UHGV virus genome: UHGV-1368191 | Source of the DNA: a virus | Length of the DNA stretch: 64,000 nt | Reading direction: 5' to 3' (one strand) | In this document: positions 1-64,000 of the stretch, piece by piece | Layout: every line of letters begins with the position of its first letter | Position numbering within the stretch: the first letter of the stretch is position 1 | Program-made: the position numbers and the translations under genes | Notes under the pieces: model-generated | What the model was told of the DNA's origin: nothing | Databases searched by the model: none | Seen by the model: only the letters and a program-made list of their open reading frames with translations

Positions 1-1
1 A

Positions 2-1060
2 TTCACCAAAGGTGGAAAGTCACAATTTACTTCATATACCTTTATATATAAACCACTGATGTTCTGTTACTATACCAAGGCAGATGTAGGTCTTAAGATA
101 ATTTACTTTCCTCTTGAGGAAACTCCAGAGAGAATTATGCAAAGATTTATATCATGGTTATTGTGGGATTTCAGTAAGGGAGAAATAAGAATAAGCCCTA
201 AGGATTTAAGAAGTACTACTAAAGCTGTCTCACAAGAAATACTGGACATTATAGCCTCTGATGAAATACAGGATATAATACAGTATTTTGAGGAACACAT
301 TGTATTCCCTGATGAATCAGCTAATCCTACAGGAATAAAAAAATTCTGTGAGAAGTATGCTGAAGAACATGGAACTATCCACTATAAGAGGGGGAAATAC
401 AGGGATACTGATGGTATAGTGAAAGAGAGAGATGTCTTTGATTGGTATGAGCAAGATAACTTAAATGAGTATAGATTAGTAATAATAGATACCATAAATC
501 TTGTAGATACTGAGAGAGGAATGACTCTTAAACAGGCTATGGATAAACTTAGTGAGTATTGTGCTAAATATCTGAGAAATAGGTATCATTATTCACCTGT
601 AATAATTCAGCAACAAGCTTTTGAAGCAGAAGGAAATGACGCTTTTAAACTAGGAAGGATAAGACCTTCTGTAGCTGGGTTAGGTGATAGTAAGTATATC
701 AGTAGAGACGCTAATATTGTACTGGGACTATTCTCTCCATTTAGATTTGGTATAAAAGAGTATGAAGGCTACGATATTTCTAAGTTTAGGGATAATATAA
801 GATTCCTGGAAGTCTGTGTAAATAGAGATGGTGAAATGGGTGGATTATGTCCTCTTTTCTTTGATGGGGCAGTATGTCAATTCAGTGAACTTCCTAAGCC
901 TAATGATACACAGGAAATAAAGAAAATATATAAATATCTTGATAAACTCAGGAATAATAGTACAATTTCTCTCTTTATGCAAGGCACAAAAACAAAAATA
1001 GTTAAAAACTTGCACAATAGAGGATTATTTAGTAAGTTTGCAAACCTTTTCAATCACTAA
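2..1060 (+). CDS. DnaB-like replicative helicase, C-terminal RecA-like domain (5' truncated by window start)
   Basis: Reading frame is open from position 2 to the window edge. Motifs match DnaB: LKIIYFPLEETPERIMQRF (H1a-like, cf. V.YFSLEMS.EQL), RLVIIDTINLV (H3/Walker B-like, cf. LIMVDYLQLM), AGLGDSKYISRDANIVLGLF (arginine-finger region, cf. SDLRESGSIEQDADLIMF) and LEVCVNRDGEMGGL (cf. KQRNGPIG). Confidence 0.65.
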   Translation, partial: FTKGGKSQFTSYTFIYKPLMFCYYTKADVGLKIIYFPLEETPERIMQRFISWLLWDFSKGEIRISPKDLRSTTKAVSQEILDIIASDEIQDIIQYFEEHIVFPDESANPTGIKKFCEKYAEEHGTIHYKRGKYRDTDGIVKERDVFDWYEQDNLNEYRLVIIDTINLVDTERGMTLKQAMDKLSEYCAKYLRNRYHYSPVIIQQQAFEAEGNDAFKLGRIRPSVAGLGDSKYISRDANIVLGLFSPFRFGIKEYEGYDISKFRDNIRFLEVCVNRDGEMGGLCPLFFDGAVCQFSELPKPNDTQEIKKIYKYLDKLRNNSTISLFMQGTKTKIVKNLHNRGLFSKFANLFNH

Positions 1061-1331
1061 TATGGAAAAAGACAGAAGAAAACATATAATATGTCCCTGC
1101 TGTGGAGAGTTCTTTGATGAGACTGAAGCTAAGGTAGCTAAAACAGAACACAGAACAGATGATAGTTGGAAATATTGTCCACACTGTAATATAGCAATCC
1201 ACACTCCTCAAGCCCAAGCCATAGGGGACTACATGGATACTGTAGAGAGCTATATAAGACTTCTTAAGGAGAATAAGTATATAGAATGTGTAAAATATAT
1301 ATGTAATTTAACTGAAAACAAGAAAGAGTAA
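1038..1331 (+). CDS. small zinc-ribbon protein (CPCCG...CPHCN), hypothetical
   Basis: 97-aa ORF with two CxxC pairs. It overlaps the helicase stop and abuts the next gene with an ATGA overlap. Confidence 0.35.
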   Translation: MQTFSITNMEKDRRKHIICPCCGEFFDETEAKVAKTEHRTDDSWKYCPHCNIAIHTPQAQAIGDYMDTVESYIRLLKENKYIECVKYICNLTENKKE

Positions 1332-2032
1332 TGGCAAAAATTGTAGCTATTTTAGGCTCATCAGGTGATGGTAAAACTACTTCTACCATAATAAATCCTG
1401 ATGGGAGTTTTGACCTTGATAACTATCAGGGTATGGACCCAAAGTCTCATTTTATTCTTAATCTGGATAGGAAATCATTGCCCTTTCCAGCTGGAATGTG
1501 GGGACAGGAGTATAAAAACTATTTTGAGCCTAAGGACTTTGCGGAGATTAAAAACATGATAGAATGGTGTGCTAAGCAACCCAATATAAAATCAGTTGCC
1601 ATAGATACCATTAATATCTATCTTGCCATGAAGGAATTCAATGACAGGAAGAAAATGACCTATGACCAATGGAAGGATGTAGCCAATGATGTAATAGAGC
1701 TTAATATGCTCTGTAATACTGTATTGAGAAATGACCAAATAGTCTATATCATGGGTCATACTATGCTTCAAACCCAGGCTGATGGAAGTGAAAAACTTGT
1801 CTTTAGTGTAATTGGAAAGAAATTGACCAAAACACAGCCAGAGGGCTTCTATCCTATGGTATTAATGACTAGAGTTGAGTATGGAGATGATGGAGAAAAT
1901 CAGTATTATTTCCAGACCAAAGCTAATCATTCATCAGCTAAAACTCCTTTAGGTATGTTTAGCAAATTTGAGATTCCAAATAGTCTTAAACTTGTGGATA
2001 CCACTATAAGGAACTATTATAAAATGGATTAA
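1331..2032 (+). CDS. P-loop ATPase, RecA-fold (AAA_24/Sak4-like candidate)
   Basis: N-terminal Walker A motif ILGSSGDGKTTS. The 233-aa size and position next to helicase/primase are typical of phage AAA_24/Sak4-type ATPases. Confidence 0.45.
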   Translation: MAKIVAILGSSGDGKTTSTIINPDGSFDLDNYQGMDPKSHFILNLDRKSLPFPAGMWGQEYKNYFEPKDFAEIKNMIEWCAKQPNIKSVAIDTINIYLAMKEFNDRKKMTYDQWKDVANDVIELNMLCNTVLRNDQIVYIMGHTMLQTQADGSEKLVFSVIGKKLTKTQPEGFYPMVLMTRVEYGDDGENQYYFQTKANHSSAKTPLGMFSKFEIPNSLKLVDTTIRNYYKMD

Positions 2033-2078
2033 CAGATTAACAGATTAATGTATTGTTTCACTTAAATCAACAAAAAAA

Positions 2079-2420
2079 ATGGAATTAGGTAAATTTGAAA
2101 TTGCTATTTGCAAGAGAACAGCACAGAATGTAAAAAGGTTCAGAGTCAAGAAGAACAAGCTCATGGTAAAGATAGCTGAGCTTAACACTGAGGTAGAGAA
2201 ACTTGACCAAATCATTGAGACCTTTGAAAAACCAGTAATGGAACTTACTGGGGGTTTGACTTCTGAAGAAGTATTGAAGAATCTTGAGTCTCCTGAAGAA
2301 ACCACTGAAGACCAGGTACCTCTTGAAAATGAAATTGAAGATCAGGTACCCCTTGGAAGTGAAACTGTGAATGAGGAGGAAGAGAATAATATAGGGAAAA
2401 TGGAAAATCCCTTTGCGTAA
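2079..2420 (+). CDS. acidic coiled-coil hypothetical protein with internal 30-nt tandem repeat
   Basis: 113-aa Glu-rich ORF. Repeat EDQVPLENEIEDQVPLGSE. Confidence 0.3.
   Translation: MELGKFEIAICKRTAQNVKRFRVKKNKLMVKIAELNTEVEKLDQIIETFEKPVMELTGGLTSEEVLKNLESPEETTEDQVPLENEIEDQVPLGSETVNEEEENNIGKMENPFA
2307..2366 (+). repeat. 2 x 30-nt imperfect tandem repeat inside CDS
   Basis: gaagaccaggtacctcttgaaaatgaaatt / gaagatcaggtaccccttggaagtgaaact. Confidence 0.5.
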
Positions 2421-2443
2421 ATAAACTTTAAATTAACTAGATT

Positions 2444-3325
2444 ATGGCAATTAAAATAGGAAAGAAAGCTGAAGAGAGTTCTTTTACACTGTTTCAGGGT
2501 ATTGGAGCATTTCATATACTGAGTGTAAACCCAAATAAAAGCGCATTGAGCAAGCTCACTGGAAGAGAGATAGAAGAGGAGCCTAAATATAGTGGAACAA
2601 CTGAGGATGGTCATCCTTATGTAAGAATAGTGTTCTGGGGTAAATCTGATCCATCCTCAAAGGTAAATAATGGAATTGAGACCCTTATTTCCTTCAGTTT
2701 TATGCTCCAGGATACTCCTAGAGTAGGTAATAACTCTGGCAAGACCCAAGTTATTGACAAGTATGGAAGAACAGCTTGGGCTACTCCTGAAGAGCTTAAT
2801 AATAAAGAGATTCCTGTCTATAGCAATGGCAAGGCAGCTAATATATCCGCTGACTATAGGCCTGCTTATGTAGGAGAGGAAGAACTCATTAAGTTCATGA
2901 TAGCATGGCTTAATATCCCTAATCCTATGGATTATAATCGGGATACCAAGACTTGGAGTGACAAAGCTGATATGAGTGAGAGTGAAATCTCACTTAACAT
3001 GAAAGCTTTGTTAAAGGGAGATGTAAAGGAAATCTCCTCTATAACTCCAGCTGTAGCTCCTTATGCTGTTAAGGCATGCCTAGGGGTAAGAACCACTGAT
3101 GAAGGAAGACAATATCAGTCTTTCTACAATAGGATGTTCTTGAGGAATAGTGAGTCTAACTATGGCAGGATTGACGCTGACATCAAAGATGCACAATCTA
3201 GGGGAAGTTTCCCTAATGTGGAATTCAGCACAGCTCCTCTTCATGAATATTCCGTTGAGTCTACACAATTGGGGAGTAAACCTGAACCTGCTACAGATAA
3301 TCCATGGGATGCATGGGGTAAGTAA
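2444..3325 (+). CDS. hypothetical protein (possible ssDNA-binding partner of the upstream ATPase, unproven)
   Basis: 293-aa ORF co-directional in the replication module. No decisive motif recognised. Confidence 0.3.
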   Translation: MAIKIGKKAEESSFTLFQGIGAFHILSVNPNKSALSKLTGREIEEEPKYSGTTEDGHPYVRIVFWGKSDPSSKVNNGIETLISFSFMLQDTPRVGNNSGKTQVIDKYGRTAWATPEELNNKEIPVYSNGKAANISADYRPAYVGEEELIKFMIAWLNIPNPMDYNRDTKTWSDKADMSESEISLNMKALLKGDVKEISSITPAVAPYAVKACLGVRTTDEGRQYQSFYNRMFLRNSESNYGRIDADIKDAQSRGSFPNVEFSTAPLHEYSVESTQLGSKPEPATDNPWDAWGK

Positions 3326-4330
3326 TTGAATATTATTATGGCTATCAGCATTGGAAAACCCAGTATAATGGTGGATGATATATTATCAAAGGTAACAGAG
3401 ATTGATATACTATACCACTATTTTGGATGTATTAAGTTTGGCACACCCATAAATTCTCCATTAAGAGAAGACAGACATCCTTCTTTTGTTCTTTATATCA
3501 ATAAAGGAAGGGTTAGATTCAAGGATTTCTCAACTGGGGAAGGTGGGGGTCTATTTGATTTCCTAATGGCTTATTGGGGGGAGAGTTACAAATCCACTTT
3601 AGAGAGGATTTGGGAGGACTTACCCAATATTTCCAATGCTGAGGCCAACAATAGCATTACTAAAACCCATTATATCAGTAGAATAAATAAGTCCTCAAGA
3701 AGTACAATGGAATGCAGGATAAGAAGTTGGAAGGACTATGATTTAGAGTATTGGGAGAGCTATGGTATAACTCTTCCATGGCTTAAGTGGGCTGATGTAT
3801 ACCCTATATCACACAAGATTATCATAAAAGATGGCAAAAGGATGGTATTTAAGGCTGATAAATATGCTTATGCCTATATTGAAAGGAAAGAAGGCAATAT
3901 AACTCTTAAAATCTATCAACCTTTTAATAGGGATGGATTCAAGTGGTGCAATAAGCATGATAAATCAGTTGTAAGTCTTTGGACTAGAATACCAGAATAT
4001 GGTGACAGGGTGTGTATATGTTCTTCACTTAAGGATGCTCTCTGTCTTAGTTGTAATACAGGAATTCCAGCATTAGCTGTACAAGGTGAGGGCTATGGTA
4101 TGTCTGATACAGCCATAAATGAGTTAAAAAGAAGATTTAAGAGGCAATATGTTCTGTTTGACAATGATAAACCAGGAATAGAGGATGGAATAAAGCTTAG
4201 TCAAAGAACAGGATTTACCAATATTATATTACCCTCATTTGATGGAGGCAAGGATATATCAGACTACTTTAAGGTTTTAGGTAATAAAGAATTATTCAGG
4301 AATAAGATATTAACTTTATTTGAGGAATAA
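3326..4330 (+). CDS. DnaG-like DNA primase (TOPRIM) with degenerate zinc-binding N-terminus
   Basis: N-terminal REDRHPSFVLY...FSTGEGGGLFDFLM resembles the DnaG zinc-binding domain (CPFH.E.TPSF...CFGCG.GGD.I.F) but keeps only one Cys and one His. TOPRIM motifs: ALAVQGEGY (conserved Glu) and VLFDNDKPG (DxD). Confidence 0.55.
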   Translation: MNIIMAISIGKPSIMVDDILSKVTEIDILYHYFGCIKFGTPINSPLREDRHPSFVLYINKGRVRFKDFSTGEGGGLFDFLMAYWGESYKSTLERIWEDLPNISNAEANNSITKTHYISRINKSSRSTMECRIRSWKDYDLEYWESYGITLPWLKWADVYPISHKIIIKDGKRMVFKADKYAYAYIERKEGNITLKIYQPFNRDGFKWCNKHDKSVVSLWTRIPEYGDRVCICSSLKDALCLSCNTGIPALAVQGEGYGMSDTAINELKRRFKRQYVLFDNDKPGIEDGIKLSQRTGFTNIILPSFDGGKDISDYFKVLGNKELFRNKILTLFEE

Positions 4331-5024
4331 GATTGATTCAGGGAACATAATATTAACACTTAAATTTGGTTTAGTTATGGAATCAAGAACTATTAAAATC
4401 ATCAACAACAGAACACAGAGTCAAACAACTCTCTATACTTCAGCAGCCACTCTGGGAGAATTGAAAAATGAACTGGATAGTCGGGGTATAGACTATGATG
4501 GACTGGATTTCTATTGTGGGGAAATGAGAGCTGAATTGAAGGAGGATTCAGCACCTCTCCCTGAGAAGGTAATGTGGAAAGGAGAAGAGAAGAACTCCCT
4601 GACCTTCTTGCTTACCCCAACAAAGAAAATATCATCAGGTTCTAGGCGGGATATCTATGCCACTATCAAGAAATACAATCTGCAAGAAGTGGTAAAGGCC
4701 AAAACTGGAGCCAATTATACTCAAGTTTCAAATGATACCCTTGAGAAGATAATAAAAGACCATGTAAAAGATTCCTCTAAGGGTAATGAGGACTCCTCTA
4801 AGGGTAATGAAGGTTCCACCACTTGTCACACCAAAACTATAGAGGAGAGAGTCAAGAACCTGGAAGAGGCTTTTCTTAAATTGGTTGTAGCTCTCTATGA
4901 TATGGATTTTCTTGACAGGGATATTTACTGTGAACTGGTTGAATGTATTGAGGACAGTGACCCTGAGGATGACTTCTTAAGTCAGAGTGAGATAGATGAG
5001 ATGTTTGGTAGCTGGGCTAAATAG
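4320..5024 (+). CDS. hypothetical protein with DSSKGNE tandem repeat and acidic C-terminus
   Basis: 234-aa ORF. The real start is possibly the ATG at 4377 (MESRTIKII). Followed by an intrinsic terminator. Confidence 0.3.
   Translation: MRNKIDSGNIILTLKFGLVMESRTIKIINNRTQSQTTLYTSAATLGELKNELDSRGIDYDGLDFYCGEMRAELKEDSAPLPEKVMWKGEEKNSLTFLLTPTKKISSGSRRDIYATIKKYNLQEVVKAKTGANYTQVSNDTLEKIIKDHVKDSSKGNEDSSKGNEGSTTCHTKTIEERVKNLEEAFLKLVVALYDMDFLDRDIYCELVECIEDSDPEDDFLSQSEIDEMFGSWAK
4770..4811 (+). repeat. 2 x 21-nt tandem repeat (DSSKGNE x2) inside CDS
   Basis: gattcctctaagggtaatgag / gactcctctaagggtaatgaa. Confidence 0.5.
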
Positions 5025-5033
5025 AATGAATGT

Positions 5034-5067
5034 ATAGGTAGGACTTACGTCCTACCTATTTTTTTTT
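5034..5067 (+). terminator. rho-independent terminator
   Basis: Hairpin taggtaggac-ttac-gtcctaccta followed by T9. Confidence 0.6.
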
Positions 5068-5075
5068 AATATTAC

Positions 5076-6380
5076 ATGGATAAGGTAGAATTTGAAAAGA
5101 GTTGTGCTATTCCCTTCTTTAATGAAGTATTAGAGTATCCTAAAAAGATTTATCGGATATTTGAGGACTTCTATGGAGAGGAGAGAGTAGACCTTCAAGG
5201 ATTACCAAGCTATGGGAAAGTAGTTGACTTTCTTGATAATGCCTTTATAGGGATAGATACTCCCTCAAAAAGACAAACACTTATTGATAGAGCCCCAGAA
5301 GAGAATAAGGAAATAGTGAAAACTATAATCCTGGAAGCTATAAAAGAGAGTAGCCACATAGAATTTCGGAATAATCCATTTGCCATAAAGTATATTTTTC
5401 CTTTGGTAAAAGACCGACTTATAGGGGAATTATCAGGGAATTATGAGGTAAATATAATGGTGTGGTTTCCTGATGTAACTGTTACTAATGAGTATAATGA
5501 GTCTATTAATATAAAAGACTTATATGCCAAGGTTCCAATAAACCTCTTTGGGAGAAGTCTTGGAATGATAAAAATGAACAGGAGTACCTATACAGAAAGA
5601 CAACTTAGTAGTGGGTATGTTCATAGTCATGTTCCCAGAATGAATCCTAATACTCGAAGGAATCTGACTTATTTTGAGAGAATTTGCATGGGAACTGGTC
5701 CTATTAGAACCACTATAACTAACCTAGCTACGGAGTATGATGAAAATCTATGGGAACTACTATGCTTAGAGCTTGATAATTTCACTAAAGTAGAATCCAT
5801 ATTAGGAGGTCCCTATGTTAAGTTAGGGGAGATAGGAGTAGGAAGCCAAACGACAATAGAGGGAATGTTTTCCCATAATAAACCTTTTACTGGGGCTACT
5901 TCTTTCAGTGTAAAAGACCTTCATGAATTCATCAAATGGCTTATTTCAAGAAGAGTTTTAAAGTTTTCTCTCACTCCCACTGGAGTGGCACTTGCTCAAA
6001 GTAGATATGATTTAGCTATTAAGATAAGCAATGAATTCCTGAAGTATATCAATATTAAGATCAGTGCTAAAACAGTAGATTATACAATTGACGATTTAGT
6101 GAACTCCCTTGTATTAAGAAAACTCCTCATAAAGGATGGGAAATTCTATGCTGTAATTCCCATTTCTGATGACTATAGCACTTTAGAGGGAACTGACTTG
6201 TTCACCTTTAAGGGTAAGACTATAAAGCTCCACATAACTGAAGATACAGGGAATGGAGAGAATGTGGTTCTTTTACTGGGAGATGCTATTCTTCAAGATA
6301 TATGTAGAATTATTTTGGAAATAATAAATTATCATTATGGAAGGGAAAACAGAGTTGATAAAGGAATCTACTTTATTTGA
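5076..6380 (+). CDS. hypothetical protein, first gene of the coupled cluster with JAB and E1-like genes
   Basis: 434-aa ORF. Its 3' end overlaps the JAB gene by 44 nt. No decisive motif. A weak E2-like HxH...NPN...IC pattern is not convincing. Confidence 0.35.
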   Translation: MDKVEFEKSCAIPFFNEVLEYPKKIYRIFEDFYGEERVDLQGLPSYGKVVDFLDNAFIGIDTPSKRQTLIDRAPEENKEIVKTIILEAIKESSHIEFRNNPFAIKYIFPLVKDRLIGELSGNYEVNIMVWFPDVTVTNEYNESINIKDLYAKVPINLFGRSLGMIKMNRSTYTERQLSSGYVHSHVPRMNPNTRRNLTYFERICMGTGPIRTTITNLATEYDENLWELLCLELDNFTKVESILGGPYVKLGEIGVGSQTTIEGMFSHNKPFTGATSFSVKDLHEFIKWLISRRVLKFSLTPTGVALAQSRYDLAIKISNEFLKYINIKISAKTVDYTIDDLVNSLVLRKLLIKDGKFYAVIPISDDYSTLEGTDLFTFKGKTIKLHITEDTGNGENVVLLLGDAILQDICRIILEIINYHYGRENRVDKGIYFI

Positions 6381-7398
6381 TTTAGTGATTCCAGTGAGTG
6401 TTGAGAGAAAGATTAGGATTTTATGTAAAGAGATTCCTAATCTTGAGTGGTCTGGTATATTGTTTTATACAACTGAAGGGAGTTTTGATGATGGTTCCTT
6501 GAAGATTATATGCAAGGATATCTTACAAATGGATGAGGGAACTGGCACTTATACTGAGTTCCAAACTTCTCCTGATATAGCTACCTATTTGGTAAGTCAT
6601 CCTGAATTGTGTAATATGTATCAAGGATTAATCCATTCACATGCTGGATTCCAGACTTTCTTTAGTGGAACTGACTTAAATACCTTGAAAGTAGAGGGCA
6701 GTGACATGGCTCATTTTGTATCTTTAATAGTCAATAATGAAGGTACTTATACAGCTGCTATAACAAGGAAAATCTTAGTGACTGGCCACATGAAAGAAAC
6801 TATTCCTACATGGAATGGAAAGAAAGACACTAGGGAGTATGAAATCACTAATACGGAAATTCGATATCATTTCCTTAAAGTTACCAAGGAAATGCAAGAA
6901 ACTCCTGATGATGATGAACTTCTTAATAGAATAGAAGAGATCAGGAAAGCCAAGAAAGAGACTTTAGCCAATAGGGTTTTCAATATCCCTGATAATCTTT
7001 ATAAGATACCTGTGCCTGAATCTGTGTCTCCTAGAGTTATTGATAGTAAAATGGATACACTAGTGAATAGTGTATTAAGACAACTTATATCAGGAACTCC
7101 TATAATAAACACCAAGAGGATGGACTTAAAAGCCTGGAGTGAAAACATAGAGAAAATCTATAGTAGGAGATTCAAGGACATACAGAGTTTCTCTAATTGG
7201 GCAGATTCCTATATTGATTTCCTTTTTAACTCCTACCAGTGTAGTGACTATGGATATAGTGATAATGAGGACTTTCACTTTCACTCTGACTTAGCAGAGG
7301 AACTTATTGATTCATTAGACCACTTAGGGAATAATGATTATTTTGATGCTTTTATTGAAATATTGAGTACTTATATTATAGATTATGGACATAACTGA
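6337..7398 (+). CDS. JAB/MPN (JAMM) metalloprotease domain protein
   Basis: IHSHAGFQTFFSGTD fits the JAMM core HxHx7Sx2D exactly, with Glu residues upstream. Ends with a 200-aa C-terminal extension of unknown function. Confidence 0.5.
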   Translation: MEGKTELIKESTLFDLVIPVSVERKIRILCKEIPNLEWSGILFYTTEGSFDDGSLKIICKDILQMDEGTGTYTEFQTSPDIATYLVSHPELCNMYQGLIHSHAGFQTFFSGTDLNTLKVEGSDMAHFVSLIVNNEGTYTAAITRKILVTGHMKETIPTWNGKKDTREYEITNTEIRYHFLKVTKEMQETPDDDELLNRIEEIRKAKKETLANRVFNIPDNLYKIPVPESVSPRVIDSKMDTLVNSVLRQLISGTPIINTKRMDLKAWSENIEKIYSRRFKDIQSFSNWADSYIDFLFNSYQCSDYGYSDNEDFHFHSDLAEELIDSLDHLGNNDYFDAFIEILSTYIIDYGHN

Positions 7399-8410
7399 AT
7401 TAGAGGAATTGATAGACAGTGATATTACAGCTGAGAGTAATGAAGAACCTACGGGGATTTATGCTCCTATTCCTTACCCTAGTACTACTCAGAGTGATCT
7501 TTTAGTATCACAATTGTCTCAAGGATATCTTAAAATACACTCTATAGAACCATATGAGAGAGACTATAAGGTTATAGTCACTGATGACACAGGTAATTTC
7601 ACTGCATATATAGTAGCTTATTCCTTGCTCTTAAGGATAAAAGAAGCAACAGAGCAATATGCTGCCAGTCAAGGAGCTGGTGTAAGTCCTAATTCCGCTT
7701 CCCTTGAATTTGATGAAACTACAAGCAGGTTCAATGGAGCTATTTGGTATGATAAAATCACTAACCAGCACATAATCCTTGCTGGATTAGGAGGAATAGG
7801 CAGTTGGACAGCATTATTGCTAGGAAGAATGAAACCAGCTCTTCTTGCATTGTATGATCCTGATGTAGTTGAAAGGTCTAATATGTCAGGACAACTATAT
7901 GGAGTATCTGAAATAGGATATAGTAAAGCAGCCTCTATAAGAAAGATTGTTAACTGGCTATCTGACTACTTTCCTTCAGCTCTGGATATGAGATATACAG
8001 GAACTTCACCAGCAAGAGATGTAATGATTTGTGGATTTGACAATATGGAGTCTAGACAACTATTCTATAAAAAATGGAAAGCTCATGTAAGTGGCTCAGA
8101 AGACAAGAAAAAATGTCTTTTTATAGATGGGAGATTAGCCGCTGAAAGTCTACAAGTATTCGCTATTACAGGTGATGACACCAGATCCATGAAACTTTAT
8201 GAAGAGAAATGGTTGTTTGATGATTCTGAAGCTGAAGCTACTGTTTGTTCTTATAAACAGACCTCCTTCATGGCTAATATGATAGCTTCCATTATAACAA
8301 ATATTTTCGTAAACTTTGTGGCTAATCAGTGTGATCCACCTTTCCCTAGGGAGGTTCCCTTCTTTACTGAATATGATGCTGCTACTATGTTCTTAAAGAT
8401 TGAATCATGA
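7385..8410 (+). CDS. E1-like ThiF/MoeB-family adenylyltransferase
   Basis: Rossmann GxGxxG ILAGLGGIGSW followed by LYDPDVVERSNMSGQ (cf. E1/MoeB LVDFDVVELSNLQRQ). Preceded by an N-terminal extension of about 120 aa. Confidence 0.6.
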   Translation: MDITELEELIDSDITAESNEEPTGIYAPIPYPSTTQSDLLVSQLSQGYLKIHSIEPYERDYKVIVTDDTGNFTAYIVAYSLLLRIKEATEQYAASQGAGVSPNSASLEFDETTSRFNGAIWYDKITNQHIILAGLGGIGSWTALLLGRMKPALLALYDPDVVERSNMSGQLYGVSEIGYSKAASIRKIVNWLSDYFPSALDMRYTGTSPARDVMICGFDNMESRQLFYKKWKAHVSGSEDKKKCLFIDGRLAAESLQVFAITGDDTRSMKLYEEKWLFDDSEAEATVCSYKQTSFMANMIASIITNIFVNFVANQCDPPFPREVPFFTEYDAATMFLKIES

Positions 8411-9204
8411 GTGTTAGTAATCAATTTAAAGATACCCTCAAATCTATGTTTCGTACTCAATGGGTTAAAGATGAGATGTATATTAACCCTGGAAACCTCA
8501 TTAGTGGACTTAGTTATGGGGATGTATGGCAGTCTTTTATCAGTGTGGATTGCAGGGACTTTAGTAGTTTAAGAATACCTCTGTTTCTAGGTGGGTTCCG
8601 CAAACTTAACTCTGTTATAACCACTAATCTTAGATCAGACACATGGGATATGAAGTATTTGATGGTACCCCTGAATCTAGGCAAATATCGTGTTAATACC
8701 CTTAAGAATTTTAAGTCATCTCTTCGGGCTATAAAGGAGATGAATGAGGCTGAACCCAATTTTGGAAATCCTCTATGCCAAGTTAAAATAAATGATACCA
8801 TTTACTATGGAGGTAGGGGAGCTTACTTTGATTCTAAAGGAAATCCCCTACTTATGATAATACTAGAGTGTGGCATGCAAGAGGGATATCATGTTATAGA
8901 CAGCAATTATAAGTTACAGATTAAAAATTGTTTTGTGTATATACACCCTAGAGTCTATACATCAAAAGGAGTGCTGGAGAAGTACATAGTATCAAAGATA
9001 CTACCTTATGTAATTACCAATACTTTCTGTATAGGGACTTATAACTCATTCATGTCATCTTCCCATGACTTGTACTCCCCAGTAGTTATAATAACTGACT
9101 TTGACTATATGTTCCACAAGCCTATTATAAATGAGAGTACCTCTAATGAGGAACTCAATGACTTGTTAATAGCTAATGTAGACAGTGTTGATAGATTCAC
9201 ATGA
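8407..9204 (+). CDS. hypothetical protein, translationally coupled to the E1-like gene and to UDG
   Basis: 265-aa ORF with ATGA overlaps at both ends. Confidence 0.35.
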   Translation: MSVSNQFKDTLKSMFRTQWVKDEMYINPGNLISGLSYGDVWQSFISVDCRDFSSLRIPLFLGGFRKLNSVITTNLRSDTWDMKYLMVPLNLGKYRVNTLKNFKSSLRAIKEMNEAEPNFGNPLCQVKINDTIYYGGRGAYFDSKGNPLLMIILECGMQEGYHVIDSNYKLQIKNCFVYIHPRVYTSKGVLEKYIVSKILPYVITNTFCIGTYNSFMSSSHDLYSPVVIITDFDYMFHKPIINESTSNEELNDLLIANVDSVDRFT

Positions 9205-9914
9205 CACTAAAGGAGTACTTTGGAGATTGGTTGAAGGTATTTGACTATAAAGAATTCAATAGCATACTTGCACAACTTAACACATTATACAGAACAAGAT
9301 TAATATGCCCTAAGAAAGAAAATGTCTTTAGGGCATTTAATCTTTGTCCTTATAATAGTTGTAGGTGTATCTTTATTGGATATGACCCTTACAATGATAT
9401 TTATGAAGGAGAACCTAGAGCCACTGGTATTTTGTTTGGAAATAATAAAAATATCAGTGAAGACAAGTATTCTCCTTCATTAAAAATTGTTAAGAATGCC
9501 AGTATAGATTTGTGTATTCCACATAATTATATTACCTTTGACCCCACATTGGAGAGCTGGGCTAAGCAAGGAATCTTGATGATAAACTCAGCTCTTACTG
9601 TTGAAGCATGGAAGCCAGGTTCACATCTAATGCTTTGGAGGAAATTTATTTCCACTATGCTTAGTAATATCTCACAAATAGAAACTGGAATGGTGTATGT
9701 GTTATTTGGTTCTGAAGCTAAGACTTTTAAGCCTTATATAGGAAAGAATAACACTATACTTGAAGAGAACCACCCAGCTTACTACGCTAGGATGCATAAA
9801 GAAATGCCTCCAGGGCTATTCAGAGAGATTAACACTATTTTAAAACGTATATATAATTATCAAATCAAATGGTTTAATTATGAAAACAATGAAGAGGAAT
9901 TACATTACTATTAA
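9201..9914 (+). CDS. ung: uracil-DNA glycosylase, family-1-like (GYDPY variant of GQDPYH)
   Basis: The protein can be aligned by eye to E. coli Ung: NVFRAFNL...IFIGYDPYN (cf. DVFNAFRF...VVILGQDPYH), PTLESWAKQGILMINSALTV (cf. [20 protein letters not shown]), GMVYVLFGSEAK (cf. GVVFLLWGSHAQ) and NHPAYYA (cf. PHPSPLSA, catalytic His). Confidence 0.7.
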   Translation: MTLKEYFGDWLKVFDYKEFNSILAQLNTLYRTRLICPKKENVFRAFNLCPYNSCRCIFIGYDPYNDIYEGEPRATGILFGNNKNISEDKYSPSLKIVKNASIDLCIPHNYITFDPTLESWAKQGILMINSALTVEAWKPGSHLMLWRKFISTMLSNISQIETGMVYVLFGSEAKTFKPYIGKNNTILEENHPAYYARMHKEMPPGLFREINTILKRIYNYQIKWFNYENNEEELHYY

Positions 9915-10347
9915 TTGTCATTCAATGGATGGAGTTTCAACTGAAGAGGCTGAAAAGTTCTTAGTGGAACTGTTTAAGAAAATGGGAATACTCGGAGAAG
10001 AGGAAGATGAAGAAGAAAGGGAAGCTGATAAAGTCATAGATCACTTAGCACACAGGTTGGAAATAGATGATCCAAGTGCTTTAGAGGATCTATTGAGTTG
10101 GATAGATAATGTTTCTGAGCTTTCTACTTTCCTTATTCTGGCTAAGGAATATGCCCTAATGCATAACTCTGGTACTCCTAAGGCTGATGAGTATTATACT
10201 TTCAACATCCTTAATGGATGTATAATAAGGATTAAGGATGTGAAAGAGTCAGTTCTTAAGCAGATTCCCTACTTCAAAACTGTAGAAGAGGCTAAGAAGT
10301 GTAAAGAGGTATTATATCCTTGGTGGGAGAGTGTATATGGAGAATAG
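9880..10347 (+). CDS. acidic hypothetical protein
   Basis: 155-aa ORF containing a GEEEDEEERE stretch. Confidence 0.3.
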   Translation: MKTMKRNYITINCHSMDGVSTEEAEKFLVELFKKMGILGEEEDEEEREADKVIDHLAHRLEIDDPSALEDLLSWIDNVSELSTFLILAKEYALMHNSGTPKADEYYTFNILNGCIIRIKDVKESVLKQIPYFKTVEEAKKCKEVLYPWWESVYGE

Positions 10348-11485
10348 AAAGATTAGGGGGGCTACTAAAGTCGAGGTTGGTGAAACTGTCTTCAAGAGTA
10401 AATTAGAAGCTAGAATAGCCGAGGCCTTTCAAGAACTAGGAATAGAGTATGAGTATGAGAAATACAAGATTACTTTATTACCTAGTTTTGACTATGACAA
10501 GGAGCACTTTAGATCTATGATTTACACTCCAGACTTCAAGGTAGGAAATGCTATTATAGAAGCTAAAGGATTTCCCTCTGACGCTTGGAAAATACGAAAG
10601 AAAATAATCATGTGGACCTTGAAGAACATTCCAGAATTGGAATATTTCGAGGTTCACTCTATTCAAGAACTTCTTGACATGGTAGAACAAGATGATAGAT
10701 TCCTAACCTATAATATACAGGTGTTTACATTGGATAATACTTTTGTTGGTGAGTACAATTCAGTTACTGATGCTGTAAATGAACTAAACATAAAGTCAAA
10801 TAAGTCTAATATATTTTCTTGTATAATAGGAAAAAGGAATAAAGCTGGGGGTTATATATGGAAAAGAGTCTCCAGGGTATTTATTCCAGATGAGAATGAA
10901 GAATGGAAGGATGTCATTGGATTTGAAGGTCTCTACTATGTCTCTAACCTAGGAAGAGTAGCTTCAGCCCAATTCCATGGAATACGTAATTTCAGGTTAA
11001 TGAGTCAGTTTTCTGATTCTTTGGGATATCACTTCGTGAAATTGAGGAATTGGAAGAAGGGTATAGTTATGAGTGCTCCTGTTCATAGATTGGTAGCTGA
11101 GGCTTTCCTCCCTAATCCTGAGAACAAACCTCAAGTAGATCATATTGACACTGATCCCTCTAATAATAATGTTGAGAACCTTAGATGGGCCACCAGCCTG
11201 GAAAACCAAAGGAATCCACTGACTTTAGAGAGATTACGTAGTTCCATAATCTCTATGAATAAACAGGGAATAGGACCAAAAGCAAGTGCTAAAAAGAAAA
11301 GAAAGAGAGTCGTATTCACTGATGGAACTTCTGTCACTAGATATGAATCAATTAGTCAAGCTTCCAAGGCTACTGGGCTTTCTACTTGCTCTATACAGAG
11401 ATGGTGTAACAGGCAGATAAAAGGATGGAGTTATGAACAATCAGAACATACAGAAACTGATCAAGGAAGCGGAGGTAATACCTAA
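10331..11485 (+). CDS. composite endonuclease: T7 endonuclease I-like PD-(D/E)xK domain + HTH + NUMOD4 + HNH (homing-endonuclease-like)
   Basis: N-terminal MIYTPDFKVGNAIIEAKGFPSDAWKIRKK...PELEYFEV matches T7 gp3 YTPDFLLPNGIFVETKGLWESDDRKKHLLIREQHPELDIRIVF. NUMOD4: WKDVIGFEGLYYVSNLGRV. HNH: HRLVAEAFLPNPENKPQVDHIDTDPSNNNVENLRWAT. Two IENR/NUMOD1-like HTH segments: NSVTDAVNELNI...AGGYIWKRV and YESISQASKATGLS. Confidence 0.6.
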   Translation: MYMENRKIRGATKVEVGETVFKSKLEARIAEAFQELGIEYEYEKYKITLLPSFDYDKEHFRSMIYTPDFKVGNAIIEAKGFPSDAWKIRKKIIMWTLKNIPELEYFEVHSIQELLDMVEQDDRFLTYNIQVFTLDNTFVGEYNSVTDAVNELNIKSNKSNIFSCIIGKRNKAGGYIWKRVSRVFIPDENEEWKDVIGFEGLYYVSNLGRVASAQFHGIRNFRLMSQFSDSLGYHFVKLRNWKKGIVMSAPVHRLVAEAFLPNPENKPQVDHIDTDPSNNNVENLRWATSLENQRNPLTLERLRSSIISMNKQGIGPKASAKKKRKRVVFTDGTSVTRYESISQASKATGLSTCSIQRWCNRQIKGWSYEQSEHTETDQGSGGNT

Positions 11486-11636
11486 GTTAGAATATAATCC
11501 AGACATCTTCAAGTTCAGGACTAATGTCATGGCTACTGTCAGGGCAGTTAAGAGAAGATTGGGAGTACTGGAGTCTCTACTAGGGGAAATAGAATTTGAG
11601 ATAACTTTAAATCATTTAGATGATGAAGAGCCTTAA
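11433..11636 (+). CDS. small hypothetical ORF overlapping the HNH gene end
   Basis: 67 aa. It overlaps the upstream gene by 53 nt in another frame. It could be spurious. Confidence 0.2.
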   Translation: MNNQNIQKLIKEAEVIPKLEYNPDIFKFRTNVMATVRAVKRRLGVLESLLGEIEFEITLNHLDDEEP

Positions 11637-12663
11637 GGAAATAAGTTGGGAGGTACCTGAGGATATCTATAGGCAAGACCCAGCACTGAGCTATAGTACA
11701 TTAGCTAGATATGAGAGAGAAGGGTTCAGTAAAGTGGATCACTTATTTGATAAAGTGGAGAGTCCTTCACTCCTATTGGGATCTATAGTAGATTGCCTGA
11801 TAACTGATGGGCAAGAGGAATTTGACAGAAGGTTTTTGGTAGCTGAATTTCCAGCTATTCCTGATAGTATTATCACTATAGTTAAGGATATATTCAGTAC
11901 ATATAGTGAAGTGTATACTTCCTTGAGTAACATTCCTGATGACTATATTATAACCTTTGCCCAGAAGTATAATTATCAACCTAACTGGAGACCTGAAACA
12001 AGGGCTAAAGTAATTAGGGAAAAGGGTTCTGAGTACTATAATCTTTTGTACCTATCTACTGATAAAACTATAGTGGATACTGAAACATATAAAGTAGCTA
12101 CTGATATGGTAGATGCCTTAAAAAACAGTCCTATTACAGGTAGCTATTTTAGCCCTGATAATCCTTTTGATGATACTATAGGGAAATATTACCAGTTAAA
12201 GTTTAAAGCTACCCTCCATAATGTAGATTACAGGTGTATGGCGGATTTGATAACAGTGAATTACAAGGACAAGATTATTTACCCAATAGATCTCAAGACC
12301 TCATTTAAGCATGAATATGAGTTCTATAAATCCTTTATAGACTGGAATTATCAGATACAAGCCAGGCTCTATTGGAGGATAATAAGGAATAATCTTGATA
12401 GGGATGAATATTTTAAGGACTTTAAGCTGGATGATTACAGGTTTATAGTGGTAAGTAGGGACTTACACCCCCTTGTTTGGTATTTCCATAACACTACAGC
12501 TTTAGGAGAATTAGTGTATGGCAGACATAATAATATAATAATGAGAGATCCTGAAGAAATAGGAATGGAGTTAAGGAAAATCCTTGATAATAAACCTATT
12601 TATCCTGAAGGGATAACCTCTAGGGACAATGATATTGTAGACTGGATAAACAATAATATGTGA
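11620..12663 (+). CDS. PD-(D/E)xK nuclease, RecB/Cas4-like family (phage exonuclease candidate)
   Basis: IIYPIDLKTS (D-x-K) followed by YQIQARLY (the QxxxY motif of RecB-family nucleases). Confidence 0.4.
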   Translation: MMKSLKEISWEVPEDIYRQDPALSYSTLARYEREGFSKVDHLFDKVESPSLLLGSIVDCLITDGQEEFDRRFLVAEFPAIPDSIITIVKDIFSTYSEVYTSLSNIPDDYIITFAQKYNYQPNWRPETRAKVIREKGSEYYNLLYLSTDKTIVDTETYKVATDMVDALKNSPITGSYFSPDNPFDDTIGKYYQLKFKATLHNVDYRCMADLITVNYKDKIIYPIDLKTSFKHEYEFYKSFIDWNYQIQARLYWRIIRNNLDRDEYFKDFKLDDYRFIVVSRDLHPLVWYFHNTTALGELVYGRHNNIIMRDPEEIGMELRKILDNKPIYPEGITSRDNDIVDWINNNM

Positions 12664-12664
12664 T

Positions 12665-15556
12665 ATGACAGAGCAAGAATGGCTAAATGATAATCAGCTC
12701 TCATTGGATATATGGCATAAAAAGTACCAAGTTGACAATGAGAGCTTTGAGCACTGGCTTGATAGAGTAAGTGGAGGAAACCAAGATATAAGACAACTTA
12801 TTCTTGAAAAGAAATTCCTGTTTGGGGGTAGGATACTAGCAAGTAGAGGAGTGACTGACAGAAGGGTTACTTATAGTAACTGTTATGTAATTGCACCCCC
12901 AAGGGATAATATTGAATCTATCTTTGAAACTGCAAGTAAGTTAGCAAGAACTTATAGTTATGGAGGAGGCTGTGGTGTGGATATTAGCAACCTTAGACCT
13001 AAAGGTACTATAGTCCATAATGCAGCTAAAAGTACATCAGGTGCTATAAGTTTCATGGACTTCTATAGCTATGTTACTGGTCTTATAGGTCAGTCAGGCA
13101 GACGTGGGGCATTAATGATTAGTATTAGCTGTAAGCATCCTGACATTGAGGAGTTTATTAATCTTAAAACTAAAGCTGGAGTATGTGAAAAAGCTAACAT
13201 AAGTATCAGAGTATCTGATGAATTTATGGAAGCTGCTATACAGGATAGGGATTGGATAACTGAATTTACAAGTCCTGAGACTGGTACTATAACCAAGACT
13301 TTCAAGGCAAAAGATTTGTTAAAACTCCTAGCTAAAAGAAATTGGGAGTGGGCAGAACCTGGATTATTATATTGGGATAGAATTGCTCATTATAATATGC
13401 TTGATAATGATGATGCTTTTGCTTATGCAGGGGTCAACCCATGTCTTACAGGAGATAGCTTGATTCAAACAGTGGAAGGGGAAATTCCTATAAAGGAGTT
13501 AGTAGGAAGTACTCCATTTGTATATTGTATGGATTCTGATGGTAATCTTGCTATAAGAAAAGCTGTTAAGGTTTGGAAAACAAGAAAGAATGCTCAACTT
13601 GTTGAGGTTATAGCAGGTAAGGGAAGACTAATTTGTACTCCAGACCATAGAATATTTACTACTAATAGAGGTTGGGTTGAGGCTGCTAATCTTCAAAAAG
13701 GAGATAAAATAAAGGGTCTTAATAGACAAACTACAGGGCATAAATATTGTTCTGTAAGCCTTAGTGGCACTAAGTATGAGAAGGAACATAGATTTATTGC
13801 AAGACACTTCTATGATATAGAAGATATGGATGTTCATCATATTAATGATAATGGGTTTGACAATAGATTATCAAATCTTGAAGTTATCACTCATGAGGAA
13901 CATTCAAAACTTTCTAATACTGGAAGGGTTATTGAAGTTAATAGAGATGAAACTACTGGAAGGTATCTTCCTAAAGAAGAGCATACAGGTAGAACCTGTA
14001 GAAACTTAGGAAAGGAAGTAGGTATTAATTGGTATATTCAAGAAGTAAGAACTCTTGATTATACTGAGGATGTCTATGACATGACTATAGAGGACACTCA
14101 TAACTTCATTGCTAATGGGTTTGTAGTTCATAATTGTGCTGAAGAGCCATTACCAGCAGGAGGCTCATGCTTATTGGGTAGTATTAACCTTAGTGAATTT
14201 GTAACTAATCCATTTACTGATAAGGCTAAGATGAACTGGATTAGTCTTGTAGAAGCTGTAGAGATAGCTATCTCAGGTCTTAACGAAGTACTTGATGAAG
14301 GTATGATGTTACATCCTCTTCAAGAGCAAAGAGACTCTGTAAATAAGTGGAGACAAGTTGGCTTAGGTACAATGGGATTAGCTGATATGCTAATTAAATT
14401 AGGTATTGCTTACGGTTCTAATAAAGCTCTTGAGATAACTGAAAGAGTATATAAGCTTATAGCAGCAACAGCTGTGCAAGCATCTATCAAATTAGCTACT
14501 TTTTCAGGATGCTATCCTATGTGTGATAAGGAGAAGTTAGCTAATTCCTCGTTCATTAAATCATTAAATCTTCCAGATGAAATGATTAGTGATATAAGGA
14601 CTTATGGATTAAGAAATAGTCAACTTCTTACTTGTGCTCCTACAGGTAGTATTGCTACCATGTTGCAAGTATCTACTGGAGTAGAACCTAACTTTGCATT
14701 AAAGTACACAAGAAAGACTCAATCATTGAATGGTAAAGATACTTATTATGAAGTATTTGCTAAAATAGTAGATGACTATATTGGTGATAGATATGGTGAA
14801 GATATAAAACTTCCTGATTACTTTGTAGAGTCTAAGGATATAGCTTCTATTGATAGAATCAAAATGCAGGCAGTACTACAGAAGTACACTGATGCAAGTA
14901 TTAGTTCTACAATAAATCTTCCTAAAGAAGCTACAGTGGAAGATGTGTATAACATCTATGTAGAAGCATGGAAGCATGGACTTAAGGGATGTACAGTCTA
15001 CAGGAGTGGATGCTTTAGGGAAGGTATTCTTACTACTAAAAAGCCTATCAATATGCAAGCTGTAGGTGCTCCTAAGAGACCTAAAGAGCTTCCCTGTGAT
15101 ATTCATAAGGTAAAGGTGAAAGGAGAGAACTTCATAGTATGTGTGGGTCTTTATGAGGAGAAACCATATGAGGTATTTGTCTTTAGGCTCAAGAATAACA
15201 TAGAGCTTACTGACACAAGGGGAACCATAACCAAGCTCAAGAAGGGTGTATATAGCCTTGAGTCAAAGGATTTGATAATAAATAACCTCCTTAATACTGA
15301 TATTACTGTTGAGGAGAAGGCTGCCACTCTGTATAGTTCTATGCTTCTTAGGCATGGAATCTCTCTTAAGTATATTATTAAGACAGCAAGGAAAGTCAAT
15401 GATAATATAATCTCTTTCAGTAGTGCCATGTGTAGGGTACTATCTAAGTATTTACCTAAGGATACTGGGGAATCCTGTCCTGAATGTGGTGAGAAATTAA
15501 TAAGAACTGGAGGATGTGTCTCATGTCCTTCCTGTGGTTATAGTAGATGTGAGTAA
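12665..15556 (+). CDS. ribonucleotide reductase large subunit (class II NrdJ-like likely) interrupted by an intein; C-terminal Zn ribbon
   Basis: GGGCGVDISNLRPKG. The active-site motif GVNP-C/AEEPL...SCLLGSINLSEF (cf. NPCGE..L...CNLGSINL) is split by a Hint domain. C-terminal CPECG...CVSCPSCG. Confidence 0.75.
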   Translation: MTEQEWLNDNQLSLDIWHKKYQVDNESFEHWLDRVSGGNQDIRQLILEKKFLFGGRILASRGVTDRRVTYSNCYVIAPPRDNIESIFETASKLARTYSYGGGCGVDISNLRPKGTIVHNAAKSTSGAISFMDFYSYVTGLIGQSGRRGALMISISCKHPDIEEFINLKTKAGVCEKANISIRVSDEFMEAAIQDRDWITEFTSPETGTITKTFKAKDLLKLLAKRNWEWAEPGLLYWDRIAHYNMLDNDDAFAYAGVNPCLTGDSLIQTVEGEIPIKELVGSTPFVYCMDSDGNLAIRKAVKVWKTRKNAQLVEVIAGKGRLICTPDHRIFTTNRGWVEAANLQKGDKIKGLNRQTTGHKYCSVSLSGTKYEKEHRFIARHFYDIEDMDVHHINDNGFDNRLSNLEVITHEEHSKLSNTGRVIEVNRDETTGRYLPKEEHTGRTCRNLGKEVGINWYIQEVRTLDYTEDVYDMTIEDTHNFIANGFVVHNCAEEPLPAGGSCLLGSINLSEFVTNPFTDKAKMNWISLVEAVEIAISGLNEVLDEGMMLHPLQEQRDSVNKWRQVGLGTMGLADMLIKLGIAYGSNKALEITERVYKLIAATAVQASIKLATFSGCYPMCDKEKLANSSFIKSLNLPDEMISDIRTYGLRNSQLLTCAPTGSIATMLQVSTGVEPNFALKYTRKTQSLNGKDTYYEVFAKIVDDYIGDRYGEDIKLPDYFVESKDIASIDRIKMQAVLQKYTDASISSTINLPKEATVEDVYNIYVEAWKHGLKGCTVYRSGCFREGILTTKKPINMQAVGAPKRPKELPCDIHKVKVKGENFIVCVGLYEEKPYEVFVFRLKNNIELTDTRGTITKLKKGVYSLESKDLIINNLLNTDITVEEKAATLYSSMLLRHGISLKYIIKTARKVNDNIISFSSAMCRVLSKYLPKDTGESCPECGEKLIRTGGCVSCPSCGYSRCE
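13442..14134 (+). mobile_element. intein (231 aa) with embedded HNH endonuclease in RNR
   Basis: Starts CLTGDSLIQTV right after GVNP and ends VVHN before the +1 Cys (CAEEP). Internal DVHHINDNGFDNRLSNLEVITHEEH HNH motif. Confidence 0.7.
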
Positions 15557-15558
15557 TT

Positions 15559-15747
15559 ATGGTAAAATCAAGATTGACATTGAAAATAGGTGAGGAAGAA
15601 TCCTCCTATGAATGGGAACATGAGGATATAGCAGTAGGAGATATATTATCAGCTCTTAGGGGAATGCTGATGTCCCACACATATTCTGATGTATCCTTTA
15701 TTAATGTAATTAAAGATTTAGCTGAACAATATGAAACTGAAGATTAA
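15559..15747 (+). CDS. small hypothetical protein
   Basis: 62-aa ORF between the RNR and dUTPase genes. Confidence 0.3.
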   Translation: MVKSRLTLKIGEEESSYEWEHEDIAVGDILSALRGMLMSHTYSDVSFINVIKDLAEQYETED

Positions 15748-16249
15748 AGTAAAAGTACTAACAGAAGGATGTATGCCTCAAATAAGTGAAAGTGGTGACT
15801 GGATAGATCTTAAAGCTGCCCAAGATGTAGAAATCAGGGCATCTCAAGCAGGGACTCAGTATCAACTTTCCAATGTTAAATATAGAGATGTCACCATCCC
15901 TGTCACTTATATCCCTTTAGGAGTGGCTATTCAATTGCCTAAAGGTTTTGAGGCTATAGTAGCATCAAGAAGTGGAAGTCCCAAGAAACTGGGAGTATTC
16001 ATTCCTAGTGGTCAAGGAGTTATAGATAATATCTATAATGGAGATGAGGATGAATGGCAATATATAGCCTCTCCACTGACTAATACATATATCCATAAGG
16101 GAGATAGAATATGTCAATTCAGGATTCAGTTAAGTCAGAAGGCTACTATATTACAGAAATTGAAGTGGCTTCTTAGCTCTGGGATAGAGCTGGTGCAAGT
16201 TAATTCCTTAGGTAATAATAACAGAGGAATGAATGTAACTGGAGTTTAA
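15731..16249 (+). CDS. dut: dUTPase
   Basis: ASRSGSPKKLGVFIPSGQGVIDNIYNGDE matches dUTPase motif 3 (RSGLA.K.GI....GVIDSDYRGE). Confidence 0.65.
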   Translation: MKLKIKVKVLTEGCMPQISESGDWIDLKAAQDVEIRASQAGTQYQLSNVKYRDVTIPVTYIPLGVAIQLPKGFEAIVASRSGSPKKLGVFIPSGQGVIDNIYNGDEDEWQYIASPLTNTYIHKGDRICQFRIQLSQKATILQKLKWLLSSGIELVQVNSLGNNNRGMNVTGV

Positions 16250-16270
16250 TTTTATATGGTTTAGGTTAAT

Positions 16271-16771
16271 ATGGATTTTTCACTAATATGGGAGATAGTT
16301 AAAGTATTGCTAATGGTTATTGCAGCAGTAACCTTAGCTTGTATAGTAGATTTTACCAGAAGTAAGAAAAACAAGATGTCCTTTAGGGAATCAATGGATT
16401 TGACAGAACTTCCAGTGGTTACTTTTAGGCAAGATGGTAAGGATAAATTCAATTTCCTTCTTGATACTGGTTCTTCTCTTTCAGTCATAAATGAGCCTAT
16501 ATTAAATATAATAAAGCACACTAGTCTTGATTGTACAAGCTCTGTTTATGGCATGGAGGGGAATTGTGTAGAGACTTCATTAGTAAGTATTCCATTGAAG
16601 TATAAAGACACTGATTATGTGGAGAACTTTCAGGTAGTTGATATGAGTGCTGCCTTTGATAAAGTAAAGAAAGAAAATGGAGTGACAATTCATGGGATAC
16701 TTGGTAACTCATTCTTTGTAAAGTATAAATATGTACTTGATTTTAAAGAGCTGATAGCATATTCAAGATGA
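16271..16771 (+). CDS. retropepsin-like (clan AA) aspartic protease with N-terminal TM anchor
   Basis: N-terminal hydrophobic helix IVKVLLMVIAAVTLACIV, then FNFLLDTGSSLSVIN (a D-T/S-G-A/S active-site motif in a hydrophobic-hydrophobic-D-T-G-S context) and GILGNSFF (flap/C-terminal Gly motif). Confidence 0.4.
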   Translation: MDFSLIWEIVKVLLMVIAAVTLACIVDFTRSKKNKMSFRESMDLTELPVVTFRQDGKDKFNFLLDTGSSLSVINEPILNIIKHTSLDCTSSVYGMEGNCVETSLVSIPLKYKDTDYVENFQVVDMSAAFDKVKKENGVTIHGILGNSFFVKYKYVLDFKELIAYSR

Positions 16772-18894
16772 TATATCTGGTCACTAATAACCAAGAGCTA
16801 TTTGAATCTGAGGACTATAAAATAATAGGGGTAGACGAAAGTCTATCCCTATTAAGTTCCTTAGATATAGTAGGTCTTGATACTGAAACCAGTGGATTAA
16901 GCTGCCATAAGGATAAGCTGCTGTCTCTTCAACTTGGCTGTTATGATTTTCAAGTAGTCATTGATTGTTCTACTATAGATGTAAGACTGTATAAAGACTA
17001 TATTGAATCAGATAGATTATTTCTATTCCATAATGCCAAGTTTGATTTACAATGGCTTTACAAGTATCATATAGTTCCTTATAATGTCTATGACTTATTC
17101 TTGGCTGAGAAAGTCATGTGGAATGGCTACCCTGTCAGGCTAACTCCTGAAGTATGGGATAAGATTCAATGCCCTAGATATGATTATGTACCAGCAGACC
17201 CTAAGAAGAAGGGTTCAAAAGCAAGTTATGTCTTATTTATGAACTTAAAGAAGTTAGGTGAGATGTACCTTGGAGTAGAACTTGATAAGTCCATAAGAGG
17301 GCAGATTATCTATAAGGGTCTTGTAGGGGATGTAATTGTATATGCCGCAAATGATGTTAAGTATCTTGAACAGATAAGGGAACTTCAACTTAAACAGCTT
17401 GAGAAACAAGGGCTGCTTATAGCTATAGAGTATGAGAATAGAGCTATACTCCCTATTGCCTATATGTGCTTCTGTGGCATTAAGATGGACAGGACAAGAT
17501 GGGAGAAGAAGATGGAGCATGACCAAGCTGTCCTTGATGGTATTGTTGATGAAATGAATAAATGGCTTATAGAACATGAGCCTAATTCAAAGTATATCAA
17601 GATAGATAGACAAGGTGATTTGTTCTCAGGCTTTAACCTTGAACCTCAAGTAACTCTTAACTGGAATAGTCAAAAGCAAGTTATTCCTTTATTCAAAAAG
17701 TATGGAGTTGATACTACAGCTCTTGATAAGGAGGATGATGAGGATAAGGACAGCATAGGAGCTAAGGTATTAGGTCCACAGAAAGATAAGTGTAGCCTTA
17801 TTCCTTTGTATATTAGGTTCAAGGAAATGAAGAAGCTATGCAGTACCTATGGAGCAAATGTGCTCAAGCAGATTGATGAAGTAACAGGTAGGCTATATAC
17901 TAACTTTAATTCATTAGGTACTGATACAGCAAGAATAAGCTCAGGAGGCAAGGATAAAACAGCTAAAGTTGATTATGTTAATATGCTTAATATGCCAGCT
18001 GATGCTGAGACTAGAGCCTGCTTTATTGCTGAAGAAGGCAACAGATGGATTTCAATTGACTACTCAGGTCAGGAATCGTATATTATGGCTGACGTAGCTG
18101 ATGACAAGGAGATGATTAGGGAACTTACCTATGGAGAGGGTGATTTACATACTCTGACTGCCAAGATAGTATTTCCTGAGATTCCTAAGGATATGTCAGC
18201 TAAGGAGGTCAAGAAGCAATATCACAAGCTAAGACAAGAAGCTAAGGGTTATGAGTTTGCATTTAATTATGCAGGCAATGATAATACCATTATGAGGAAC
18301 TTTGGACTTACTGCTAAAAGAGCTAAGGAAATCTATGATAATTATATGAGGGGCTTTAATGGCCTTAAGAGATATATTGAGTCCAGAAAGAAAGACTGGT
18401 TCAATAAAGGCTATATAGACTTAAATCCTAAGGTGGGGTATAAGGCTTATATCTATGATTGGAGTTATCTCAAGAAGTTGCAAACTAAGTTTAGGGAACC
18501 TGGATTTTGGGACTATTACAGGGAGATGAAAGTAGATGCGCCTAAATGTGATACTGTGATGATGGTAAAGGAGTTCTTCAAGAGAAGAGCTGACTCTGAT
18601 AGGCAATCTGTCAATTATCCTATACAGCATACTGGCGCATTGTGTTATAAGGTAAGTATGGTGAACTTCTTTGAATATTTAAGGCACAATGACTTATTAT
18701 TTAAGGTGCTAATTACTGTAACTCCTTATGATGAAATAAACTGTGAAGCTCCTGAAGAGATTGCAGAAGATGTAGCTCAAACTCTATATGATATAATGGT
18801 AAAATCAGGAGCTTATTTTGTGAAGAAAGTCAAACTTGATGCAGATATTAGTAGACTGGAGGATGGAACCTTGCCAACCTACTGGATCCATTGA
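16768..18894 (+). CDS. polA: DNA polymerase, family A (PolI-like) with 3'-5' exonuclease domain
   Basis: Exo I VGLDTETSGL and Exo III YAANDVKYL. Pol motif A ISIDYSGQESYIMAD (cf. DYSQIELR), motif B RQEAKGYEFAFNYAG (cf. RRxAKxxNFGxxYG) and motif C region VTPYDEI. Confidence 0.8.
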   Translation: MIYLVTNNQELFESEDYKIIGVDESLSLLSSLDIVGLDTETSGLSCHKDKLLSLQLGCYDFQVVIDCSTIDVRLYKDYIESDRLFLFHNAKFDLQWLYKYHIVPYNVYDLFLAEKVMWNGYPVRLTPEVWDKIQCPRYDYVPADPKKKGSKASYVLFMNLKKLGEMYLGVELDKSIRGQIIYKGLVGDVIVYAANDVKYLEQIRELQLKQLEKQGLLIAIEYENRAILPIAYMCFCGIKMDRTRWEKKMEHDQAVLDGIVDEMNKWLIEHEPNSKYIKIDRQGDLFSGFNLEPQVTLNWNSQKQVIPLFKKYGVDTTALDKEDDEDKDSIGAKVLGPQKDKCSLIPLYIRFKEMKKLCSTYGANVLKQIDEVTGRLYTNFNSLGTDTARISSGGKDKTAKVDYVNMLNMPADAETRACFIAEEGNRWISIDYSGQESYIMADVADDKEMIRELTYGEGDLHTLTAKIVFPEIPKDMSAKEVKKQYHKLRQEAKGYEFAFNYAGNDNTIMRNFGLTAKRAKEIYDNYMRGFNGLKRYIESRKKDWFNKGYIDLNPKVGYKAYIYDWSYLKKLQTKFREPGFWDYYREMKVDAPKCDTVMMVKEFFKRRADSDRQSVNYPIQHTGALCYKVSMVNFFEYLRHNDLLFKVLITVTPYDEINCEAPEEIAEDVAQTLYDIMVKSGAYFVKKVKLDADISRLEDGTLPTYWIH

Positions 18895-18925
18895 CCTAGT
18901 TATTAAAAATACTAAATGAAAGGAA

Positions 18926-19399
18926 ATGAAAGAATTAAAAGTTATAGAAAGTATATCTGAACTCAAAACAGGAGACTCAATTACTTATGTTGGAACTGAG
19001 GGTTTGAAAATTCCTGGGTTTACACCCTTTAAGGAGTATTATATACAAGGGAATGATGGGTTTGAAGTGATTCTTATAAATGATAATTCTGAGATATGCA
19101 AAGTAAATTTTGATAATATCAAGAATCAGTTCAGGTTACCTGTATATGAAAAAGATGAAGTAAATCATCCTCCCCATTACACTTGGCTAAAGGATAAATG
19201 TGGGATTGAAGTTATTGATATAACAAGACATCTTGACTTTGACCTTGGCAATGCACTAAAATATATTCTAAGAGCTGGTAGAAAGCCTATTGAGACTGAG
19301 AATAAATCAGATTTCTATGCTGGCACTATACAGGACTTAAAGAAAGCTGTGTGGTATCTAAATGATAAAATTAAGATGCTTGAAGAAAATGAAAGATAA
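18926..19399 (+). CDS. DUF3310-like phage protein
   Basis: NHPPHYT...GIEVIDITRHLDFDLGNALKYILRAGRK...KAVWYL matches the conserved HY..EPIDVI / GNxxKYxxR pattern of this phage family as I recall it. Confidence 0.4.
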   Translation: MKELKVIESISELKTGDSITYVGTEGLKIPGFTPFKEYYIQGNDGFEVILINDNSEICKVNFDNIKNQFRLPVYEKDEVNHPPHYTWLKDKCGIEVIDITRHLDFDLGNALKYILRAGRKPIETENKSDFYAGTIQDLKKAVWYLNDKIKMLEENER

Positions 19400-19565
19400 C
19401 TTTATAGTAGTACAGGGGTCTAATATTCAAGAATTGATGAATAAAGAAGGCTTTAAGGATAATGTAGAGCTTATTGAGGATGAGAGGTATTATCAACTTT
19501 ATGGAGATAATGCTTATTTCGTAAATGAAGACTGGTATAATAAAGTAATGAATCATGGTGAATAA
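19362..19565 (+). CDS. small hypothetical protein
   Basis: 67-aa ORF. Confidence 0.25.
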   Translation: MIKLRCLKKMKDNFIVVQGSNIQELMNKEGFKDNVELIEDERYYQLYGDNAYFVNEDWYNKVMNHGE

Positions 19566-19824
19566 AGAATGTATAAATAATGAGAGTGACTGTCATGTTC
19601 CTCCTGTGAATAAAAAGCTCTGGATAATAGAGTTTGAAATCAGGAATGATGGCAGGGGATGTGCAGTAGTAAAGGCTGGTAATCCTAATGAAGCAAGCAG
19701 GGTACTTAAATCTGAGGGACTATATAATGGCAGTCCTATAGATTATATGATCTATAGAATTGAAGAGATAGTACCTTCTCCTGAAACAATGCTTATTTGT
19801 GAACAAATAGTTAATAAGGAATGA
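19555..19824 (+). CDS. small hypothetical protein
   Basis: 89-aa ORF, coupled to the downstream gene by an ATGA overlap. Confidence 0.3.
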   Translation: MVNKECINNESDCHVPPVNKKLWIIEFEIRNDGRGCAVVKAGNPNEASRVLKSEGLYNGSPIDYMIYRIEEIVPSPETMLICEQIVNKE

Positions 19825-20315
19825 AGCAGTTTACACAGAGAGAACTTATTAAGATATGTATAGCAAATGGTTTCCACTTTGAAAGAATGAGTGGAGACCA
19901 TGCTGTATATATTAATAAGGAAGGAAGACATATCAGTATTCCCAATCATCTCAGGTGTGTAATAGCTAATAGACTTATTAAGGAGAATAATTTAGAAACT
20001 GATTTAAAAAAACTTAAAAGGGAAAGAAAAATGGATAATTATCCTACTATGTCTCAAATTGAAGAGAGTAATGCTCCTTGGAATGACTCTAAGGAACCTA
20101 AAGAAGTTGAAGTTATTGTAAGTATGACTATCAGTAAGGTAGTTAAAGTACAGGTCTCTGATTATGAAGTACTTGACAGCAAGGATGAATATGGTCAAAA
20201 TGAAGTGGATTTTGATAACTGTGATTTGAAAACTGCTGTAGAGGAGCAAATCACTCTTCCTACTGATGTCTGTGAAGGTTGGTACATTGATGAGTTTGAA
20301 GCCCTAATATCATAA
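19821..20315 (+). CDS. HicA-like (YcfA) domain protein with acidic C-terminal extension
   Basis: N-terminal RELIKICIANGFHFERMSGDHAVYINKEGRHISIPNH matches the HicA toxin signature (LIK.L...G...+..GSHH.F....G+...VP.H). Confidence 0.4.
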   Translation: MKQFTQRELIKICIANGFHFERMSGDHAVYINKEGRHISIPNHLRCVIANRLIKENNLETDLKKLKRERKMDNYPTMSQIEESNAPWNDSKEPKEVEVIVSMTISKVVKVQVSDYEVLDSKDEYGQNEVDFDNCDLKTAVEEQITLPTDVCEGWYIDEFEALIS

Positions 20316-20318
20316 AAT

Positions 20319-20471
20319 ATGAAAGTATATAAGGTAACTTGTTTTAATGGTAGTGTCCTTCTTGTAGTAGCTAATAGTTTTGGTGAAGCTGAGGATAGGC
20401 TTGTCAAGAAACATAGATTATTTTCTATTGAGAGTATAGAAATACTTGACTATGAAGTAATTTGTGATTAA
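20319..20471 (+). CDS. small ORF (51 aa) missed by the 60-aa ORF cut-off
   Basis: ATG at 20319, MKVYKVTCFNGSVLLVVANSFGEAEDRL... It fills the gap between flanking genes. Confidence 0.2.
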   Translation: MKVYKVTCFNGSVLLVVANSFGEAEDRLVKKHRLFSIESIEILDYEVICD

Positions 20472-20856
20472 AAAAGAGCATAATATGATTCCAGAAAAAT
20501 TTAAATGTTACAATTGCTATGATGATGGTAAAATTACTCATAGTAGACAATATAAAGTTCTTATAACAGATATAATTCCTAGAGAAGAAGCTTATGAAGA
20601 ACTGTTACGTATTTGTTATTTAGCTTTAGAGGATTATCCTGAGCTTTATGATAGTAATTATGATACTATTGTAATAGGAGTATCTTATGAAGACCAGATC
20701 CCAAGAATTGAAATATTTCTTCCTACTACATATGGTAAATGGATGGGAATTGGTGAATATGAAGAAGGCTCTGATAGTATGAACTCTTACTGGTGTAGTG
20801 GAGTACTGGATGTTGATGGAGAACTTACAAAGCAATTAGAAAAATCTTTAATTTAA
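20464..20856 (+). CDS. hypothetical protein
   Basis: 130-aa ORF with an N-terminal CxxC. Confidence 0.3.
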   Translation: MIKKEHNMIPEKFKCYNCYDDGKITHSRQYKVLITDIIPREEAYEELLRICYLALEDYPELYDSNYDTIVIGVSYEDQIPRIEIFLPTTYGKWMGIGEYEEGSDSMNSYWCSGVLDVDGELTKQLEKSLI

Positions 20857-20862
20857 ATCTAT

Positions 20863-21048
20863 TTGAATATGGTAATAACTAGAAGATTATATCGGATAGT
20901 ACTAGAAAACTATCTTTCCTATCATGTGGCAGCTGACTCTATTGATGAAGCAATAAGTATTATGAGAAAATGGAGAAAGGACTGCAAGATTACTAGTGTA
21001 AGTAAAAGCAATGATGACGTAGTATTAACTAAAGAGGATGTACAATGA
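20863..21048 (+). CDS. small hypothetical protein
   Basis: 61-aa ORF overlapping the thyX start (ATGA). Confidence 0.3.
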   Translation: MNMVITRRLYRIVLENYLSYHVAADSIDEAISIMRKWRKDCKITSVSKSNDDVVLTKEDVQ

Positions 21049-22970
21049 GACTTATAAAACCATCATTTGAAATTTGGAAACAAGAACCTGGATTAGAAGG
21101 AATATATAAAGCCATTGAGAGAGCAGGGCGTGTATGCTATAGGTCTGAGGACAAGATAACAGAAGATAGTGCTAAGCCTTTTGTAGATAGAATGATTAAA
21201 GCAGGTCACTGCTATACAGGAGATACAGAGGTACTAACTGAGAATGGTTGGATTAAATTTAGAGATTATAATGGTGAAAAAGTTGCTGTAATAAATAAGG
21301 ATTGTTCATTTAAAGGTTTTGAAAATCCAAAAAGAATAGTAAGTTATTCTTATAAAGGTAATTTTTATTATTATCCTTCACTAGGTATAGAAGTTACTGA
21401 TGGACATAATATGTTTGGGATTTTCAGAGAAAGCAAAAACGACTTTTATAAAAACAATTCGTATTCTTTATTTAAATGCAATGGATATTATAAAGATAAT
21501 AATGGCAGAGAAAAAACTTTAGGAGAAAGAATGTTTAAAACTCCAAGACATTGTCTAAAAAGCAAGTCTTTAAATCCTTATGGAGAGTTAATTGGGTTTT
21601 GGTTAGGAGATGGATGCTATAGTCCTGAAACTAAAAATAAATTAGTGTTTCATTTAAAGAAGCCAAGAAAAATAGAATATCTAAAACAATTATGTGAAGA
21701 ACTGGGATATATTTTTGAAGAAAGAAAATCTAATTATTATACTGTTACTAATAATAATATAGGGAGTTCTTTTAATTCATTGTTTTATAATAATGGCAAA
21801 AGAATATCATTACAGTACTTTCCATCATTAGATATAGCTTTTTCTATTATTGAAGGACTAATAAATTCAGATGGTAGTAGAGCAAAAAACACTAAAACTA
21901 TAACTTTTACAAATACTAGTAAAAGTATAATTGATTGGTTATTAATATATGCTCCTATATGTGGTTATTCTATTTCTAACAGAGGTATTTCCCATAATAC
22001 TACTTTACATAATCCTGTATATAAAGTATTATTATTAGATACTAACTATACCTTAAATAATGATTCTAGAGATAAAGACTCTAAAGTTATTATTACTAAT
22101 AAAGTAGAGGAAGTCTATTGTGTTACAGTATCTACTGGATTAATAATGGTTAGGGGAATAAATGGGATTACTACTATTTGTGGTAATTGTGCTATGTTAG
22201 AACATGGTACTGTATATTTAGCTATTCCAATGACTACTTATGCTCCTGAGGCAGTTAATATATATCATAACAATTCCTATTCAAAAGTAAATAAATGTAA
22301 TGAATTTATATTTACTGATAAATACGGAGATAAGGTTGCAGCATGGTGCGTAACAACTAATTTAAGAGTTTTAGTAGAAAATGATTGCTTAGAAGATTTA
22401 GAATTTCTTTGTGAACCTACAGAGTTCCATGAGAAAAGAGTTTGTGTACACTTTGTATGTGATAGAGGTGTATCACATGAGTTTGTAAGGCATAGAGTAA
22501 TGTCTTTTGCTCAGGAAAGTACGAGGTATTGCAACTACTCTAAGGATAAGTTTAGTAATGAACTTACCTTTATTATTCCTTGTTGGTGTGATGATATTCC
22601 TGATGCTTTAAGCCTAAAAGATAGTATGGATGTAAAGAAGTTTGTTTGGGGAACTGATAATTTGGCTGCTACAGTTGAAGAAAAAGGTGTAGTGAATAGG
22701 CAAGTTAGTAAGTTTACTCAAAGATTTCTATATGAAATGCAAGGAGATGAAGATACATATATAGGGCTTATAGCTGCTGGATATAAACCACAGGAAGCAA
22801 GAGCCGTTCTCTCTAACTCCTTAAAGACAGAATTAGTAATGACTGGCTTTGTATCTGATTGGAAACATTTCTTTGAGTTAAGATGTGCTGACAATGCTCA
22901 TCCTCAAGCCAGGGAATTGGCTATTCCTTTAAGAGAAGAGTTTATTAAAAGGGATTATATTAATGAATGA
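21045..22970 (+). CDS. thyX: flavin-dependent thymidylate synthase ThyX interrupted by an intein
   Basis: Extein MIKAGH | CAMLEHGTVYLA restores the ThyX motif (R.GH.SVLEH). ThyX signature RHRVMSFAQESTRY (RHRx7SxxxxRY) lies downstream. Confidence 0.7.
   Translation: MRLIKPSFEIWKQEPGLEGIYKAIERAGRVCYRSEDKITEDSAKPFVDRMIKAGHCYTGDTEVLTENGWIKFRDYNGEKVAVINKDCSFKGFENPKRIVSYSYKGNFYYYPSLGIEVTDGHNMFGIFRESKNDFYKNNSYSLFKCNGYYKDNNGREKTLGERMFKTPRHCLKSKSLNPYGELIGFWLGDGCYSPETKNKLVFHLKKPRKIEYLKQLCEELGYIFEERKSNYYTVTNNNIGSSFNSLFYNNGKRISLQYFPSLDIAFSIIEGLINSDGSRAKNTKTITFTNTSKSIIDWLLIYAPICGYSISNRGISHNTTLHNPVYKVLLLDTNYTLNNDSRDKDSKVIITNKVEEVYCVTVSTGLIMVRGINGITTICGNCAMLEHGTVYLAIPMTTYAPEAVNIYHNNSYSKVNKCNEFIFTDKYGDKVAAWCVTTNLRVLVENDCLEDLEFLCEPTEFHEKRVCVHFVCDRGVSHEFVRHRVMSFAQESTRYCNYSKDKFSNELTFIIPCWCDDIPDALSLKDSMDVKKFVWGTDNLAATVEEKGVVNRQVSKFTQRFLYEMQGDEDTYIGLIAAGYKPQEARAVLSNSLKTELVMTGFVSDWKHFFELRCADNAHPQARELAIPLREEFIKRDYINE
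21210..22187 (+). mobile_element. intein (326 aa) with LAGLIDADG homing endonuclease in thyX
   Basis: Starts CYTGDTEVLTENGWIKF (Hint A block). LAGLIDADG-like LIGFWLGDGCYS and IEGLINSDGS. Ends TTICGN before the +1 Cys (CAMLEH). The penultimate His is absent. Confidence 0.6.
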
Positions 22971-23149
22971 ATTTGATTTAGCAAGCCTTGCTTGCATAAA
23001 AGAATCTAATCTAAGTATTGCTAAGAATTTAATAGATATTAAATATCTATTGACACAAATACTTGATAATTTAGAGAGGAAACAAGTAAAGCAAGATAGC
23101 TGTTCCACTAAGAGAAGAATTTATTAAAAGAGGATATATCAATGAATAA
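22927..23149 (+). repeat. imperfect direct repeat (about 44 bp, 39/44 identical) of the thyX 3' end; copy 2 is an out-of-context remnant
   Basis: Copy 1 spans 22927-22970 (cctttaagagaagagtttattaaaagggattatattaatgaatga, within the AIPLREEFIKRDYINE* codons). Copy 2 spans 23106-23149 (ccactaagagaagaatttattaaaagaggatatatcaatgaataa, within the AVPLREEFIKRGYINE* codons). About 135 bp lies between them. Confidence 0.6.
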
Positions 23150-23400
23150 AGAAGAATTTCTAAACTTTTGCATTAAGAATGGTCTACCCTTTGAAATAGA
23201 ATTTAAGGAGCCTTGGTATCCTAAGTCTATAGAGGTATCTAAAGAGGATCTAAATAATACCAAATGATTGATAGAAATTCTTAATCAGGCTATTTTTGAT
23301 GGTATAATTTACGGAGAATATAAAATTCAAATACAAAATGACTGAAGAAAGATACCAATATCTATCATTAGAAGAGAATATAACTAAATCAGAATAATCA

Positions 23401-23562
23401 ATGTTAAATATACTTAAACTCCTAATTATGAGACATAAATGTCATCATGATTGGGAATTACAGAAGCAAATAGTAAGGGAATCAGAATTAGGAATCTCCA
23501 TTACCTACTATTTTATATGTAAGAAATGTGGTAAAACCTCTAAAAGAAAAGTCTATCAATGA
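23401..23562 (+). CDS. small zinc-ribbon ORF (53 aa) in the non-coding island
   Basis: MLNILKLLIMRHKCHHDWELQ...YFICKKCGKTSKRKVYQ, giving C-H...C-x2-C. Confidence 0.2.
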   Translation: MLNILKLLIMRHKCHHDWELQKQIVRESELGISITYYFICKKCGKTSKRKVYQ

Positions 23563-23744
23563 ATCTGAAAGACCTATATTTAAGTGGAGATAAGGAAGTA
23601 GTAAGATTTAAAAGTATCTTTAACTTTCTTAATTACTGCTATACCCGAAAACTCACCAAAGAAAATAGTGAGACCTTTTATGACTCTCAAAATGAGTATA
23701 TGTATCTTAAACCCTGCAAAGTAGATTTACATACTAATAAGTAA
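23559..23744 (+). CDS. small hypothetical protein
   Basis: 61-aa ORF. Confidence 0.25.
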   Translation: MNLKDLYLSGDKEVVRFKSIFNFLNYCYTRKLTKENSETFYDSQNEYMYLKPCKVDLHTNK

Positions 23745-23753
23745 AATAAAAGA

Positions 23754-24515
23754 ATGGAAAAGAAATATGAAATTTTAAAAGACCAATCTATTACCTTAAA
23801 TGGTCATACCCTATATAGGATAAAACCATTGAAGAGGATTTCTAATATGTTTCCAGGTGTGCTAGGAGGATTCATTGAAAGTGAGGATAATCTTTCTCAT
23901 GAAGGAGATTGTTGGGTGACTGAGAATGCAGCTGTTTATGGCCACTCTATAGTTATGGAGAATGCATGGGTAGGAGGAAGTGCCAGAATACATGGTCATA
24001 GTATTATACGTGGAAATTGCTTAATAGCAGGATCTCCTTTAATCATCAGTTCAGAAATCAAGGGAAACTCCGAAGTAACAGAGGAAGCTATAATACAGAA
24101 CTCTGTACTGCAAGACCGAGCTGTAGTTAAAGGTGATGCAAATTTAGACGATGTTAGGGTTTCTGGAAGTTCCATTATAAAAGACTTCGCCACTGTGACA
24201 AATACAGATATTGAGGGAGATGCATGTATTAGTGGAAAAGTTTGTATTAAGAAGGGCAGTGACTACACAGTAATCAAGAATTTTTGGAGTTCTTGTAGGA
24301 TTATCACCTATACCAGACCTAATAGAATGTGGAGAACTGGTTGTTTCCTTGGAACTGGTGAGGAACTTATAAAGAAAGCTTATAATGACTCAAAAGAAAA
24401 GGGGGAGCAATTTAAGTTACTTGTTGAGTATGTTGAGAAAGCCTATGCACTAAAAGAAGGGAAAAAGAAAGAATCCCTACTAAGTAGATTACTTAGATTT
24501 TTAAAGATAGTATGA
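23754..24515 (+). CDS. hexapeptide-repeat (left-handed beta-helix) protein
   Basis: Successive [LIV]-G-x4-like repeats: VYGHSIVMENAWVGGSARIHGHSIIRGNCLIAGSPLIISSEIKGNSEV...VVKGDANLDDVRVSGSSIIKDFATV. Confidence 0.4.
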   Translation: MEKKYEILKDQSITLNGHTLYRIKPLKRISNMFPGVLGGFIESEDNLSHEGDCWVTENAAVYGHSIVMENAWVGGSARIHGHSIIRGNCLIAGSPLIISSEIKGNSEVTEEAIIQNSVLQDRAVVKGDANLDDVRVSGSSIIKDFATVTNTDIEGDACISGKVCIKKGSDYTVIKNFWSSCRIITYTRPNRMWRTGCFLGTGEELIKKAYNDSKEKGEQFKLLVEYVEKAYALKEGKKKESLLSRLLRFLKIV

Positions 24516-24531
24516 AAAGGAGATACTTAAA

Positions 24532-24717
24532 ATGACATGTGAAATATTATTCTTTGTAGCTATAACTTGGTGGGTATCTGTACTCTTTGCTCTACTCATA
24601 CTTGTGGTAGATGAGGAGGTTGAGATAGGTAATCTAGTAATACTTTTATTTCCAGCTAATCTTATCTTTGTGATAAAGTATTGGTGGAAAGCTATTATTA
24701 AAGCTGTAAAATCATAA
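24532..24717 (+). CDS. small two-TM membrane protein
   Basis: 61 aa with two hydrophobic helices: ILFFVAITWWVSVLFALLILVV and LVILLFPANLIFVI. Confidence 0.3.
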   Translation: MTCEILFFVAITWWVSVLFALLILVVDEEVEIGNLVILLFPANLIFVIKYWWKAIIKAVKS

Positions 24718-24722
24718 ATATT

Positions 24723-25097
24723 ATGGAAAAGAATTTTAAAATAGAACTCCCTGAAGGAGTTAAGATAACCGATATACAATCAACACTTAATGAAAATGGA
24801 ACTGTTGCCACAATCACTGTGTGTATGAAAGAGGAATATGTACCAAAGAATGGTGATTTTGTGAGAGTAGTGGGAAGCTGCCAAGAATGTATAGCAATTT
24901 ATAACGTAAGTAAAGAGATTGATATATACAAAAAGGGAAATAAGCTATTCTATTATGTATCACTAGGTAAGACGGATGAAAGATTACTGACGAATGATTG
25001 GATGTATAGTAGAGAAGTATTCCCAGTTACGAAGAAGCTCTCGAAGCAGGCTTACGTGAAGCAATTAAACTGGTTAAAAAGCAATGATTATGAGTAA
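24723..25097 (+). CDS. hypothetical protein
   Basis: 124-aa ORF. Confidence 0.3.
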   Translation: MEKNFKIELPEGVKITDIQSTLNENGTVATITVCMKEEYVPKNGDFVRVVGSCQECIAIYNVSKEIDIYKKGNKLFYYVSLGKTDERLLTNDWMYSREVFPVTKKLSKQAYVKQLNWLKSNDYE

Positions 25098-25500
25098 GCA
25101 GTGTTTAGACGTGCAGCAGATGCAGCACCTGCAAGAGCTGGGGTTAAAGTTGAAACCTTCTCTTATACATTATTATAAAATAATCAATATAGATTCAGGT
25201 AAATGGTATTTATCAGTAACAACTGGAGATATAAGTGAGGATAGCCCAACGTATCAATATATTCCCGCATACACTTTGCAGGATGTGCTGGATGCACTAC
25301 CTACTACCATCTTACATGACAAACAAATATATGAACTTGATATCAATATGTGCAATGAACGTATAGAATACGTGAAAACATCGGTTGATGATGTGCTTGT
25401 AGGATTGTGCTTTACTCAACTACTACTCATTGATGCAGCATACTCTATGCTGTGTTGGGCTATTGAGAATAAATTTGTAGAAACAAATAAAAATGAATGA
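25084..25500 (+). CDS. hypothetical protein
   Basis: 138-aa ORF overlapping the upstream gene by 14 nt. Confidence 0.3.
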   Translation: MIMSKQCLDVQQMQHLQELGLKLKPSLIHYYKIINIDSGKWYLSVTTGDISEDSPTYQYIPAYTLQDVLDALPTTILHDKQIYELDINMCNERIEYVKTSVDDVLVGLCFTQLLLIDAAYSMLCWAIENKFVETNKNE

Positions 25501-25518
25501 GGATATTAGATTAGAAAT

Positions 25519-25866
25519 ATGATAACTTTTAAAGAATATTTTAGTGATTGGATAAAGGTTATTAATAAGAAGGGACTGTTTAAAATTATGAGGTGGTTAA
25601 AAATAGTAAATCCTAATAACTTTTGTCCACCTATAGCAGAAAATTCCTACAAGTTTTTTCAAAACAAGAGTTGTAAGTATTTTCCTTGCCACTCTAATGT
25701 AAGTGAAAAGGACTTTAACTGTATGTTTTGCTACTGCCCTCTATATAGTAAGAAAGAGTGTGGGGGTAATTATCGGATATTAGAAAATGGGGTAAAGGAT
25801 TGCTCAGGTTGTGTAATACCTCATGGTAGAAATTCTTGGGGTATAATTCAAGGAAAATTAAAGTAG
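25519..25866 (+). CDS. Cys-rich metal-binding protein whose N-terminus mimics the UDG N-terminus
   Basis: CKYFPCH...FNCMFCYCPLYSKKECGG...KDCSGCVIPH. The first 12 aa (ITFKEYFSDWIKVI) parallel 9201..9914 (TLKEYFGDWLKVF). Confidence 0.35.
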   Translation: MITFKEYFSDWIKVINKKGLFKIMRWLKIVNPNNFCPPIAENSYKFFQNKSCKYFPCHSNVSEKDFNCMFCYCPLYSKKECGGNYRILENGVKDCSGCVIPHGRNSWGIIQGKLK

Positions 25867-25954
25867 TTATTGAAAATGTAAGGGATAGTAAGTCAAGTAC
25901 TTATTATCCCTTAATTTTTTTCAATATAAAGTTGTGTATCTCAACTGAAATAAT

Positions 25955-25962
25955 TAATTTTG
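25955..25962 (+). promoter_or_regulatory. Bacteroidetes sigma-A -7 element candidate (TAATTTTG) upstream of the giant RNAP gene
   Basis: Matches the TAnnTTTG consensus. It lies 21 nt upstream of the ATG at 25984. A GTTG occurs about 22 nt further upstream (approximate -33). Confidence 0.3.
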
Positions 25963-25983
25963 CAAAAACTAATTTTATTAAAT

Positions 25984-28900
25984 ATGTTAAGAGTTTATTG
26001 CACAGTAGTTACTCCTGAAATAAATGAAATGGCGGAGAAAATAGGGTTACATCCACAAATAGTTAATAACCTAATTTGTGTATGGCAAACCCTTAATAAT
26101 AAACCAAATCAATATCCTTCAGAGCAAGAACTACAAGAATTAATTAAAAACAGAGAAAGCTATAATGACGCTTTTAAGTATGCTATTCCTTATTATACTA
26201 GAAGCGAAGAAAAAGGCTATGGAGTACACTTTGATGAGAATGATAACCTAGTTATTAATCCTTATCCAAAAGATACGCAGCTTAAGGATGCCTTAAATAC
26301 ACTTCCTTTAGGAGTTCCTGAAGATCTTAAATCTGAAATAACTACGTTTAAAGAGCTTTACATAGTTCAGTTATATGCTGAAAGATTATTACAGACAGAT
26401 CCTAATTATGATATACAGGATAATCCAAATGCATATATAGCAGCTGTGACTGCCTCTATTAGAATGCTTATGGAAGGCAAAAAGAGGCATCTATATGATA
26501 CTACTAGTACTCCTGTTCCTACAAATCCCCAAGTAGAAAGTGAACAGAAGACTACTAAGACTCCTACCATTGAAAAATCTATAGAGTATACACTTCCTGG
26601 ACAGGGAAAACAGACTTATACTATAAAGGGTACACATATTTATAATAAAGATGGTAAAGAGGTCTTTAAAGAAGATAGTGTACACAGAAATAGGATATTT
26701 GCCAATTTAGCGGTTAAAGAAGGAAGAGCAGTAGTGGTAGAACATGGAGATACTAGTTATGTAGTTAATAACAAAGGACATATTATCTCAGTTGCTACAG
26801 GTAAGATGATGCAGTGGGGAGAAGAAAATAGTAATAGAAAAGCTATTCTGGAGGAAGCTAGGAAAAAGTTCTCCTCCAAGATATCTACTCAACAAAGTCA
26901 AAAAACTGTAACTTCTACTTTAGATACTAGGACTATATCTAACAAGACAGCCTCTTTTGGAGTTACTATATCAGAAAACATAATGGGTAATTATTCTGAA
27001 TGGCTTAAAGATAACCCAAATGGTATAGTAGCTTACAGGGTGGACAAGGAACATTTTAATACACCACAGCTTGTTCAAAGAGGTATTATAGGTAATCCAT
27101 TTAATTGGCAAAAGTATGGTGAGGGGAAATCCCTTCAGATGTTCTATGATTGGTTAACCACAGGTAATAATTTTGGGGAGGAAAGTGCTGCTGAGGAATA
27201 TAGAAAGGCTATTATTAATAAAATACTAAGTTCTCCAGTGGGTACTCCTATTCTATACTACAAAGAGAAGTACCAGCCTAGTCACGCCACTATGATTGGG
27301 TATTTAATTAACCATAAAGATCTACTTAATACTGGGATTGTTTCCAGTACCGAAATCACTACTTCTAAAGGAACTGATTATCCCTCTAGGACTAGAGAAA
27401 ATGCTGATTGGTCTGATATAACTATGGCTTTATTTACTGTAAGGTCTAATGGAGAAACTTTAACAGCTCAGGCTGCTGGTTCAAAAGACAGAAAACAAAT
27501 TGGAAACAGAACTATAAGAAATACCAAGGATAAGTATATAGAAGCTGAACTTAGCGATGATTTAAATAACCAAGCTACAATTATTGCTAATAATCTTGAA
27601 AAACAAATAAAAGAGAAAGGTCTTCCTACCAAGGGAATAAAGCTTAATATAGCTGGTAACGGTATCTATTCTTTTAGTGAAGGAGTATCACAAGAATATC
27701 TTAATGATTTAGTTTCTAGTGTTATTCAGATTCTTCAACAAAAGGGTATTACTATATCTAAGATAAGAAGTGGAGGACAGACTGGTGTAGATGAGGCTGG
27801 TATTATAGCTGCCCAAAGATTGGGTATTCCTAATGAAGTACATACTACTGCTGATTTTAAATTTAGAGGCAGAGATGGACAAGATATAAGAGGAGAAGAG
27901 AGATTTAAGGCAAGATTTATAAATCAACAAAGCACTGAAGGTGATAACAATAGAAGAGATATCCAGATAAAAGGGGAAAACATTTCTAGTAAGGGTTCAA
28001 CTTTTGCTAAAATGTTGACTAATCCTGGGAATGATCTTACAGTAGTCTATAAAGGCAAGACATTTAGGAATGCTGAACATGCTTATCAAACATGGAAATC
28101 AGGTGAATTTGATGAAGCTGCTTTTAATAGTACCGCTTTTAAACCTGTAGGCAAAAAGCCTGTAAATAAGTCCTCAAATTTTCAAACTATGGTAGAGATA
28201 CTCACTGCCAAGTTAGAGCAACATCCTGAATTGATTCAGGGCATCAATGACAGAAGGGGCATTGAGTATCTAAATAGGTCATGGCATGAAGTTACTGGTG
28301 ATGAATACTGGGAAAAACAAGGTAACTTTATGAAGGCTCTTATCCAAGCTTATAATAGAGTTAATTCTGACCAAAATACACAACAGGAAGAGGGAACTCC
28401 TGAAGACCTTCCTGAAATAGGTATTCCTGAAGCACTTGCAAGCCAGGTACAGGTAAATAAGGAAAGTCCAAGAGCTATTCTTTCAAGGCAAATGAGTCCT
28501 CAAGAAATAACTAGGAGGGAGGATATGATAGCCAGGGATTTCTCTGATATTATTAATGATGCCCTAAGTGACATGCAAGAAGGTCTTAGAAATGATATAG
28601 AGAATGAAAAAGACCCACTAAGAAGGCTGCAATTATCCCAGAAATTAAATGCACTGGAAGATCCTGTCAAAGGTAGAAGAGCCGCTATAACAGAGCTTGG
28701 AATCGAGGAAATCTTGAATAGAATGAAAGAAGAATATCAAGAATGGATTGACATGGACAGCTCTGAGATAGACTCTTATCTAGGAAAAGGGAAAGCTGAC
28801 TATGTAAAACAAGCTTATCAAAAAGTTCTTGATAATTTTGATCTCCTGTTTGATGAGGCAAGCTCTATGATAGAACAGAAAGAGCACTTAAGAATAACGA

Positions 28901-31900
28901 GAGGAGATACTAAAGAAGTACAGAATACAGAAGACCAAGAACAAGTTTTAGAGGAGGAACTTGGTGATGATGATAGTGGTAACAGAGTAAGTGGGAATGA
29001 AGGGTATACATTCAAAATTAGATTTGTGGATCCTTTTACTTCTATTAGGGCTGAAACTAGGAAAGTCCTTAGTGACATAAAACAGATTGATACAGAAGGG
29101 AATGTAGCCACTGATGATTTAGGTAGAACTATTTATGTTAGGGAAGACTTTGCTCACTCAGCACTGCTGGCTTCCCTTAATTGGATGGATAACCCTAATG
29201 ATTTCAGTGTTAAGAATGCAGATGGTACTTATAGCTTACCCGCATTGGAAAATGCCGCTATGATATATCCTTGGATTAATCAGGTAATAGAGGAATTAGA
29301 GGCTGATCCAAACCTGATAAGTGTCTTCTATAATGATTTCAGAAAAGACTATATATCTTATTGGATGCAAAGAGATGGAAAAGTATTCCCTATGAATTCT
29401 CCTATAGACTATGAAGGAACTTTTAGGGGAATACAACGTAATTATGAGAGTGGCTCTCCACAGGATGATGACTCTATTTTTGATGTTAACCTGAAAATCA
29501 GTAAAGCTAATATAAGGAAAGCCAGAACCCTACTTACTAATGTAAGAAAGAGCCTTAGTAAAGCTGTGTATAGTGAGGATATGGAAACTATAGTTCCTTC
29601 TATACAAAAACTTCTCAATATAATTGGATTTAGCTCTACTAACCTGAATTTGACCCAATTAAAGGATATAAGTAATGTTGGGTTAGCGAACACAATCCTT
29701 GATAGTATAGCTAGAGTACTTGATAACAGTGATACTCTTCAAGAAGGACAACACTATGTTGATACTGTTAGAGACCCTCTTAATATAATAGCTAAATTAG
29801 TAGGCAAAGTTACTGAACTGGATGCTCAAGTAACATTTAGGCAAGGTAAGAACTCATATCCTTCATATGCTGTTCCAAATTATATAGAAACTGTGTTTAA
29901 AAAGCTCCTTAAAAAGGATGATGACCAGAGGAATGAGTATTTACAAAATGAATTTGGAAAGTATGCCTGGTTCAAGAATAAAAACGGGGAATGGAATAAT
30001 GAATGGCTTAGGCTTATAGAAGAGGATCCCAATGTGAGAGACATGGTAACCCTGGTTAATATGTTCAATATGGAAGGAGTTGACTATGAAAACTGGTCAC
30101 CTAGTCTTATTACTACAGGGTTCATGAATATGTATTTTGCTATTGATGAGAATCCAGACTTGGATACCCAATATGGATATTATAACTTCCCCATATTCTC
30201 TGATACAAAGATGGCCACTTTTGTCAAATTCATTAAATATACTGGTGACTATAGAAGTAAATTAATCCCATTATATAGAAAACTAGTTAATCAAGAATTA
30301 AAGAGAATAAGACTGGTAGAGGATAGGGCTAAAAAGGGTATTCCTCCAATAAGTAATTTTGATAAAAGAGGAAAAAGATTCTGTTTTCTTCCTGAACTTA
30401 ATACTCTTAAATTAGATTTTGAGGGTAAAGAAATGACTCTCCTTGATATAGTGAGAGAGTTAAATAGGAGGGGTAATGTAAAGAGTATTGATGCCTACAT
30501 TGATAGTGCTATAAACTGGACTATAGATAAACTGGCTGATGACTTTATCTCTAATCATAAAGAGGTAGTAAGTGATGAGAGTCTTGATAAAATAAAAAAG
30601 GCTACTGGAGTAAAGAGTGATGAGGCTGCTGTTGACAAGATTAGGGAATATGTATGGAATCAAATATTCGCTACTTCACAAATGGTTCAAATGGTAACTA
30701 CTGACTTAGCCTATTATGCGAGTGATACTGATTTTCAAAAGAGATTTAAGGAGGTATATGCAGCTGGAACTAAGTTGAATACTAACAGTAAATATGGAAG
30801 AAAGACAGAAAGAACTGTCTATATCAGGGACAATATAGTAACTTCTCCTACTTATATCCCTCTTAAGGAGATGTTTACTAAAGCTTATAAAGAGGAAAGA
30901 ATAACCAAGATGGATTTGGATTCTATTCTTTATAAGTTCAGAAACATAAATAGTGTAGATGGACAAGCTTATAGAAGTTTAAGTTCTTATAGATCTATAC
31001 TGGATATGCTAGGAAGGTGGACTCCTAAGATGGAGGAAGCTTTTGATAGATTAAATAAAGGCAATTGGGATATTAGTGACTTTGATATAATATGGCAGAC
31101 TATTAAACCTTTTGTCTATGGCCAAGTTGAGACTCCTGATGGGTTAGGGGGACTACTAAGAACCCCTCATCAAAACAAGAACTCAGAGTTTCTACTATTA
31201 GCTACCTATCAAGTCCTAGGAACAGTATTGAATAACTCTCCACAATTAAGAGGACTTAATAAGTTCATGGAAACGAATAATATTGATGTAGTCCAATTTG
31301 AATCTGCTGTGAAAGTAGGTTGTAGTGGAGTTATAGACATTAATGTAAGTCCTTCAAAAATTAAAAAGGCATCTGAAGACAGATTTATAGAGGTTAATGG
31401 AGAGAAATATGATGTTCCTGATATCAGTGGGTTGAACATCAGTAAAGCTTTTGACCAGATAAAGGAGTACTTTGATAATAGACTGGAAAGAGGCAGTATT
31501 ACACAGCAGGAGTATAATAATATCATTGATTACCTTAAGCCAACAGAAACTGAGGTATTTAATACCTTAGTTGAGAATACAAGAAAGAAGATTAATGATA
31601 CTGATGTTCTTACTAAGGATAATTACAACAAGACTACAGTGCATGAAATAAGCTATGATGATTACATGATAGCCCAGCCTACTCCAGAGCATCTGTTTGA
31701 TGTTGAATCTATAATAGGTTCTCAGTTCAGGAACCTTATATACTCAGATCTCCCTGAAGATATAGAAATTAATCTTGGAGATATCACTATTAAGGGAAGG
31801 GACAATGTAAAGAGATATTATTTCTCTCTTATGGTTGAGAACCTCTTGGATTCATATAAAGAGGTCAATGAGGTTTTTTCAAGCATAGAAACTCTTCAGA

Positions 31901-34900
31901 ACAGGCTACTTTCTATTATTAAAGGCAACCCTAAATATAATAGGGATTTGCTTAATGCCCTGGAAATAGTTGAAGTTAATGGAAGAAAGGTATTCAATGT
32001 TCCCTTTAATGATAAAATAACTTCTACTAAACTAGAGGAGCTACTTACCTCTATATTCAAGAATGGAATAGCTAAGCAATACATTAAGGGTGCTTCCTGT
32101 ATATTGGTATCTAATTTTGGATTTACCAATGAGCTAGAGGTAGTAAGAAGGAGAGATGGTAGTATTGAAGCTGTAGAGTGTTATTTACCTGCATATAGTA
32201 GAAAGTTCTATGAGCCATTTTTAACAGAAGTGAAAAATAAAAAAGGTGTAACTATAGGATATAAAATAGACTATAATAAGTTAAAAGGTGCTGATAAGAA
32301 ACTTCTTGATTTTGTAGGATACAGAATACCTACTGAGGCTAAATACAGTATGATTCCCTTAAGAATAAAGGGATTTCTTCCTCAACAAAATGGTAGTGCT
32401 ATAATGCTCCCTTCAGAGATTACTACTCTCAGTGGTTGTGACTTTGATGTTGACAAGCTGTTTATGATGCTTCCTGAGTTTAAAAGAGAGCAAATATATG
32501 ATGTAGACAGAGCTTGGAGAGACTTCTATAATGATCCTAGTAATAGTGATATTGTTAATGAAATTAATAAGAATATCACAGAGGGAGCTAAGAGAAAGAA
32601 TATGTCTGAAAGAGACTTTCTACAGCTTGTTTATGATAATGGCTATAAGAAGTATGATCTTTCAGAAACAGCTCAAGAGAGATTTAGTGACTGGTTTAAA
32701 GGAAGAAAGAAGAACTACTTTGTCGAGGAGAAATTTGAGGTAATTAATTATGACCATAGCAAAGAACCAAAAGATAACAGTAGGGAACAGAGAAATAATG
32801 AGATAATAAATATCGCTTTTCAAATCCTTACTAATAAAATGGTGGGAGAGGACTCACAAAGTCCTGGTAACTTTGATGTACTTAAACATGATGCTAGAGT
32901 CAGGGAAATCACCAGTAATATAAATTATGTTCACGAGTACATGAGAAGAAATAGAATCAAGAACTATGATGATTTTATATATGAGGTTCTTAATGACTCC
33001 TTGGAGAATCTTACTGAATTTCTTAAGGAAGTAAAGGAAGAAAGAAATTCTCTTACTGTGGATACATTTATCTATTATCACAACCAAAATATGGTGGGTA
33101 AAGTATTAGTTGGAATCTATGCTAATAATACCACTATGCAAGCTAAATTCCAGGGAACTGGTCTAGCATTAAAAGATGGATTTGAGTTCACTATAGATGG
33201 AAGGGTAATAAAGAGCTTATCTGATATTTACACAACTGAGAATGGTGCTAAGGTTAAGATATCAAAGAATTGTCAACAATTCTCAGCTGCCTCAGTTGAT
33301 AATGTAAAGGACCCAGTTTTAGCTTTCTTAATGCAGAATAAGAACACCGCCAATACAGCTTGTTTTATGCTAAGAGCTGGAATGAGTATCCCTGAAATAG
33401 GAGCCTTCTTTAATATCCCCATTGTAAAACAATGTATAGAGGAAACAGGAGGACTTAGGGAGTTAAGTTCCTATATTTCCAATGTAGAAACATCTTTGGC
33501 TGAACTATTATCCATGAGAGAATATAAGGTTAAGCCTATAAATTCTACTACTTTAGTAGACATAATGCTCACCACACTGGAGTCTAGAGGTATAACACCT
33601 GAAACTCCTATAGAAAGACAAATCCAAATAATAGAAAAAGAACTTCAATTAGCAAAGTTATTATTGAGAATATCTAAATATGGAGATGCTCTTGGGGAGA
33701 CAGTACAGGCTTATAGAGCTGATTCTCCTAAGGCTGCTATAGGAAGAAGTGTTGCCATAGCTAAGATACAAACACTAAATATAGATAGGCTTATAAGGAA
33801 GTCAAGACTCTCTGATTTTCCTCTTACTGGAATAGAGAATATAGTAAGGAATAATTATATTACCCCTGATATGACTATAGACCAAATGAGGGAAGCTCTT
33901 ATGAATTCCAAGATGCCCATGCTTCAAGCATTCTACTCTTTAGGAATAGAATTTGGTGTTAAAAAACTGGCTGATTATTTTGCTACAGCTGGAGATTATG
34001 CTAATCAAGTAATTGATTTCGTGAATACTCTTTCTATAAGACCTTTAAGAGAAAGAGATGTTCAAACCATCTATAATGCTCTTATACAATTTGCTCTTAG
34101 TGATACAGAGTTATTTGGGGAGAGCAGTGAGATGTCTTTAGAGGAAAAGAGAAATTATTACTTATCAGTATTTCCTAAGGAATTTACTAGGATTGTAAGT
34201 GAAAACCCTGATATAGCTAAGATACCTTTTATACAAAAAATCAGTAATAGTCCCTCTGGAATTATAATGAGGGATTCCTCAAGAAATAGTCACCAATTGA
34301 TAGATTTATTAATGAATAGTGCTGATACATTACTATATATGGATAGTAATCCTGTAGCATGGAAATTGGCATTTCATCTATTCAATTATGCCTATTTCAA
34401 AGAAGGACTTAATTATGGTCCCAGTAGCTTCTCTCAATATTTCAGTACTGTTTGGAAAACATCATTCCCAGAGTATATAGATACCCTTAGGGAGCTTAAT
34501 ACTTCAATGGGAGTCTCTGATAAATGGAGCAGGTTTATAACACAATACTATGCCAACAATCCAGTGATGGCTCCTACTATCGTTGTACCAAGAGATTATT
34601 ACTCAGAAGATAGGAAGATAGTAAGGATACCTAGTAAAGAAGTTTCCAATAGAAATTTAGTAGTTCCAACACCTGTTGAGTTCTTTTATGATCCCAATGA
34701 ACTTACTGTGTATAGACTTAACACTGAATCTATGGAAAATGAAATTCTACAATATGATAGAATATCAACAACACCTGGTAACCTTTATGATGCTAATAAG
34801 GAGTCTAATGATATGGTAGCTGAAAATGAGAAATATCAAAAATCAGCTGAAAAGATGATACAAGCTGAGAAAGAAAGAAGAAATCCTGGTGTTCAAGGAG

Positions 34901-35112
34901 GACAAATTACAGGAAATAGTAATCCAGCTATAAACAATAATGAGGATATATCTTTATTAGGAGTTGATACTGGAACTATTGATGCTATATTGGGAGAACT
35001 GGATGCTGCCGTTGAGGCATCTGAAGAGTATAGTCCTGAAGAGGGATTAAAAGAAGAAGGGTTAAATCCATGTAAAAAAGGTAATGGTGACAATGTAATA
35101 AAGGAGTTATAA
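25984..35112 (+). CDS. giant virion-packaged RNA polymerase-like protein (crAss-like gp66 type) with N-terminal NADAR + SLOG accessory module
   Basis: About 3040 aa. SGCDFDVDKLFMM sits about aa 2160, matching the DFDxD catalytic aspartate motif of the phi14:2 virion RNAP as I recall it. The ORF-track TTG start at 25960 lies inside the promoter motif, so the first ATG at 25984 is preferred. The N-terminal about 800 aa are extra relative to the about 2200-aa phi14:2 protein and contain a NADAR domain (KGKTFRNAEHAYQTWKSGEF...KLEQHPELIQGI...GDEYW) and a GGQTGVD SLOG motif. Confidence 0.55.
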   Translation: MLRVYCTVVTPEINEMAEKIGLHPQIVNNLICVWQTLNNKPNQYPSEQELQELIKNRESYNDAFKYAIPYYTRSEEKGYGVHFDENDNLVINPYPKDTQLKDALNTLPLGVPEDLKSEITTFKELYIVQLYAERLLQTDPNYDIQDNPNAYIAAVTASIRMLMEGKKRHLYDTTSTPVPTNPQVESEQKTTKTPTIEKSIEYTLPGQGKQTYTIKGTHIYNKDGKEVFKEDSVHRNRIFANLAVKEGRAVVVEHGDTSYVVNNKGHIISVATGKMMQWGEENSNRKAILEEARKKFSSKISTQQSQKTVTSTLDTRTISNKTASFGVTISENIMGNYSEWLKDNPNGIVAYRVDKEHFNTPQLVQRGIIGNPFNWQKYGEGKSLQMFYDWLTTGNNFGEESAAEEYRKAIINKILSSPVGTPILYYKEKYQPSHATMIGYLINHKDLLNTGIVSSTEITTSKGTDYPSRTRENADWSDITMALFTVRSNGETLTAQAAGSKDRKQIGNRTIRNTKDKYIEAELSDDLNNQATIIANNLEKQIKEKGLPTKGIKLNIAGNGIYSFSEGVSQEYLNDLVSSVIQILQQKGITISKIRSGGQTGVDEAGIIAAQRLGIPNEVHTTADFKFRGRDGQDIRGEERFKARFINQQSTEGDNNRRDIQIKGENISSKGSTFAKMLTNPGNDLTVVYKGKTFRNAEHAYQTWKSGEFDEAAFNSTAFKPVGKKPVNKSSNFQTMVEILTAKLEQHPELIQGINDRRGIEYLNRSWHEVTGDEYWEKQGNFMKALIQAYNRVNSDQNTQQEEGTPEDLPEIGIPEALASQVQVNKESPRAILSRQMSPQEITRREDMIARDFSDIINDALSDMQEGLRNDIENEKDPLRRLQLSQKLNALEDPVKGRRAAITELGIEEILNRMKEEYQEWIDMDSSEIDSYLGKGKADYVKQAYQKVLDNFDLLFDEASSMIEQKEHLRITRGDTKEVQNTEDQEQVLEEELGDDDSGNRVSGNEGYTFKIRFVDPFTSIRAETRKVLSDIKQIDTEGNVATDDLGRTIYVREDFAHSALLASLNWMDNPNDFSVKNADGTYSLPALENAAMIYPWINQVIEELEADPNLISVFYNDFRKDYISYWMQRDGKVFPMNSPIDYEGTFRGIQRNYESGSPQDDDSIFDVNLKISKANIRKARTLLTNVRKSLSKAVYSEDMETIVPSIQKLLNIIGFSSTNLNLTQLKDISNVGLANTILDSIARVLDNSDTLQEGQHYVDTVRDPLNIIAKLVGKVTELDAQVTFRQGKNSYPSYAVPNYIETVFKKLLKKDDDQRNEYLQNEFGKYAWFKNKNGEWNNEWLRLIEEDPNVRDMVTLVNMFNMEGVDYENWSPSLITTGFMNMYFAIDENPDLDTQYGYYNFPIFSDTKMATFVKFIKYTGDYRSKLIPLYRKLVNQELKRIRLVEDRAKKGIPPISNFDKRGKRFCFLPELNTLKLDFEGKEMTLLDIVRELNRRGNVKSIDAYIDSAINWTIDKLADDFISNHKEVVSDESLDKIKKATGVKSDEAAVDKIREYVWNQIFATSQMVQMVTTDLAYYASDTDFQKRFKEVYAAGTKLNTNSKYGRKTERTVYIRDNIVTSPTYIPLKEMFTKAYKEERITKMDLDSILYKFRNINSVDGQAYRSLSSYRSILDMLGRWTPKMEEAFDRLNKGNWDISDFDIIWQTIKPFVYGQVETPDGLGGLLRTPHQNKNSEFLLLATYQVLGTVLNNSPQLRGLNKFMETNNIDVVQFESAVKVGCSGVIDINVSPSKIKKASEDRFIEVNGEKYDVPDISGLNISKAFDQIKEYFDNRLERGSITQQEYNNIIDYLKPTETEVFNTLVENTRKKINDTDVLTKDNYNKTTVHEISYDDYMIAQPTPEHLFDVESIIGSQFRNLIYSDLPEDIEINLGDITIKGRDNVKRYYFSLMVENLLDSYKEVNEVFSSIETLQNRLLSIIKGNPKYNRDLLNALEIVEVNGRKVFNVPFNDKITSTKLEELLTSIFKNGIAKQYIKGASCILVSNFGFTNELEVVRRRDGSIEAVECYLPAYSRKFYEPFLTEVKNKKGVTIGYKIDYNKLKGADKKLLDFVGYRIPTEAKYSMIPLRIKGFLPQQNGSAIMLPSEITTLSGCDFDVDKLFMMLPEFKREQIYDVDRAWRDFYNDPSNSDIVNEINKNITEGAKRKNMSERDFLQLVYDNGYKKYDLSETAQERFSDWFKGRKKNYFVEEKFEVINYDHSKEPKDNSREQRNNEIINIAFQILTNKMVGEDSQSPGNFDVLKHDARVREITSNINYVHEYMRRNRIKNYDDFIYEVLNDSLENLTEFLKEVKEERNSLTVDTFIYYHNQNMVGKVLVGIYANNTTMQAKFQGTGLALKDGFEFTIDGRVIKSLSDIYTTENGAKVKISKNCQQFSAASVDNVKDPVLAFLMQNKNTANTACFMLRAGMSIPEIGAFFNIPIVKQCIEETGGLRELSSYISNVETSLAELLSMREYKVKPINSTTLVDIMLTTLESRGITPETPIERQIQIIEKELQLAKLLLRISKYGDALGETVQAYRADSPKAAIGRSVAIAKIQTLNIDRLIRKSRLSDFPLTGIENIVRNNYITPDMTIDQMREALMNSKMPMLQAFYSLGIEFGVKKLADYFATAGDYANQVIDFVNTLSIRPLRERDVQTIYNALIQFALSDTELFGESSEMSLEEKRNYYLSVFPKEFTRIVSENPDIAKIPFIQKISNSPSGIIMRDSSRNSHQLIDLLMNSADTLLYMDSNPVAWKLAFHLFNYAYFKEGLNYGPSSFSQYFSTVWKTSFPEYIDTLRELNTSMGVSDKWSRFITQYYANNPVMAPTIVVPRDYYSEDRKIVRIPSKEVSNRNLVVPTPVEFFYDPNELTVYRLNTESMENEILQYDRISTTPGNLYDANKESNDMVAENEKYQKSAEKMIQAEKERRNPGVQGGQITGNSNPAINNNEDISLLGVDTGTIDAILGELDAAVEASEEYSPEEGLKEEGLNPCKKGNGDNVIKEL

Positions 35113-35113
35113 T

Positions 35114-38100
35114 ATGGCAAATGCATGTGTATTTACCCCTAAAAAGGGGATTAAGACTTTCCAAAAATTAAAAAATGAATTTGGGTATGATGAAGCTTGG
35201 AAGATTTATGGCATAGCCATGAATCCCAAGTTCCAGAATGATTATAAGGACTCTCTCAGCTTTGATGCTGAGGGAGTTCCTTTCTTTGATTCTCTTATCC
35301 AGAATAACTATATAATGAAGGTAGCTGGAAGTAATATAAGAAAGTACCTAGGAAAAAATTTACCTAAAAGGGATGATTCAATAGAGAATTTTAACTTAAC
35401 TCTAGAGGATGCTAAAACTTTCAATGACAGGAGTCCCTATAATAAAAATTTTGTGGCTGTAGTAGGATATGATGATGAAGGAAGAATAGCTATACAGTTA
35501 CTTGGCAGAACTGAAGAGAATGAGAAAAAATTTGCTAATCAGTATGCCACTTATAAACTTAATATGAGGCTTGCTGAAATATTGAAGTCTCTGGGGGTGA
35601 GTGTAGGATTACTTCAAGAAATAGAGCAGTCTTCAGGAAGAGTTGGAGTTACTGATTTCTCTGTAGCTAAGTTATTGGCAACTGATTCAATCTCCATGAT
35701 TAGAGTGGCTAATAACATGGAAGGAGCTAAAGCATTAAGTGAGGAGTTTGCCCACTTGATTATAGGAGCTATGAGGGGAAATCCATTAATACAAAGAAAT
35801 ATAAATACCCTAGCCAATGAGGATTCCTTAAGAGAAATATTAGGAGATGATTACCAAGATGTCTACGATTTCTATGAGGGTGATATGGAATTAATGGCTG
35901 AAGAGGCTTTAGGACATATTTTGCAGGAAAAACTTCTTGAGAGTGTAACCTCTAATGATATTCAAGGAAGGTTGATAAATCAAGTACAGAGGAAGTTTAA
36001 GAGAATAAAAGAATCTGAAATAGTGGATGCTATCCATGAAGCTGAATCTAGTATGAGTACAATTGCCAAGGGTATTCTAGGAGGTAATTTAACTCTTTCA
36101 AAAAAAGATATTATCAATTCCCAAAGAGATGTTCAGTTTAATGCCCTAAGTGAACAAGTAGAAAGAAATATAAAAATCCTGAAGGATGCTATTGCAGTAG
36201 AATCTAAAAGGTATAAGATTATTAGGGGTAATGAGGACTCAAAGAAGTATGCTGAAAGTATAGTAAATGCCTTAGAGCGTAATATGAACACAGATACAGC
36301 TTTAGGAGTTCTTACTTATGCAAGGGAAGCATTATCCTCCTTAAAAGTGGCAAGTAATACATTAAGCACTCTCAATACTATGTCACCTGAGGATAAGTTT
36401 AAACTTCTTATAGGCATAAAGAGCACTATTCAGTCCTATAGTCAATTCATAGATAATCTTAATGATTTAGCTCTTGATGACAAGAATGACGCTGATTACA
36501 CAAAAGACTTTGTGGTTACTGATCATAAGGGAGACAAGGAAGTAGTTAACATGAAGTCCACACTTACTGAGCTTAATTCATTATATAAGTTAATTGGGAG
36601 AGACTGGCTAAGAATAGCCCTGCCTTCATTTGCTGAATACTTGAAACCTGTATTGGGTGAGAAAATAACTATAGAAATGGGTTCCAGGAAAGGAGTTTCC
36701 ATAACTATAGAAGAGCTTCTTAAATCCTCTGAAAGTGATATTTCATACTTAGATAGATGGCTTGATAGTATGGGTAACTCCTCTGATATCTTATTAAGGG
36801 CATTTGATAAAATATATAAGAATGCCATGGATAAAGCCAGGCTCCAGAGTATAAAGGATTTTAGGAGAATACAGGCTCTTAGAATGGAAGCTGAATCCTA
36901 TGGGATTACTACCTTTGATTGGATGTTTGAAAGAGATAGAGAAGGTAATTTTACAGGTAATTATGTGAGTGAGGTAAACTCATACCAATACTATCAAGAT
37001 AGAGATAGATTTGAGGAAGAACTTAGTGAAAAATATGGTAAGAACCCAAAAGGTGATAACTTAAAAGCTAAGTTAGCTGAGAGGGAAAGATGGCATGAAG
37101 AGCATAGTGATTTAACTATTCTGGGCACTAGAATCCCCAAGGAATCAGTATATAGAAATGAGGACTTTTATAAGTTATCTGATAAGCAACAACTCATTAG
37201 GAAAAAATTTCTTGAGATAAAAACCCAAATGGATAAACAATATCCTTCTACTAGAGTATCAGAGCTTAAAGCTATTCAACTAAGAAAGGATGGAGTACAA
37301 AGGTTTATTGATTCAGGAAAAGACCCTTCTACTATATTCTCTAATATAAAGGAACATTTAGCTGATGAATTCTTGGAAAGAACTGATGATGATACAATAT
37401 TTGGAGGAAGAACTGGCCTTACTGATTTTGCGGGAAAGGAATTTATGACCTTACCTGTATTATATACCAATAGATTAGAGAATCCCAATGAATTGAGCAC
37501 TGATATATTTGGGTCATTGATGGCTTATACAGCTGCTTCAAATAACTACAGGGAAATGGATAGAATCATTGACCCCCTAGAGACTGGAAGAACCCTGATT
37601 AAGGAAAACAGAAAGGTTAAAACAACTAGAGGAGGGATGAACCTAGTGGAGAAGTTTAAGGCATTAGGAAAAAATTTTCAGAATGAGGCTATTGAGAGTG
37701 GAGGCTCTTATATAGAAGATAGACTTGATGACTTCTTTGCCTCCCAAATATATCATAAGTACTTGGAAGATTCAGGAATCTGGGAAGTATTTGGTAAAAA
37801 AATAAATAAAAATAAGGTTGTTTCAGCTTTAATGAAAGGGTCATCAATGGCTCAATTAGGGTTCAACTATTTAACTAATCTAGCCAATGTGACTACAGGT
37901 GTAGCTATGCAGAATATAGAAGCCGCTGCTGGAGAGTTCTTTAATGCTAAAGAGCTTGCTAAGGCTGACTCTATATATGTTAAACTGATTCCTGGTAATA
38001 TAGCAGAGTTCAATAGTAGAACAAAAACCAATAGACTTTCACTGTTTAATGAGCTGTTTAATATAAGACAAGACTTTGATGATGTCTCACACCATGTGAT

Positions 38101-39073
38101 GAGAAAGAGTGCATTGGCTAGGATATTTTCATCTGAAATAGCATATATTGGACAGGGAGCTGGAGACCATTGGCTATACATGAGAACAGCTATAGCTATG
38201 GCTTTAAGAGAGAGAGTGAATGTTCCTGGGAAGGGAGAAATGTCATTATGGGAAGCTCTCCAGATAGAAGATACATTTGATGGCAATGATAAGATAAAAG
38301 AAATGAAACTCCCTGAGGGAACTACTGGAGCTGATGGTAAACCATTTGATATTGGTAAATTTGGAAGAAAAATAGCTCATGTTAACCAGTCATTATTTGG
38401 TATTTATAATACTGAGGATAGAAATGCTGCACAGAGAGTTATTATGGGTAGGCTATTACTGCAATATAGGAATTGGATGAAACCCCAATTCAATAGAAGA
38501 TTTCAAAGAGGTCAATTTAACCTTGATACACAGAGCTGGGAAGAAGGTTATTATAGAACCTCTTATAGAATCCTAAGGGGGTTAATAAGGGGACAATATC
38601 AGCTAGGAGCTGTGTGGCAAGAACTTAAACCTGAAGAAAGGGCTAATGTTAAAAGAGCTATAACTGAAATGCTTCAATTATGTATAGTAGTACTCTTGGC
38701 TGAATTTATTAAGTGGCCTGATGATAAGGATAGACCTTGGGCAATTAAATTAGCTGAATATACATCTAGGAGACTTGAACATGAATTGGGAACTCTAGCA
38801 CCTTCCCCAATGATGCTTCAAGAGATGCTTAAGACTGTTAAATCCCCAGCTGCTGTTATAACACAAGTGCAAAACCTTATCAATTTATTCTCAAGTCTTA
38901 CTGACCCAAGAGATTGGAATGATGAAATAGAATCAGGTAAATATAAAGGAATGAGTACTTTAGAGAAGAATCTACTTAAATCTGGGCTACCAGGCTTTGC
39001 GCAGTTTAGGCAACTAGATAGATTGATATATGACATGGATAACTCCATTAATTATTATGCTAGACCATATTAA
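35114..39073 (+). CDS. giant virion protein (1319 aa), probably co-ejected partner of the virion RNAP
   Basis: Immediately follows the RNAP gene (the stop at 35110-35112 is separated from the ATG at 35114 by a single nucleotide). No catalytic motif recognised. Confidence 0.35.
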   Translation: MANACVFTPKKGIKTFQKLKNEFGYDEAWKIYGIAMNPKFQNDYKDSLSFDAEGVPFFDSLIQNNYIMKVAGSNIRKYLGKNLPKRDDSIENFNLTLEDAKTFNDRSPYNKNFVAVVGYDDEGRIAIQLLGRTEENEKKFANQYATYKLNMRLAEILKSLGVSVGLLQEIEQSSGRVGVTDFSVAKLLATDSISMIRVANNMEGAKALSEEFAHLIIGAMRGNPLIQRNINTLANEDSLREILGDDYQDVYDFYEGDMELMAEEALGHILQEKLLESVTSNDIQGRLINQVQRKFKRIKESEIVDAIHEAESSMSTIAKGILGGNLTLSKKDIINSQRDVQFNALSEQVERNIKILKDAIAVESKRYKIIRGNEDSKKYAESIVNALERNMNTDTALGVLTYAREALSSLKVASNTLSTLNTMSPEDKFKLLIGIKSTIQSYSQFIDNLNDLALDDKNDADYTKDFVVTDHKGDKEVVNMKSTLTELNSLYKLIGRDWLRIALPSFAEYLKPVLGEKITIEMGSRKGVSITIEELLKSSESDISYLDRWLDSMGNSSDILLRAFDKIYKNAMDKARLQSIKDFRRIQALRMEAESYGITTFDWMFERDREGNFTGNYVSEVNSYQYYQDRDRFEEELSEKYGKNPKGDNLKAKLAERERWHEEHSDLTILGTRIPKESVYRNEDFYKLSDKQQLIRKKFLEIKTQMDKQYPSTRVSELKAIQLRKDGVQRFIDSGKDPSTIFSNIKEHLADEFLERTDDDTIFGGRTGLTDFAGKEFMTLPVLYTNRLENPNELSTDIFGSLMAYTAASNNYREMDRIIDPLETGRTLIKENRKVKTTRGGMNLVEKFKALGKNFQNEAIESGGSYIEDRLDDFFASQIYHKYLEDSGIWEVFGKKINKNKVVSALMKGSSMAQLGFNYLTNLANVTTGVAMQNIEAAAGEFFNAKELAKADSIYVKLIPGNIAEFNSRTKTNRLSLFNELFNIRQDFDDVSHHVMRKSALARIFSSEIAYIGQGAGDHWLYMRTAIAMALRERVNVPGKGEMSLWEALQIEDTFDGNDKIKEMKLPEGTTGADGKPFDIGKFGRKIAHVNQSLFGIYNTEDRNAAQRVIMGRLLLQYRNWMKPQFNRRFQRGQFNLDTQSWEEGYYRTSYRILRGLIRGQYQLGAVWQELKPEERANVKRAITEMLQLCIVVLLAEFIKWPDDKDRPWAIKLAEYTSRRLEHELGTLAPSPMMLQEMLKTVKSPAAVITQVQNLINLFSSLTDPRDWNDEIESGKYKGMSTLEKNLLKSGLPGFAQFRQLDRLIYDMDNSINYYARPY

Positions 39074-39080
39074 AACAAAA

Positions 39081-39110
39081 TAGGGAACCTAAATGGTTCC
39101 CTATTTTTTT
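39081..39110. terminator. bidirectional intrinsic terminator at the convergence point of the two arms
   Basis: Hairpin tagggaacc-taaa-tggttcccta flanked by aaaacaaaa upstream and ttttttt downstream. It lies between the stop at 39073 (+) and the stop at 39127 (-). Confidence 0.65.
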
Positions 39111-39126
39111 ACTATTTATCAGTTCT

Positions 39127-42100
39127 CTAGTACATACAATGGAATAAGATTTCTTTTTCAAGAATAGTCATATTACTGTATTCTTTTGGAGATATCTTTC
39201 TTTCAGATAAATAATCTTTCTGTTCTTTAGATAGTTTATTATAAGAAAGTTTAATCTCATGATATTGTTTTATCTCTATGGTGTCTATAGCTTCTGTGTT
39301 AACATCTCTGTCAATATATTTCCCTTTTAATATATCAGTATAAACTCTGTCAAGATAGAACCAATTACTATTAAAATGATTTAATAGTGCTTTTAATCTA
39401 GACCATAGATTCTTCAGTCTGCCTACAAAAGTCTCTTCATTCTGCATATATCTTCTAAAGTCTTCAGCCATTCTTTCTTCTAGCTCTATAGGACTCAAAT
39501 TACCCCATTGCCTTTTAGCTGATTTAAAGGCATTCTCAAGCTCTTGGTCAGTCATTAGAGTATTGAATACAAAATGGAAGGCCTCATGATAAGCAGTTCC
39601 TCTAGCCGCGTTTTTATAGAGTGTTATAGCTCCATCTTTAAATTGTCCCCAAGCTTTTCCTCCAGGAATTTTTATTAGAGTACCTACTATTCTGATTCTA
39701 TCTTCTTCACTTAATTGAGGAAGTAACTCCCCTATCACCTCTAATTCCCTACCTATTAGAGATTCACTCTCTCCAATGTACTTTCTATATCTAATATCAT
39801 TATCAGTTCTAGAGAATGTTCCAATATTATCTGTAGCTGATTTAATTTGGTTAGGATTAAATACTACTAATTCTACACCATTCTTACCTCTTATATCATT
39901 CATGTTAAAAGCACTTCTAAAAACATTCATATTAGAAAATCCTATAGCACCATCATTGTTAGAAGTACTATGTTTATCTATGCCCTTTCTTGTGTAAATA
40001 TCTCCAGATTTATATCCAGAAGGTTTATCAACAATAACAGGATTTTTAATATTAAGATATACAGGTATATCGTGAGATTGTGAAAGTTTTTCTACAATTT
40101 TTCCTACTATAGTAGAATTATCTCTCCAAGGTTTAAACCACAATCCTTCTCCTCTTTTAGATTTATTTAAATCAAAAGTACTAAAATCAGCTCTTGTACT
40201 ATGATAAACAACTAAAGGTTCACCATTTTCATCTACTACTTTTGATACATTTCTATCTCCACTGTTTATATCGTCTGCTTGTGGTAATTTATCGTTAAGT
40301 ATTCTATAAGTAGTGTGATTCCAATGTCCTACTTTAGGTTTTTCAGATACCACCTCAGCAATTCCATCTTTAACTAAAGATTTCCATAAAGCATCTTCGG
40401 CATCAGAATTAGATCTATCAGAATATAAAATTTTACCTTCTGATTTGGCAATATTAGCAAGAGCTAAATGAGCTTTTTTTCCATATCCTTTTCCTCTATA
40501 TTCTTCTTCTATTTCTGTGGCAGCTCCTATAGATCCTCCCATTCTAATTTTATCTTTAGTTTCAATAACAGGAATTTCTCCTATATATTTATCACCTAAA
40601 AATATAACTCTTTTACCTCCATCAGGAGCCATATCAGCATCAAATAATGCTTCACTTACAGTAACTCCTTGGTATGTAGCAGATGTAATACTATTAGGAA
40701 TATCTTGACTTTCTCTAAATCTAGAAGAACGGGCAACTCTCTCCCAATTACCAAACCATTTCTTAAATGCTTTAGTTCTCACTTGAGCATATTGTTTAGG
40801 TGTAAGGTTTGATGGTCTACTATTAGGAGCTAGGAGTCTACCTTGAAAATCTCTAGGGGCTTTATCTAGAATAGATTGTTCTTCCTTAGTTAGATTAGAA
40901 GTGCTAACTTCTCTATTCTTAGGTCTAAGTTGTTCAGCAACAAGGTTATTCAGTTCCTCATCAGACATATTAGGGATAATCTTAGCATCTAAGTACTGAG
41001 CAAGGGTTTTCAGTATAGGAGTTTTTAGTTTACTGAGACCTTGTATATTATCATCATTTAGTCTGTCTATTCTTGCTTGCCATTTTTTAGGCTTGAAAAC
41101 AGCTTTCTTTTTTAAGGTTTCCCTAATAGAAGCTACATCTTGCCTAGGCTCTGAAGTATCAGGTTTATTTTCCTCAGCTTGAGTACTTTGTTCAGAAGGT
41201 TGAGGAGTCGCTTTCTTAAAGTAGTTATCTACATCTATAATAGGTAATGCTATATTAGGTACTTTATTTACTCCTATAACAGTATCATCATTTCCATAAA
41301 CAATGGTAAAGGGAACTATAGCTACACCTTCAGTCTTTTTACCAAACCTATCATATAGTAGCTTAGCATAGGAAGATACTTGATAGGTATGGTACTCTTT
41401 AGTGGACATTGTTTGCCCCCAAGCAGAATTCACTCCTTCATAGCGAAATCCAGCAAAAGGACCCACAGAAGTCTTTACATCATAAATATAGTAGTTGCCC
41501 TTATTATCTATGAACAGTAAATCAACTTCTCCCGCTATTCTTCTCCCATCCAGATATTTTTGATAGAGAACTATATTATTGGCAAATACTGACCACTTAT
41601 GATCATTTAACCACTTATCTAAGGACTTAAGATACTCTATGATACTATTATAGGCCTTATCTGACATAAAATCAGGCTTAGTGGTCTTTCCTGTATTAAA
41701 GAAGTCTCTTACTATAGTATCAACAGCACTCCCAGTTCTTAGTGCTCTTTGGCTGTTAGCAGTACCAGTATTATTTGAATTAGAAGGAAGTACATTATGC
41801 ACCCTTTGGTACTTATGATACTTGCCATCACTCTCTTTTATATAGTAATAGTTACTATCAGTTCTATTCCTATCTATATTTGATTGATCTGGTATTATAG
41901 TACTTCTTACAAAGTTTCTCTCCCTACTGGCTTTTACCTCATCTTCAGCTTCCTTTGGAGCATCTTGGATAGATTTAGCTCCTTCCTTTTTCCCTTTTAT
42001 TATGGGGTCTATGGTATAGAAATCATTAACTGTATGCAGGGTCCACTTTTCAAGATTGGTTGTAGCTAATTCACCTATAAGACTATTATAATCTTGCCCA

Positions 42101-45100
42101 TTGAATTGAGTGTTGATATACTTTCTGGATATCTGGAAAGGTATATTAAGTCCTCCTAAAGCCTTAACTATATCAGTGGATATATCCTCATTCTGTATAA
42201 CAGTTCCTCTATAAATAGTAGACCAAGCAGTATCTGTAGAGGAGACTTTTACCCTGAAGTTTACCTGATAATTATTGCCTACCTCTTTTACATCCAAAAA
42301 GATATCACTAACAGCAAGTAGATCCTTAAGTCCTCTTTTCCACTCTTTCTGTGCCTCTTCAGTAAGTAGACTTTTAGGGTCATTCAATTTTTGTAGATGG
42401 GCTACTATTATCTTATATAGACTAGAAGAGGCTACATCACTACTGAAAGTAGGCATAGTAAAGGGAACAGGTACCCACCTTCTTCTTGGGTCAGAAGTTT
42501 CTATAAGTAAATAAGGCTGCCCTGCCAATGCACTCTCAGGACTTACTATTGATTGGTCATCTTCTGTTCTTCCTTGAGACCTTCTTCTTCCAGGGGTCAT
42601 TATCATCTTGGCATCAGGGGAGGAAGTCAATGCTATTCCAAGCTTGAAAGGTACTCCATGAGCTATTTCATTAAGAGTACTCCTTTCATTCTTAGCAGAG
42701 TATAAAGGCCTTCCTATATAGGGTCTACTGATAGTTGACTCAGCATTGGGATAAATAACTAAATCTCCATCCACTTTTTCCCTATTCTCATTATAGTAAG
42801 TGATAACTTCATTATAAAATTCAGCCAACCCTGTGTAGCTCCCAAATGTAGCTGTGTCACTAGGATTAGGTAAGTCAAATAGGATATTACCATCCTCATT
42901 TACCACTAAGAGAACAGGTACTCTCTCTTTTGAGTTTGCATAAATCTTATCAGAAAGACTTTTTGAGATAGCGAATCTTACCTTTTGTCCTACTTTTATT
43001 TCATTATTTCTTATTCTTGTGAACACTCCAGAAGTTCTAAGAAAATCATAGATAGTCTTGAGAATAGCTTGCTTCTTTTTATCCTTTACTTGCTCATAAT
43101 AAGGGTCATTATTCTCTGTATTCCTATGAATAGGATATTCAGTAGTACCACTTTTCCAATAACTCTTATCCTGCATTTGAGTATCACTTATTTGAGTGTT
43201 TTGGCTAGCGGCTACTAAATCAATGTTTGTGGTATTTGGGGTAGGAGTTTCCACTTCTTCTCCAGTATCCTTTTCTTCTTTAGTATTACCCTCCTTATTA
43301 ACTGTGGGAGGAGCTTCAACTGGGTCTTTGCTTTTAGTACTATCCAGAGTTCTTACTACTTCTGGAGCACCATTTCCCTTTTCAGGTAGGTTCTTCAGTC
43401 TCTCTAGATCCTCTACTACTTCCTTAGTTATCTCAGATAGTACATTTTTGATTTCATCAAGTCTTTGTTGTCTTGATTCATTATATGCTTTTTTTGCCTT
43501 CTCTATATCCTCAGGAGTACTATTTGGATCATTCATTACACTAAGTAATTGTTGTTCATCAACTGTAGGAAGAAGAGAATCTGGGTCATTAAATGCTTCA
43601 GTATCAAGGTCAATTATATCAGAAGCTACTTCAGCAGATGACGTAGCTCTGTCTAGCATTGCATCTATAGAGGAGAGTATATCATCATCAATAACACGCT
43701 CTTTAGCTTTCTCTTTTGCTGTATCTCTAGTTTTCTTGATATCTCTAGCTGTGTTTACCTTCTGTTTTCTATCTATTTCTTTTTTCCTTTCAGGATCAAG
43801 ATTTTCTTGTTCAGCATCAGTTAAATCTTCACTTGTAAAGTCAAATTCACTAGCATCTAAGTCCACTTTTCCATTATCAGAATCCTCAACAAGTTCCTGT
43901 ACTGATTTATTATCTACATTAGAATTTTCAACCTCTTGTTGGGACTCCTGTTCAGCTTTTTTCCTAGCCTCATCTACTCTCCCAGGCTCTTTCATATATT
44001 TAGCGAAAGTAATCCCAAATTCTCGTGAATCATTAAGAAGACTAATAGCATCTAGAATATCATTCTCAAATCCTAGGTTACGGTTAATAAGTTCATCAAC
44101 GTTTTTCTTAGTGGATTCCTTATCATGCCCTAAAGCTATATCCAGTATTACATCTCTCCAGTGTTCATTAGTATTACTTGTTTCTATAGTTACAGTATTA
44201 TCCCCATTGGGTGTAATAGAAACTCCATTGCCTAATGTCTTTTGTAGGGATTCAACTGTTTCTCCCTTATCAAGAGTAATAGTAAAAGAGAGAGGAAGGA
44301 TAGCTTTATCCATTATATTATTAGCTCTTTTTCTAGCAGCTTTTCCTAAATAGTGTAAATAAGCTAGATTACCCTCCTGGTCACTGGTAAGTTTACCTCC
44401 AGAGACACTATTTACATATTGTACTGACTTAAGATATTCATTAACTCTATCCTTCAGTTTCTTTCCATTGGATTCCAGTTCTTTCCTGATTTCATCATTA
44501 CTTTTGACCCTATTCCCATGGCTATCAACAAATAATCCTATTTTCTTTTCCTCCCCGACAACATTATTAAACTCTCCCATAATTTCACCTATCTGGTTAA
44601 GAGCTTCAGTGGCTTCAGCTTCTTTACCTTCTTCAATAGCCTTCTCAGCTATCTGTTGCAAGGAAGCTACTCTTCTTTTTAAAGTATTTTTTTGATTTTC
44701 AGTATCCTGTTCCTTAGTAATAGTAACAGTATTCCTACTAACAATGTTGTCTATATCCTCATCAGTTAAGTTTTGAGTAGAGGCATCTATAAAAGTAAGA
44801 AAGTCATCAACAGTCCCTGATCTGACAGCTAAATCAAGATCTTGTACAAATTGCTTCTCCTCAGCGTCTTTATACTGTTTTATATCATCATTTGCCACTC
44901 CCTCATCCATATCAGTTTGAAAATATGAATGAGCTACAGCACTGTCAAATCTATTCCAAAATTTAGGATCTTTATACCTAGTATTTAGGGCTTCATTGAG
45001 CTTAGTGGCAGCATCAATCTTTTCTTTCATTTCCCTAAGGTTTTGGAAAGAACCTCCTTCCCAAGAAAAGTATCTTCTTGGGTCATATTTTCTTTTGGTT

Positions 45101-46581
45101 TTATCTTGGTTAAATGCCTTAGTGGGCATAGGCATTCCTATAGCCCCTGTAAGACCTCCTACAAAAAATTGTTCCCATTGATCATAGTCTCCCCAAGAAT
45201 CAAGAAATCCTTTTCCAATAGCTGTCAATGCAGACATAGTTTCCTGCTGAGAACCTGGATTCATTCTAGCTCTCCAGTAGTCATTGGGGTCTTCTCTATC
45301 ATAAGCATATCCTGATAAAGAAGATGCCCATTGCTGGTTCATCTCTTCAGAACCCTCAGATAGTATAGGTTTAAAGAATGCTTTGGTTTTTTGCCATTTT
45401 GCATTCTTCAAGGTGTGTTCCAACTGAGTTTTCAATTCACCAGTTCTGGCCTCTTGGAACATCTTCCTGGCTTTATTTTTTATATCACTTATACCATTAA
45501 GGAGGTCAGCTCCACCTGACTTAGCAGAAGCTTCAGCCATTTTTCTGGCATTACTGAAAGATTTAGAGAAACCTTTACCAAGAGTAAAGAAGTTACCAAG
45601 TGTAAGAATGGGCATATTAAGTGCCATGTCTATATTACCAGCACTTCTGGCATCTTGAAGAATCTGTTGTTTACCTGCTATTCTTTTGGCTTCTATATCA
45701 TTGAGAGTGCTTTGGTATGTCATAATATCACCAGTCTCTCTATATCTAGCATAAGCTTCTTCTCTCTGCCTATCAAGTGTATCATCAAGCCTTTGATTAT
45801 TAAGGTCAACTAGAGATTCCATAGTTTGCTTAGCTTCTATAGCTCCTTCTCCAGCAGCACTAAACATGGAACCAAGTATAGCTGTACCTATTTTGGAGGT
45901 TTTAGTGGCATTAGAAACAAGGTTTAATGCCTTTGCAGCCAGTCCCAATCCACCAGTGAAAATACTACCACTGGCAGCAGCTCCAAGCATAAATCCTACA
46001 TTCTTGATAACATCATCTCCCCAGAAGGAGGCAGAAGTTAAATTAGTCAAACTAAGCCACGGGGCATTCTGTTGTTCTTTACTTTGGTAAATCTTAAAGT
46101 TGTCCTCCATGAAATCCTCTACCTCACTGAGTCCTCTTGTCAGCTCATTATCCCATAGTCCTGACCATCTGCCTTCATCAATAGCTGTATAGATACCTAC
46201 AGGAATATTAGCTATTCCACTGACTATAGTGGTAGCAGCTGTACCAAGCATTTTTGCTAGGGCATTACCCAATGCGTCTAAAGTGGACTGATTTTGGTAT
46301 CTGCCCTCATTCATGGCATCATAATCATCCAGTCCAGTATTTAAGGTATCATATTTTGAAGTTCCCCAACTGGCTAATGGGTCATCTAATTCTCTATGTT
46401 GTGGGGAAAATAATGCAGCATCTGTGGCATTTTCCCAACCAACATTTCCAGTAGCCTCTGAAGCTCTTACTGCCCTACTATATTGTAGTGCCCTTTGTAT
46501 ATCTTGTTCTTCTTTAGCTGATATTCCCTTTAATCCTTTAAGGCCTACAGGACCTGTTTTAGTTATATCTTGTTCTGCCAT
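39127..46581 (-). CDS. giant multi-domain virion/ejection protein (2484 aa) with zincin HExxH, GNAT-like and PD-(D/E)xK-like motifs
   Basis: Last gene of the minus-strand structural operon. Gly/Ala-rich hydrophobic segment GAAASGSIFTGGLGLAAKAL. Long acidic coiled-coil middle region. GEVDLLFIDNKGNYYIYDVKTS (PD-(D/E)xK-like). EEEYRGKGYGKKAHLALANIAK (GNAT motif-A-like). TAYHEAFHFVF (HExxH) near the C-terminus. Confidence 0.45.
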   Translation of the reverse strand: MAEQDITKTGPVGLKGLKGISAKEEQDIQRALQYSRAVRASEATGNVGWENATDAALFSPQHRELDDPLASWGTSKYDTLNTGLDDYDAMNEGRYQNQSTLDALGNALAKMLGTAATTIVSGIANIPVGIYTAIDEGRWSGLWDNELTRGLSEVEDFMEDNFKIYQSKEQQNAPWLSLTNLTSASFWGDDVIKNVGFMLGAAASGSIFTGGLGLAAKALNLVSNATKTSKIGTAILGSMFSAAGEGAIEAKQTMESLVDLNNQRLDDTLDRQREEAYARYRETGDIMTYQSTLNDIEAKRIAGKQQILQDARSAGNIDMALNMPILTLGNFFTLGKGFSKSFSNARKMAEASAKSGGADLLNGISDIKNKARKMFQEARTGELKTQLEHTLKNAKWQKTKAFFKPILSEGSEEMNQQWASSLSGYAYDREDPNDYWRARMNPGSQQETMSALTAIGKGFLDSWGDYDQWEQFFVGGLTGAIGMPMPTKAFNQDKTKRKYDPRRYFSWEGGSFQNLREMKEKIDAATKLNEALNTRYKDPKFWNRFDSAVAHSYFQTDMDEGVANDDIKQYKDAEEKQFVQDLDLAVRSGTVDDFLTFIDASTQNLTDEDIDNIVSRNTVTITKEQDTENQKNTLKRRVASLQQIAEKAIEEGKEAEATEALNQIGEIMGEFNNVVGEEKKIGLFVDSHGNRVKSNDEIRKELESNGKKLKDRVNEYLKSVQYVNSVSGGKLTSDQEGNLAYLHYLGKAARKRANNIMDKAILPLSFTITLDKGETVESLQKTLGNGVSITPNGDNTVTIETSNTNEHWRDVILDIALGHDKESTKKNVDELINRNLGFENDILDAISLLNDSREFGITFAKYMKEPGRVDEARKKAEQESQQEVENSNVDNKSVQELVEDSDNGKVDLDASEFDFTSEDLTDAEQENLDPERKKEIDRKQKVNTARDIKKTRDTAKEKAKERVIDDDILSSIDAMLDRATSSAEVASDIIDLDTEAFNDPDSLLPTVDEQQLLSVMNDPNSTPEDIEKAKKAYNESRQQRLDEIKNVLSEITKEVVEDLERLKNLPEKGNGAPEVVRTLDSTKSKDPVEAPPTVNKEGNTKEEKDTGEEVETPTPNTTNIDLVAASQNTQISDTQMQDKSYWKSGTTEYPIHRNTENNDPYYEQVKDKKKQAILKTIYDFLRTSGVFTRIRNNEIKVGQKVRFAISKSLSDKIYANSKERVPVLLVVNEDGNILFDLPNPSDTATFGSYTGLAEFYNEVITYYNENREKVDGDLVIYPNAESTISRPYIGRPLYSAKNERSTLNEIAHGVPFKLGIALTSSPDAKMIMTPGRRRSQGRTEDDQSIVSPESALAGQPYLLIETSDPRRRWVPVPFTMPTFSSDVASSSLYKIIVAHLQKLNDPKSLLTEEAQKEWKRGLKDLLAVSDIFLDVKEVGNNYQVNFRVKVSSTDTAWSTIYRGTVIQNEDISTDIVKALGGLNIPFQISRKYINTQFNGQDYNSLIGELATTNLEKWTLHTVNDFYTIDPIIKGKKEGAKSIQDAPKEAEDEVKASRERNFVRSTIIPDQSNIDRNRTDSNYYYIKESDGKYHKYQRVHNVLPSNSNNTGTANSQRALRTGSAVDTIVRDFFNTGKTTKPDFMSDKAYNSIIEYLKSLDKWLNDHKWSVFANNIVLYQKYLDGRRIAGEVDLLFIDNKGNYYIYDVKTSVGPFAGFRYEGVNSAWGQTMSTKEYHTYQVSSYAKLLYDRFGKKTEGVAIVPFTIVYGNDDTVIGVNKVPNIALPIIDVDNYFKKATPQPSEQSTQAEENKPDTSEPRQDVASIRETLKKKAVFKPKKWQARIDRLNDDNIQGLSKLKTPILKTLAQYLDAKIIPNMSDEELNNLVAEQLRPKNREVSTSNLTKEEQSILDKAPRDFQGRLLAPNSRPSNLTPKQYAQVRTKAFKKWFGNWERVARSSRFRESQDIPNSITSATYQGVTVSEALFDADMAPDGGKRVIFLGDKYIGEIPVIETKDKIRMGGSIGAATEIEEEYRGKGYGKKAHLALANIAKSEGKILYSDRSNSDAEDALWKSLVKDGIAEVVSEKPKVGHWNHTTYRILNDKLPQADDINSGDRNVSKVVDENGEPLVVYHSTRADFSTFDLNKSKRGEGLWFKPWRDNSTIVGKIVEKLSQSHDIPVYLNIKNPVIVDKPSGYKSGDIYTRKGIDKHSTSNNDGAIGFSNMNVFRSAFNMNDIRGKNGVELVVFNPNQIKSATDNIGTFSRTDNDIRYRKYIGESESLIGRELEVIGELLPQLSEEDRIRIVGTLIKIPGGKAWGQFKDGAITLYKNAARGTAYHEAFHFVFNTLMTDQELENAFKSAKRQWGNLSPIELEERMAEDFRRYMQNEETFVGRLKNLWSRLKALLNHFNSNWFYLDRVYTDILKGKYIDRDVNTEAIDTIEIKQYHEIKLSYNKLSKEQKDYLSERKISPKEYSNMTILEKEILFHCMY

Positions 46582-46583
46582 GA

Positions 46584-48362
46584 TTATTGTTTTGAAGTTT
46601 TAAATGTAGGGATACCATATTTACTTCCCCTTTGAATATTCAACTCATTAATTAGTATAGCCCCTAGATTTTCAGATGCTTCTTTGGCTTCTGCACTACC
46701 TCTTCTGGCATATTCAGATAGTTGATTCCAAAGGATTGCATGTTCTCTGATTTTATCATCCAAACTGTTTATATTTCCAGTTGGCATAAAGTACAATGTT
46801 TCACCATTATTGAATGTATATCCCATCTGGTTACCTTGAGTTGAGAAGTATCCGTTTACCGCTAAATTTCTAGCTTTTGCATCTTGTAGAACAGAGTTAA
46901 GAGTTCCAGCTTCCTTAACTAGTTTCCAACTTCCTCCAGTTTCATCCGCTTCTCCTATTTCCCAAACTTTTTGATTTGCTATATTAGAGAAAGCGTCAAT
47001 AGTTGAATTTATATCACCTGAGGGTAAAAGTATGCCATTTACATAAGTTGAAGTTCCCGATTTAGCTACGAAGTTCTTCTCATTACTATATAATTGTCCT
47101 AAGTTGAAAAGATCGGCTCCCTTAGTTGTTCCATTATAATATTCCTTAAGTACAGGAGTTACATTGGCATCATAGAATTGTCCCAGGATAGCTTTCTCCT
47201 CTTTAGTCCTTCCCTGTTTCATGAATTCACTCTTAGTCTTCAACCTGTTATTTTGGGAAGCAACAAATAGATTAGCGTGAACAATAGGTGTTTTACTATA
47301 TTGTACACCTCCAGCAGAAGGAGTACCTACTACCTTTGGCATTCCAGCTATCTGTAGGTTCTTACCAACATATTTACCTCCCTTTATAGTCATAAATCTA
47401 CTCAATTTACTCAGCAATGGAGAAGTAGCATTCTTTTTTCCCGCTCCTACTGGTAACGATTTAGTCATAAATGGAAACTTCGGTGTATCAGGGTTTTCTT
47501 GGCTAGCAGCGGCTCTAGCTACTCTTTTCTGTGAGGCTTCTTGTGCAGCTAACCTAGCTCCAAAATCAGCATATTGGTTAAACTTATCTTGTCCAACAGC
47601 ACTCCATAATCCCATTCCTATATAACTATCTACATCACTAGCATATTGATTTCTTATAGATTCAGGAACAGTACTATATACATTATCATATATAGCCCTT
47701 AATACTCTATTAGCTTTAGGGTCTCTAGGATTAGCATTAAAGGCGGCTATTTCAGAAGGAGACAATCCATAATGTTCCACGAAGCTATTGGTATATGCAT
47801 CCAGTTTACCTCTACTTATTCCTCCTAGTCTCTTGGCTATTGCACTAGCTTGCGCAGCAGCTTGCTGTGTTATCAAAGCTCCTGAAGCTGTATCACCATA
47901 ACCATAGTTAGAGTCCTCTAGGAACCTATCCAAGCTAGTCTCTCTACTCCTTGTATTAAAATCTCTTTGATACATAAGAGTGGGATTGGCTAATTTAGCC
48001 TTTCTCTGTTCTTCAGCAAGCTGATTTCTTCTTTCAATAGCATTCTTTATTGGTACTATCTCTGAAGCATATCTACTTCTCATATCCAGCATACCTTGCC
48101 TAGAACCAGGAGTAAGGCCATTATTATATAAGTCATCAGCTTGCTTCCTTAAGCTCTCCTCATATCTTTTATACTGAGCATATGTTTCAGGGTCATCAAC
48201 CTCATCAGCCATAGAAGCAATAGCATTGGCCTGTATATTCATTTGATTATAGGCATCCTCAACATTGTGATATGCCTCACCATATATTTGATATGGCTGT
48301 AAATATCTCTCAAAAGAGAATGGTTGGAATGTGCTATTTACAACTAGACTATAATTAGGCAT
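46584..48362 (-). CDS. virion structural protein, hypothetical
   Basis: 592-aa ORF. Its ATG overlaps the upstream gene stop by 8 nt, and its stop is 2 nt from the giant gene start. Confidence 0.35.
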   Translation of the reverse strand: MPNYSLVVNSTFQPFSFERYLQPYQIYGEAYHNVEDAYNQMNIQANAIASMADEVDDPETYAQYKRYEESLRKQADDLYNNGLTPGSRQGMLDMRSRYASEIVPIKNAIERRNQLAEEQRKAKLANPTLMYQRDFNTRSRETSLDRFLEDSNYGYGDTASGALITQQAAAQASAIAKRLGGISRGKLDAYTNSFVEHYGLSPSEIAAFNANPRDPKANRVLRAIYDNVYSTVPESIRNQYASDVDSYIGMGLWSAVGQDKFNQYADFGARLAAQEASQKRVARAAASQENPDTPKFPFMTKSLPVGAGKKNATSPLLSKLSRFMTIKGGKYVGKNLQIAGMPKVVGTPSAGGVQYSKTPIVHANLFVASQNNRLKTKSEFMKQGRTKEEKAILGQFYDANVTPVLKEYYNGTTKGADLFNLGQLYSNEKNFVAKSGTSTYVNGILLPSGDINSTIDAFSNIANQKVWEIGEADETGGSWKLVKEAGTLNSVLQDAKARNLAVNGYFSTQGNQMGYTFNNGETLYFMPTGNINSLDDKIREHAILWNQLSEYARRGSAEAKEASENLGAILINELNIQRGSKYGIPTFKTSKQ

Positions 48363-51048
48363 GGTTACCTCCCTTCCTCTTAATAGTTAAATATCCTCCT
48401 CTTGATTTCTTAGATTTCTTGGAGCTTTCCTCAGCTCTCTTTCTTGCAGTTCTTATGTCACTTAGATACTCACTCCAAGTATCATCATCCCATTCTTCAG
48501 GTCTCATTGTACTACTTAAAGTACCAAAGGCACCTGATTGAAGAAGTCTATCTCTGTCAGCTCTATTATACTCATCAATTCCTATATTACCAAGACTAGT
48601 AAATAGATTACTAAAGTTAGCTGATATGGAGTTATTCCTAGCTGCGTCTATAGCATTTCTCATAGCCATAGCTTGTGCTACTCCACTTAATCTAGCTGAG
48701 GCTGCTCTTGAGTAAGCTTCCTGATTAGCCATAGCTGCCTTAAGTCCTTGTTCAGCGTTAAACATATTAGTGCCTCTATTGAAGTTCTCAACAGCTTGTC
48801 TATTCGCGAAATTATACTCAGCAGCTTGTCTAGCAAGTTCTCCCAGCTTTGTTTGGGAATTATAGTCAGCAGCTAATAAACCTGCTATAGCAGAACCTCT
48901 ATTACCAGCTGATTGGCCTGTTATAGCTCTTCTTGTAGCAGCTGTATTGGCATTAAGCTTATTTATATAATAGTCTCTGTCAAGTGGATTATAAGTCAAG
49001 TAATTACCTATAGGAGTAGCTTCTACTGGCATATATTTTCCAGCATTTTTAGAAGCCTCAAGTACAGCGTCAGCACTACTGTAATCAGGTTTGCTTAACA
49101 GACCATGTGTAAGTCCTATAGCACTTCCCAATACAGGAGCATATCTTAACCAAGTAGCATAATTCTGTTCTTTGTCACTGCCTTCATTACCTTTCTTATC
49201 ATGCATCTCACTTAGTGTAGGAAGTCCCTTTATAGATAAATCAGCATTATTCAGAGAATCCTGAAGTGTAGGTATAACAGAGTCATCAAGACCTATTGAA
49301 ATAGGTGCTCTGTAATCACTTAATGCCCGCACTCCAAACCTATGCATATCACTAAGCTTTTGGTCATACATACCAGCTAACATCTGGTCAACCGTAGGAT
49401 TCTCAGTATTCTTTGAAAAGTATGTTGGAGCGAAATCTTTATTCCAGTATTTATTGAGTAACGTATCATAATTATCTCTTACCCATTGTTTAAATCTATT
49501 ATCATTATATATATCAGCGTATCTCTTTTTCTTGGTATCAAAAAGCTTTGTACCATTATAAGAGAAATCATCCCAGTCGTTGTATACCTGTGAACCCTTA
49601 CTTACACCAGTATTTCCGACATAACCATAAGGATTTTCTTGGTCTAGCAATACATTAGGATCTGGACCTGGACCAGCAAACAGCCTTCCTAATTTACCTC
49701 CTTTAGCATATTTACGCATCTTTCTTTCATTATCTTTTTGCCTAAGTGATTCCTGCTCCATGGCTAACTTAGCCATAATGTCCTGTAATCCTCTTTGGCT
49801 TATTGGATCATTGGGTCTCTCTTCACTTTCTTTTTGGGCATTCTTAGCCAAATCAGCAAAGGTAGTACCACTTAGTTTATACTTCCTTTTCACTTCTTTA
49901 GGAGCCTTAATCCTATTACTATAAACATAGTCATTGAAGATTACTTCTCCCTCTTCAACTAAATTTGGAACACCCTGGTTATCAACTCCAAACTGTATTC
50001 CCTCATAGGGGTTCTGCTCATGTGTGCCCCCTTCATTTATTTCAGTTACTCCATTGGAGAATACCCCACCATGAGTGAATAAGAGTCCTCCATCAGCATG
50101 CCACTTACTTGCATTTCTGGCAAAGTTAGCTTTCTTAACCATAGCTGGACTATAGTTTTCTTTATTAGCTAATACCTGTGAAGCAAATGCCTGTACTGAT
50201 TTACCATGCTTCTTTGCGGCAGCAGTAAATGTACCTCTTTTGCTTGGTTTAATATGTATTCCTCCTCCCCCTGCAAAAGTATTTCCAAAAGGAGACATTG
50301 GTCCTGTATATCTCATAGTTATTGGTCCTCCATAAGCTACCTCATTTATAAGAGTGCTCTGTACTTGATTACCTAATATATTATTACTTGAATTAGCTAC
50401 ATTAGCTGTCGCTGTTTGTAGTGCAAGTTGCTTAGCGGCTTGAAGCTCATTATATTTCTTATTCAGTTTACCCTTGGCAAATGTTCCAGCTTTACCTATA
50501 TCACCTTTATTAAAGATATTAGTCTTTACATTGGTATCATAGTCTTCCATAAGAGCATCAGTGCTATCACTGCTAAATGAAGCATTCTTAAGTGCATCAT
50601 TGGACTTATTAACCTCATTTATCCTCTCTTGGTTAAAACTTGTTCCAAATAATCTATTAACAGTTCCACCTACTACTCCAGAAGCCGCTGATACTATACC
50701 TCCCAATACAGGATTAACAGTACTAAGTGCACCTCCTACAGTAGAACCAATACTATTAATAGCACTACCAGCTCCTGAATTAAGTCCTCCACTGAGTGCT
50801 CCATATCCTATTTGCCCCACAGCACTGCCTATGGCACCTATGGGAGATCCTCCCCCAGCACCTAGAATACCTAGACCACCCTTAGCTCCAGAAGTTGCTC
50901 CTCCTGGACTAGGCAAATTTACTTCTCCTAATGAAGGGTTATAATCAGTCAGACTCTGTACTCCAATATTTTTGAGAAAATCTGTTGTAGAACCTCCATT
51001 GTCATATCTGTTATAAGGTCTTAACCATCTCTCTGTCTTTCTTTTCAT
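48355..51048 (-). CDS. glycine-zipper internal virion / ejection protein candidate
   Basis: N-terminal GGATSGAKGGLGILGAGGGSPIGAIGSAVGQIGYGALSGGLNSGAGS... glycine-zipper hydrophobic region, with long helical C-terminal regions. The ORF-track start at 51072 is a TTG. The first ATG is at 51048 (MKRKTERW). Confidence 0.35.
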   Translation of the reverse strand: MKRKTERWLRPYNRYDNGGSTTDFLKNIGVQSLTDYNPSLGEVNLPSPGGATSGAKGGLGILGAGGGSPIGAIGSAVGQIGYGALSGGLNSGAGSAINSIGSTVGGALSTVNPVLGGIVSAASGVVGGTVNRLFGTSFNQERINEVNKSNDALKNASFSSDSTDALMEDYDTNVKTNIFNKGDIGKAGTFAKGKLNKKYNELQAAKQLALQTATANVANSSNNILGNQVQSTLINEVAYGGPITMRYTGPMSPFGNTFAGGGGIHIKPSKRGTFTAAAKKHGKSVQAFASQVLANKENYSPAMVKKANFARNASKWHADGGLLFTHGGVFSNGVTEINEGGTHEQNPYEGIQFGVDNQGVPNLVEEGEVIFNDYVYSNRIKAPKEVKRKYKLSGTTFADLAKNAQKESEERPNDPISQRGLQDIMAKLAMEQESLRQKDNERKMRKYAKGGKLGRLFAGPGPDPNVLLDQENPYGYVGNTGVSKGSQVYNDWDDFSYNGTKLFDTKKKRYADIYNDNRFKQWVRDNYDTLLNKYWNKDFAPTYFSKNTENPTVDQMLAGMYDQKLSDMHRFGVRALSDYRAPISIGLDDSVIPTLQDSLNNADLSIKGLPTLSEMHDKKGNEGSDKEQNYATWLRYAPVLGSAIGLTHGLLSKPDYSSADAVLEASKNAGKYMPVEATPIGNYLTYNPLDRDYYINKLNANTAATRRAITGQSAGNRGSAIAGLLAADYNSQTKLGELARQAAEYNFANRQAVENFNRGTNMFNAEQGLKAAMANQEAYSRAASARLSGVAQAMAMRNAIDAARNNSISANFSNLFTSLGNIGIDEYNRADRDRLLQSGAFGTLSSTMRPEEWDDDTWSEYLSDIRTARKRAEESSKKSKKSRGGYLTIKRKGGNHA

Positions 51049-51069
51049 TGCATCAACATATTTTATTTG

Positions 51070-51077
51070 CAAAGATA
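51070..51077 (-). promoter_or_regulatory. Bacteroidetes -7 promoter element candidate (TATCTTTG on the minus strand)
   Basis: Minus-strand reading ...tttttaTCTTTGcaaataaaatatgttgatgcaATG. The motif lies 22 nt upstream of the ATG at 51048. Confidence 0.3.
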
Positions 51078-51104
51078 AAAATAATATTTAATCTACACAA
51101 CTAA

Positions 51105-51149
51105 CTTAATAAAAAATAATATAGGAGATAAACATGACATTTATCTCCT
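51105..51149 (-). terminator. intrinsic terminator after the 1620-aa gene (minus strand)
   Basis: Hairpin aggagataaa-catgac-atttatctcct. On the minus strand it is followed by a T-rich run (plus-strand aataaaaaataat). Confidence 0.5.
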
Positions 51150-51163
51150 ATACATTAATAATA

Positions 51164-54100
51164 TTAATCAGTAAAATAATGAAGTGCTATATTATGTATC
51201 CAGTTCTGTAGAGCTACATTATCTTCCTTTATTACAGGCCCTGTAAGTTTAATATAACACCAAGGATTTCTTATTCTATCTTTTATTCCTTTACCCTTGT
51301 TATCTCTTAAATTATTAACCCTCCAAGTCCTGAATTTTTTCTTTAGACTAGAAGGCCTACCATATAGTTGATTTAATGATATATCCCCACTATCTTGGTA
51401 CTCATTCCATATCCTTACCTTAGAGAAAGGACAATCATTATTAGCTTTCTTATATACACTCTCAGGATTATCAGGCATAGGTAATTCCATCTCATCACCC
51501 TTAAATTCAAGGACATCAAATATCTTGTCCAGCATAGGTTCTGGATTAGCTACTAAAGTAATGGAGTACTCATAAGGAGGAAGAGAATAGTCATAGTTTC
51601 CCAGATACCTACCATAAGATTTATCATCTCCTCCCTCAAGTTCACTGAATTTTATATTACCAGTGATATTATCTGTCCATATAGCTATATTCAAGTCATC
51701 AACTGTAGTTATATAAGGAGTATGCCTATAGTCTACAAAAGAAGTAAATTGCCCTAGTTGCTCTGAGTAAACAAGAGCTTCCGAATCCCTCATAAACAAT
51801 ACTTCTCCATTAGTTCTATCATAACCAGACAAGAATGAATTCCTGTTATTTGGACTCCATGTATTATCATCTATATTAAGATTAGACCATCCTATAAATC
51901 CAGTGTTTGATGATATACTGGATATTGAGTCACTCAACTTATAAATACCTTTAGTCGCACTGTCAATGAAATATAGGGTATTCATCCCGTTTACTATAGA
52001 CCATTTATTATTACAGCCTACTATATCAGAAATATATCTCTTGCCATTCACCAGTCCACTATTAGCTATTTCCACTGGAACTCCACTGGTAGTACTTATC
52101 TGAGTTTGCTCATTATATAATATTACTGAAATACCATGTTCCTGGAATACATATAGATTATTTCCCAACCTATTTATTGAGGTTACCCTTCCTTTATTAC
52201 CATCCAAATCCAATGAGGAAATAGTATTTATCTTCATCCAAGTATCTATAGGTTCCCCAATAGTTTTATTAAGTGACCAATAGATAGTAGTTGGAAAAAG
52301 GTTATTCTTTATTAAATCCTCCTCAAGGTACTGTTGTGCAATAAAATCCTGAGATTGATTATATACCTCATTATATAAATCAAAGTTAGTAGGCCTAGTG
52401 GTAGTATTATCCAATTTACCTCTATTTCTATCAGTTCTCGCTTGGATATTATTATAAGTTTCTAGCATAAAAGAACCTACCTCCACTACACTGTTTTTAT
52501 CTTCTTCAGTAAAGGGGTAAGTCTTAAGACAATCCCATCTTTGAAAATAAGTATCTCCAGAAAGGTATAAGGCAAATCTAGGGCATCCAGTATCACTTAT
52601 ATCTATTTGGGAGCTGGTACTGATTACATTCCATCTTAATGCACTTAATCCATGCTGGTCATAAGCTATTTCATCGGGATTTTCACCTTCTCCTTTTCTT
52701 TGTAACCCATATATATCAGCAGCTTGAAGGTCTTCAAAGACATCAATCACATATAGTAAAGGAAGATTCTTCATATTACTAGGAGCTATTAGACTCAGTT
52801 CCTTATTATCTATCTCAAAAGAATCTGGATTACTTGAGACATTTATGACTATAGAACCTTGACTAAATTCTCTGCTTCCTTCATAGAATTCTCCTACAAA
52901 GCATGTACCACCAATCAAAATAGGAACTGGAGATATTACCTTACCAGTTATAGTCAGTATCAGGTCACCTTCATTTGTGCTGATAACCTCTCCTGTTTCC
53001 AAGTCATCTAAATAAGTATAACTTGGGGAGGAATCTACTATTTCCACCTGTACATGCCATATATTATAAAGATTTGAAGATTGTCCACCACCAATTTCTA
53101 CCTTCTGCCAAATAAGATACTCTCCCTCAGTTTTGGGTAAATCATCTGACGTTACAATACCAACAGCTAACTCAAAACCCTTTCCCTTAGTATTATCTAA
53201 TGCCTTCTGGATATCATAGGCCATTGTAAGTCCAGTATTAGAGAGACTACGATTGAGCATTATTGTAGTAGGCTGATTATCCATATCATAAGTAGAATAA
53301 GTAAATGAGGGGAGAGTAGTATAAGTATCTACTCCAGGGGAAGTGTCTTTCTTTATAGGCAAACTAGTTACTATATGTGGAATACTTTTAGTCTTTATAG
53401 GCACAGGTTCCACTCCATATACATAGTCTCTTGCTATAGCTGTAGCTCCCTCAAAACCATACACTATTTGGGGACCATTTACATCTTGAAGTACTATAGG
53501 GTAACCACCATTTTCAACAAAAGCAGTAGACTCAGTATTTGCTGCATTCTCTTCATCTCTCTTAAAGAGATTATACACCATCACAGTATCTATATTACCC
53601 ATGTAAACCCTGGAATCTACACTTATGGCAGTAGCCTCATTACTATTGTATACTCTAAGGTCTAGAGGTTCTATCTTACTTCCATCATTATTCTCACTTA
53701 TATCAGATAGATTAAAATACTTTCCATTTTTAAAATAGGAAGTAAAGTAAGAATATTTTAGATTAGCGAATATCTTATGATCCAGTACAGCTGTTTGAGC
53801 TTTCTCAGTATTGTCTATATTCCTGTCATTATTGAGTGAGCCTTGTCTATGCCACATATATGTAATATACCCAGCTTGAAAGTCTCTGTAGGGAAGAAAA
53901 GGGAAATCCTGAAATTTAATACATCCTCCTTTTGTATCACCCCTTATACCATCCTTCCATAGAGGTCTAGACCTGAGCCAATCTTGGTCATAGTTTATAT
54001 TATCTCCACTTATAGGTATATTCAATACTCCTGGGGAATCTAGGTCTGCTTGAGCGGAGGAAGTCTGTACTATATAACTAGAATTATATGAGGTAAAAGG

Positions 54101-56026
54101 AACTACTCCAACTATTCTAACTTGAAATTTACCTTCTAATCCAGGAATAGTGTTATCATTAATATCTGGAGAATAAATGTCTATTATATTCTGGTCTATA
54201 TAATAGTTAGTAGTATTTAATTCCCATGAGAAAAGATTCTTTAGGCTATCAGATAGACTACTATACTGGTCCATTGGATAAGAAGCTACACACCCTACAG
54301 AGTTCTGTATCTCAGCATTCTCATTAGCCCTTATAACTAATGTATTTTGTAAGGTCATACCTGCTGTAAAAGCAGGAATAAGACTTCTATTATTAGTATT
54401 TACAAGATCAATAGTGTCATATCCATTAGTTTCTCCCATAGGCCTAAAAGACCATGATGATACACCATAGGGTAAGTTAGAAGACCTCTGTCTTATATTG
54501 TATAAAGTAGGATTTACTATTCCCTGTAACCTCACCCTGTTATGTCCTATAGCAGGTTCTGCCATAACAGCTCTTACAGCTATGTAATTAGACAAGTCTG
54601 GGGGATTTCCCTCCCAAATATCATCAGACTTAAGCTCTATGGTAGCCTGTGGAATAGTGATTGTATTATCATCAAAATTTACATGAGGTCTCCCTATAGG
54701 TTCATAACTATAAGTATTGTGACCCAGGGAATCACTATGTAAACATATAGGTATCACAGGTGTCCAATCAAGAGTTTTTCTTTGAAATTGCAACCCAAAT
54801 AAGTAGCTATTTCCTTCTTTAAAACCCTTAATTGACTGATTGTCTAAATCAAGATTACTCTCATATGGATATATACCATCAGGAGCATAATAAGGGACTT
54901 TCTTATTGAAAGTAGCAATAGGTAATCCAACTTCCTGGAATCTATTTAAAATATTCTTTAACTGGCCTGAATCTTCACCTATCAATTCAACATTACCTAT
55001 AAACAGTCTACCATCCTTTTGCTCAAAAGTACTAGGGGAAATAGGCTCTGAGGTTTTATATAATATCTCTGTAGGATCTATGGTTTCCTGTGCTGTTCCT
55101 GTATCAACTACCTTGTAGTTTCCAGCTCCACTACTTATTGATACCTCTTTTACTAAATAGGCAGCCACATCCCCATTTATAGAAGTTCTTTGTGTACTGT
55201 AAATTCTTAGATTATCAAAATATTTAGATAACTCTTCAGAAACATTTATACTAAGAATAAAACTGTTAGCTACTGTCTTATCAGCTACTTCTCCCCTGTT
55301 TTTAGGAGACATATAGTACAGTGAAGATTCCCATATTATATTAGTCTCAGCACCATACTTTTTATAAGCTGTAATATAATATTGTATAGTACCCGCTGGA
55401 AAAGAGCCTGTCCCATAATCCTTCTGTATAAATACAGATAAGGGTTCTGAGGAGAACATGGCCTTGGAGTCTATATTATTTATACTTGTATAGGGAGTGT
55501 TATATCTTCTTGTGCTTTGCTGTTTAGGTTGAATATTAGGATCAAGTATATTCAGTTTCCTGAATTGGTTCTTTCCATCAACCCAATACACATTTATAAT
55601 ATCCTCAGTCTCATAGTACATAGTAGCTTCTATAGGATTATCCACACTGAAATTGAAATCTCCAGCAGCTAATATCACTACTTCCTTGGTGTTTAAGTCA
55701 AGTCTATATATTCTATCCTCAACCCCATTTCCAGAGTCCTTAAAGTAAGGACTATCACAAGAGAACACCACTATATATTGGTTAACACTAGCTATTCCTA
55801 TAGGAGTTCCTCCTACTATTTGGTCAGAAGAATATCCATCAGGGATAACCAATGATATATCAAGAGGTTTATCACCTCTTATATTGGTTATTCCTAATAA
55901 TGATGAGTCCTTAGACCCAGTAATACGGATATTCCTGTTTTCAAAGGAATATTGGTTATTAAAGACAAAAGGGTCAGAGTCTTTGCTCATCCCCTTTATA
56001 GTCCAAGTAGTTATCTTCTGTTTCAT
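51164..56026 (-). CDS. large tail protein (1620 aa; tail fibre / muzzle-type candidate)
   Basis: Largest non-giant structural ORF. It is flanked by a terminator and a promoter, and beta-rich composition is predicted. No enzymatic motif recognised. Confidence 0.4.
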   Translation of the reverse strand: MKQKITTWTIKGMSKDSDPFVFNNQYSFENRNIRITGSKDSSLLGITNIRGDKPLDISLVIPDGYSSDQIVGGTPIGIASVNQYIVVFSCDSPYFKDSGNGVEDRIYRLDLNTKEVVILAAGDFNFSVDNPIEATMYYETEDIINVYWVDGKNQFRKLNILDPNIQPKQQSTRRYNTPYTSINNIDSKAMFSSEPLSVFIQKDYGTGSFPAGTIQYYITAYKKYGAETNIIWESSLYYMSPKNRGEVADKTVANSFILSINVSEELSKYFDNLRIYSTQRTSINGDVAAYLVKEVSISSGAGNYKVVDTGTAQETIDPTEILYKTSEPISPSTFEQKDGRLFIGNVELIGEDSGQLKNILNRFQEVGLPIATFNKKVPYYAPDGIYPYESNLDLDNQSIKGFKEGNSYLFGLQFQRKTLDWTPVIPICLHSDSLGHNTYSYEPIGRPHVNFDDNTITIPQATIELKSDDIWEGNPPDLSNYIAVRAVMAEPAIGHNRVRLQGIVNPTLYNIRQRSSNLPYGVSSWSFRPMGETNGYDTIDLVNTNNRSLIPAFTAGMTLQNTLVIRANENAEIQNSVGCVASYPMDQYSSLSDSLKNLFSWELNTTNYYIDQNIIDIYSPDINDNTIPGLEGKFQVRIVGVVPFTSYNSSYIVQTSSAQADLDSPGVLNIPISGDNINYDQDWLRSRPLWKDGIRGDTKGGCIKFQDFPFLPYRDFQAGYITYMWHRQGSLNNDRNIDNTEKAQTAVLDHKIFANLKYSYFTSYFKNGKYFNLSDISENNDGSKIEPLDLRVYNSNEATAISVDSRVYMGNIDTVMVYNLFKRDEENAANTESTAFVENGGYPIVLQDVNGPQIVYGFEGATAIARDYVYGVEPVPIKTKSIPHIVTSLPIKKDTSPGVDTYTTLPSFTYSTYDMDNQPTTIMLNRSLSNTGLTMAYDIQKALDNTKGKGFELAVGIVTSDDLPKTEGEYLIWQKVEIGGGQSSNLYNIWHVQVEIVDSSPSYTYLDDLETGEVISTNEGDLILTITGKVISPVPILIGGTCFVGEFYEGSREFSQGSIVINVSSNPDSFEIDNKELSLIAPSNMKNLPLLYVIDVFEDLQAADIYGLQRKGEGENPDEIAYDQHGLSALRWNVISTSSQIDISDTGCPRFALYLSGDTYFQRWDCLKTYPFTEEDKNSVVEVGSFMLETYNNIQARTDRNRGKLDNTTTRPTNFDLYNEVYNQSQDFIAQQYLEEDLIKNNLFPTTIYWSLNKTIGEPIDTWMKINTISSLDLDGNKGRVTSINRLGNNLYVFQEHGISVILYNEQTQISTTSGVPVEIANSGLVNGKRYISDIVGCNNKWSIVNGMNTLYFIDSATKGIYKLSDSISSISSNTGFIGWSNLNIDDNTWSPNNRNSFLSGYDRTNGEVLFMRDSEALVYSEQLGQFTSFVDYRHTPYITTVDDLNIAIWTDNITGNIKFSELEGGDDKSYGRYLGNYDYSLPPYEYSITLVANPEPMLDKIFDVLEFKGDEMELPMPDNPESVYKKANNDCPFSKVRIWNEYQDSGDISLNQLYGRPSSLKKKFRTWRVNNLRDNKGKGIKDRIRNPWCYIKLTGPVIKEDNVALQNWIHNIALHYFTD

Positions 56027-56027
56027 A

Positions 56028-56714
56028 TTAATGCAACTTTATGTATTCCCTACTTCCCATGTTTCTGAATCCTCTATCAAAATGGGTATTCTTGGGAATT
56101 AGATTATTATACATTCTAGTGAATGCTTCCATCTCTGAAACACTGGGAATAATAAACTCATTATTACATTGTCCAGCCTTAAATGTATACTCTTGCTGAG
56201 TATTCTGTAGTACAGCTGGAGTTATCTTTCCCATATCAAAAAGAATAGTAAACCATTCCTTTTTTATATATAATTCCAAGGTCTTTAGAAATATAGGATT
56301 ATCAGGAAGAAGAGGTAATCCATCCTTGTCAACTGGAATAGCTTTATAGCTTATTTCCACTCTTCCTTTTTTAAAGGAAGTGTAGATTACCCTTCCCTGC
56401 ACTTTAAAGGTTAATTCACCTCTATAGTCCTCATAAGTACCATTGAAATTATCAGTCATCTGTCTCATGCATACACCACTATTGCAGTCTCTCACCTGGT
56501 TTATTGACACCAAGTCACATGGCAACAATCCCCTGTAGTCATCTATATCAACTACCTCATATTTATCTTCATAAGTCTGTGGTATTCCCATGCAAGCTAT
56601 AAAGTCTAAAGTGTACTGAATAGCAGCTTCAAGATTTAAATCCTGAAGTAGAGGATGTCGAAGTACTCTTGATAGTACTTCCCTAAGATTTATATAATTA
56701 AACTCTGAAACCAT
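56028..56714 (-). CDS. virion protein, hypothetical
   Basis: 228-aa ORF, 1 nt from the downstream gene. Confidence 0.35.
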   Translation of the reverse strand: MVSEFNYINLREVLSRVLRHPLLQDLNLEAAIQYTLDFIACMGIPQTYEDKYEVVDIDDYRGLLPCDLVSINQVRDCNSGVCMRQMTDNFNGTYEDYRGELTFKVQGRVIYTSFKKGRVEISYKAIPVDKDGLPLLPDNPIFLKTLELYIKKEWFTILFDMGKITPAVLQNTQQEYTFKAGQCNNEFIIPSVSEMEAFTRMYNNLIPKNTHFDRGFRNMGSREYIKLH

Positions 56715-56791
56715 AATTATTTGCCATAATAAAATTTCTTTCCACTATTATTCCACCATCTCTGTATATCAGGAGTGTTACTCTCTCATTG

Positions 56792-57358
56792 TCAAGTCAT
56801 CCCACATAAGTTCTTCCTCCTTCCAGATTGAAGAGCATCAACAAGACCTAATTTTATATTTCTCTTAAGCTTTGCCTTTAACTCCTTGTTGAACACAAAT
56901 TCATAATACGATTTATTAGGATAATTAGCTTTTACTTTATCATAGTGTATCTTGTAAATCTCCTTCTCCTCAAGTCTTATAAGTCTTCTATCCTCATAAG
57001 CTTTCTTATCCTCATACCATAATCTCAAGGTATTTTCCCAGTCTACAGGAAGATTAGACCTCACTTTCCCAGAGTCATCTATCCACACATTGCCTTGATT
57101 TTTTCTTAGTTCTACTATACCCATTCTACAGGGTAGTTTTACATCATGGCCTAAAACTATCTCATTAGCTAAATGATTATTTATCCTCCTTATTATAGAG
57201 AAATATTGAGACTCACTGAGGATATATTTCTTCTCTTTAGGTTTCTTTTTTCTATATGATTTATAGGCATCATATACACCTAGAGAGCCTCTTATTTTAT
57301 GTATTCTGTGTTCAGAAATCTTTCTTATTCTCTTCTTGAATTCTATAAAACTATCCAT
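56792..57358 (-). CDS. basic protein, possible IHF/HU-like DNA-binding protein
   Basis: 188 aa, Lys/Arg-rich. crAss-like phages are reported to carry IHF-like genes in the structural block. Sequence similarity (VELRKNQGNVWIDDSGKV) is weak. Confidence 0.2.
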   Translation of the reverse strand: MDSFIEFKKRIRKISEHRIHKIRGSLGVYDAYKSYRKKKPKEKKYILSESQYFSIIRRINNHLANEIVLGHDVKLPCRMGIVELRKNQGNVWIDDSGKVRSNLPVDWENTLRLWYEDKKAYEDRRLIRLEEKEIYKIHYDKVKANYPNKSYYEFVFNKELKAKLKRNIKLGLVDALQSGRRKNLCGMT

Positions 57359-58085
57359 TTCCTCCCTCTATTTGTTTCTGTACATCAGATTTCATGTTCC
57401 TTCTTATATACCCCATCATATCTGACAAGTCATCATCAGCATTATTTTGTGGGTCCTCTGGAGCATACTCAGGACCTCTAAGTTCTTGTACAATTAATTG
57501 AATCAACTGATTGACAAAATTATCTTCAATAGGAAACTCAGAGTCAAGGATATCACAAGTCTTATCTCCTTCACAAGCTAGTTTAATAGCTTCTTCAGGG
57601 TCTTCAAAGATAGCTGAGAATTTCATCTTTTTCATGTATAAGAACTGAGGATTTGAAGACTTGAAATATAAATAACTATCAGGTCCTAAAGAACAATAGA
57701 TGATATTACCCATCCACTTATTATGTCCAACATACCTCATTCTATCTCTTGTAATCAACGCTATATCCCCCTGATAAAAATCTATTGGATAAACTCTTGG
57801 GGAACCTATAGTCATGAATACTGGAATTTTCTCCTTACTTCTTAGGTATGAGCCTCCTTCACAAGGTTCTCCAGCTATTGCTGGAACCTCTATTAAATCT
57901 AAACAAAGTGTCTGGTAATTCCCTTCTGAGACATACTTCCTTAGGCTACTTGAATACTCTCTTTTAAGTATCATTGCCCTAAACTTATTTGCCAGGAAGA
58001 TAATGTGATCCTCAGTATAATAGGAATCATCACTGGACATCTTCAGTTCATCAAGAATCATGAATACTAACTGTCTATATGTCAT
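57351..58085 (-). CDS. virion protein, hypothetical
   Basis: 244-aa ORF overlapping the downstream gene by 8 nt. Confidence 0.35.
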   Translation of the reverse strand: MTYRQLVFMILDELKMSSDDSYYTEDHIIFLANKFRAMILKREYSSSLRKYVSEGNYQTLCLDLIEVPAIAGEPCEGGSYLRSKEKIPVFMTIGSPRVYPIDFYQGDIALITRDRMRYVGHNKWMGNIIYCSLGPDSYLYFKSSNPQFLYMKKMKFSAIFEDPEEAIKLACEGDKTCDILDSEFPIEDNFVNQLIQLIVQELRGPEYAPEDPQNNADDDLSDMMGYIRRNMKSDVQKQIEGGNG

Positions 58086-58114
58086 AATAAATTAACTTTT
58101 AATCAATAAAACAA

Positions 58115-58157
58115 GACCTTGTGCAAAGATAGAGAATATCTATCATTTACACAAGGT
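58115..58157 (-). promoter_or_regulatory. nested palindrome (9-bp arms gaccttgtg/cacaaggtc enclosing gatag-agaatat-ctatc) in an intergenic gap
   Basis: Located between the 58171 and 58085 gene boundaries. On the minus strand it is followed by ttgttttatt. Candidate attenuator or operator. Confidence 0.3.
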
Positions 58158-58170
58158 CATAAGAATTTTA

Positions 58171-58521
58171 TTATAGACTAGCTAACCTTATTACTCCTTC
58201 TTCATCCTGCCTTATTATAGTGTTTTCAGTAATTCTTGGAATTGTATTCAATGATTGATTAAATACAGTGTTACACTTATATTCAGGATAGGGGATTAAA
58301 CAAGATGTACCAAATAGCTTATATAGTACACTGGTCAAGGTCTTATAGTCATCATCTGTAACAAAAGAACTCAAATTTCCATTGAGGAGTTCCTCAATAA
58401 ACAACAGAATTACCAGTTTAGCTACTTCCTTGTAACTTTTATACCCAAATATGGATAAAGCATGGAAATAATTCTGCAAACCAGTGAACCCTAATTCAGT
58501 TAATTTATCCATGGCATCCAC
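58171..58521 (-). CDS. virion protein, hypothetical
   Basis: 116-aa ORF. Confidence 0.3.
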   Translation of the reverse strand: MDAMDKLTELGFTGLQNYFHALSIFGYKSYKEVAKLVILLFIEELLNGNLSSFVTDDDYKTLTSVLYKLFGTSCLIPYPEYKCNTVFNQSLNTIPRITENTIIRQDEEGVIRLASL

Positions 58522-59155
58522 AAGAAGTTATAGTAGTTTTACATGGGTTATTGAGGTTCTTGAAATAGTTATTCCATATATTGATAGCTTCAGCATAATG
58601 GCAAGTCTTAAGGCTTAATTCAAGAGCTTTAAACCTAAGATATCTGTCAAGGAAATTCTTTGGAATATCACATACCCTTAAGACTTCCTTCATTGTGCAC
58701 ATCATGGATCTATAATATGGATATAGATTAGCCACCACACCCATAGTGAACTGATTATCCATACCACAAGGAGTATCAGGAGAGGGAATCCCCTTCACTG
58801 TGACATAGACAAAAAACAGTGTCTCCTCAAGTGGTACACCTAAAGTGGTTCTGTTAAGTTCTAACCTAATGGTCTTTTTACCTCCAGGGTCATTGTCATC
58901 TGATTCAGGATTTATCATCGGGTTAAACTTATCCTTATATTGTGAACAGATGGTCTCAGTGGTCACTGGGGTGTCAGCTCCCTCAACAGTATAGCTAAAC
59001 ACAGGGTTTCCACTAGGACCATTAGACATATATGTATCCTGTGTATCCACTATAACTGAATCTATATAGACATTGTCATAATATGGTAAAGTGGACACTG
59101 AGGCATCTATTATAAGGTACTTGTCAGTAACCCTCAACTCATTGAATTTTATCAT
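58505..59155 (-). CDS. virion protein, hypothetical
   Basis: 216-aa ORF. Confidence 0.35.
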   Translation of the reverse strand: MIKFNELRVTDKYLIIDASVSTLPYYDNVYIDSVIVDTQDTYMSNGPSGNPVFSYTVEGADTPVTTETICSQYKDKFNPMINPESDDNDPGGKKTIRLELNRTTLGVPLEETLFFVYVTVKGIPSPDTPCGMDNQFTMGVVANLYPYYRSMMCTMKEVLRVCDIPKNFLDRYLRFKALELSLKTCHYAEAINIWNNYFKNLNNPCKTTITSCGCHG

Positions 59156-59173
59156 ATGCTTCAGTTTTAAGTA

Positions 59174-59201
59174 AATAAAAAAGGGGAGCTAGTGCTCCCC
59201 T
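59174..59201 (-). terminator. intrinsic terminator after the 346-aa gene (minus strand)
   Basis: Hairpin aggggagc-tagt-gctcccct. The plus-strand A-run aaataaaaa gives a T-run on the minus strand. Confidence 0.55.
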
Positions 59202-59216
59202 TAATATTCTAACTCT

Positions 59217-60257
59217 TTAAAGAGTATCTATCTGCAACTCATCAGGAAGCAACGCATTAACCTTAGCTATAAGGGCATTCATGTCAGTGTGACTTCCATC
59301 ATTCTCACATACTATAGTGATATCCTTTTCAGACTTCTGTACACTCTCATTACTACCAGTGGAAGCATAGTGGATATCCAAGGTATCATACTCCTTATCA
59401 GGGTCAACCAGATAAGTGGTCTTTATGATATTAGGATAACCCATCATTCTATACACATCACCTCTAGCACCCATGCAGAAGTATTCAAGGTCAGCTATAT
59501 TCTTTCCATTGATTACAGCATCTCCAAACTCTACTTCAGAATCATAGTCATCAGTACCTACTGGAGTAGCACCACTAGGAGTAGCTTGACCCCAAATAAA
59601 TTCATCACCATCTACAGTAATAGACTTGAATTGTACATCAAAGGGAATAAATCCTTGAGGCATCATTCCTCTTTCCCAAGCTTGCTCTACCTCTTCTACT
59701 ATAATGCCAGTGTAAGTACCAGTAAGAGCACTTTCCTTAGTTTCCTCAGTAAGCTCTGTGGGAGTGCCAGAAGCATCAAGATATACAGTAATCAGCTTAT
59801 TCCACTTATCAGCTTTTACATTCTTAAAGAGAGATACAGCCAATGCCTTATAGAGGTCAGAAGCTGTCATGCCATTTGTTGCTGTAGCAGAAGCATATTT
59901 CTGATATTGGTCTTCCTCACTAAAGCCAATATATTGCCTAAAAGCAACCCTGATTATGTACTCTTGCCCAGCCACTGGGGTATCACTTACAGTGTTATCC
60001 AGGGTGATAAGCACTCTCTTGAGCTTGTGAGCCATCTCATCAGAGGCAGTAGCTTTAATACTCATTACCTTATTTACCTTAATAAGGTCACTTCTTACTA
60101 TACCTCCAGGAGACATATACTGGAAGTACATATGTGTCTTGGCTGTGTCTCCCTTGGGGAGAATGGTACCAGCAGCATCAGAAGCTAAAAGATTAGTACC
60201 ACTTCCAAGTTTCTTGGCAAAGTAAAAATGCCTAACTTGATTAATAGTTTGTCCCAT
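59217..60257 (-). CDS. abundant structural protein candidate (346 aa), terminator-flanked
   Basis: Followed by a strong intrinsic terminator, which suggests high expression. Ser/Thr/Gly-rich beta-type composition. Confidence 0.35.
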   Translation of the reverse strand: MGQTINQVRHFYFAKKLGSGTNLLASDAAGTILPKGDTAKTHMYFQYMSPGGIVRSDLIKVNKVMSIKATASDEMAHKLKRVLITLDNTVSDTPVAGQEYIIRVAFRQYIGFSEEDQYQKYASATATNGMTASDLYKALAVSLFKNVKADKWNKLITVYLDASGTPTELTEETKESALTGTYTGIIVEEVEQAWERGMMPQGFIPFDVQFKSITVDGDEFIWGQATPSGATPVGTDDYDSEVEFGDAVINGKNIADLEYFCMGARGDVYRMMGYPNIIKTTYLVDPDKEYDTLDIHYASTGSNESVQKSEKDITIVCENDGSHTDMNALIAKVNALLPDELQIDTL

Positions 60258-60282
60258 AATTAATATTAATTATAAAGTTATT

Positions 60283-60984
60283 TTATGATCTGTTTATTTG
60301 AGCTTTACTTACTAAAGCAAGTCTTACAGCTCTTTCCAGTATTAATCTGTGCATAGCTGGATTAAGTTCACATCCACTTATGGAGGTCTCATTATTTATT
60401 GATAGATTATCAGGGAGTTCTTCCAGTATTATAGGTTTTGGCTTTGATAAATATCTTACCTTATAACCTTCTATAGAATAAGGGGTGATTATCTCCACTA
60501 TATTACCCTCAATATCAAGCCTCAAAGCTCTTCTTACAGAGGGTCCCCTAAATGGATTTTCCATAATTCTGTAGTACTCATCCTGTGTTATTGGTGTTAC
60601 GAGTATCTCCTTTCCATTATTACATCCAGAGTCTTCTCCATTGAGTTTAACTGACTCATAGGTAATAAACCATACATCATCTGGAAGTTTATAGAAAATA
60701 GAGTTACTTGATAAGCCAATATCTTCCTTAAGTTTATCAACAATAATCTTAGTGAATACTAGAGGAGCCAAATATCTTCTTACCTCTTCAGTATTCTCAA
60801 ATCCTTCTCCATAAGGGTTCTTCCCACTATATATTTCCTTGACAATCTCCTCTTGAGCTTTAGTAAGGAATACTGACTTCTCATATTCATCAAAACTCCT
60901 TATATCAGTGTTTCCAAATCCCTGTTTTAAGAGATGGGTTTGAAGAAGAGAGTCAAATTCATTTGAAAACTCCTCGGGTGTCAT
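60283..60984 (-). CDS. structural protein, tandem paralog 2
   Basis: MTPEEFSNEFDSL...YEKSVFLTKAQEEIVKEIY parallels the upstream gene. Confidence 0.4.
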   Translation of the reverse strand: MTPEEFSNEFDSLLQTHLLKQGFGNTDIRSFDEYEKSVFLTKAQEEIVKEIYSGKNPYGEGFENTEEVRRYLAPLVFTKIIVDKLKEDIGLSSNSIFYKLPDDVWFITYESVKLNGEDSGCNNGKEILVTPITQDEYYRIMENPFRGPSVRRALRLDIEGNIVEIITPYSIEGYKVRYLSKPKPIILEELPDNLSINNETSISGCELNPAMHRLILERAVRLALVSKAQINRS

Positions 60985-60986
60985 AA

Positions 60987-61763
60987 TTATCTACTTTGTG
61001 CTACAATACCCTTTTCAGTTTCACTTTGGACTCCCAAAGCTAATTGAGAAGATAAATCCCCTGTATAAGCTGCCTTTGCCAGCTCAACTGCTCTCTGTAA
61101 AATCTCATGGTGTATTTCAGGGTCAAGCAAACAAGTCTGCTCTTCTGTTTTACCACCAATAGAAAGTCCTGATTCCTCTAAATCCTCAAGGATTATAGGA
61201 GAAGGCCTCTTTATGTATCTTATTTTATAGGATTCATTCTCAGAGTTTACAGTATCATTAGGGCCTATAATGATTTCAGCTTTAGTATTGTCAGTTCCTA
61301 TTAAATCAGTAGAAGTCCCTATTACCCTCCAAGCTTGCCACTTTATGGGATACTTATAGGGTTTTGACATTACCCTTGAGAGGTCAAGATAGCTGATAGG
61401 AACTATGGTAAGAACTATATTCTTACTAGACCTTGTAACTATAATAGTCTCATTGAGTACCATTAGGGCATCACCTACAAATGGAACAAGGAAAGTTTTA
61501 TATCCCAAAGCTCCCTCAGCACCCTGCTCTACTTTAAAACTATCATAAGCTGTAAGCATCGAAAAATCTATTTGTCTCTTAGCACTATCATCATATCCTT
61601 CTTGAAATTTATTCCCTTTAGGATTAAAATATGCTTTGACTATTTCATCTTGTGCCTTAGTAAGAAACACTGATTTCTCATACTCATTAAGACCAGGAGC
61701 AGCATTACTCATTATATTATTATAGAGAATATCAAACTCATTACTAAACTCCTGTGTAGTCAT
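60987..61763 (-). CDS. structural protein, tandem paralog 1
   Basis: MTTQEFSNEFDIL...YEKSVFLTKAQDEIVKAYF. C-terminal ...RAVELAKAAYTG parallels ...RAVRLALVSKAQ of paralog 2. Confidence 0.4.
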   Translation of the reverse strand: MTTQEFSNEFDILYNNIMSNAAPGLNEYEKSVFLTKAQDEIVKAYFNPKGNKFQEGYDDSAKRQIDFSMLTAYDSFKVEQGAEGALGYKTFLVPFVGDALMVLNETIIVTRSSKNIVLTIVPISYLDLSRVMSKPYKYPIKWQAWRVIGTSTDLIGTDNTKAEIIIGPNDTVNSENESYKIRYIKRPSPIILEDLEESGLSIGGKTEEQTCLLDPEIHHEILQRAVELAKAAYTGDLSSQLALGVQSETEKGIVAQSR

Positions 61764-61769
61764 ACTATT

Positions 61770-62750
61770 TTATTGTTTTAATTTAGCCTCAAGACTAAGT
61801 TTTAACTCTTGATGTTTAGGCATATTAAGGTATTTAGCCGCAAAGTTCAATGTAGGCTCTTCATTGTCCTCACATAAAGGAGTACCATCTGATTTAAGAT
61901 AGAGCATTCCTCCCCTATTGCTTATAAGACCTTCTTCAACAGCCTTCTTTATGAGAACCTTAGTGTTTAACATGGGGTCTGTAACTACTTTTACAAAGAG
62001 CTTTGAGTCAGCCTGAATCAATTTACCTACTTTATCTTGTAAGAATTCTATCTTAGAAGTTTTAGCTACAGGTCTACCATCAATAGTCTCTATAATAGTC
62101 CTAAGAATATCAGGATTCTCTTGGATTTTACCAAATTCCATATAAGCTTGCATAGTAGCTGAAAGCTTCTTCTTAGAGGCTTTAGACTCTTCATTTTCAT
62201 GAATTATAACAAACTGATAAGTAGCTTTAGGATGGTCTTCTACCTCCTGAAGAGAAGGTGCTATATAGTCTCTATTGGCTAATAGAACTTTGTATTTAAT
62301 ATAGTCTTCAGGATTAGATAAATCTAAGTAGTTATCCTGCTTTGTGAGTCTCACCATAAAGTTATCCCAATAATTATCTACTTTATTATATATGGATAAC
62401 GCATTATACTCAAGACCCATAACCTCCTCAAGATATGCTTTCTCAGAGTTAGTTAAAACATTAACATATGCTCCAGAACTAAGTCTTGGCACTGTAAACC
62501 ACCTAACAGCACTCTCAGCCATTCCTCCATAGAGAAGATGCTTTGGATTAGTAACTAACCCAGTCTCTTTAGGTAAGTGTTTTACTATTATTCTCTCTTT
62601 CCTTAAACAGCATACAAGGTCACTATCCTCAGATTCATCCCTTTTCTCTTTTCTTCTTGTCTTTTTTATCACTTTAGGTTCTACTCTTTGCATAGCCTGT
62701 TCCTCCATTATAGAGGAATCATCCAATACCATTTTTTCTACCTTTTCCAT
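61770..62750 (-). CDS. virion protein, hypothetical
   Basis: 326 aa with a Lys/Glu-rich N-terminus. Confidence 0.35.
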   Translation of the reverse strand: MEKVEKMVLDDSSIMEEQAMQRVEPKVIKKTRRKEKRDESEDSDLVCCLRKERIIVKHLPKETGLVTNPKHLLYGGMAESAVRWFTVPRLSSGAYVNVLTNSEKAYLEEVMGLEYNALSIYNKVDNYWDNFMVRLTKQDNYLDLSNPEDYIKYKVLLANRDYIAPSLQEVEDHPKATYQFVIIHENEESKASKKKLSATMQAYMEFGKIQENPDILRTIIETIDGRPVAKTSKIEFLQDKVGKLIQADSKLFVKVVTDPMLNTKVLIKKAVEEGLISNRGGMLYLKSDGTPLCEDNEEPTLNFAAKYLNMPKHQELKLSLEAKLKQ

Positions 62751-62789
62751 ATTTATTTCTCCCTTAATAATTAAAATAAACCATTTAAA

Positions 62790-62823
62790 GAAAAAAAGGA
62801 GTAGGAGCTTTCCTCCTACTCCT
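62790..62823 (-). terminator. intrinsic terminator after the truncated capsid-candidate gene (minus strand)
   Basis: Hairpin aggagtaggag-ctttc-ctcctactcct. The plus-strand A8 run gives T8 on the minus strand. Confidence 0.6.
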
Positions 62824-62829
62824 TCTATA

Positions 62830-64000
62830 TTAACCCTGCAATATAGCAGGTATTAATGAAAGTGTTCTTGTTGGGTCTAACACACATACACCAAGTGTTG
62901 CCATTTTATGAACTGTAGCTGAGTCTTCATCGTAACTCATATGTGGGTTACCCATCTGCCCTGTAAACGGATTTCTTAAGCCCCACTGATAACTACGTAA
63001 TTCATTCTCTCCCTTGATTCTACACTTGAATATATTAGGCTGATCCATAGTGCCTATATACCAAATATCATATCTATAGGAGAATGCTGGACCTCCATTA
63101 GGATGGAGTATCTTATTTCTTACTGGATCATCATAAAATGGATCGACATCCAGTTTTACAGTTACTCCATTAGGAGCCTTAAATTGAACAAATTGGAATC
63201 CAGCACTAAGAGCATTATCATGTAATTGTGATTGGGTTTTATCTACTACATGCAGATAGTCATTATTCATCACAAAAGTGGTCCATCCACTAATAGTCTG
63301 CAATACCGCTTTATGGAATTGCATAGCTCCTCTTTCACCAGTCTTAATTACAAATACCCTATCATTCATGTCAAGCTTAGATGCTGACAGCTCATAAAGG
63401 GCATCCTCAAGAAGCTTAAGAGAGAACTTATTATAGTACATAGTATTAGCAACTTCGGTTTGTTCAAATATTCCTGCACCTGTCTTTATCACATTGCCAC
63501 TCTTACCGAAGTTCATGTATTCTCCATTACTATTCCTGTTGGAAGTACCAAATGCCTCTACATTATTCTTATACTCAGAGAATTGAAGCTCCAACTCCCA
63601 GTCCACATAATGCATCCACATATTAGCGGTATCCTTAACTTGCTTACCAGTCTCATCCCTTCTTACCATGGGAATACCGAAAGCAAGCTTTCTACCAAGT
63701 TTATTACCCCATACTTTGTGGTGAATCCTAATAGTAGACCACTCATTTCTCATGGAAACAGGGGTACTAAATCTAATGTCACCTACCTTACGAGAGCCTT
63801 CACGCTCTACAGGGGCAAATTCAATAGAGAATCTTTCACCAGCAAGAAGTCTTTCAGATGGAATACCCTGAGTTAAACCACCCATAGTTTCACACTTATA
63901 ACAAGCATTGGAACCTTCCATTCTAGCATTCTCAGTAATTCTAATAGGGTAAACCTGATTAAGGTTACCAACTATTACTTCTCCATAGGCAAACCAATCC
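62830..64000 (-). CDS. major capsid protein candidate, 5' truncated by window end
   Basis: The minus-strand frame stays open from the annotated ATG (63921) to the window edge (...DWFAYGEVIVGNLNQVYPIRITENARMEGS...). A strong terminator lies downstream. Capsid identity is inferred from position and expression signals only. Confidence 0.3.
   Translation of the reverse strand, partial: DWFAYGEVIVGNLNQVYPIRITENARMEGSNACYKCETMGGLTQGIPSERLLAGERFSIEFAPVEREGSRKVGDIRFSTPVSMRNEWSTIRIHHKVWGNKLGRKLAFGIPMVRRDETGKQVKDTANMWMHYVDWELELQFSEYKNNVEAFGTSNRNSNGEYMNFGKSGNVIKTGAGIFEQTEVANTMYYNKFSLKLLEDALYELSASKLDMNDRVFVIKTGERGAMQFHKAVLQTISGWTTFVMNNDYLHVVDKTQSQLHDNALSAGFQFVQFKAPNGVTVKLDVDPFYDDPVRNKILHPNGGPAFSYRYDIWYIGTMDQPNIFKCRIKGENELRSYQWGLRNPFTGQMGNPHMSYDEDSATVHKMATLGVCVLDPTRTLSLIPAILQG

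Follow-up and report, generated by a model that had tools for sequence, protein, structure and literature searches.

Four overlapping open reading frames, all on the + strand, lie at positions 5076-6380, 6337-7398, 7385-8410 and 8407-9204 of the window, the 64,000-nt stretch of viral DNA analysed here. Successive overlaps measure 44, 14, 4 and 4 nt, the latter two being ATGA junctions and the last leading from 8407-9204 into a UDG gene (9201-9914, + strand; PF03167, 5e-8), a neighbour that we place outside the system. Together with an upstream gene (4377-5024), these frames form, from 5' to 3' on the + strand, a series of putative ubiquitin-like (Ubl) precursor, E2-like protein, JAB peptidase, E1, protein D and UDG, syntenic with gp79-gp74 of crAss001. 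This synteny bears out the crAss-like origin proposed in a preliminary description of the region, and the proposed placement inside the replication module is supported too (the neighbours of the cassette are primase, UDG, resolvase-HNH, PD-(D/E)XK nuclease, RNR and dUTPase); the JAMM motif, E1/ThiF motifs and overlapping frames reported there were all recovered at the same coordinates.

The frame at 7385-8410 encodes an E1-like adenylyltransferase of 341 aa (crAss001 gp76), in which a non-conserved N-terminal region of ~110 aa precedes a single adenylation domain (residues ~113-341). Its translation contains GLGGIGS (nt 7784-7804) and DPDVVERSNMSGQ, and residues 122-335 match Pfam ThiF PF00899 with an E-value of 4.8e-15 (55.8 bits vs a cut-off of 28.1 bits). 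A profile of the family retrieved UBA5 first (1.8e-13), followed by MccB, UBA6, Uba1, ThiF and Cap2, confirming the initial E1/ThiF assignment and showing that the motifs are not coincidental; the GenBank name of this protein is "thiamine biosynthesis protein" (ThiF). Residues G134, G136, S140, D158, D160, N166, Q170, K181, D219, R224 and C288 (codon at nt 8246-8248) are invariant. Among the ATP-site features of the superfamily (Gly-rich loop, DxD, Lys, Mg-binding Asp, Arg finger and the Arg of the NLxRQ motif), the Asp residues and R224 show no variation and R115 very little, but the NLxRQ Arg is replaced by glycine (Gly169) in nearly all aligned members and is present in none. The complete E1 of phage FpV4 is only 228 aa long.

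Likewise, the 353-aa product of 6337-7398 (crAss001 gp77) proved to be a JAB/JAMM metallopeptidase with an exact JAMM motif, as first described. It comprises a JAB domain (residues ~19-190), a variable linker and a conserved C-terminal helical domain, and displays the E...HxH x7 S xx D arrangement of JAMM/MPN+ metallopeptidases, with the motif HSHAGFQTFFSGTD (HSHx7SGTD) translated from nt 6634-6675 and the catalytic E37 from nt 6445-6447. The active-site His and Asp residues are present in alignments, and E37, H100, H102, S110 and D113 are all invariant across 18 diverse homologues, including one from a Flavobacterium phage. The family profile matches CSN5 (1.7e-3) as well as archaeal JAMM1, while the individual match to Prok-JAB PF14464 (E-value 2.9e-4, 21.1 bits) falls slightly below the 25-bit cut-off. 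Public annotations label the protein a "metalloprotease".

The first frame, 5076-6380, encodes a 434-aa homologue of crAss001 gp78, the E2 candidacy of which is now supported at the level of a predicted fold. The structural model contains an N-terminal helical region, a UBC-like core (residues ~98-245, nt 5367-5810, delimited by the secondary structure of the model) and a C-terminal alpha/beta domain. Within the core, a helix (101-120), three long strands (125-173) and two further helices (209-217 and 223-236) reproduce the N-terminal helix, beta-meander, active-site loop and helices of the UBC fold, with H183-S184-H185 (nt 5622-5630) and Cys204 (nt 5685-5687) as landmarks. Across 91 sequences, including those of FpV4 and phages from metagenome-assembled genomes (MAGs), R169, Y181, H183, S184, H185 and C204 are invariant, as are G206, L217, E240, S241, G244 and P246, and a tblastn comparison of the window with FpV4 recovered residues 123-255 as the sole conserved part of the protein. 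The invariance of Cys204 and the HSH triplet argues for a catalytic role of this E2-like protein, which belongs to a large, unannotated family (3033 clusters at 50% identity). Neither this protein nor the 265-aa product at the other flank contains DUF6527 or matches any Pfam family.

The preliminary description sought a Ubl in the two flanking proteins, the E1 N-terminus and the JAB extension, but none of these appears to hold it, and the best candidate lies upstream. The E1 N-terminal ~110 aa are unalignable, variable in length and missing in FpV4, the JAB C-terminal extension consists of a linker and a helical domain, and the 265-aa protein has no conserved C-terminal Gly; all three were rejected. 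The upstream gene, a homologue of crAss001 gp79, encodes 215 aa. Its start was set at ATG 4377 instead of the TTG at 4320 found in a mechanical list of frames, since homologues all open with ME(A/T)RK there, and a separate gene prediction, made on a public contig of identical sequence, also gave 215 aa. Among the first 85 loci retrieved, 82 have this gene directly 5' of the one for the E2-like protein, as do six further MAG loci. Its N-terminal ~88 aa (4377-4640), a putative ubiquitin-like (beta-grasp) domain ending in KKISSG, are likely the missing tag. The terminal Ser-Gly (nt 4635-4640) is invariant in 83 of 83 homologues, 75 of which have Ala next; the domain ends in KKIKSG in crAss001 and, in more distant phages, in KSGG (FpV4) or VDSG (a Puia-MAG phage). 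A crude propensity profile gives the order beta-beta-alpha-beta-beta-beta, and matches to DIX, a beta-grasp domain, were weak and unstable (E-value 0.03; Pfam DIX 4.4e-4 for one member, disappearing with a broader alignment).

The remainder of the precursor, which we term the cargo (4641-5024, delimited by alignment of homologues), combines a conserved ~40-aa motif (R.E.Y..IK..GLQ...GKNFTQC.T.DL), a variable linker rich in Ala, Pro, Lys and Glu and, at the C-terminus, a helical segment that ends in S.SEID.MF; it has no Pfam match. Because an HNH (homing-endonuclease) gene interrupts the precursor gene of cr106_1 two codons past the invariant Gly, the frame there ends in KKIKSGKF*, and the cargo is a separate frame (L002, 3800-4192). 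An 82-aa cargo relic persists in cr116_1, although the rest of the cassette is missing from that phage. In some lineages the cargo includes a ribosomal bL12 domain.

Downstream of the E1, the frame at 8407-9204 encodes the fast-evolving 265-aa protein D (crAss001 gp75), always found between E1 and UDG in Steigviridae; we treat it as an accessory to the system, of uncertain membership. In cr116_1, the primase-UDG slot is filled by rIIA/rIIB in place of the cassette, and UDG is coupled to rIIB in the same manner, so that the UDG coupling is a property of the slot and not of the cassette. The cassette is an accessory module rather than core replication machinery, and its position in a slot occupied by rIIA/rIIB in a related phage makes host takeover or counter-defence, early to middle in infection, its most likely role, with counter-defence itself a possibility. 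It is conserved in Steigviridae and in Flavobacterium FpV4-like phages; cultured crassviruses retaining its genes include crAss001, DAC15/17, the PhiCrAssBcn isolates, and Kehishuvirus and Kolpuevirus isolates. The genes are also found in phages of Flavobacterium psychrophilum, a fish pathogen whose phages are considered for aquaculture therapy.

Taken together, these features make it reasonably probable that the region is a phage-owned Ubl conjugation cassette, with four core genes (Ubl precursor, E2-like, JAB and E1) and one fast-evolving accessory gene; of the two alternatives offered initially, this is the one supported. In such a system, JAB would cut the 215-aa precursor right behind Ser-Gly, releasing the cargo and leaving a Ubl of ~88 aa that terminates in Gly. 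The minimal, probably homodimeric E1, whose domain and ATP-site residues are evident, would then adenylate this Gly with ATP and might hold the Ubl as a thioester at Cys288, itself invariant, before passing it to the E2-like protein, where the invariant Cys204 would receive it. The lysines to be modified, in proteins of the host or the phage, could be selected by the additional domains at both ends of the E2-like protein and/or by protein D. Analogy with BilC and Cap3 suggests that JAB may also undo the conjugation.

The other initial proposal was counter-defence alone, with no conjugation by the phage itself: JAB would strip host Ubl conjugates (the Bil Ubl from phage tail fibres, or Cap2-conjugated cGAS), and the E1 would serve as decoy or competitor. 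Such a function would suit the anti-phage nature of every characterised bacterial E1/E2/JAB system, the slot shared with rIIA/rIIB of cr116_1, and the 17-35% identity of protein D and the non-catalytic parts, as expected of an arms race. We nevertheless consider it unlikely, since the E1 retains without exception its nucleotide-binding loop, Asp and Lys residues and a Cys, and a decoy would have no use for such invariant ATP-site residues and Cys, for an E2-like partner in which a Cys/His set never varies, or for a co-inherited domain with an invariant Ser-Gly end. Moreover, the PADLOC Cap3, BilC and Cap2 models match weakly or not at all, so there is no sign of host-enzyme mimicry.

A sulfur-carrier pathway, with a ThiS/MoaD/CysO-like small domain released by JAB and thiocarboxylated by the E1 for thio-modification of nucleotides, tRNA or DNA, is suggested by the ThiF and MoeB models that top the NCBIfam matches of the E1, by its GenBank label, by the neighbouring UDG, RNR and dUTPase genes, and by the JAB, E1 and carrier sets that occur in sulfur assimilation (PMC1779556). 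These equivalog matches all lie far under their cut-offs (50 bits vs 159, 45 vs 152 and 32 vs 275) and cover the nucleotide-binding part only, however, and profile searches rank UBA5, UBA6 and Uba1 above ThiF and MoeB. Among the scanned neighbours (window, crAss001, FpV4 and L094), no enzyme that uses sulfur, such as a rhodanese, cysteine desulfurase, ThiG/ThiH or MoaE, was detected, and a protein with the E2 fold and an invariant Cys would be out of place, which leaves this pathway, also raised initially, very improbable. We assign a similarly low probability to a non-conjugating module, in which the precursor is a replication-associated protein whose N-terminal domain only aids docking or solubility, the E2-like protein is a catalytically inert UEV/RWD-type adaptor, and E1 and JAB act elsewhere, e.g., in C-terminal peptide adenylation as in MccB/PaaA. 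An inert adaptor is at odds with Cys204 and HSH being invariant in 91 sequences, and the split gene of cr106_1 shows the small domain to be functional when detached. MccA-like peptide, export and immunity genes are likewise absent, and the N-terminal "peptide clamp" of MccB has no counterpart, the E1 N-terminus being unconserved and missing altogether from FpV4.

Ubl-type kits have so far been characterised only as bacterial anti-phage defence, and the phage cassette looks complete as judged from its genes. More tentatively, at somewhat below an even chance, a conjugating cassette would give bacteriophages their first complete, virus-owned E1-E2-DUB-Ubl cascade, conserved in an abundant human-gut crAss-like family and in Flavobacterium phages, drawing its modifier from a cargo fusion precursor and tagging proteins of the host (or phage) so as to shut down defences or redirect the cell. 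If so, a type of machinery that bacteria use against phages would have been turned against them, and protein tagging would be used by bacterial viruses too, as it is by many eukaryotic viruses. The bL12-bearing cargo echoes eukaryotic ubiquitin-ribosomal protein fusions, and a Ubl-cargo precursor with such a variant would bear on the origin of ubiquitin fusion precursors. Function would also be assigned to five "hypothetical" or mis-annotated genes, and the E2-like family could become a named one. Being small, with its E1 reduced to ~230 aa, its components unfused and its phage-host pairs cultivable, the system lends itself to direct testing.

Among known systems, type II CBASS (Cap2/Cap3) and Bil are anti-phage, and Bub is inferred to be so; none of the cassette proteins scores above the family thresholds of Bil, Bub, Cap2 or PRTRC. 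BilABCD (bacterial ISG15-like, types I and II) has the same four functions in the identical order (Ubl, E2, JAB peptidase, E1), a conserved Gly of the Ubl followed by extra residues that JAB removes, and no E3, target choice being attributed to the E2. In contrast to BilD, the phage E1 consists of one ~230-aa adenylation domain and lacks the inactive adenylation and mobile Cys domains, resembling BilD solely in the nucleotide-binding stretch (60 columns by hhalign; 18 bits, E-value 2e-4 with the PADLOC BilD model), and the E2-like, JAB, Ubl-fusion and D proteins match no PADLOC Bil model. The putative phage Ubl is trailed by a 127-aa cargo, whereas at most 9 residues follow that of Bil, the E2-like protein has 434 aa with extra domains, and a virulent phage, rather than a defence island in a bacterium, carries the cassette. 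Bub (6E/DUF6527) differs in its Ubl-E2 and JAB-E1 (type I) or E2-E1 (type II) fusions and its BubE/DUF6527 serine protease, none of which the phage has, and in its use of oxyesters on Ser, where the phage E1 and E2-like proteins retain an invariant Cys. Unlike type II CBASS, which conjugates the cyclase C-terminus, the phage has a putative dedicated small modifier, unfused E1 and E2, and no CD-NTase or effector gene; Cap2 models score at most 28 bits on its E1, in the nucleotide-binding part only. For PRTRC (ParB-related, ThiF-related cassette), PRTRC_ThiF scores 30.7 bits on the E1 against a 144.75-bit cut-off, and other cassette proteins match no PRTRC model.

UBA5, the best solved-structure match of the phage E1 (1.8e-13), is a short homodimeric eukaryotic E1 with its catalytic Cys within the adenylation domain, and its partner UFM1 is trimmed by two residues so that one Gly becomes the end, which the cr106_1 terminus (SG|KF) would likewise need. 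This resemblance is architectural and is no evidence of descent; the phage lacks UFC1 and UFL1 homologues, and its small domain has no detectable similarity to UFM1. The ThiF/MoeB-ThiS/MoaD and CysO/Mec+ systems share the E1-like adenylation domain, but the phage has an E2-fold partner and neither a free carrier ending in Gly-Gly nor sulfur or cofactor genes. Finally, in lambda/T1 tail assembly, the Ubl domain of TAPI is fused to a C-terminal domain and is predicted to be released by the JAB peptidase TAPK (PMC1779556), a similar case of a phage-encoded Ubl with a fused C-terminal domain adjoining a JAB (JAB+NlpC in TAPK); that pair belongs to a tail module without E1 or E2, whereas the present cassette lies in a replication module and includes both.

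The cassette lies between the primase gene and the uracil-DNA glycosylase (UDG) gene (9201-9914, + strand, assigned by a Pfam UDG match). A mechanical ORF list returned the four overlapping ORFs of the preliminary description at the same coordinates, all on the + strand: an E2-like protein (5076-6380, 434 aa), a JAB protein (6337-7398, 353 aa), an E1 (7385-8410, 341 aa) and a fast-evolving protein (8407-9204, 265 aa). Successive genes up to and including UDG overlap by 44, 14, 4 and 4 nt, with ATGA at the final two junctions, one of which is the coupling to UDG noticed earlier. The JAMM and E1 motifs were likewise recovered by translation, with HSHAGFQTFFSGTD in the JAB protein and both GLGGIGS and DPDVVERSNMSGQ in the E1. 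Directly upstream of the E2-like gene sits a further gene (4377-5024, true start at the ATG at 4377), the homologue of crAss001 gp79, hereafter the precursor. Near-identical DNA was absent from 50,697 deposited phage records; the closest IMG/VR genome encodes an E1 that is 85% identical, and the 265-aa protein occurs in identical form on ~96 kb contigs of public gut metagenomes. At the protein level, the region is syntenic with gp80 to gp74 of Bacteroides phage crAss001 (Crassvirales, Steigviridae), in line with the crAss-like setting first proposed. The order there is gp80 (primase), gp79 and gp78 (both hypothetical), gp77 ("metalloprotease domain"), gp76 ("thiamine biosynthesis ThiF"), gp75 (hypothetical) and gp74 (UDG), a layout shared by cr106_1 and the bajarodcaudo virus.

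The surroundings form a replication and nucleotide-metabolism module that includes primase, a resolvase-HNH fusion, a PD-(D/E)XK nuclease, an intein-containing ribonucleotide reductase and a dUTPase. The fusion, a 384-aa ORF (10331-11485, + strand), consists of an N-terminal Phage_endo_I (resolvase-like) segment and NUMOD1/NUMOD4/HNH_3 homing-endonuclease modules, whereas crAss001 encodes its resolvase on its own, as gp72 (134 aa). An intein (Intein_splicing, 4.4e-20) bearing an HNH_3 endonuclease domain splits the large subunit of ribonucleotide reductase (12665-15556, + strand). No tRNA genes were found across the whole window, and both GC and AT skew flip sign near 39-40 kb (38000-40000), at the border of two oppositely transcribed gene blocks.

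Profile searches upheld the proposed E1 assignment, with a Pfam ThiF (PF00899) match well above threshold (E 4.8e-15, 55.8 bits against a cut-off of 28.1, residues 122-335). A profile built from 19 diverse homologues retrieved UBA5 as its top solved-structure match (1.8e-13), followed by MccB, UBA6, Uba1, PaaA, ThiF, UBA7, Cap2, TcdA and NAE. Invariant residues comprise G134, G136, S140, D158, D160, N166, Q170, K181, D219, R224 and C288, with R115, in the helix just upstream, near-invariant. Of the ATP-site residues on which the E1 reading had been made to depend, Asp is retained (D158, D160 and D219); unusually, Gly169 stands for the Arg of the N-L-x-R-Q motif across the whole family. The N-terminal ~110 residues are unalignable, range from 0 to 200 aa in length, and are absent from both the 228-aa protein of Flavobacterium phage FpV4 and the Xanthomonas jumbo-phage homologue; because of this variability and absence, the suggestion that the first 120 residues hide a Ubl or E2 is ruled out. 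The NCBIfam equivalogs ThiF, MoeB, MoeZ, TcdA, PRTRC_ThiF and SAMP E1 and the PADLOC Cap2 and BilD models all scored far below cut-off for this protein, and its C-terminal half had no match in the PDB. The phage E1s form an orphan clade whose members are minimal and have a single domain.

For the JAB protein, the expected Pfam family was matched, but at a score slightly under cut-off (Prok-JAB, E 2.9e-4), and the family profile matched CSN5 (1.7e-3) and the archaeal SAMP-deconjugase JAMM1. The active-site His and Asp are in place, with E37, H100, S101, H102, S110, G111, T112 and D113 invariant in 18 diverse homologues including that of FpV4. Beyond the JAB domain (residues ~19-190), the protein continues with a variable linker of low complexity and ends in a helical domain that is conserved.

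The 434-aa protein matched nothing in any domain library searched. Its AlphaFold2 model, computed from 61 homologues, is confident (pLDDT 87.6, pTM 0.69) and places residues ~100-240 in UBC order, as the preliminary description had considered possible: a helix (101-120), strands (125-137, 143-155 and 166-173), an H183-S184-H185 loop, Cys204 within C-x-G-x-G-P-I, and helices 209-217 and 223-236. Fold likenesses listed for the model include the UEV domains of BRE (6.4) and Tsg101 (5.8), Citrobacter BubB (5.7), and many E2s and RWD domains. Since Foldseek of the model against the PDB returned nothing and sequence profiles against the PDB fell short of the E2 families, we call this protein E2-like at the level of its predicted fold; its profile also showed no link to BilB. 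Across 91 sequences, FpV4 and divergent MAG phages included, 12 residues are invariant (R169, Y181, H183, S184, H185, C204, G206, L217, E240, S241, G244 and P246), and the UBC-like core is the only part that tblastn aligned between the window and FpV4. That these Cys and His residues are invariant argues for a predicted catalytic role. The family is large, with 3033 clusters at 50% identity (E<=1e-3) among 1.84 billion representatives. The C-terminal tail of the protein (conserved NY.YG) appears unlikely to be an activated terminus: its conserved last residues read aromatic-x-Ile/Leu, and their coding sequence runs into the region of the JAB start codon. At 6337-6380, the last 14 codons share nucleotides with the first JAB codons in another frame, and the conserved aromatic-x-Ile/Leu end may stem from this double coding rather than from a function of its own.

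Both flanking ORFs had been put forward as candidate Ubl or E2 proteins; the 434-aa ORF fits the E2 at fold level, and the likely Ubl lies instead upstream of all four ORFs, in the precursor, which sits at this place in 82 of the first 85 loci fetched. The well-conserved N-terminal domain of the precursor covers its first 76-95 residues and closes with a Ser-Gly, present without exception in 83 of 83 sequences and followed by Ala in 75; the equivalent end is K-S-G-G in FpV4 and V-D-S-G in a soil Puia-MAG phage. In cr106_1 (locus L002, 2989-4192), an HNH homing-endonuclease gene splits the precursor two codons past Ser-Gly: the upstream ORF ends in KKIKSGKF, and the downstream part is kept as its own ORF, with both halves intact. 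This natural split therefore points to a small domain that is functional when detached, with the break at the position expected of a processing site. Other signs of the fold are weak. A crude propensity profile of the putative Ubl reads beta-beta-alpha-beta-beta-beta; we tentatively infer a beta-grasp fold for the domain. Matches to beta-grasp DIX domains weakened after more distant members joined the alignment and are for that reason not relied on, and hhalign of the Ubl profile against BilA, UFM1 and ubiquitin was negative. In some lineages, the Ala/Pro/Lys/Glu-rich linker of the precursor contains a Ribosomal_L12 C-terminal domain (PF00542) above cut-off (IMG/VR homologues at locus L016, 2022-2987, E 2.9e-14, and locus L018, 2558-3496, E 1.1e-8), a fusion of a putative ubiquitin-like domain and a ribosomal-protein domain.

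The cassette genes are co-inherited. Among the 50,697 phage records, the E2-like and JAB genes are each present in 74 and agree exactly in their organism counts, whereas the E1 is present in 80; the additional records with E1 alone come from jumbo phages of Xanthomonas and Erwinia, plus one fragment. Tblastn recovered the precursor in 49, and a profile added the FpV4 copy. The crAss records whose taxonomy was read (crAss001, cr106_1, cr128_1, cr85_1 and DAC15) all belong to Steigviridae/Asinivirinae, and further carriers, by name, are DAC17, 24 PhiCrAssBcn isolates, Kehishuvirus and Kolpuevirus isolates, and uncultured cr111_1, cr112_1 and cr126_1. Fipvunavirus phages of Flavobacterium psychrophilum form a second carrier group. 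IMG/VR holds at least 272 related loci, and the suggested co-occurrence survey, over 80 of these, recovered the order primase, precursor, E2-like, JAB, E1, 265-aa protein, UDG wherever the contig allows. A prokaryote scan with the E1 alignment (one genome per species) yielded only 11 loci, all on MAG contigs and in the same order where flanking DNA sufficed, and no sign of a defence-island version of this cassette clade in bacteria. On the Puia contig, the cassette is embedded in phage replication genes (DnaB, RecT-like, primase, cassette, GIY-YIG, PD-(D/E)XK, PolA). A Bacilli MAG contig (JBMNLZ010000002.1, 640 kb; locus L093, 3567-9030) carries a divergent whole cassette with UDG, adjoining large Big_2/amidase proteins on the opposite strand and with an odd Cys-rich N-terminus on its Ubl-fusion ORF; a prophage, an integrated remnant and a mis-assembly are all possible explanations of this copy. 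In the Xanthomonas jumbo phage PhiXhv-16 (locus L004, 3241-6615), an 892-aa ORF upstream of the E1 homologue (5932-6615) is Cys-rich at both termini and contains the stretch IHPHM-x10-SLCLGS, which by eye recalls the HPN...Cys active site of an E2; a JAB was not detected at this locus.

The slot between primase and UDG can be filled differently. In cr116_1 (Pamirivirus, Steigviridae; NC_055882.1 20299-24763, locus L101 300-4764), the E2-like, JAB, E1 and 265-aa proteins are all missing, and the slot contains an 82-aa relic of the cargo part of the precursor, an rIIA split by an endonuclease gene, and rIIB. The UDG start there overlaps the rIIB stop, as it does the stop of the 265-aa gene in the window, so the UDG coupling is a property of the slot and implies no functional link. 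The cassette itself is accessory and can be swapped, and it is dispensable for replication as such. The rII genes are classic exclusion-evasion genes, from T4 and Rex, and their presence in the same slot makes a host-interaction or counter-defence role, by association, the most economical guess for the cassette. The 265-aa protein evolves fastest (17-25% identity), and in its place FpV4 and the Puia phage have unrelated proteins; it could act in specificity or as a target factor, or have no connection to the system.

We consider it more likely than not that the cassette is a functional cascade for Ubl activation, conjugation and deconjugation. The JAB would cut the precursor just after Ser-Gly, the E1 would perform adenylation with ATP, and a thioester relay would run from Cys288 to Cys204. 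Isopeptide conjugation would follow, on targets picked by the extra domains of the E2-like protein and/or by the 265-aa protein, and the JAB would undo it. If such a cascade operates, counter-defence or takeover and regulation of the phage's own proteins appear about equally plausible as its purpose. GenBank and PHROGs label the cassette genes only as "ThiF/thiamine biosynthesis", "metalloprotease domain" or "hypothetical", and a literature search returned nothing on the cassette in crAss-like phages apart from one 2026 virome preprint, which mentions in passing a family of gut-phage proteins similar to UBA5, with a possible relation to ubiquitination-like systems of bacteria. Each part is a domain of known kind; what appears new is their assembly into a complete, minimal, phage-owned Ubl system, together with the E2-like family and the Ubl-cargo precursor.

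Bil and Bub are among the known systems in which a JAB processes the Ubl. In Bil, the JAB (BilC) trims the Ubl after its conserved Gly, and targets are believed to be chosen by the E2, with no E3 involved (10.1101/2023.09.26.559546; 10.1101/2024.11.21.623953); in Bub operons, the Ubl is made as a fusion and cut by the JAB after a conserved Gly. However, the phage E1 is built of one domain, against the tandem adenylation domains and additional Cys domain of BilD, and none of the Bil family models was matched by cassette proteins. Unlike Bub, the phage cassette has neither fusions nor the DUF6527 protease, and its proteins retain invariant Cys residues, whereas Bub acts through Ser oxyesters. 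It also lacks the CD-NTase and the E1-E2 fusion of type II CBASS, and it differs from both sulfur-carrier pairs and PRTRC. NCBIfam and PADLOC model tests did not place it within PRTRC, Bub, Bil or Cap2. By these tests, the cassette belongs to none of these systems, although it would work like a Bil or Bub system.

Follow-up and report, generated by a model that had tools for sequence, protein, structure and literature searches.

A DUF4326-like, SLOG and NADAR cassette at the leader/body junction of a crAss-type virion RNA polymerase giant protein

The giant polymerase gene and its neighbours

We analysed a stretch of 64,000 nucleotides from the virus genome UHGV-1368191 (hereafter, the window), in which one giant ORF encodes a crAss-type RNA polymerase body preceded by several accessory domains (Table 1). 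Two alternative starts are available, a TTG at 25960 and the ATG at 25984; independent gene calls chose the latter. The preliminary description of this DNA had treated the ORF as a single gene, and this was confirmed by the continuous frame and by nine contigs (50-200 kb, one of them of 96,222 bp) that encode a protein identical to its product. The motifs quoted in that description were all found in place in the 3042-aa protein. An assembly chimera was ruled out, given that the identical protein occurs on nine long contigs and that the order Z-A-B-C-polymerase (see below) is also found in protein P0198. Recent horizontal acquisition visible in base composition was rejected as well, the GC content being flat (0.33-0.39) along the whole giant ORF. 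A megablast search of the giant ORF against phage genomes gave no match, and an NCBIfam scan of its segments returned nothing on any of them.

The C-terminal part of the protein, about 2200 aa, matched phi14:2 gp66 (PDB 6vr4) with an E value of 2.4e-25, residues 2014-2304 aligning with residues 1227-1524 of 6vr4. This match and the catalytic DFDVD motif uphold the proposed fusion to a crAss-type virion polymerase, and the alignment also bears out the offset from which a region of ~800 extra aa relative to crAss-like RNA polymerases had been deduced. By sequence comparison, the polymerase body is orthologous to ΦcrAss001 gp50 and phi14:2 gp66, with which it shares the DFDxD motif.

Genes for the muzzle protein and for cargo proteins 1 and 2 adjoin the giant ORF. 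The gene order in the window agrees with that of ΦcrAss001: the next ORF, of 1319 aa, occupies the gp49 position, an assignment made by position alone. A neighbouring 2484-aa ORF (39130..46581), whose size and position suggest a gp47-like cargo protein, carries an ART-PolyVal domain that scored well above the cut-off of 31.2 bits (Table 1). Mass spectrometry found ΦcrAss001 gp50 in virions, with an estimate of ~6 polymerase proteins per virion (PMC10172136); the window protein is presumably packaged too, as judged through this one orthologue.

Table 1 Features of the giant polymerase ORF and of the neighbouring cargo gene in the window
Feature	Position	Strand	Remarks
Giant ORF	25984..35112	+	3042 aa; orthologue of ΦcrAss001 gp50, a virion RNA-polymerase cargo protein
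Conserved N-terminal leader	25984..26163	+	aa 1 to ~60; from sequence comparison
Region between leader and module Z	26164..26580	+	aa ~61-199; no family match
Module Z, small domain	26581..26934	+	aa ~200-317; recurs beside module A in other giant proteins
Module A, Cys-less DUF4326-like	26935..27348	+	aa 318-455; IGNPF ... YY ... PSHAT
Module B, cpYpsA-type SLOG	27349..27933	+	aa 456-650; RTRENADWSD first, SGGQTGVD second
SGGQTGVD, nucleotide-binding loop motif of SLOG	27769..27792	+	aa 596-603
Module C, NADAR of phage (His) type	27946..28419	+	aa 655-812
NADAR motif NAEHAYQTWK	28069..28098	+	aa 696-705; E698, K705 = E43, K50 of P. nicotianae NADAR
NADAR motif SWHEVTGDEYWE	28279..28314	+	aa 766-777; H768, D773, W776 = E125, D130, W133
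RNA-polymerase body	28420..35109	+	aa 813-3042; homologous to ΦcrAss001 gp50 (from its aa 67) and phi14:2 gp66
DFDVD catalytic motif, two-barrel polymerase	32440..32454	+	aa 2153-2157
ART-PolyVal ADP-ribosyltransferase domain	39814..40233	-	aa 2117-2256 of 2484-aa ORF 39130..46581; score 77.7 bits

A cassette slot between the leader and the polymerase body

The first ~60 aa of the window protein form a leader that is common to ΦcrAss001 gp50, PhiCrAssBcn1_13, cr126_1 and the fragment P0030, with P0020 and P0019 as further evidence. In ΦcrAss001 gp50 this leader runs directly into the body at aa 67, whereas in the window protein the two are separated by an insertion of ~750 aa. The module had been described as fused to the N-terminus of the polymerase; it does lie ahead of the polymerase, but not at the extreme N-terminus, since the leader precedes it. 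Within the insertion, the small module Z has relatives at 43-60% identity in P0198, P0189, P0213, P0172 and P0296, and further ones in P0163 and P0157. The identifiable part of the insertion is a cassette of three domains: DUF4326-like (module A), cpYpsA SLOG (module B) and NADAR (module C).

Orthologues of gp50 carry other insertions at the same point. Outside a clean insertion of ~196 aa at the leader/body junction, which contains a cpYpsA domain (aa ~87-257), PhiCrAssBcn1_13 is 99.4% identical to ΦcrAss001 gp50. The cr126_1 orthologue (QOR59539.1, annotated as 'DUF1768 domain-containing protein') presents a NADAR domain (53 bits) at aa 62-189, in the same slot. Both differ from the window protein in having a single domain each, without the DUF4326-like module and without the trio. 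The leader/body junction of gp50-like proteins is thus a clean cassette, or payload, slot. The claim that the extension is not universal was borne out, with no extension in ΦcrAss001 gp50, cpYpsA only in PhiCrAssBcn1 and NADAR only in cr126_1; and because close relatives have either no cassette or a single domain, the cassette is accessory.

The three modules of the cassette

Module B was assigned to the SLOG superfamily, as proposed earlier, by its matches to PHROG 10774 (1.4e-17) and to the Pfam family cpYpsA (PF12694). The latter scored 32.0 bits on the isolated segment aa 450-659, above the cut-off of 26.2, and 24.5 bits in a scan of the full-length 3042-aa protein; PF12694 is annotated on more than 100 homologues, and nearly all homologues carry it. 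The two elements of cpYpsA membership, the GGxxGxD loop and the RTxxN...SD element, are both present, the second as RTRENADW at aa 469-476 (RTRENADWSD at aa 469-478), and a GRDGQD motif follows at aa 629-634. The order of these elements differs from that of the Pfam model. The native module matched PF12694 in two stretches, the reported one placing residues 7-55 on profile positions 48-96, and SGGQTGVD lies in the stretch that is matched, among homologues, to profile positions 1-31. Once the module was artificially re-permuted it gave one continuous match over positions 1-101, so that the earlier guess of a circular permutation proved correct. The altered order is common to the whole phage subfamily, including standalone proteins of 182 aa, and a differently permuted SLOG family is now defined and open to biochemical study.

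Directly scored against Pfam NADAR (PF08719), module C stayed below threshold (15.4 bits versus a cut-off of 35.1, E = 0.023), and weak matches were found in 13 of its 15 close relatives, the best at 5.5e-5. An hhalign comparison with verified NADARs, for which the template was built from six Pfam-positive NADARs plus YbiA, gave a probability of 95.5% (E = 1.5e-8, 99 columns; reversed control 0.2%). It superseded an earlier run with a poorer template alignment that had reached a probability of 71% over 35 columns. The AF2 model of module C (pLDDT 88) had E. coli YbiA (2b3w) as its best Foldseek match among PDB entries (E = 2.8e-4, probability 1.0, TM 0.53), followed by the Phytophthora NADAR 8bau (probability 0.94), with all others at 0.13 or less. 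The module C family profile found no match among PDB sequences at E <= 10. The NADAR domain of the preliminary description therefore stands on its profile homology to bona fide NADARs and on the YbiA fold of the model. The five active-site residues (Table 1), namely the Glu and Lys of E-x6-K, a last-strand position taken by an acidic residue or His, and the Asp and Trp of D-x2-W, are spaced as in the P. nicotianae enzyme, and the catalytic positions proved to be unsubstituted, the histidine being the variant typical of phage NADARs; on these residues, the active site appears complete for a phage-type NADAR. BLASTP found no significant pairwise similarity between module C and the NADAR of cr126_1, and the two are different NADAR subtypes, that of cr126_1 being the more canonical.

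The DUF4326-like domain, module A, bears IIGNPF at aa 368-373 and PSHATM at aa 432-437. Neither the module of the window nor its close relatives matched Pfam DUF4326 (PF14216) directly; eight of 42 more distant relatives did so weakly (best E = 0.011). The family profile of module A was aligned by hhalign with 12 phage DUF4326 proteins, nine of them Pfam-verified, and this resulted in a probability of 79.8% (E = 1.4e-5) over 66 columns running from GNPF to the CH motif, with controls at 0.2-0.3%. At the C-x-C ... C-H positions of DUF4326, module A has Y, K, S and H, so that the histidine alone is retained and all three motif cysteines are absent. Its AF2 model (pLDDT 90) had DUF4326 proteins as best BFVD fold matches, none of them significant. 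The earlier reading of a resemblance to a Cys-less DUF4326 holds with moderate support. Within the family, W, YY and H never vary, and G, N, P, A and T in GNPF and HAT hardly do; the invariant Y108, Y109 and H117 of the family alignment correspond to Y425, Y426 and H434 of the window protein. Homologues fell into 451 representative clusters, and a profile search of a 5.8-billion-protein set returned no Pfam-annotated relatives; some relatives are fused to Kinase-PolyVal and ART-PolyVal domains. Because the motif cysteines are missing, the activity predicted for DUF4326 is not simply transferable to module A. A large Cys-less DUF4326-like family is nevertheless now defined and can be studied biochemically.

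Shuffling of the modules among crAss polymerase giants

The same modules recur on dozens of metagenomic crAss polymerase giants. Among the 138 module A representatives newly listed in the library search, a crAss polymerase body is present in 58. Around this body, on both sides, modules A, B and C are arranged in many orders; they also occur C-terminally in polymerase giants and as free-standing proteins, and standalone fusions of NADAR and cpYpsA occur in either order. The SLOG GGQTGxD loop and the NADAR active-site residues are conserved across the family.

Tentatively, and with more doubt than confidence, we propose that Crassvirales polymerase giants have general slots, at their leader/body junction and at their C-terminal end, for swappable, injected anti-immunity enzymes, the new Cys-less DUF4326 family included. 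If so, slots receiving DUF4326-like, SLOG, NADAR, ART and other domains would constitute a modular virion-delivered effector system; the Cys-less family would have its own chemistry or ligand; and cassette exchange would account for part of the size range of these giant proteins, whose lengths run from 2400 aa to over 6000 aa. A natural experiment is offered by ΦcrAss001 and PhiCrAssBcn1, two cultured phages that differ essentially by one cpYpsA cassette.

Proposed function and alternative explanations

Crassvirales are the dominant human gut phages and, to our knowledge, almost nothing is known of how they evade Bacteroidales immunity. Our leading proposal, to which we give an even chance of being right, is that the gp50-like slot carries a pre-packaged ADP-ribose-processing cassette that would de-ADP-ribosylate the incoming DNA as a counter-defence. 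The orthologue is carried inside the capsid and presumably leaves it before the DNA or along with it; therefore, the cassette would be in the cytoplasm ahead of any phage gene expression. There, the NADAR domain would cut the N-glycosidic bond between ADP-ribose and guanine on phage DNA as it enters, which is the lesion that DarT1-type toxins introduce, and the template would be kept readable for the tethered polymerase. The SLOG domain may bind, and possibly cleave, ADP-ribose-derived nucleotides, be they the product set free or alarm signals that the host derives from NAD. For the Cys-less DUF4326-like domain, a role as a ribose-phosphate ligand-binding or accessory module would be more likely than one as a cysteine phosphatase. 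Because relatives package this polymerase in the virion, the cassette would probably be brought into the host together with the phage DNA, to blunt ADP-ribose-based immunity; a counter-defence purpose is plausible and in keeping with earlier predictions (PMC9503650) and with the action of T4 AdfN against DarTG1 (PMC11257639). If the injected polymerase does carry exchangeable ADP-ribose erasers and readers, this would point to ADP-ribosylation or NAD-derived signalling as a major defence axis of gut Bacteroidales.

Candidate substrates of the cassette are adducts on DNA, soluble signals derived from NAD, or whatever the phage's own ADP-ribosyltransferase produces. T4 AdfN has a proven role in defeating DarTG1 (PMC11257639); in one study, T4 gp30.3 failed to rescue DarT1 toxicity (PMC11125620). 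For fusions of SLOG, NADAR and DUF4326 in DNA viruses, a role in the early processing of ADP-ribose derivatives during infection has been predicted, and Iyer et al. consider that phage NADAR/SLOG targets are mostly soluble ADP-ribose derivatives and not DNA adducts (PMC9503650). The cassette might accordingly degrade or sequester soluble NAD-derived molecules that serve as host immune signals or are toxic metabolites (e.g., cyclic ADP-ribose isomers or ADP-ribose phosphates), with the polymerase as a mere delivery vehicle. That would fit the division of labour predicted for phage NADAR/SLOG/DUF4326 combinations and the link drawn between cyclic ADP-ribose sensing and YpsA-clade SLOG domains (Iyer et al. 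2022, PMC9503650), as well as the C-terminal or free-standing location of some modules, which means that the modules are not always kept close to the active site of the polymerase. We nonetheless regard it as rather unlikely: all the phage NADARs tested so far remove guanine-linked ADP-ribose in DNA (PMC11257639), cpYpsA and DUF4326 are not known to act on small molecules, and the ~6 copies per virion estimated for ΦcrAss001 would be a small dose against a diffusible signal.

A different source of substrate has to be considered because the adjacent cargo gene encodes the phage's own ADP-ribosyltransferase. The cassette could then be an eraser, protecting the phage DNA or polymerase from the injected ART-PolyVal or clearing its by-products. 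We judge this improbable in view of the loose co-occurrence of the two: the ART search gave no match in PhiCrAssBcn1, which has cpYpsA, or in cr126_1, which has NADAR, while cr85_1 has an ART and a gp50-like protein unmatched by modules B or C. The predicted targets of ART-PolyVal are, moreover, host proteins, a modification that NADAR is not known to reverse. In its favour are the presence of ART-PolyVal in the cargo gene block that also includes the giant ORF, the DarT-NADAR operons, in which a writer is paired with an eraser, and cr10_1, where a cpYpsA domain is found within ~350 nt of an ART-like segment. It is very improbable, in our opinion, that the extra domains are non-enzymatic (filler, or an aid to ejection or packaging) or are cut away from the polymerase and never accompany it. 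The loss of the family cysteines from the DUF4326-like domain and the proteolytic processing proposed for polyvalent proteins would suit such a fate, but the NADAR active-site residues and the SLOG loop are kept across the family, module A retains its own invariant residues (see above), and the repeated recruitment of the same domains in varied orders suggests selection for activity.

Comparison with known systems

As in the polyvalent proteins of Iyer, Burroughs, Anand, de Souza and Aravind (2017, PMC5512222), three accessory domains and a polymerase are joined here in one giant protein encoded among late, virion genes. The likeness would extend to the combination of a giant virion-delivered polymerase of early transcription with host-directed effectors: N4-like virion RNA polymerases carry ART, lysozyme, PBECR and metallopeptidase domains (PMC5512222). 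However, the polymerase module of the N4 proteins is T7-like, whereas that of the window is a crAss-type two-barrel enzyme, and the polyvalent protein paper makes no mention of NADAR, SLOG, DUF4326 or a leader/body slot (PMC5512222).

The DUF4326/SLOG/Macro/NADAR association (Iyer et al. 2022, PMC9503650) comprises fusions of the same three families, for which the same early action against NAD/ADP-ribose immunity was proposed. Those are typically standalone proteins, and neither crAss phages nor polymerase fusions are mentioned in that work; in addition, the DUF4326-like domain of the window is Cys-less and its SLOG domain is permuted differently from the Pfam model. A literature search for crAss-like phages or Crassvirales together with DUF1768 or NADAR found nothing.

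In AdfN (T4 gp30.3) and other phage NADARs, a histidine replaces the glutamate of the YbiA family while E, K, D and W are conserved (PMC11257639; PMC11125620), as in module C, which in sequence has little similarity to the Pfam NADAR and gp30.3 models. AdfN, a small protein, is made once infection is under way, whereas module C forms part of a 3042-aa protein that has presumably been packaged beforehand. In summary, the domains, their ADP-ribose association and the idea of virion delivery were already known (PMC9503650; PMC5512222); what is new is the crAss-type polymerase as the host protein, the leader/body slot, and the shuffling of the modules onto crAss polymerase giants.

Domain organization of the giant protein

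The 3042-aa product of the giant ORF comprises a short leader, a cassette of accessory domains and an RNA polymerase body; its architecture, the identity of the polymerase and the slot holding the cassette are established here. By homology, the C-terminal ~2200 aa are a crAss-type virion RNA polymerase: the body matched phi14:2 gp66 (PDB 6vr4) with an E value of 2.4e-25 (aa 2014-2304 against chain residues 1227-1524), presented the DFDVD motif at aa 2153-2157 and was ~34% identical, along its length, to ΦcrAss001 gp50 and its relatives. At aa ~903-946 (window 28690-28821), Pfam weakly matched PBECR1 (E 0.047; 14.6 bits, cut-off 27.6), perhaps by chance. PBECR1 is a predicted polyvalent-protein RNase, and its family typifies polyvalent proteins built on virion polymerases.

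The first ~60 residues resemble the N-termini of ΦcrAss001 gp50, of its orthologues PhiCrAssBcn1_13 and the cr126_1 protein, and of fragment P0030, and the gp50 polymerase body starts at its aa 67, aligned to aa ~816 onward of the window protein. The accessory domains are therefore located in a slot between leader and body. They are fused to the polymerase protein, as the preliminary description proposed, but not at its N-terminus proper, since the conserved leader precedes them.

Features of the giant ORF and its neighbourhood
Feature	Location	Strand	Evidence or remark
Giant ORF	start 25960 (TTG) or 25984 (ATG), end 35112	+	single uninterrupted frame
DUF4326-like domain	aa ~318-455 of giant protein		profile alignment
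cpYpsA SLOG domain	aa ~456-650 of giant protein		Pfam, PHROG
NADAR domain	aa ~655-812 of giant protein		family, profile and fold comparison
1319-aa ORF	35114-39073		gp49 position by gene order; directly downstream of giant ORF
2484-aa giant ORF	39130-46581	-	adjoins cargo protein 2
ART-PolyVal domain (PF18760)	39814-40233, aa 2117-2256 of 2484-aa ORF	-	77.7 bits, E 2e-21
Cargo protein 2	46587-48362	opposite to giant ORF	Pfam
Cargo protein 1	48358-51072	opposite to giant ORF	Pfam
Crassvirus muzzle protein	51167-56026	opposite to giant ORF	Pfam

Independent gene calls on public assemblies chose the ATG start and gave an identical 3042-aa protein on nine contigs of 50-200 kb (e.g., one of 96,222 bp), so the ORF is unlikely to be an assembly chimera or to represent a split gene. 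The GC content was level along the whole ORF. Immediately upstream, a small ORF (25519-25866, positive strand) had a precomputed Pfam zf-like (PF04071) match on an identical public contig.

Identity of the accessory domains

The preliminary description had read NADAR, SLOG and Cys-less DUF4326 domains in this region, and all three readings were borne out, with moderate support for the DUF4326-like domain. For the NADAR domain, the direct Pfam match of the window segment was sub-threshold (E 0.023); weak matches were found in 13 of 15 family members, one of which carries the source name DUF1768. Aligned with E. coli YbiA and six NADARs recognised by Pfam, the family profile reached 95.5% probability (E 1.5e-8, 99 columns), against 0.1-0.2% for reversed and unrelated controls. 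The AF2 model (pLDDT 88, pTM 0.82) had only two meaningful matches in the PDB, YbiA (E 2.8e-4, probability 1.0, TM 0.53) and a Phytophthora NADAR (probability 0.94). Family matches, profile alignment and predicted fold, three independent lines, thus agree. The active site is also conserved: by identical spacing, E698, K705, H768, D773 and W776 correspond to the structurally defined catalytic positions E43, K50, E125, D130 and W133 of the P. nicotianae NADAR (PMC11543638). In H768 the domain resembles phage gp30.3-type NADARs, whose hallmark is histidine in place of E125 (PMC11125620).

Pfam gave no match for the window DUF4326-like domain and its close relatives; weak DUF4326 matches appeared in 8 of 42 more distant members of this large family (451 representative clusters at E <= 1e-3 in a profile search). 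Its profile aligned with 12 phage DUF4326 proteins, nine of them verified by Pfam at 52-94 bits, at 79.8% probability (E 1.4e-5); the alignment runs from GNPF to the CH motif, and controls scored 0.2-0.3%. Where the C-x-C...C-H motif has its three cysteines, the aligned residues are Y, K and S, and only the histidine is kept, which makes "Cys-less" an accurate description. One reference sequence, T4 NrdA.1 (KJ477684.1, 142687-143013), annotated as conserved hypothetical, is itself a clear DUF4326 member (78.7 bits).

The SLOG domain matched Pfam cpYpsA above the cut-off of 26.2 when the segment was isolated (32.0 bits), and at 24.5 bits in the full giant protein; it also matched PHROG 10774 (1.4e-17), and more than 100 homologues have a precomputed PF12694 match. 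The native sequence matched the model as two separate stretches, the reported one pairing residues 7-55 with profile positions 48-96, and placing the C-terminal 66 residues in front yielded a single contiguous match (positions 1-101). This shows a circular permutation with respect to the Pfam model, which the preliminary description had suspected. Standalone relatives of 182-198 aa have the same order of elements, so the domain is whole and does not consist of two separate parts.

Variation of the slot among relatives

The slot of ΦcrAss001 gp50 contains nothing, that of the cr126_1 protein (annotated only as "DUF1768 domain-containing protein") a canonical NADAR (53 bits, aa 62-189), and that of PhiCrAssBcn1_13 a cpYpsA domain. 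Over 2340 residues, gp50 and PhiCrAssBcn1_13 share 99.4% identity, the sole difference of note being a clean ~196-aa cpYpsA insertion flanked on both sides by a repeated AF(E/D)xP junction (AFEAP/AFDTP). Among the Bcn isolates it is present only in PhiCrAssBcn1, 2, 3, 20 and 25; cultured phages of a single genus are polymorphic for its presence.

A library search with the DUF4326-like profile listed 138 new representatives, 58 of which also have the crAss polymerase body, with the domain N-terminal (~21) or C-terminal (~37) of it and joined in many orders with cpYpsA and/or NADAR, canonical or of the window type. Among the representatives listed, only P0198 shares the window order: the small domain at aa ~200-317, DUF4326-like, cpYpsA, NADAR and polymerase. 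Short contig fragments carried DUF4326-like then directly NADAR (P0015) or NADAR then cpYpsA (P0032); standalone fusions of NADAR and cpYpsA exist in both orders, and relatives of the DUF4326-like domain also occur joined to Kinase-PolyVal and ART-PolyVal domains. These arrangements show an accessory cassette whose modules have been shuffled between relatives.

Virion neighbourhood and proposed function

The surrounding genes are the virion module of a crAss-like phage. Mass spectrometry detected ΦcrAss001 gp47, gp49 and gp50 in virions, and all three are considered ejected cargo (PMC10172136). Like the orthologous gp50, the inserted region would be carried in the virion and ejected along with the polymerase. 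Its NADAR would then remove ADP-ribose from guanines of the incoming DNA, or act on related N-glycosidic ADP-ribose conjugates, and the SLOG and DUF4326-like domains might bind or further process ADP-ribose-derived nucleotides. The counter-defence role suggested in the preliminary description is a reasonable hypothesis in line with published predictions.

Alternatively, the cassette could be aimed mainly at soluble signals, or the inserted region could be non-enzymatic or cleaved off. It could also be the partner of the phage's own ADP-ribosyltransferase (ART), as suggested by the ART-PolyVal domain in the neighbouring 2484-aa ORF, which we take, from its place beside cargo protein 2, as a putative gp47-like counterpart; the same cargo set thus holds an ADP-ribose writer and putative erasers/readers. 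An ART-like segment also adjoins cpYpsA in cr10_1. Co-occurrence of ART with the three accessory domains is not strict. Similar segments were found in only ~20 phage records (including crAss-like cr116_1, cr10_1, cr85_1, cr130_1 and cr271_1), sporadically among crAss-like phages. In cr10_1 (MT774382.1, 95745-97053) a 4460-aa giant ORF ends in the cpYpsA domain, and the ART-like segment follows after ~350 nt, where table 11 gives no ORF as long as 100 aa; stop-codon recoding or a pseudogene may explain this.

Comparison with known systems

Polyvalent proteins were defined by Iyer et al. 2017 (PMC5512222), whose examples include N4-like virion polymerases carrying ART, lysozyme, PBECR and peptidase domains; NADAR, SLOG and DUF4326 go unmentioned there. 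For the SLOG, NADAR and DUF4326 proteins of DNA viruses, described as typically standalone, Iyer et al. 2022 (PMC9503650) predicted a use early in infection, packaging included, against NAD/ADP-ribose-based immunity; crAss phages are never mentioned. In the work of Johannesman et al. (PMC11257639), three phage NADARs, T4 AdfN among them, stripped guanine-linked ADP-ribose and defeated DarTG1. No paper joining crAss-like phages or Crassvirales with NADAR or DUF1768 was found within the searchable library. Polyvalent virion proteins and phage fusions of ADP-ribose-processing domains are known already, and the protein described here belongs with them and does not form a category of its own. It is of value for the crAss-specific payload slot, for the breadth of the phenomenon in metagenomes and for the natural experiment that cultured Kehishuvirus isolates already provide.
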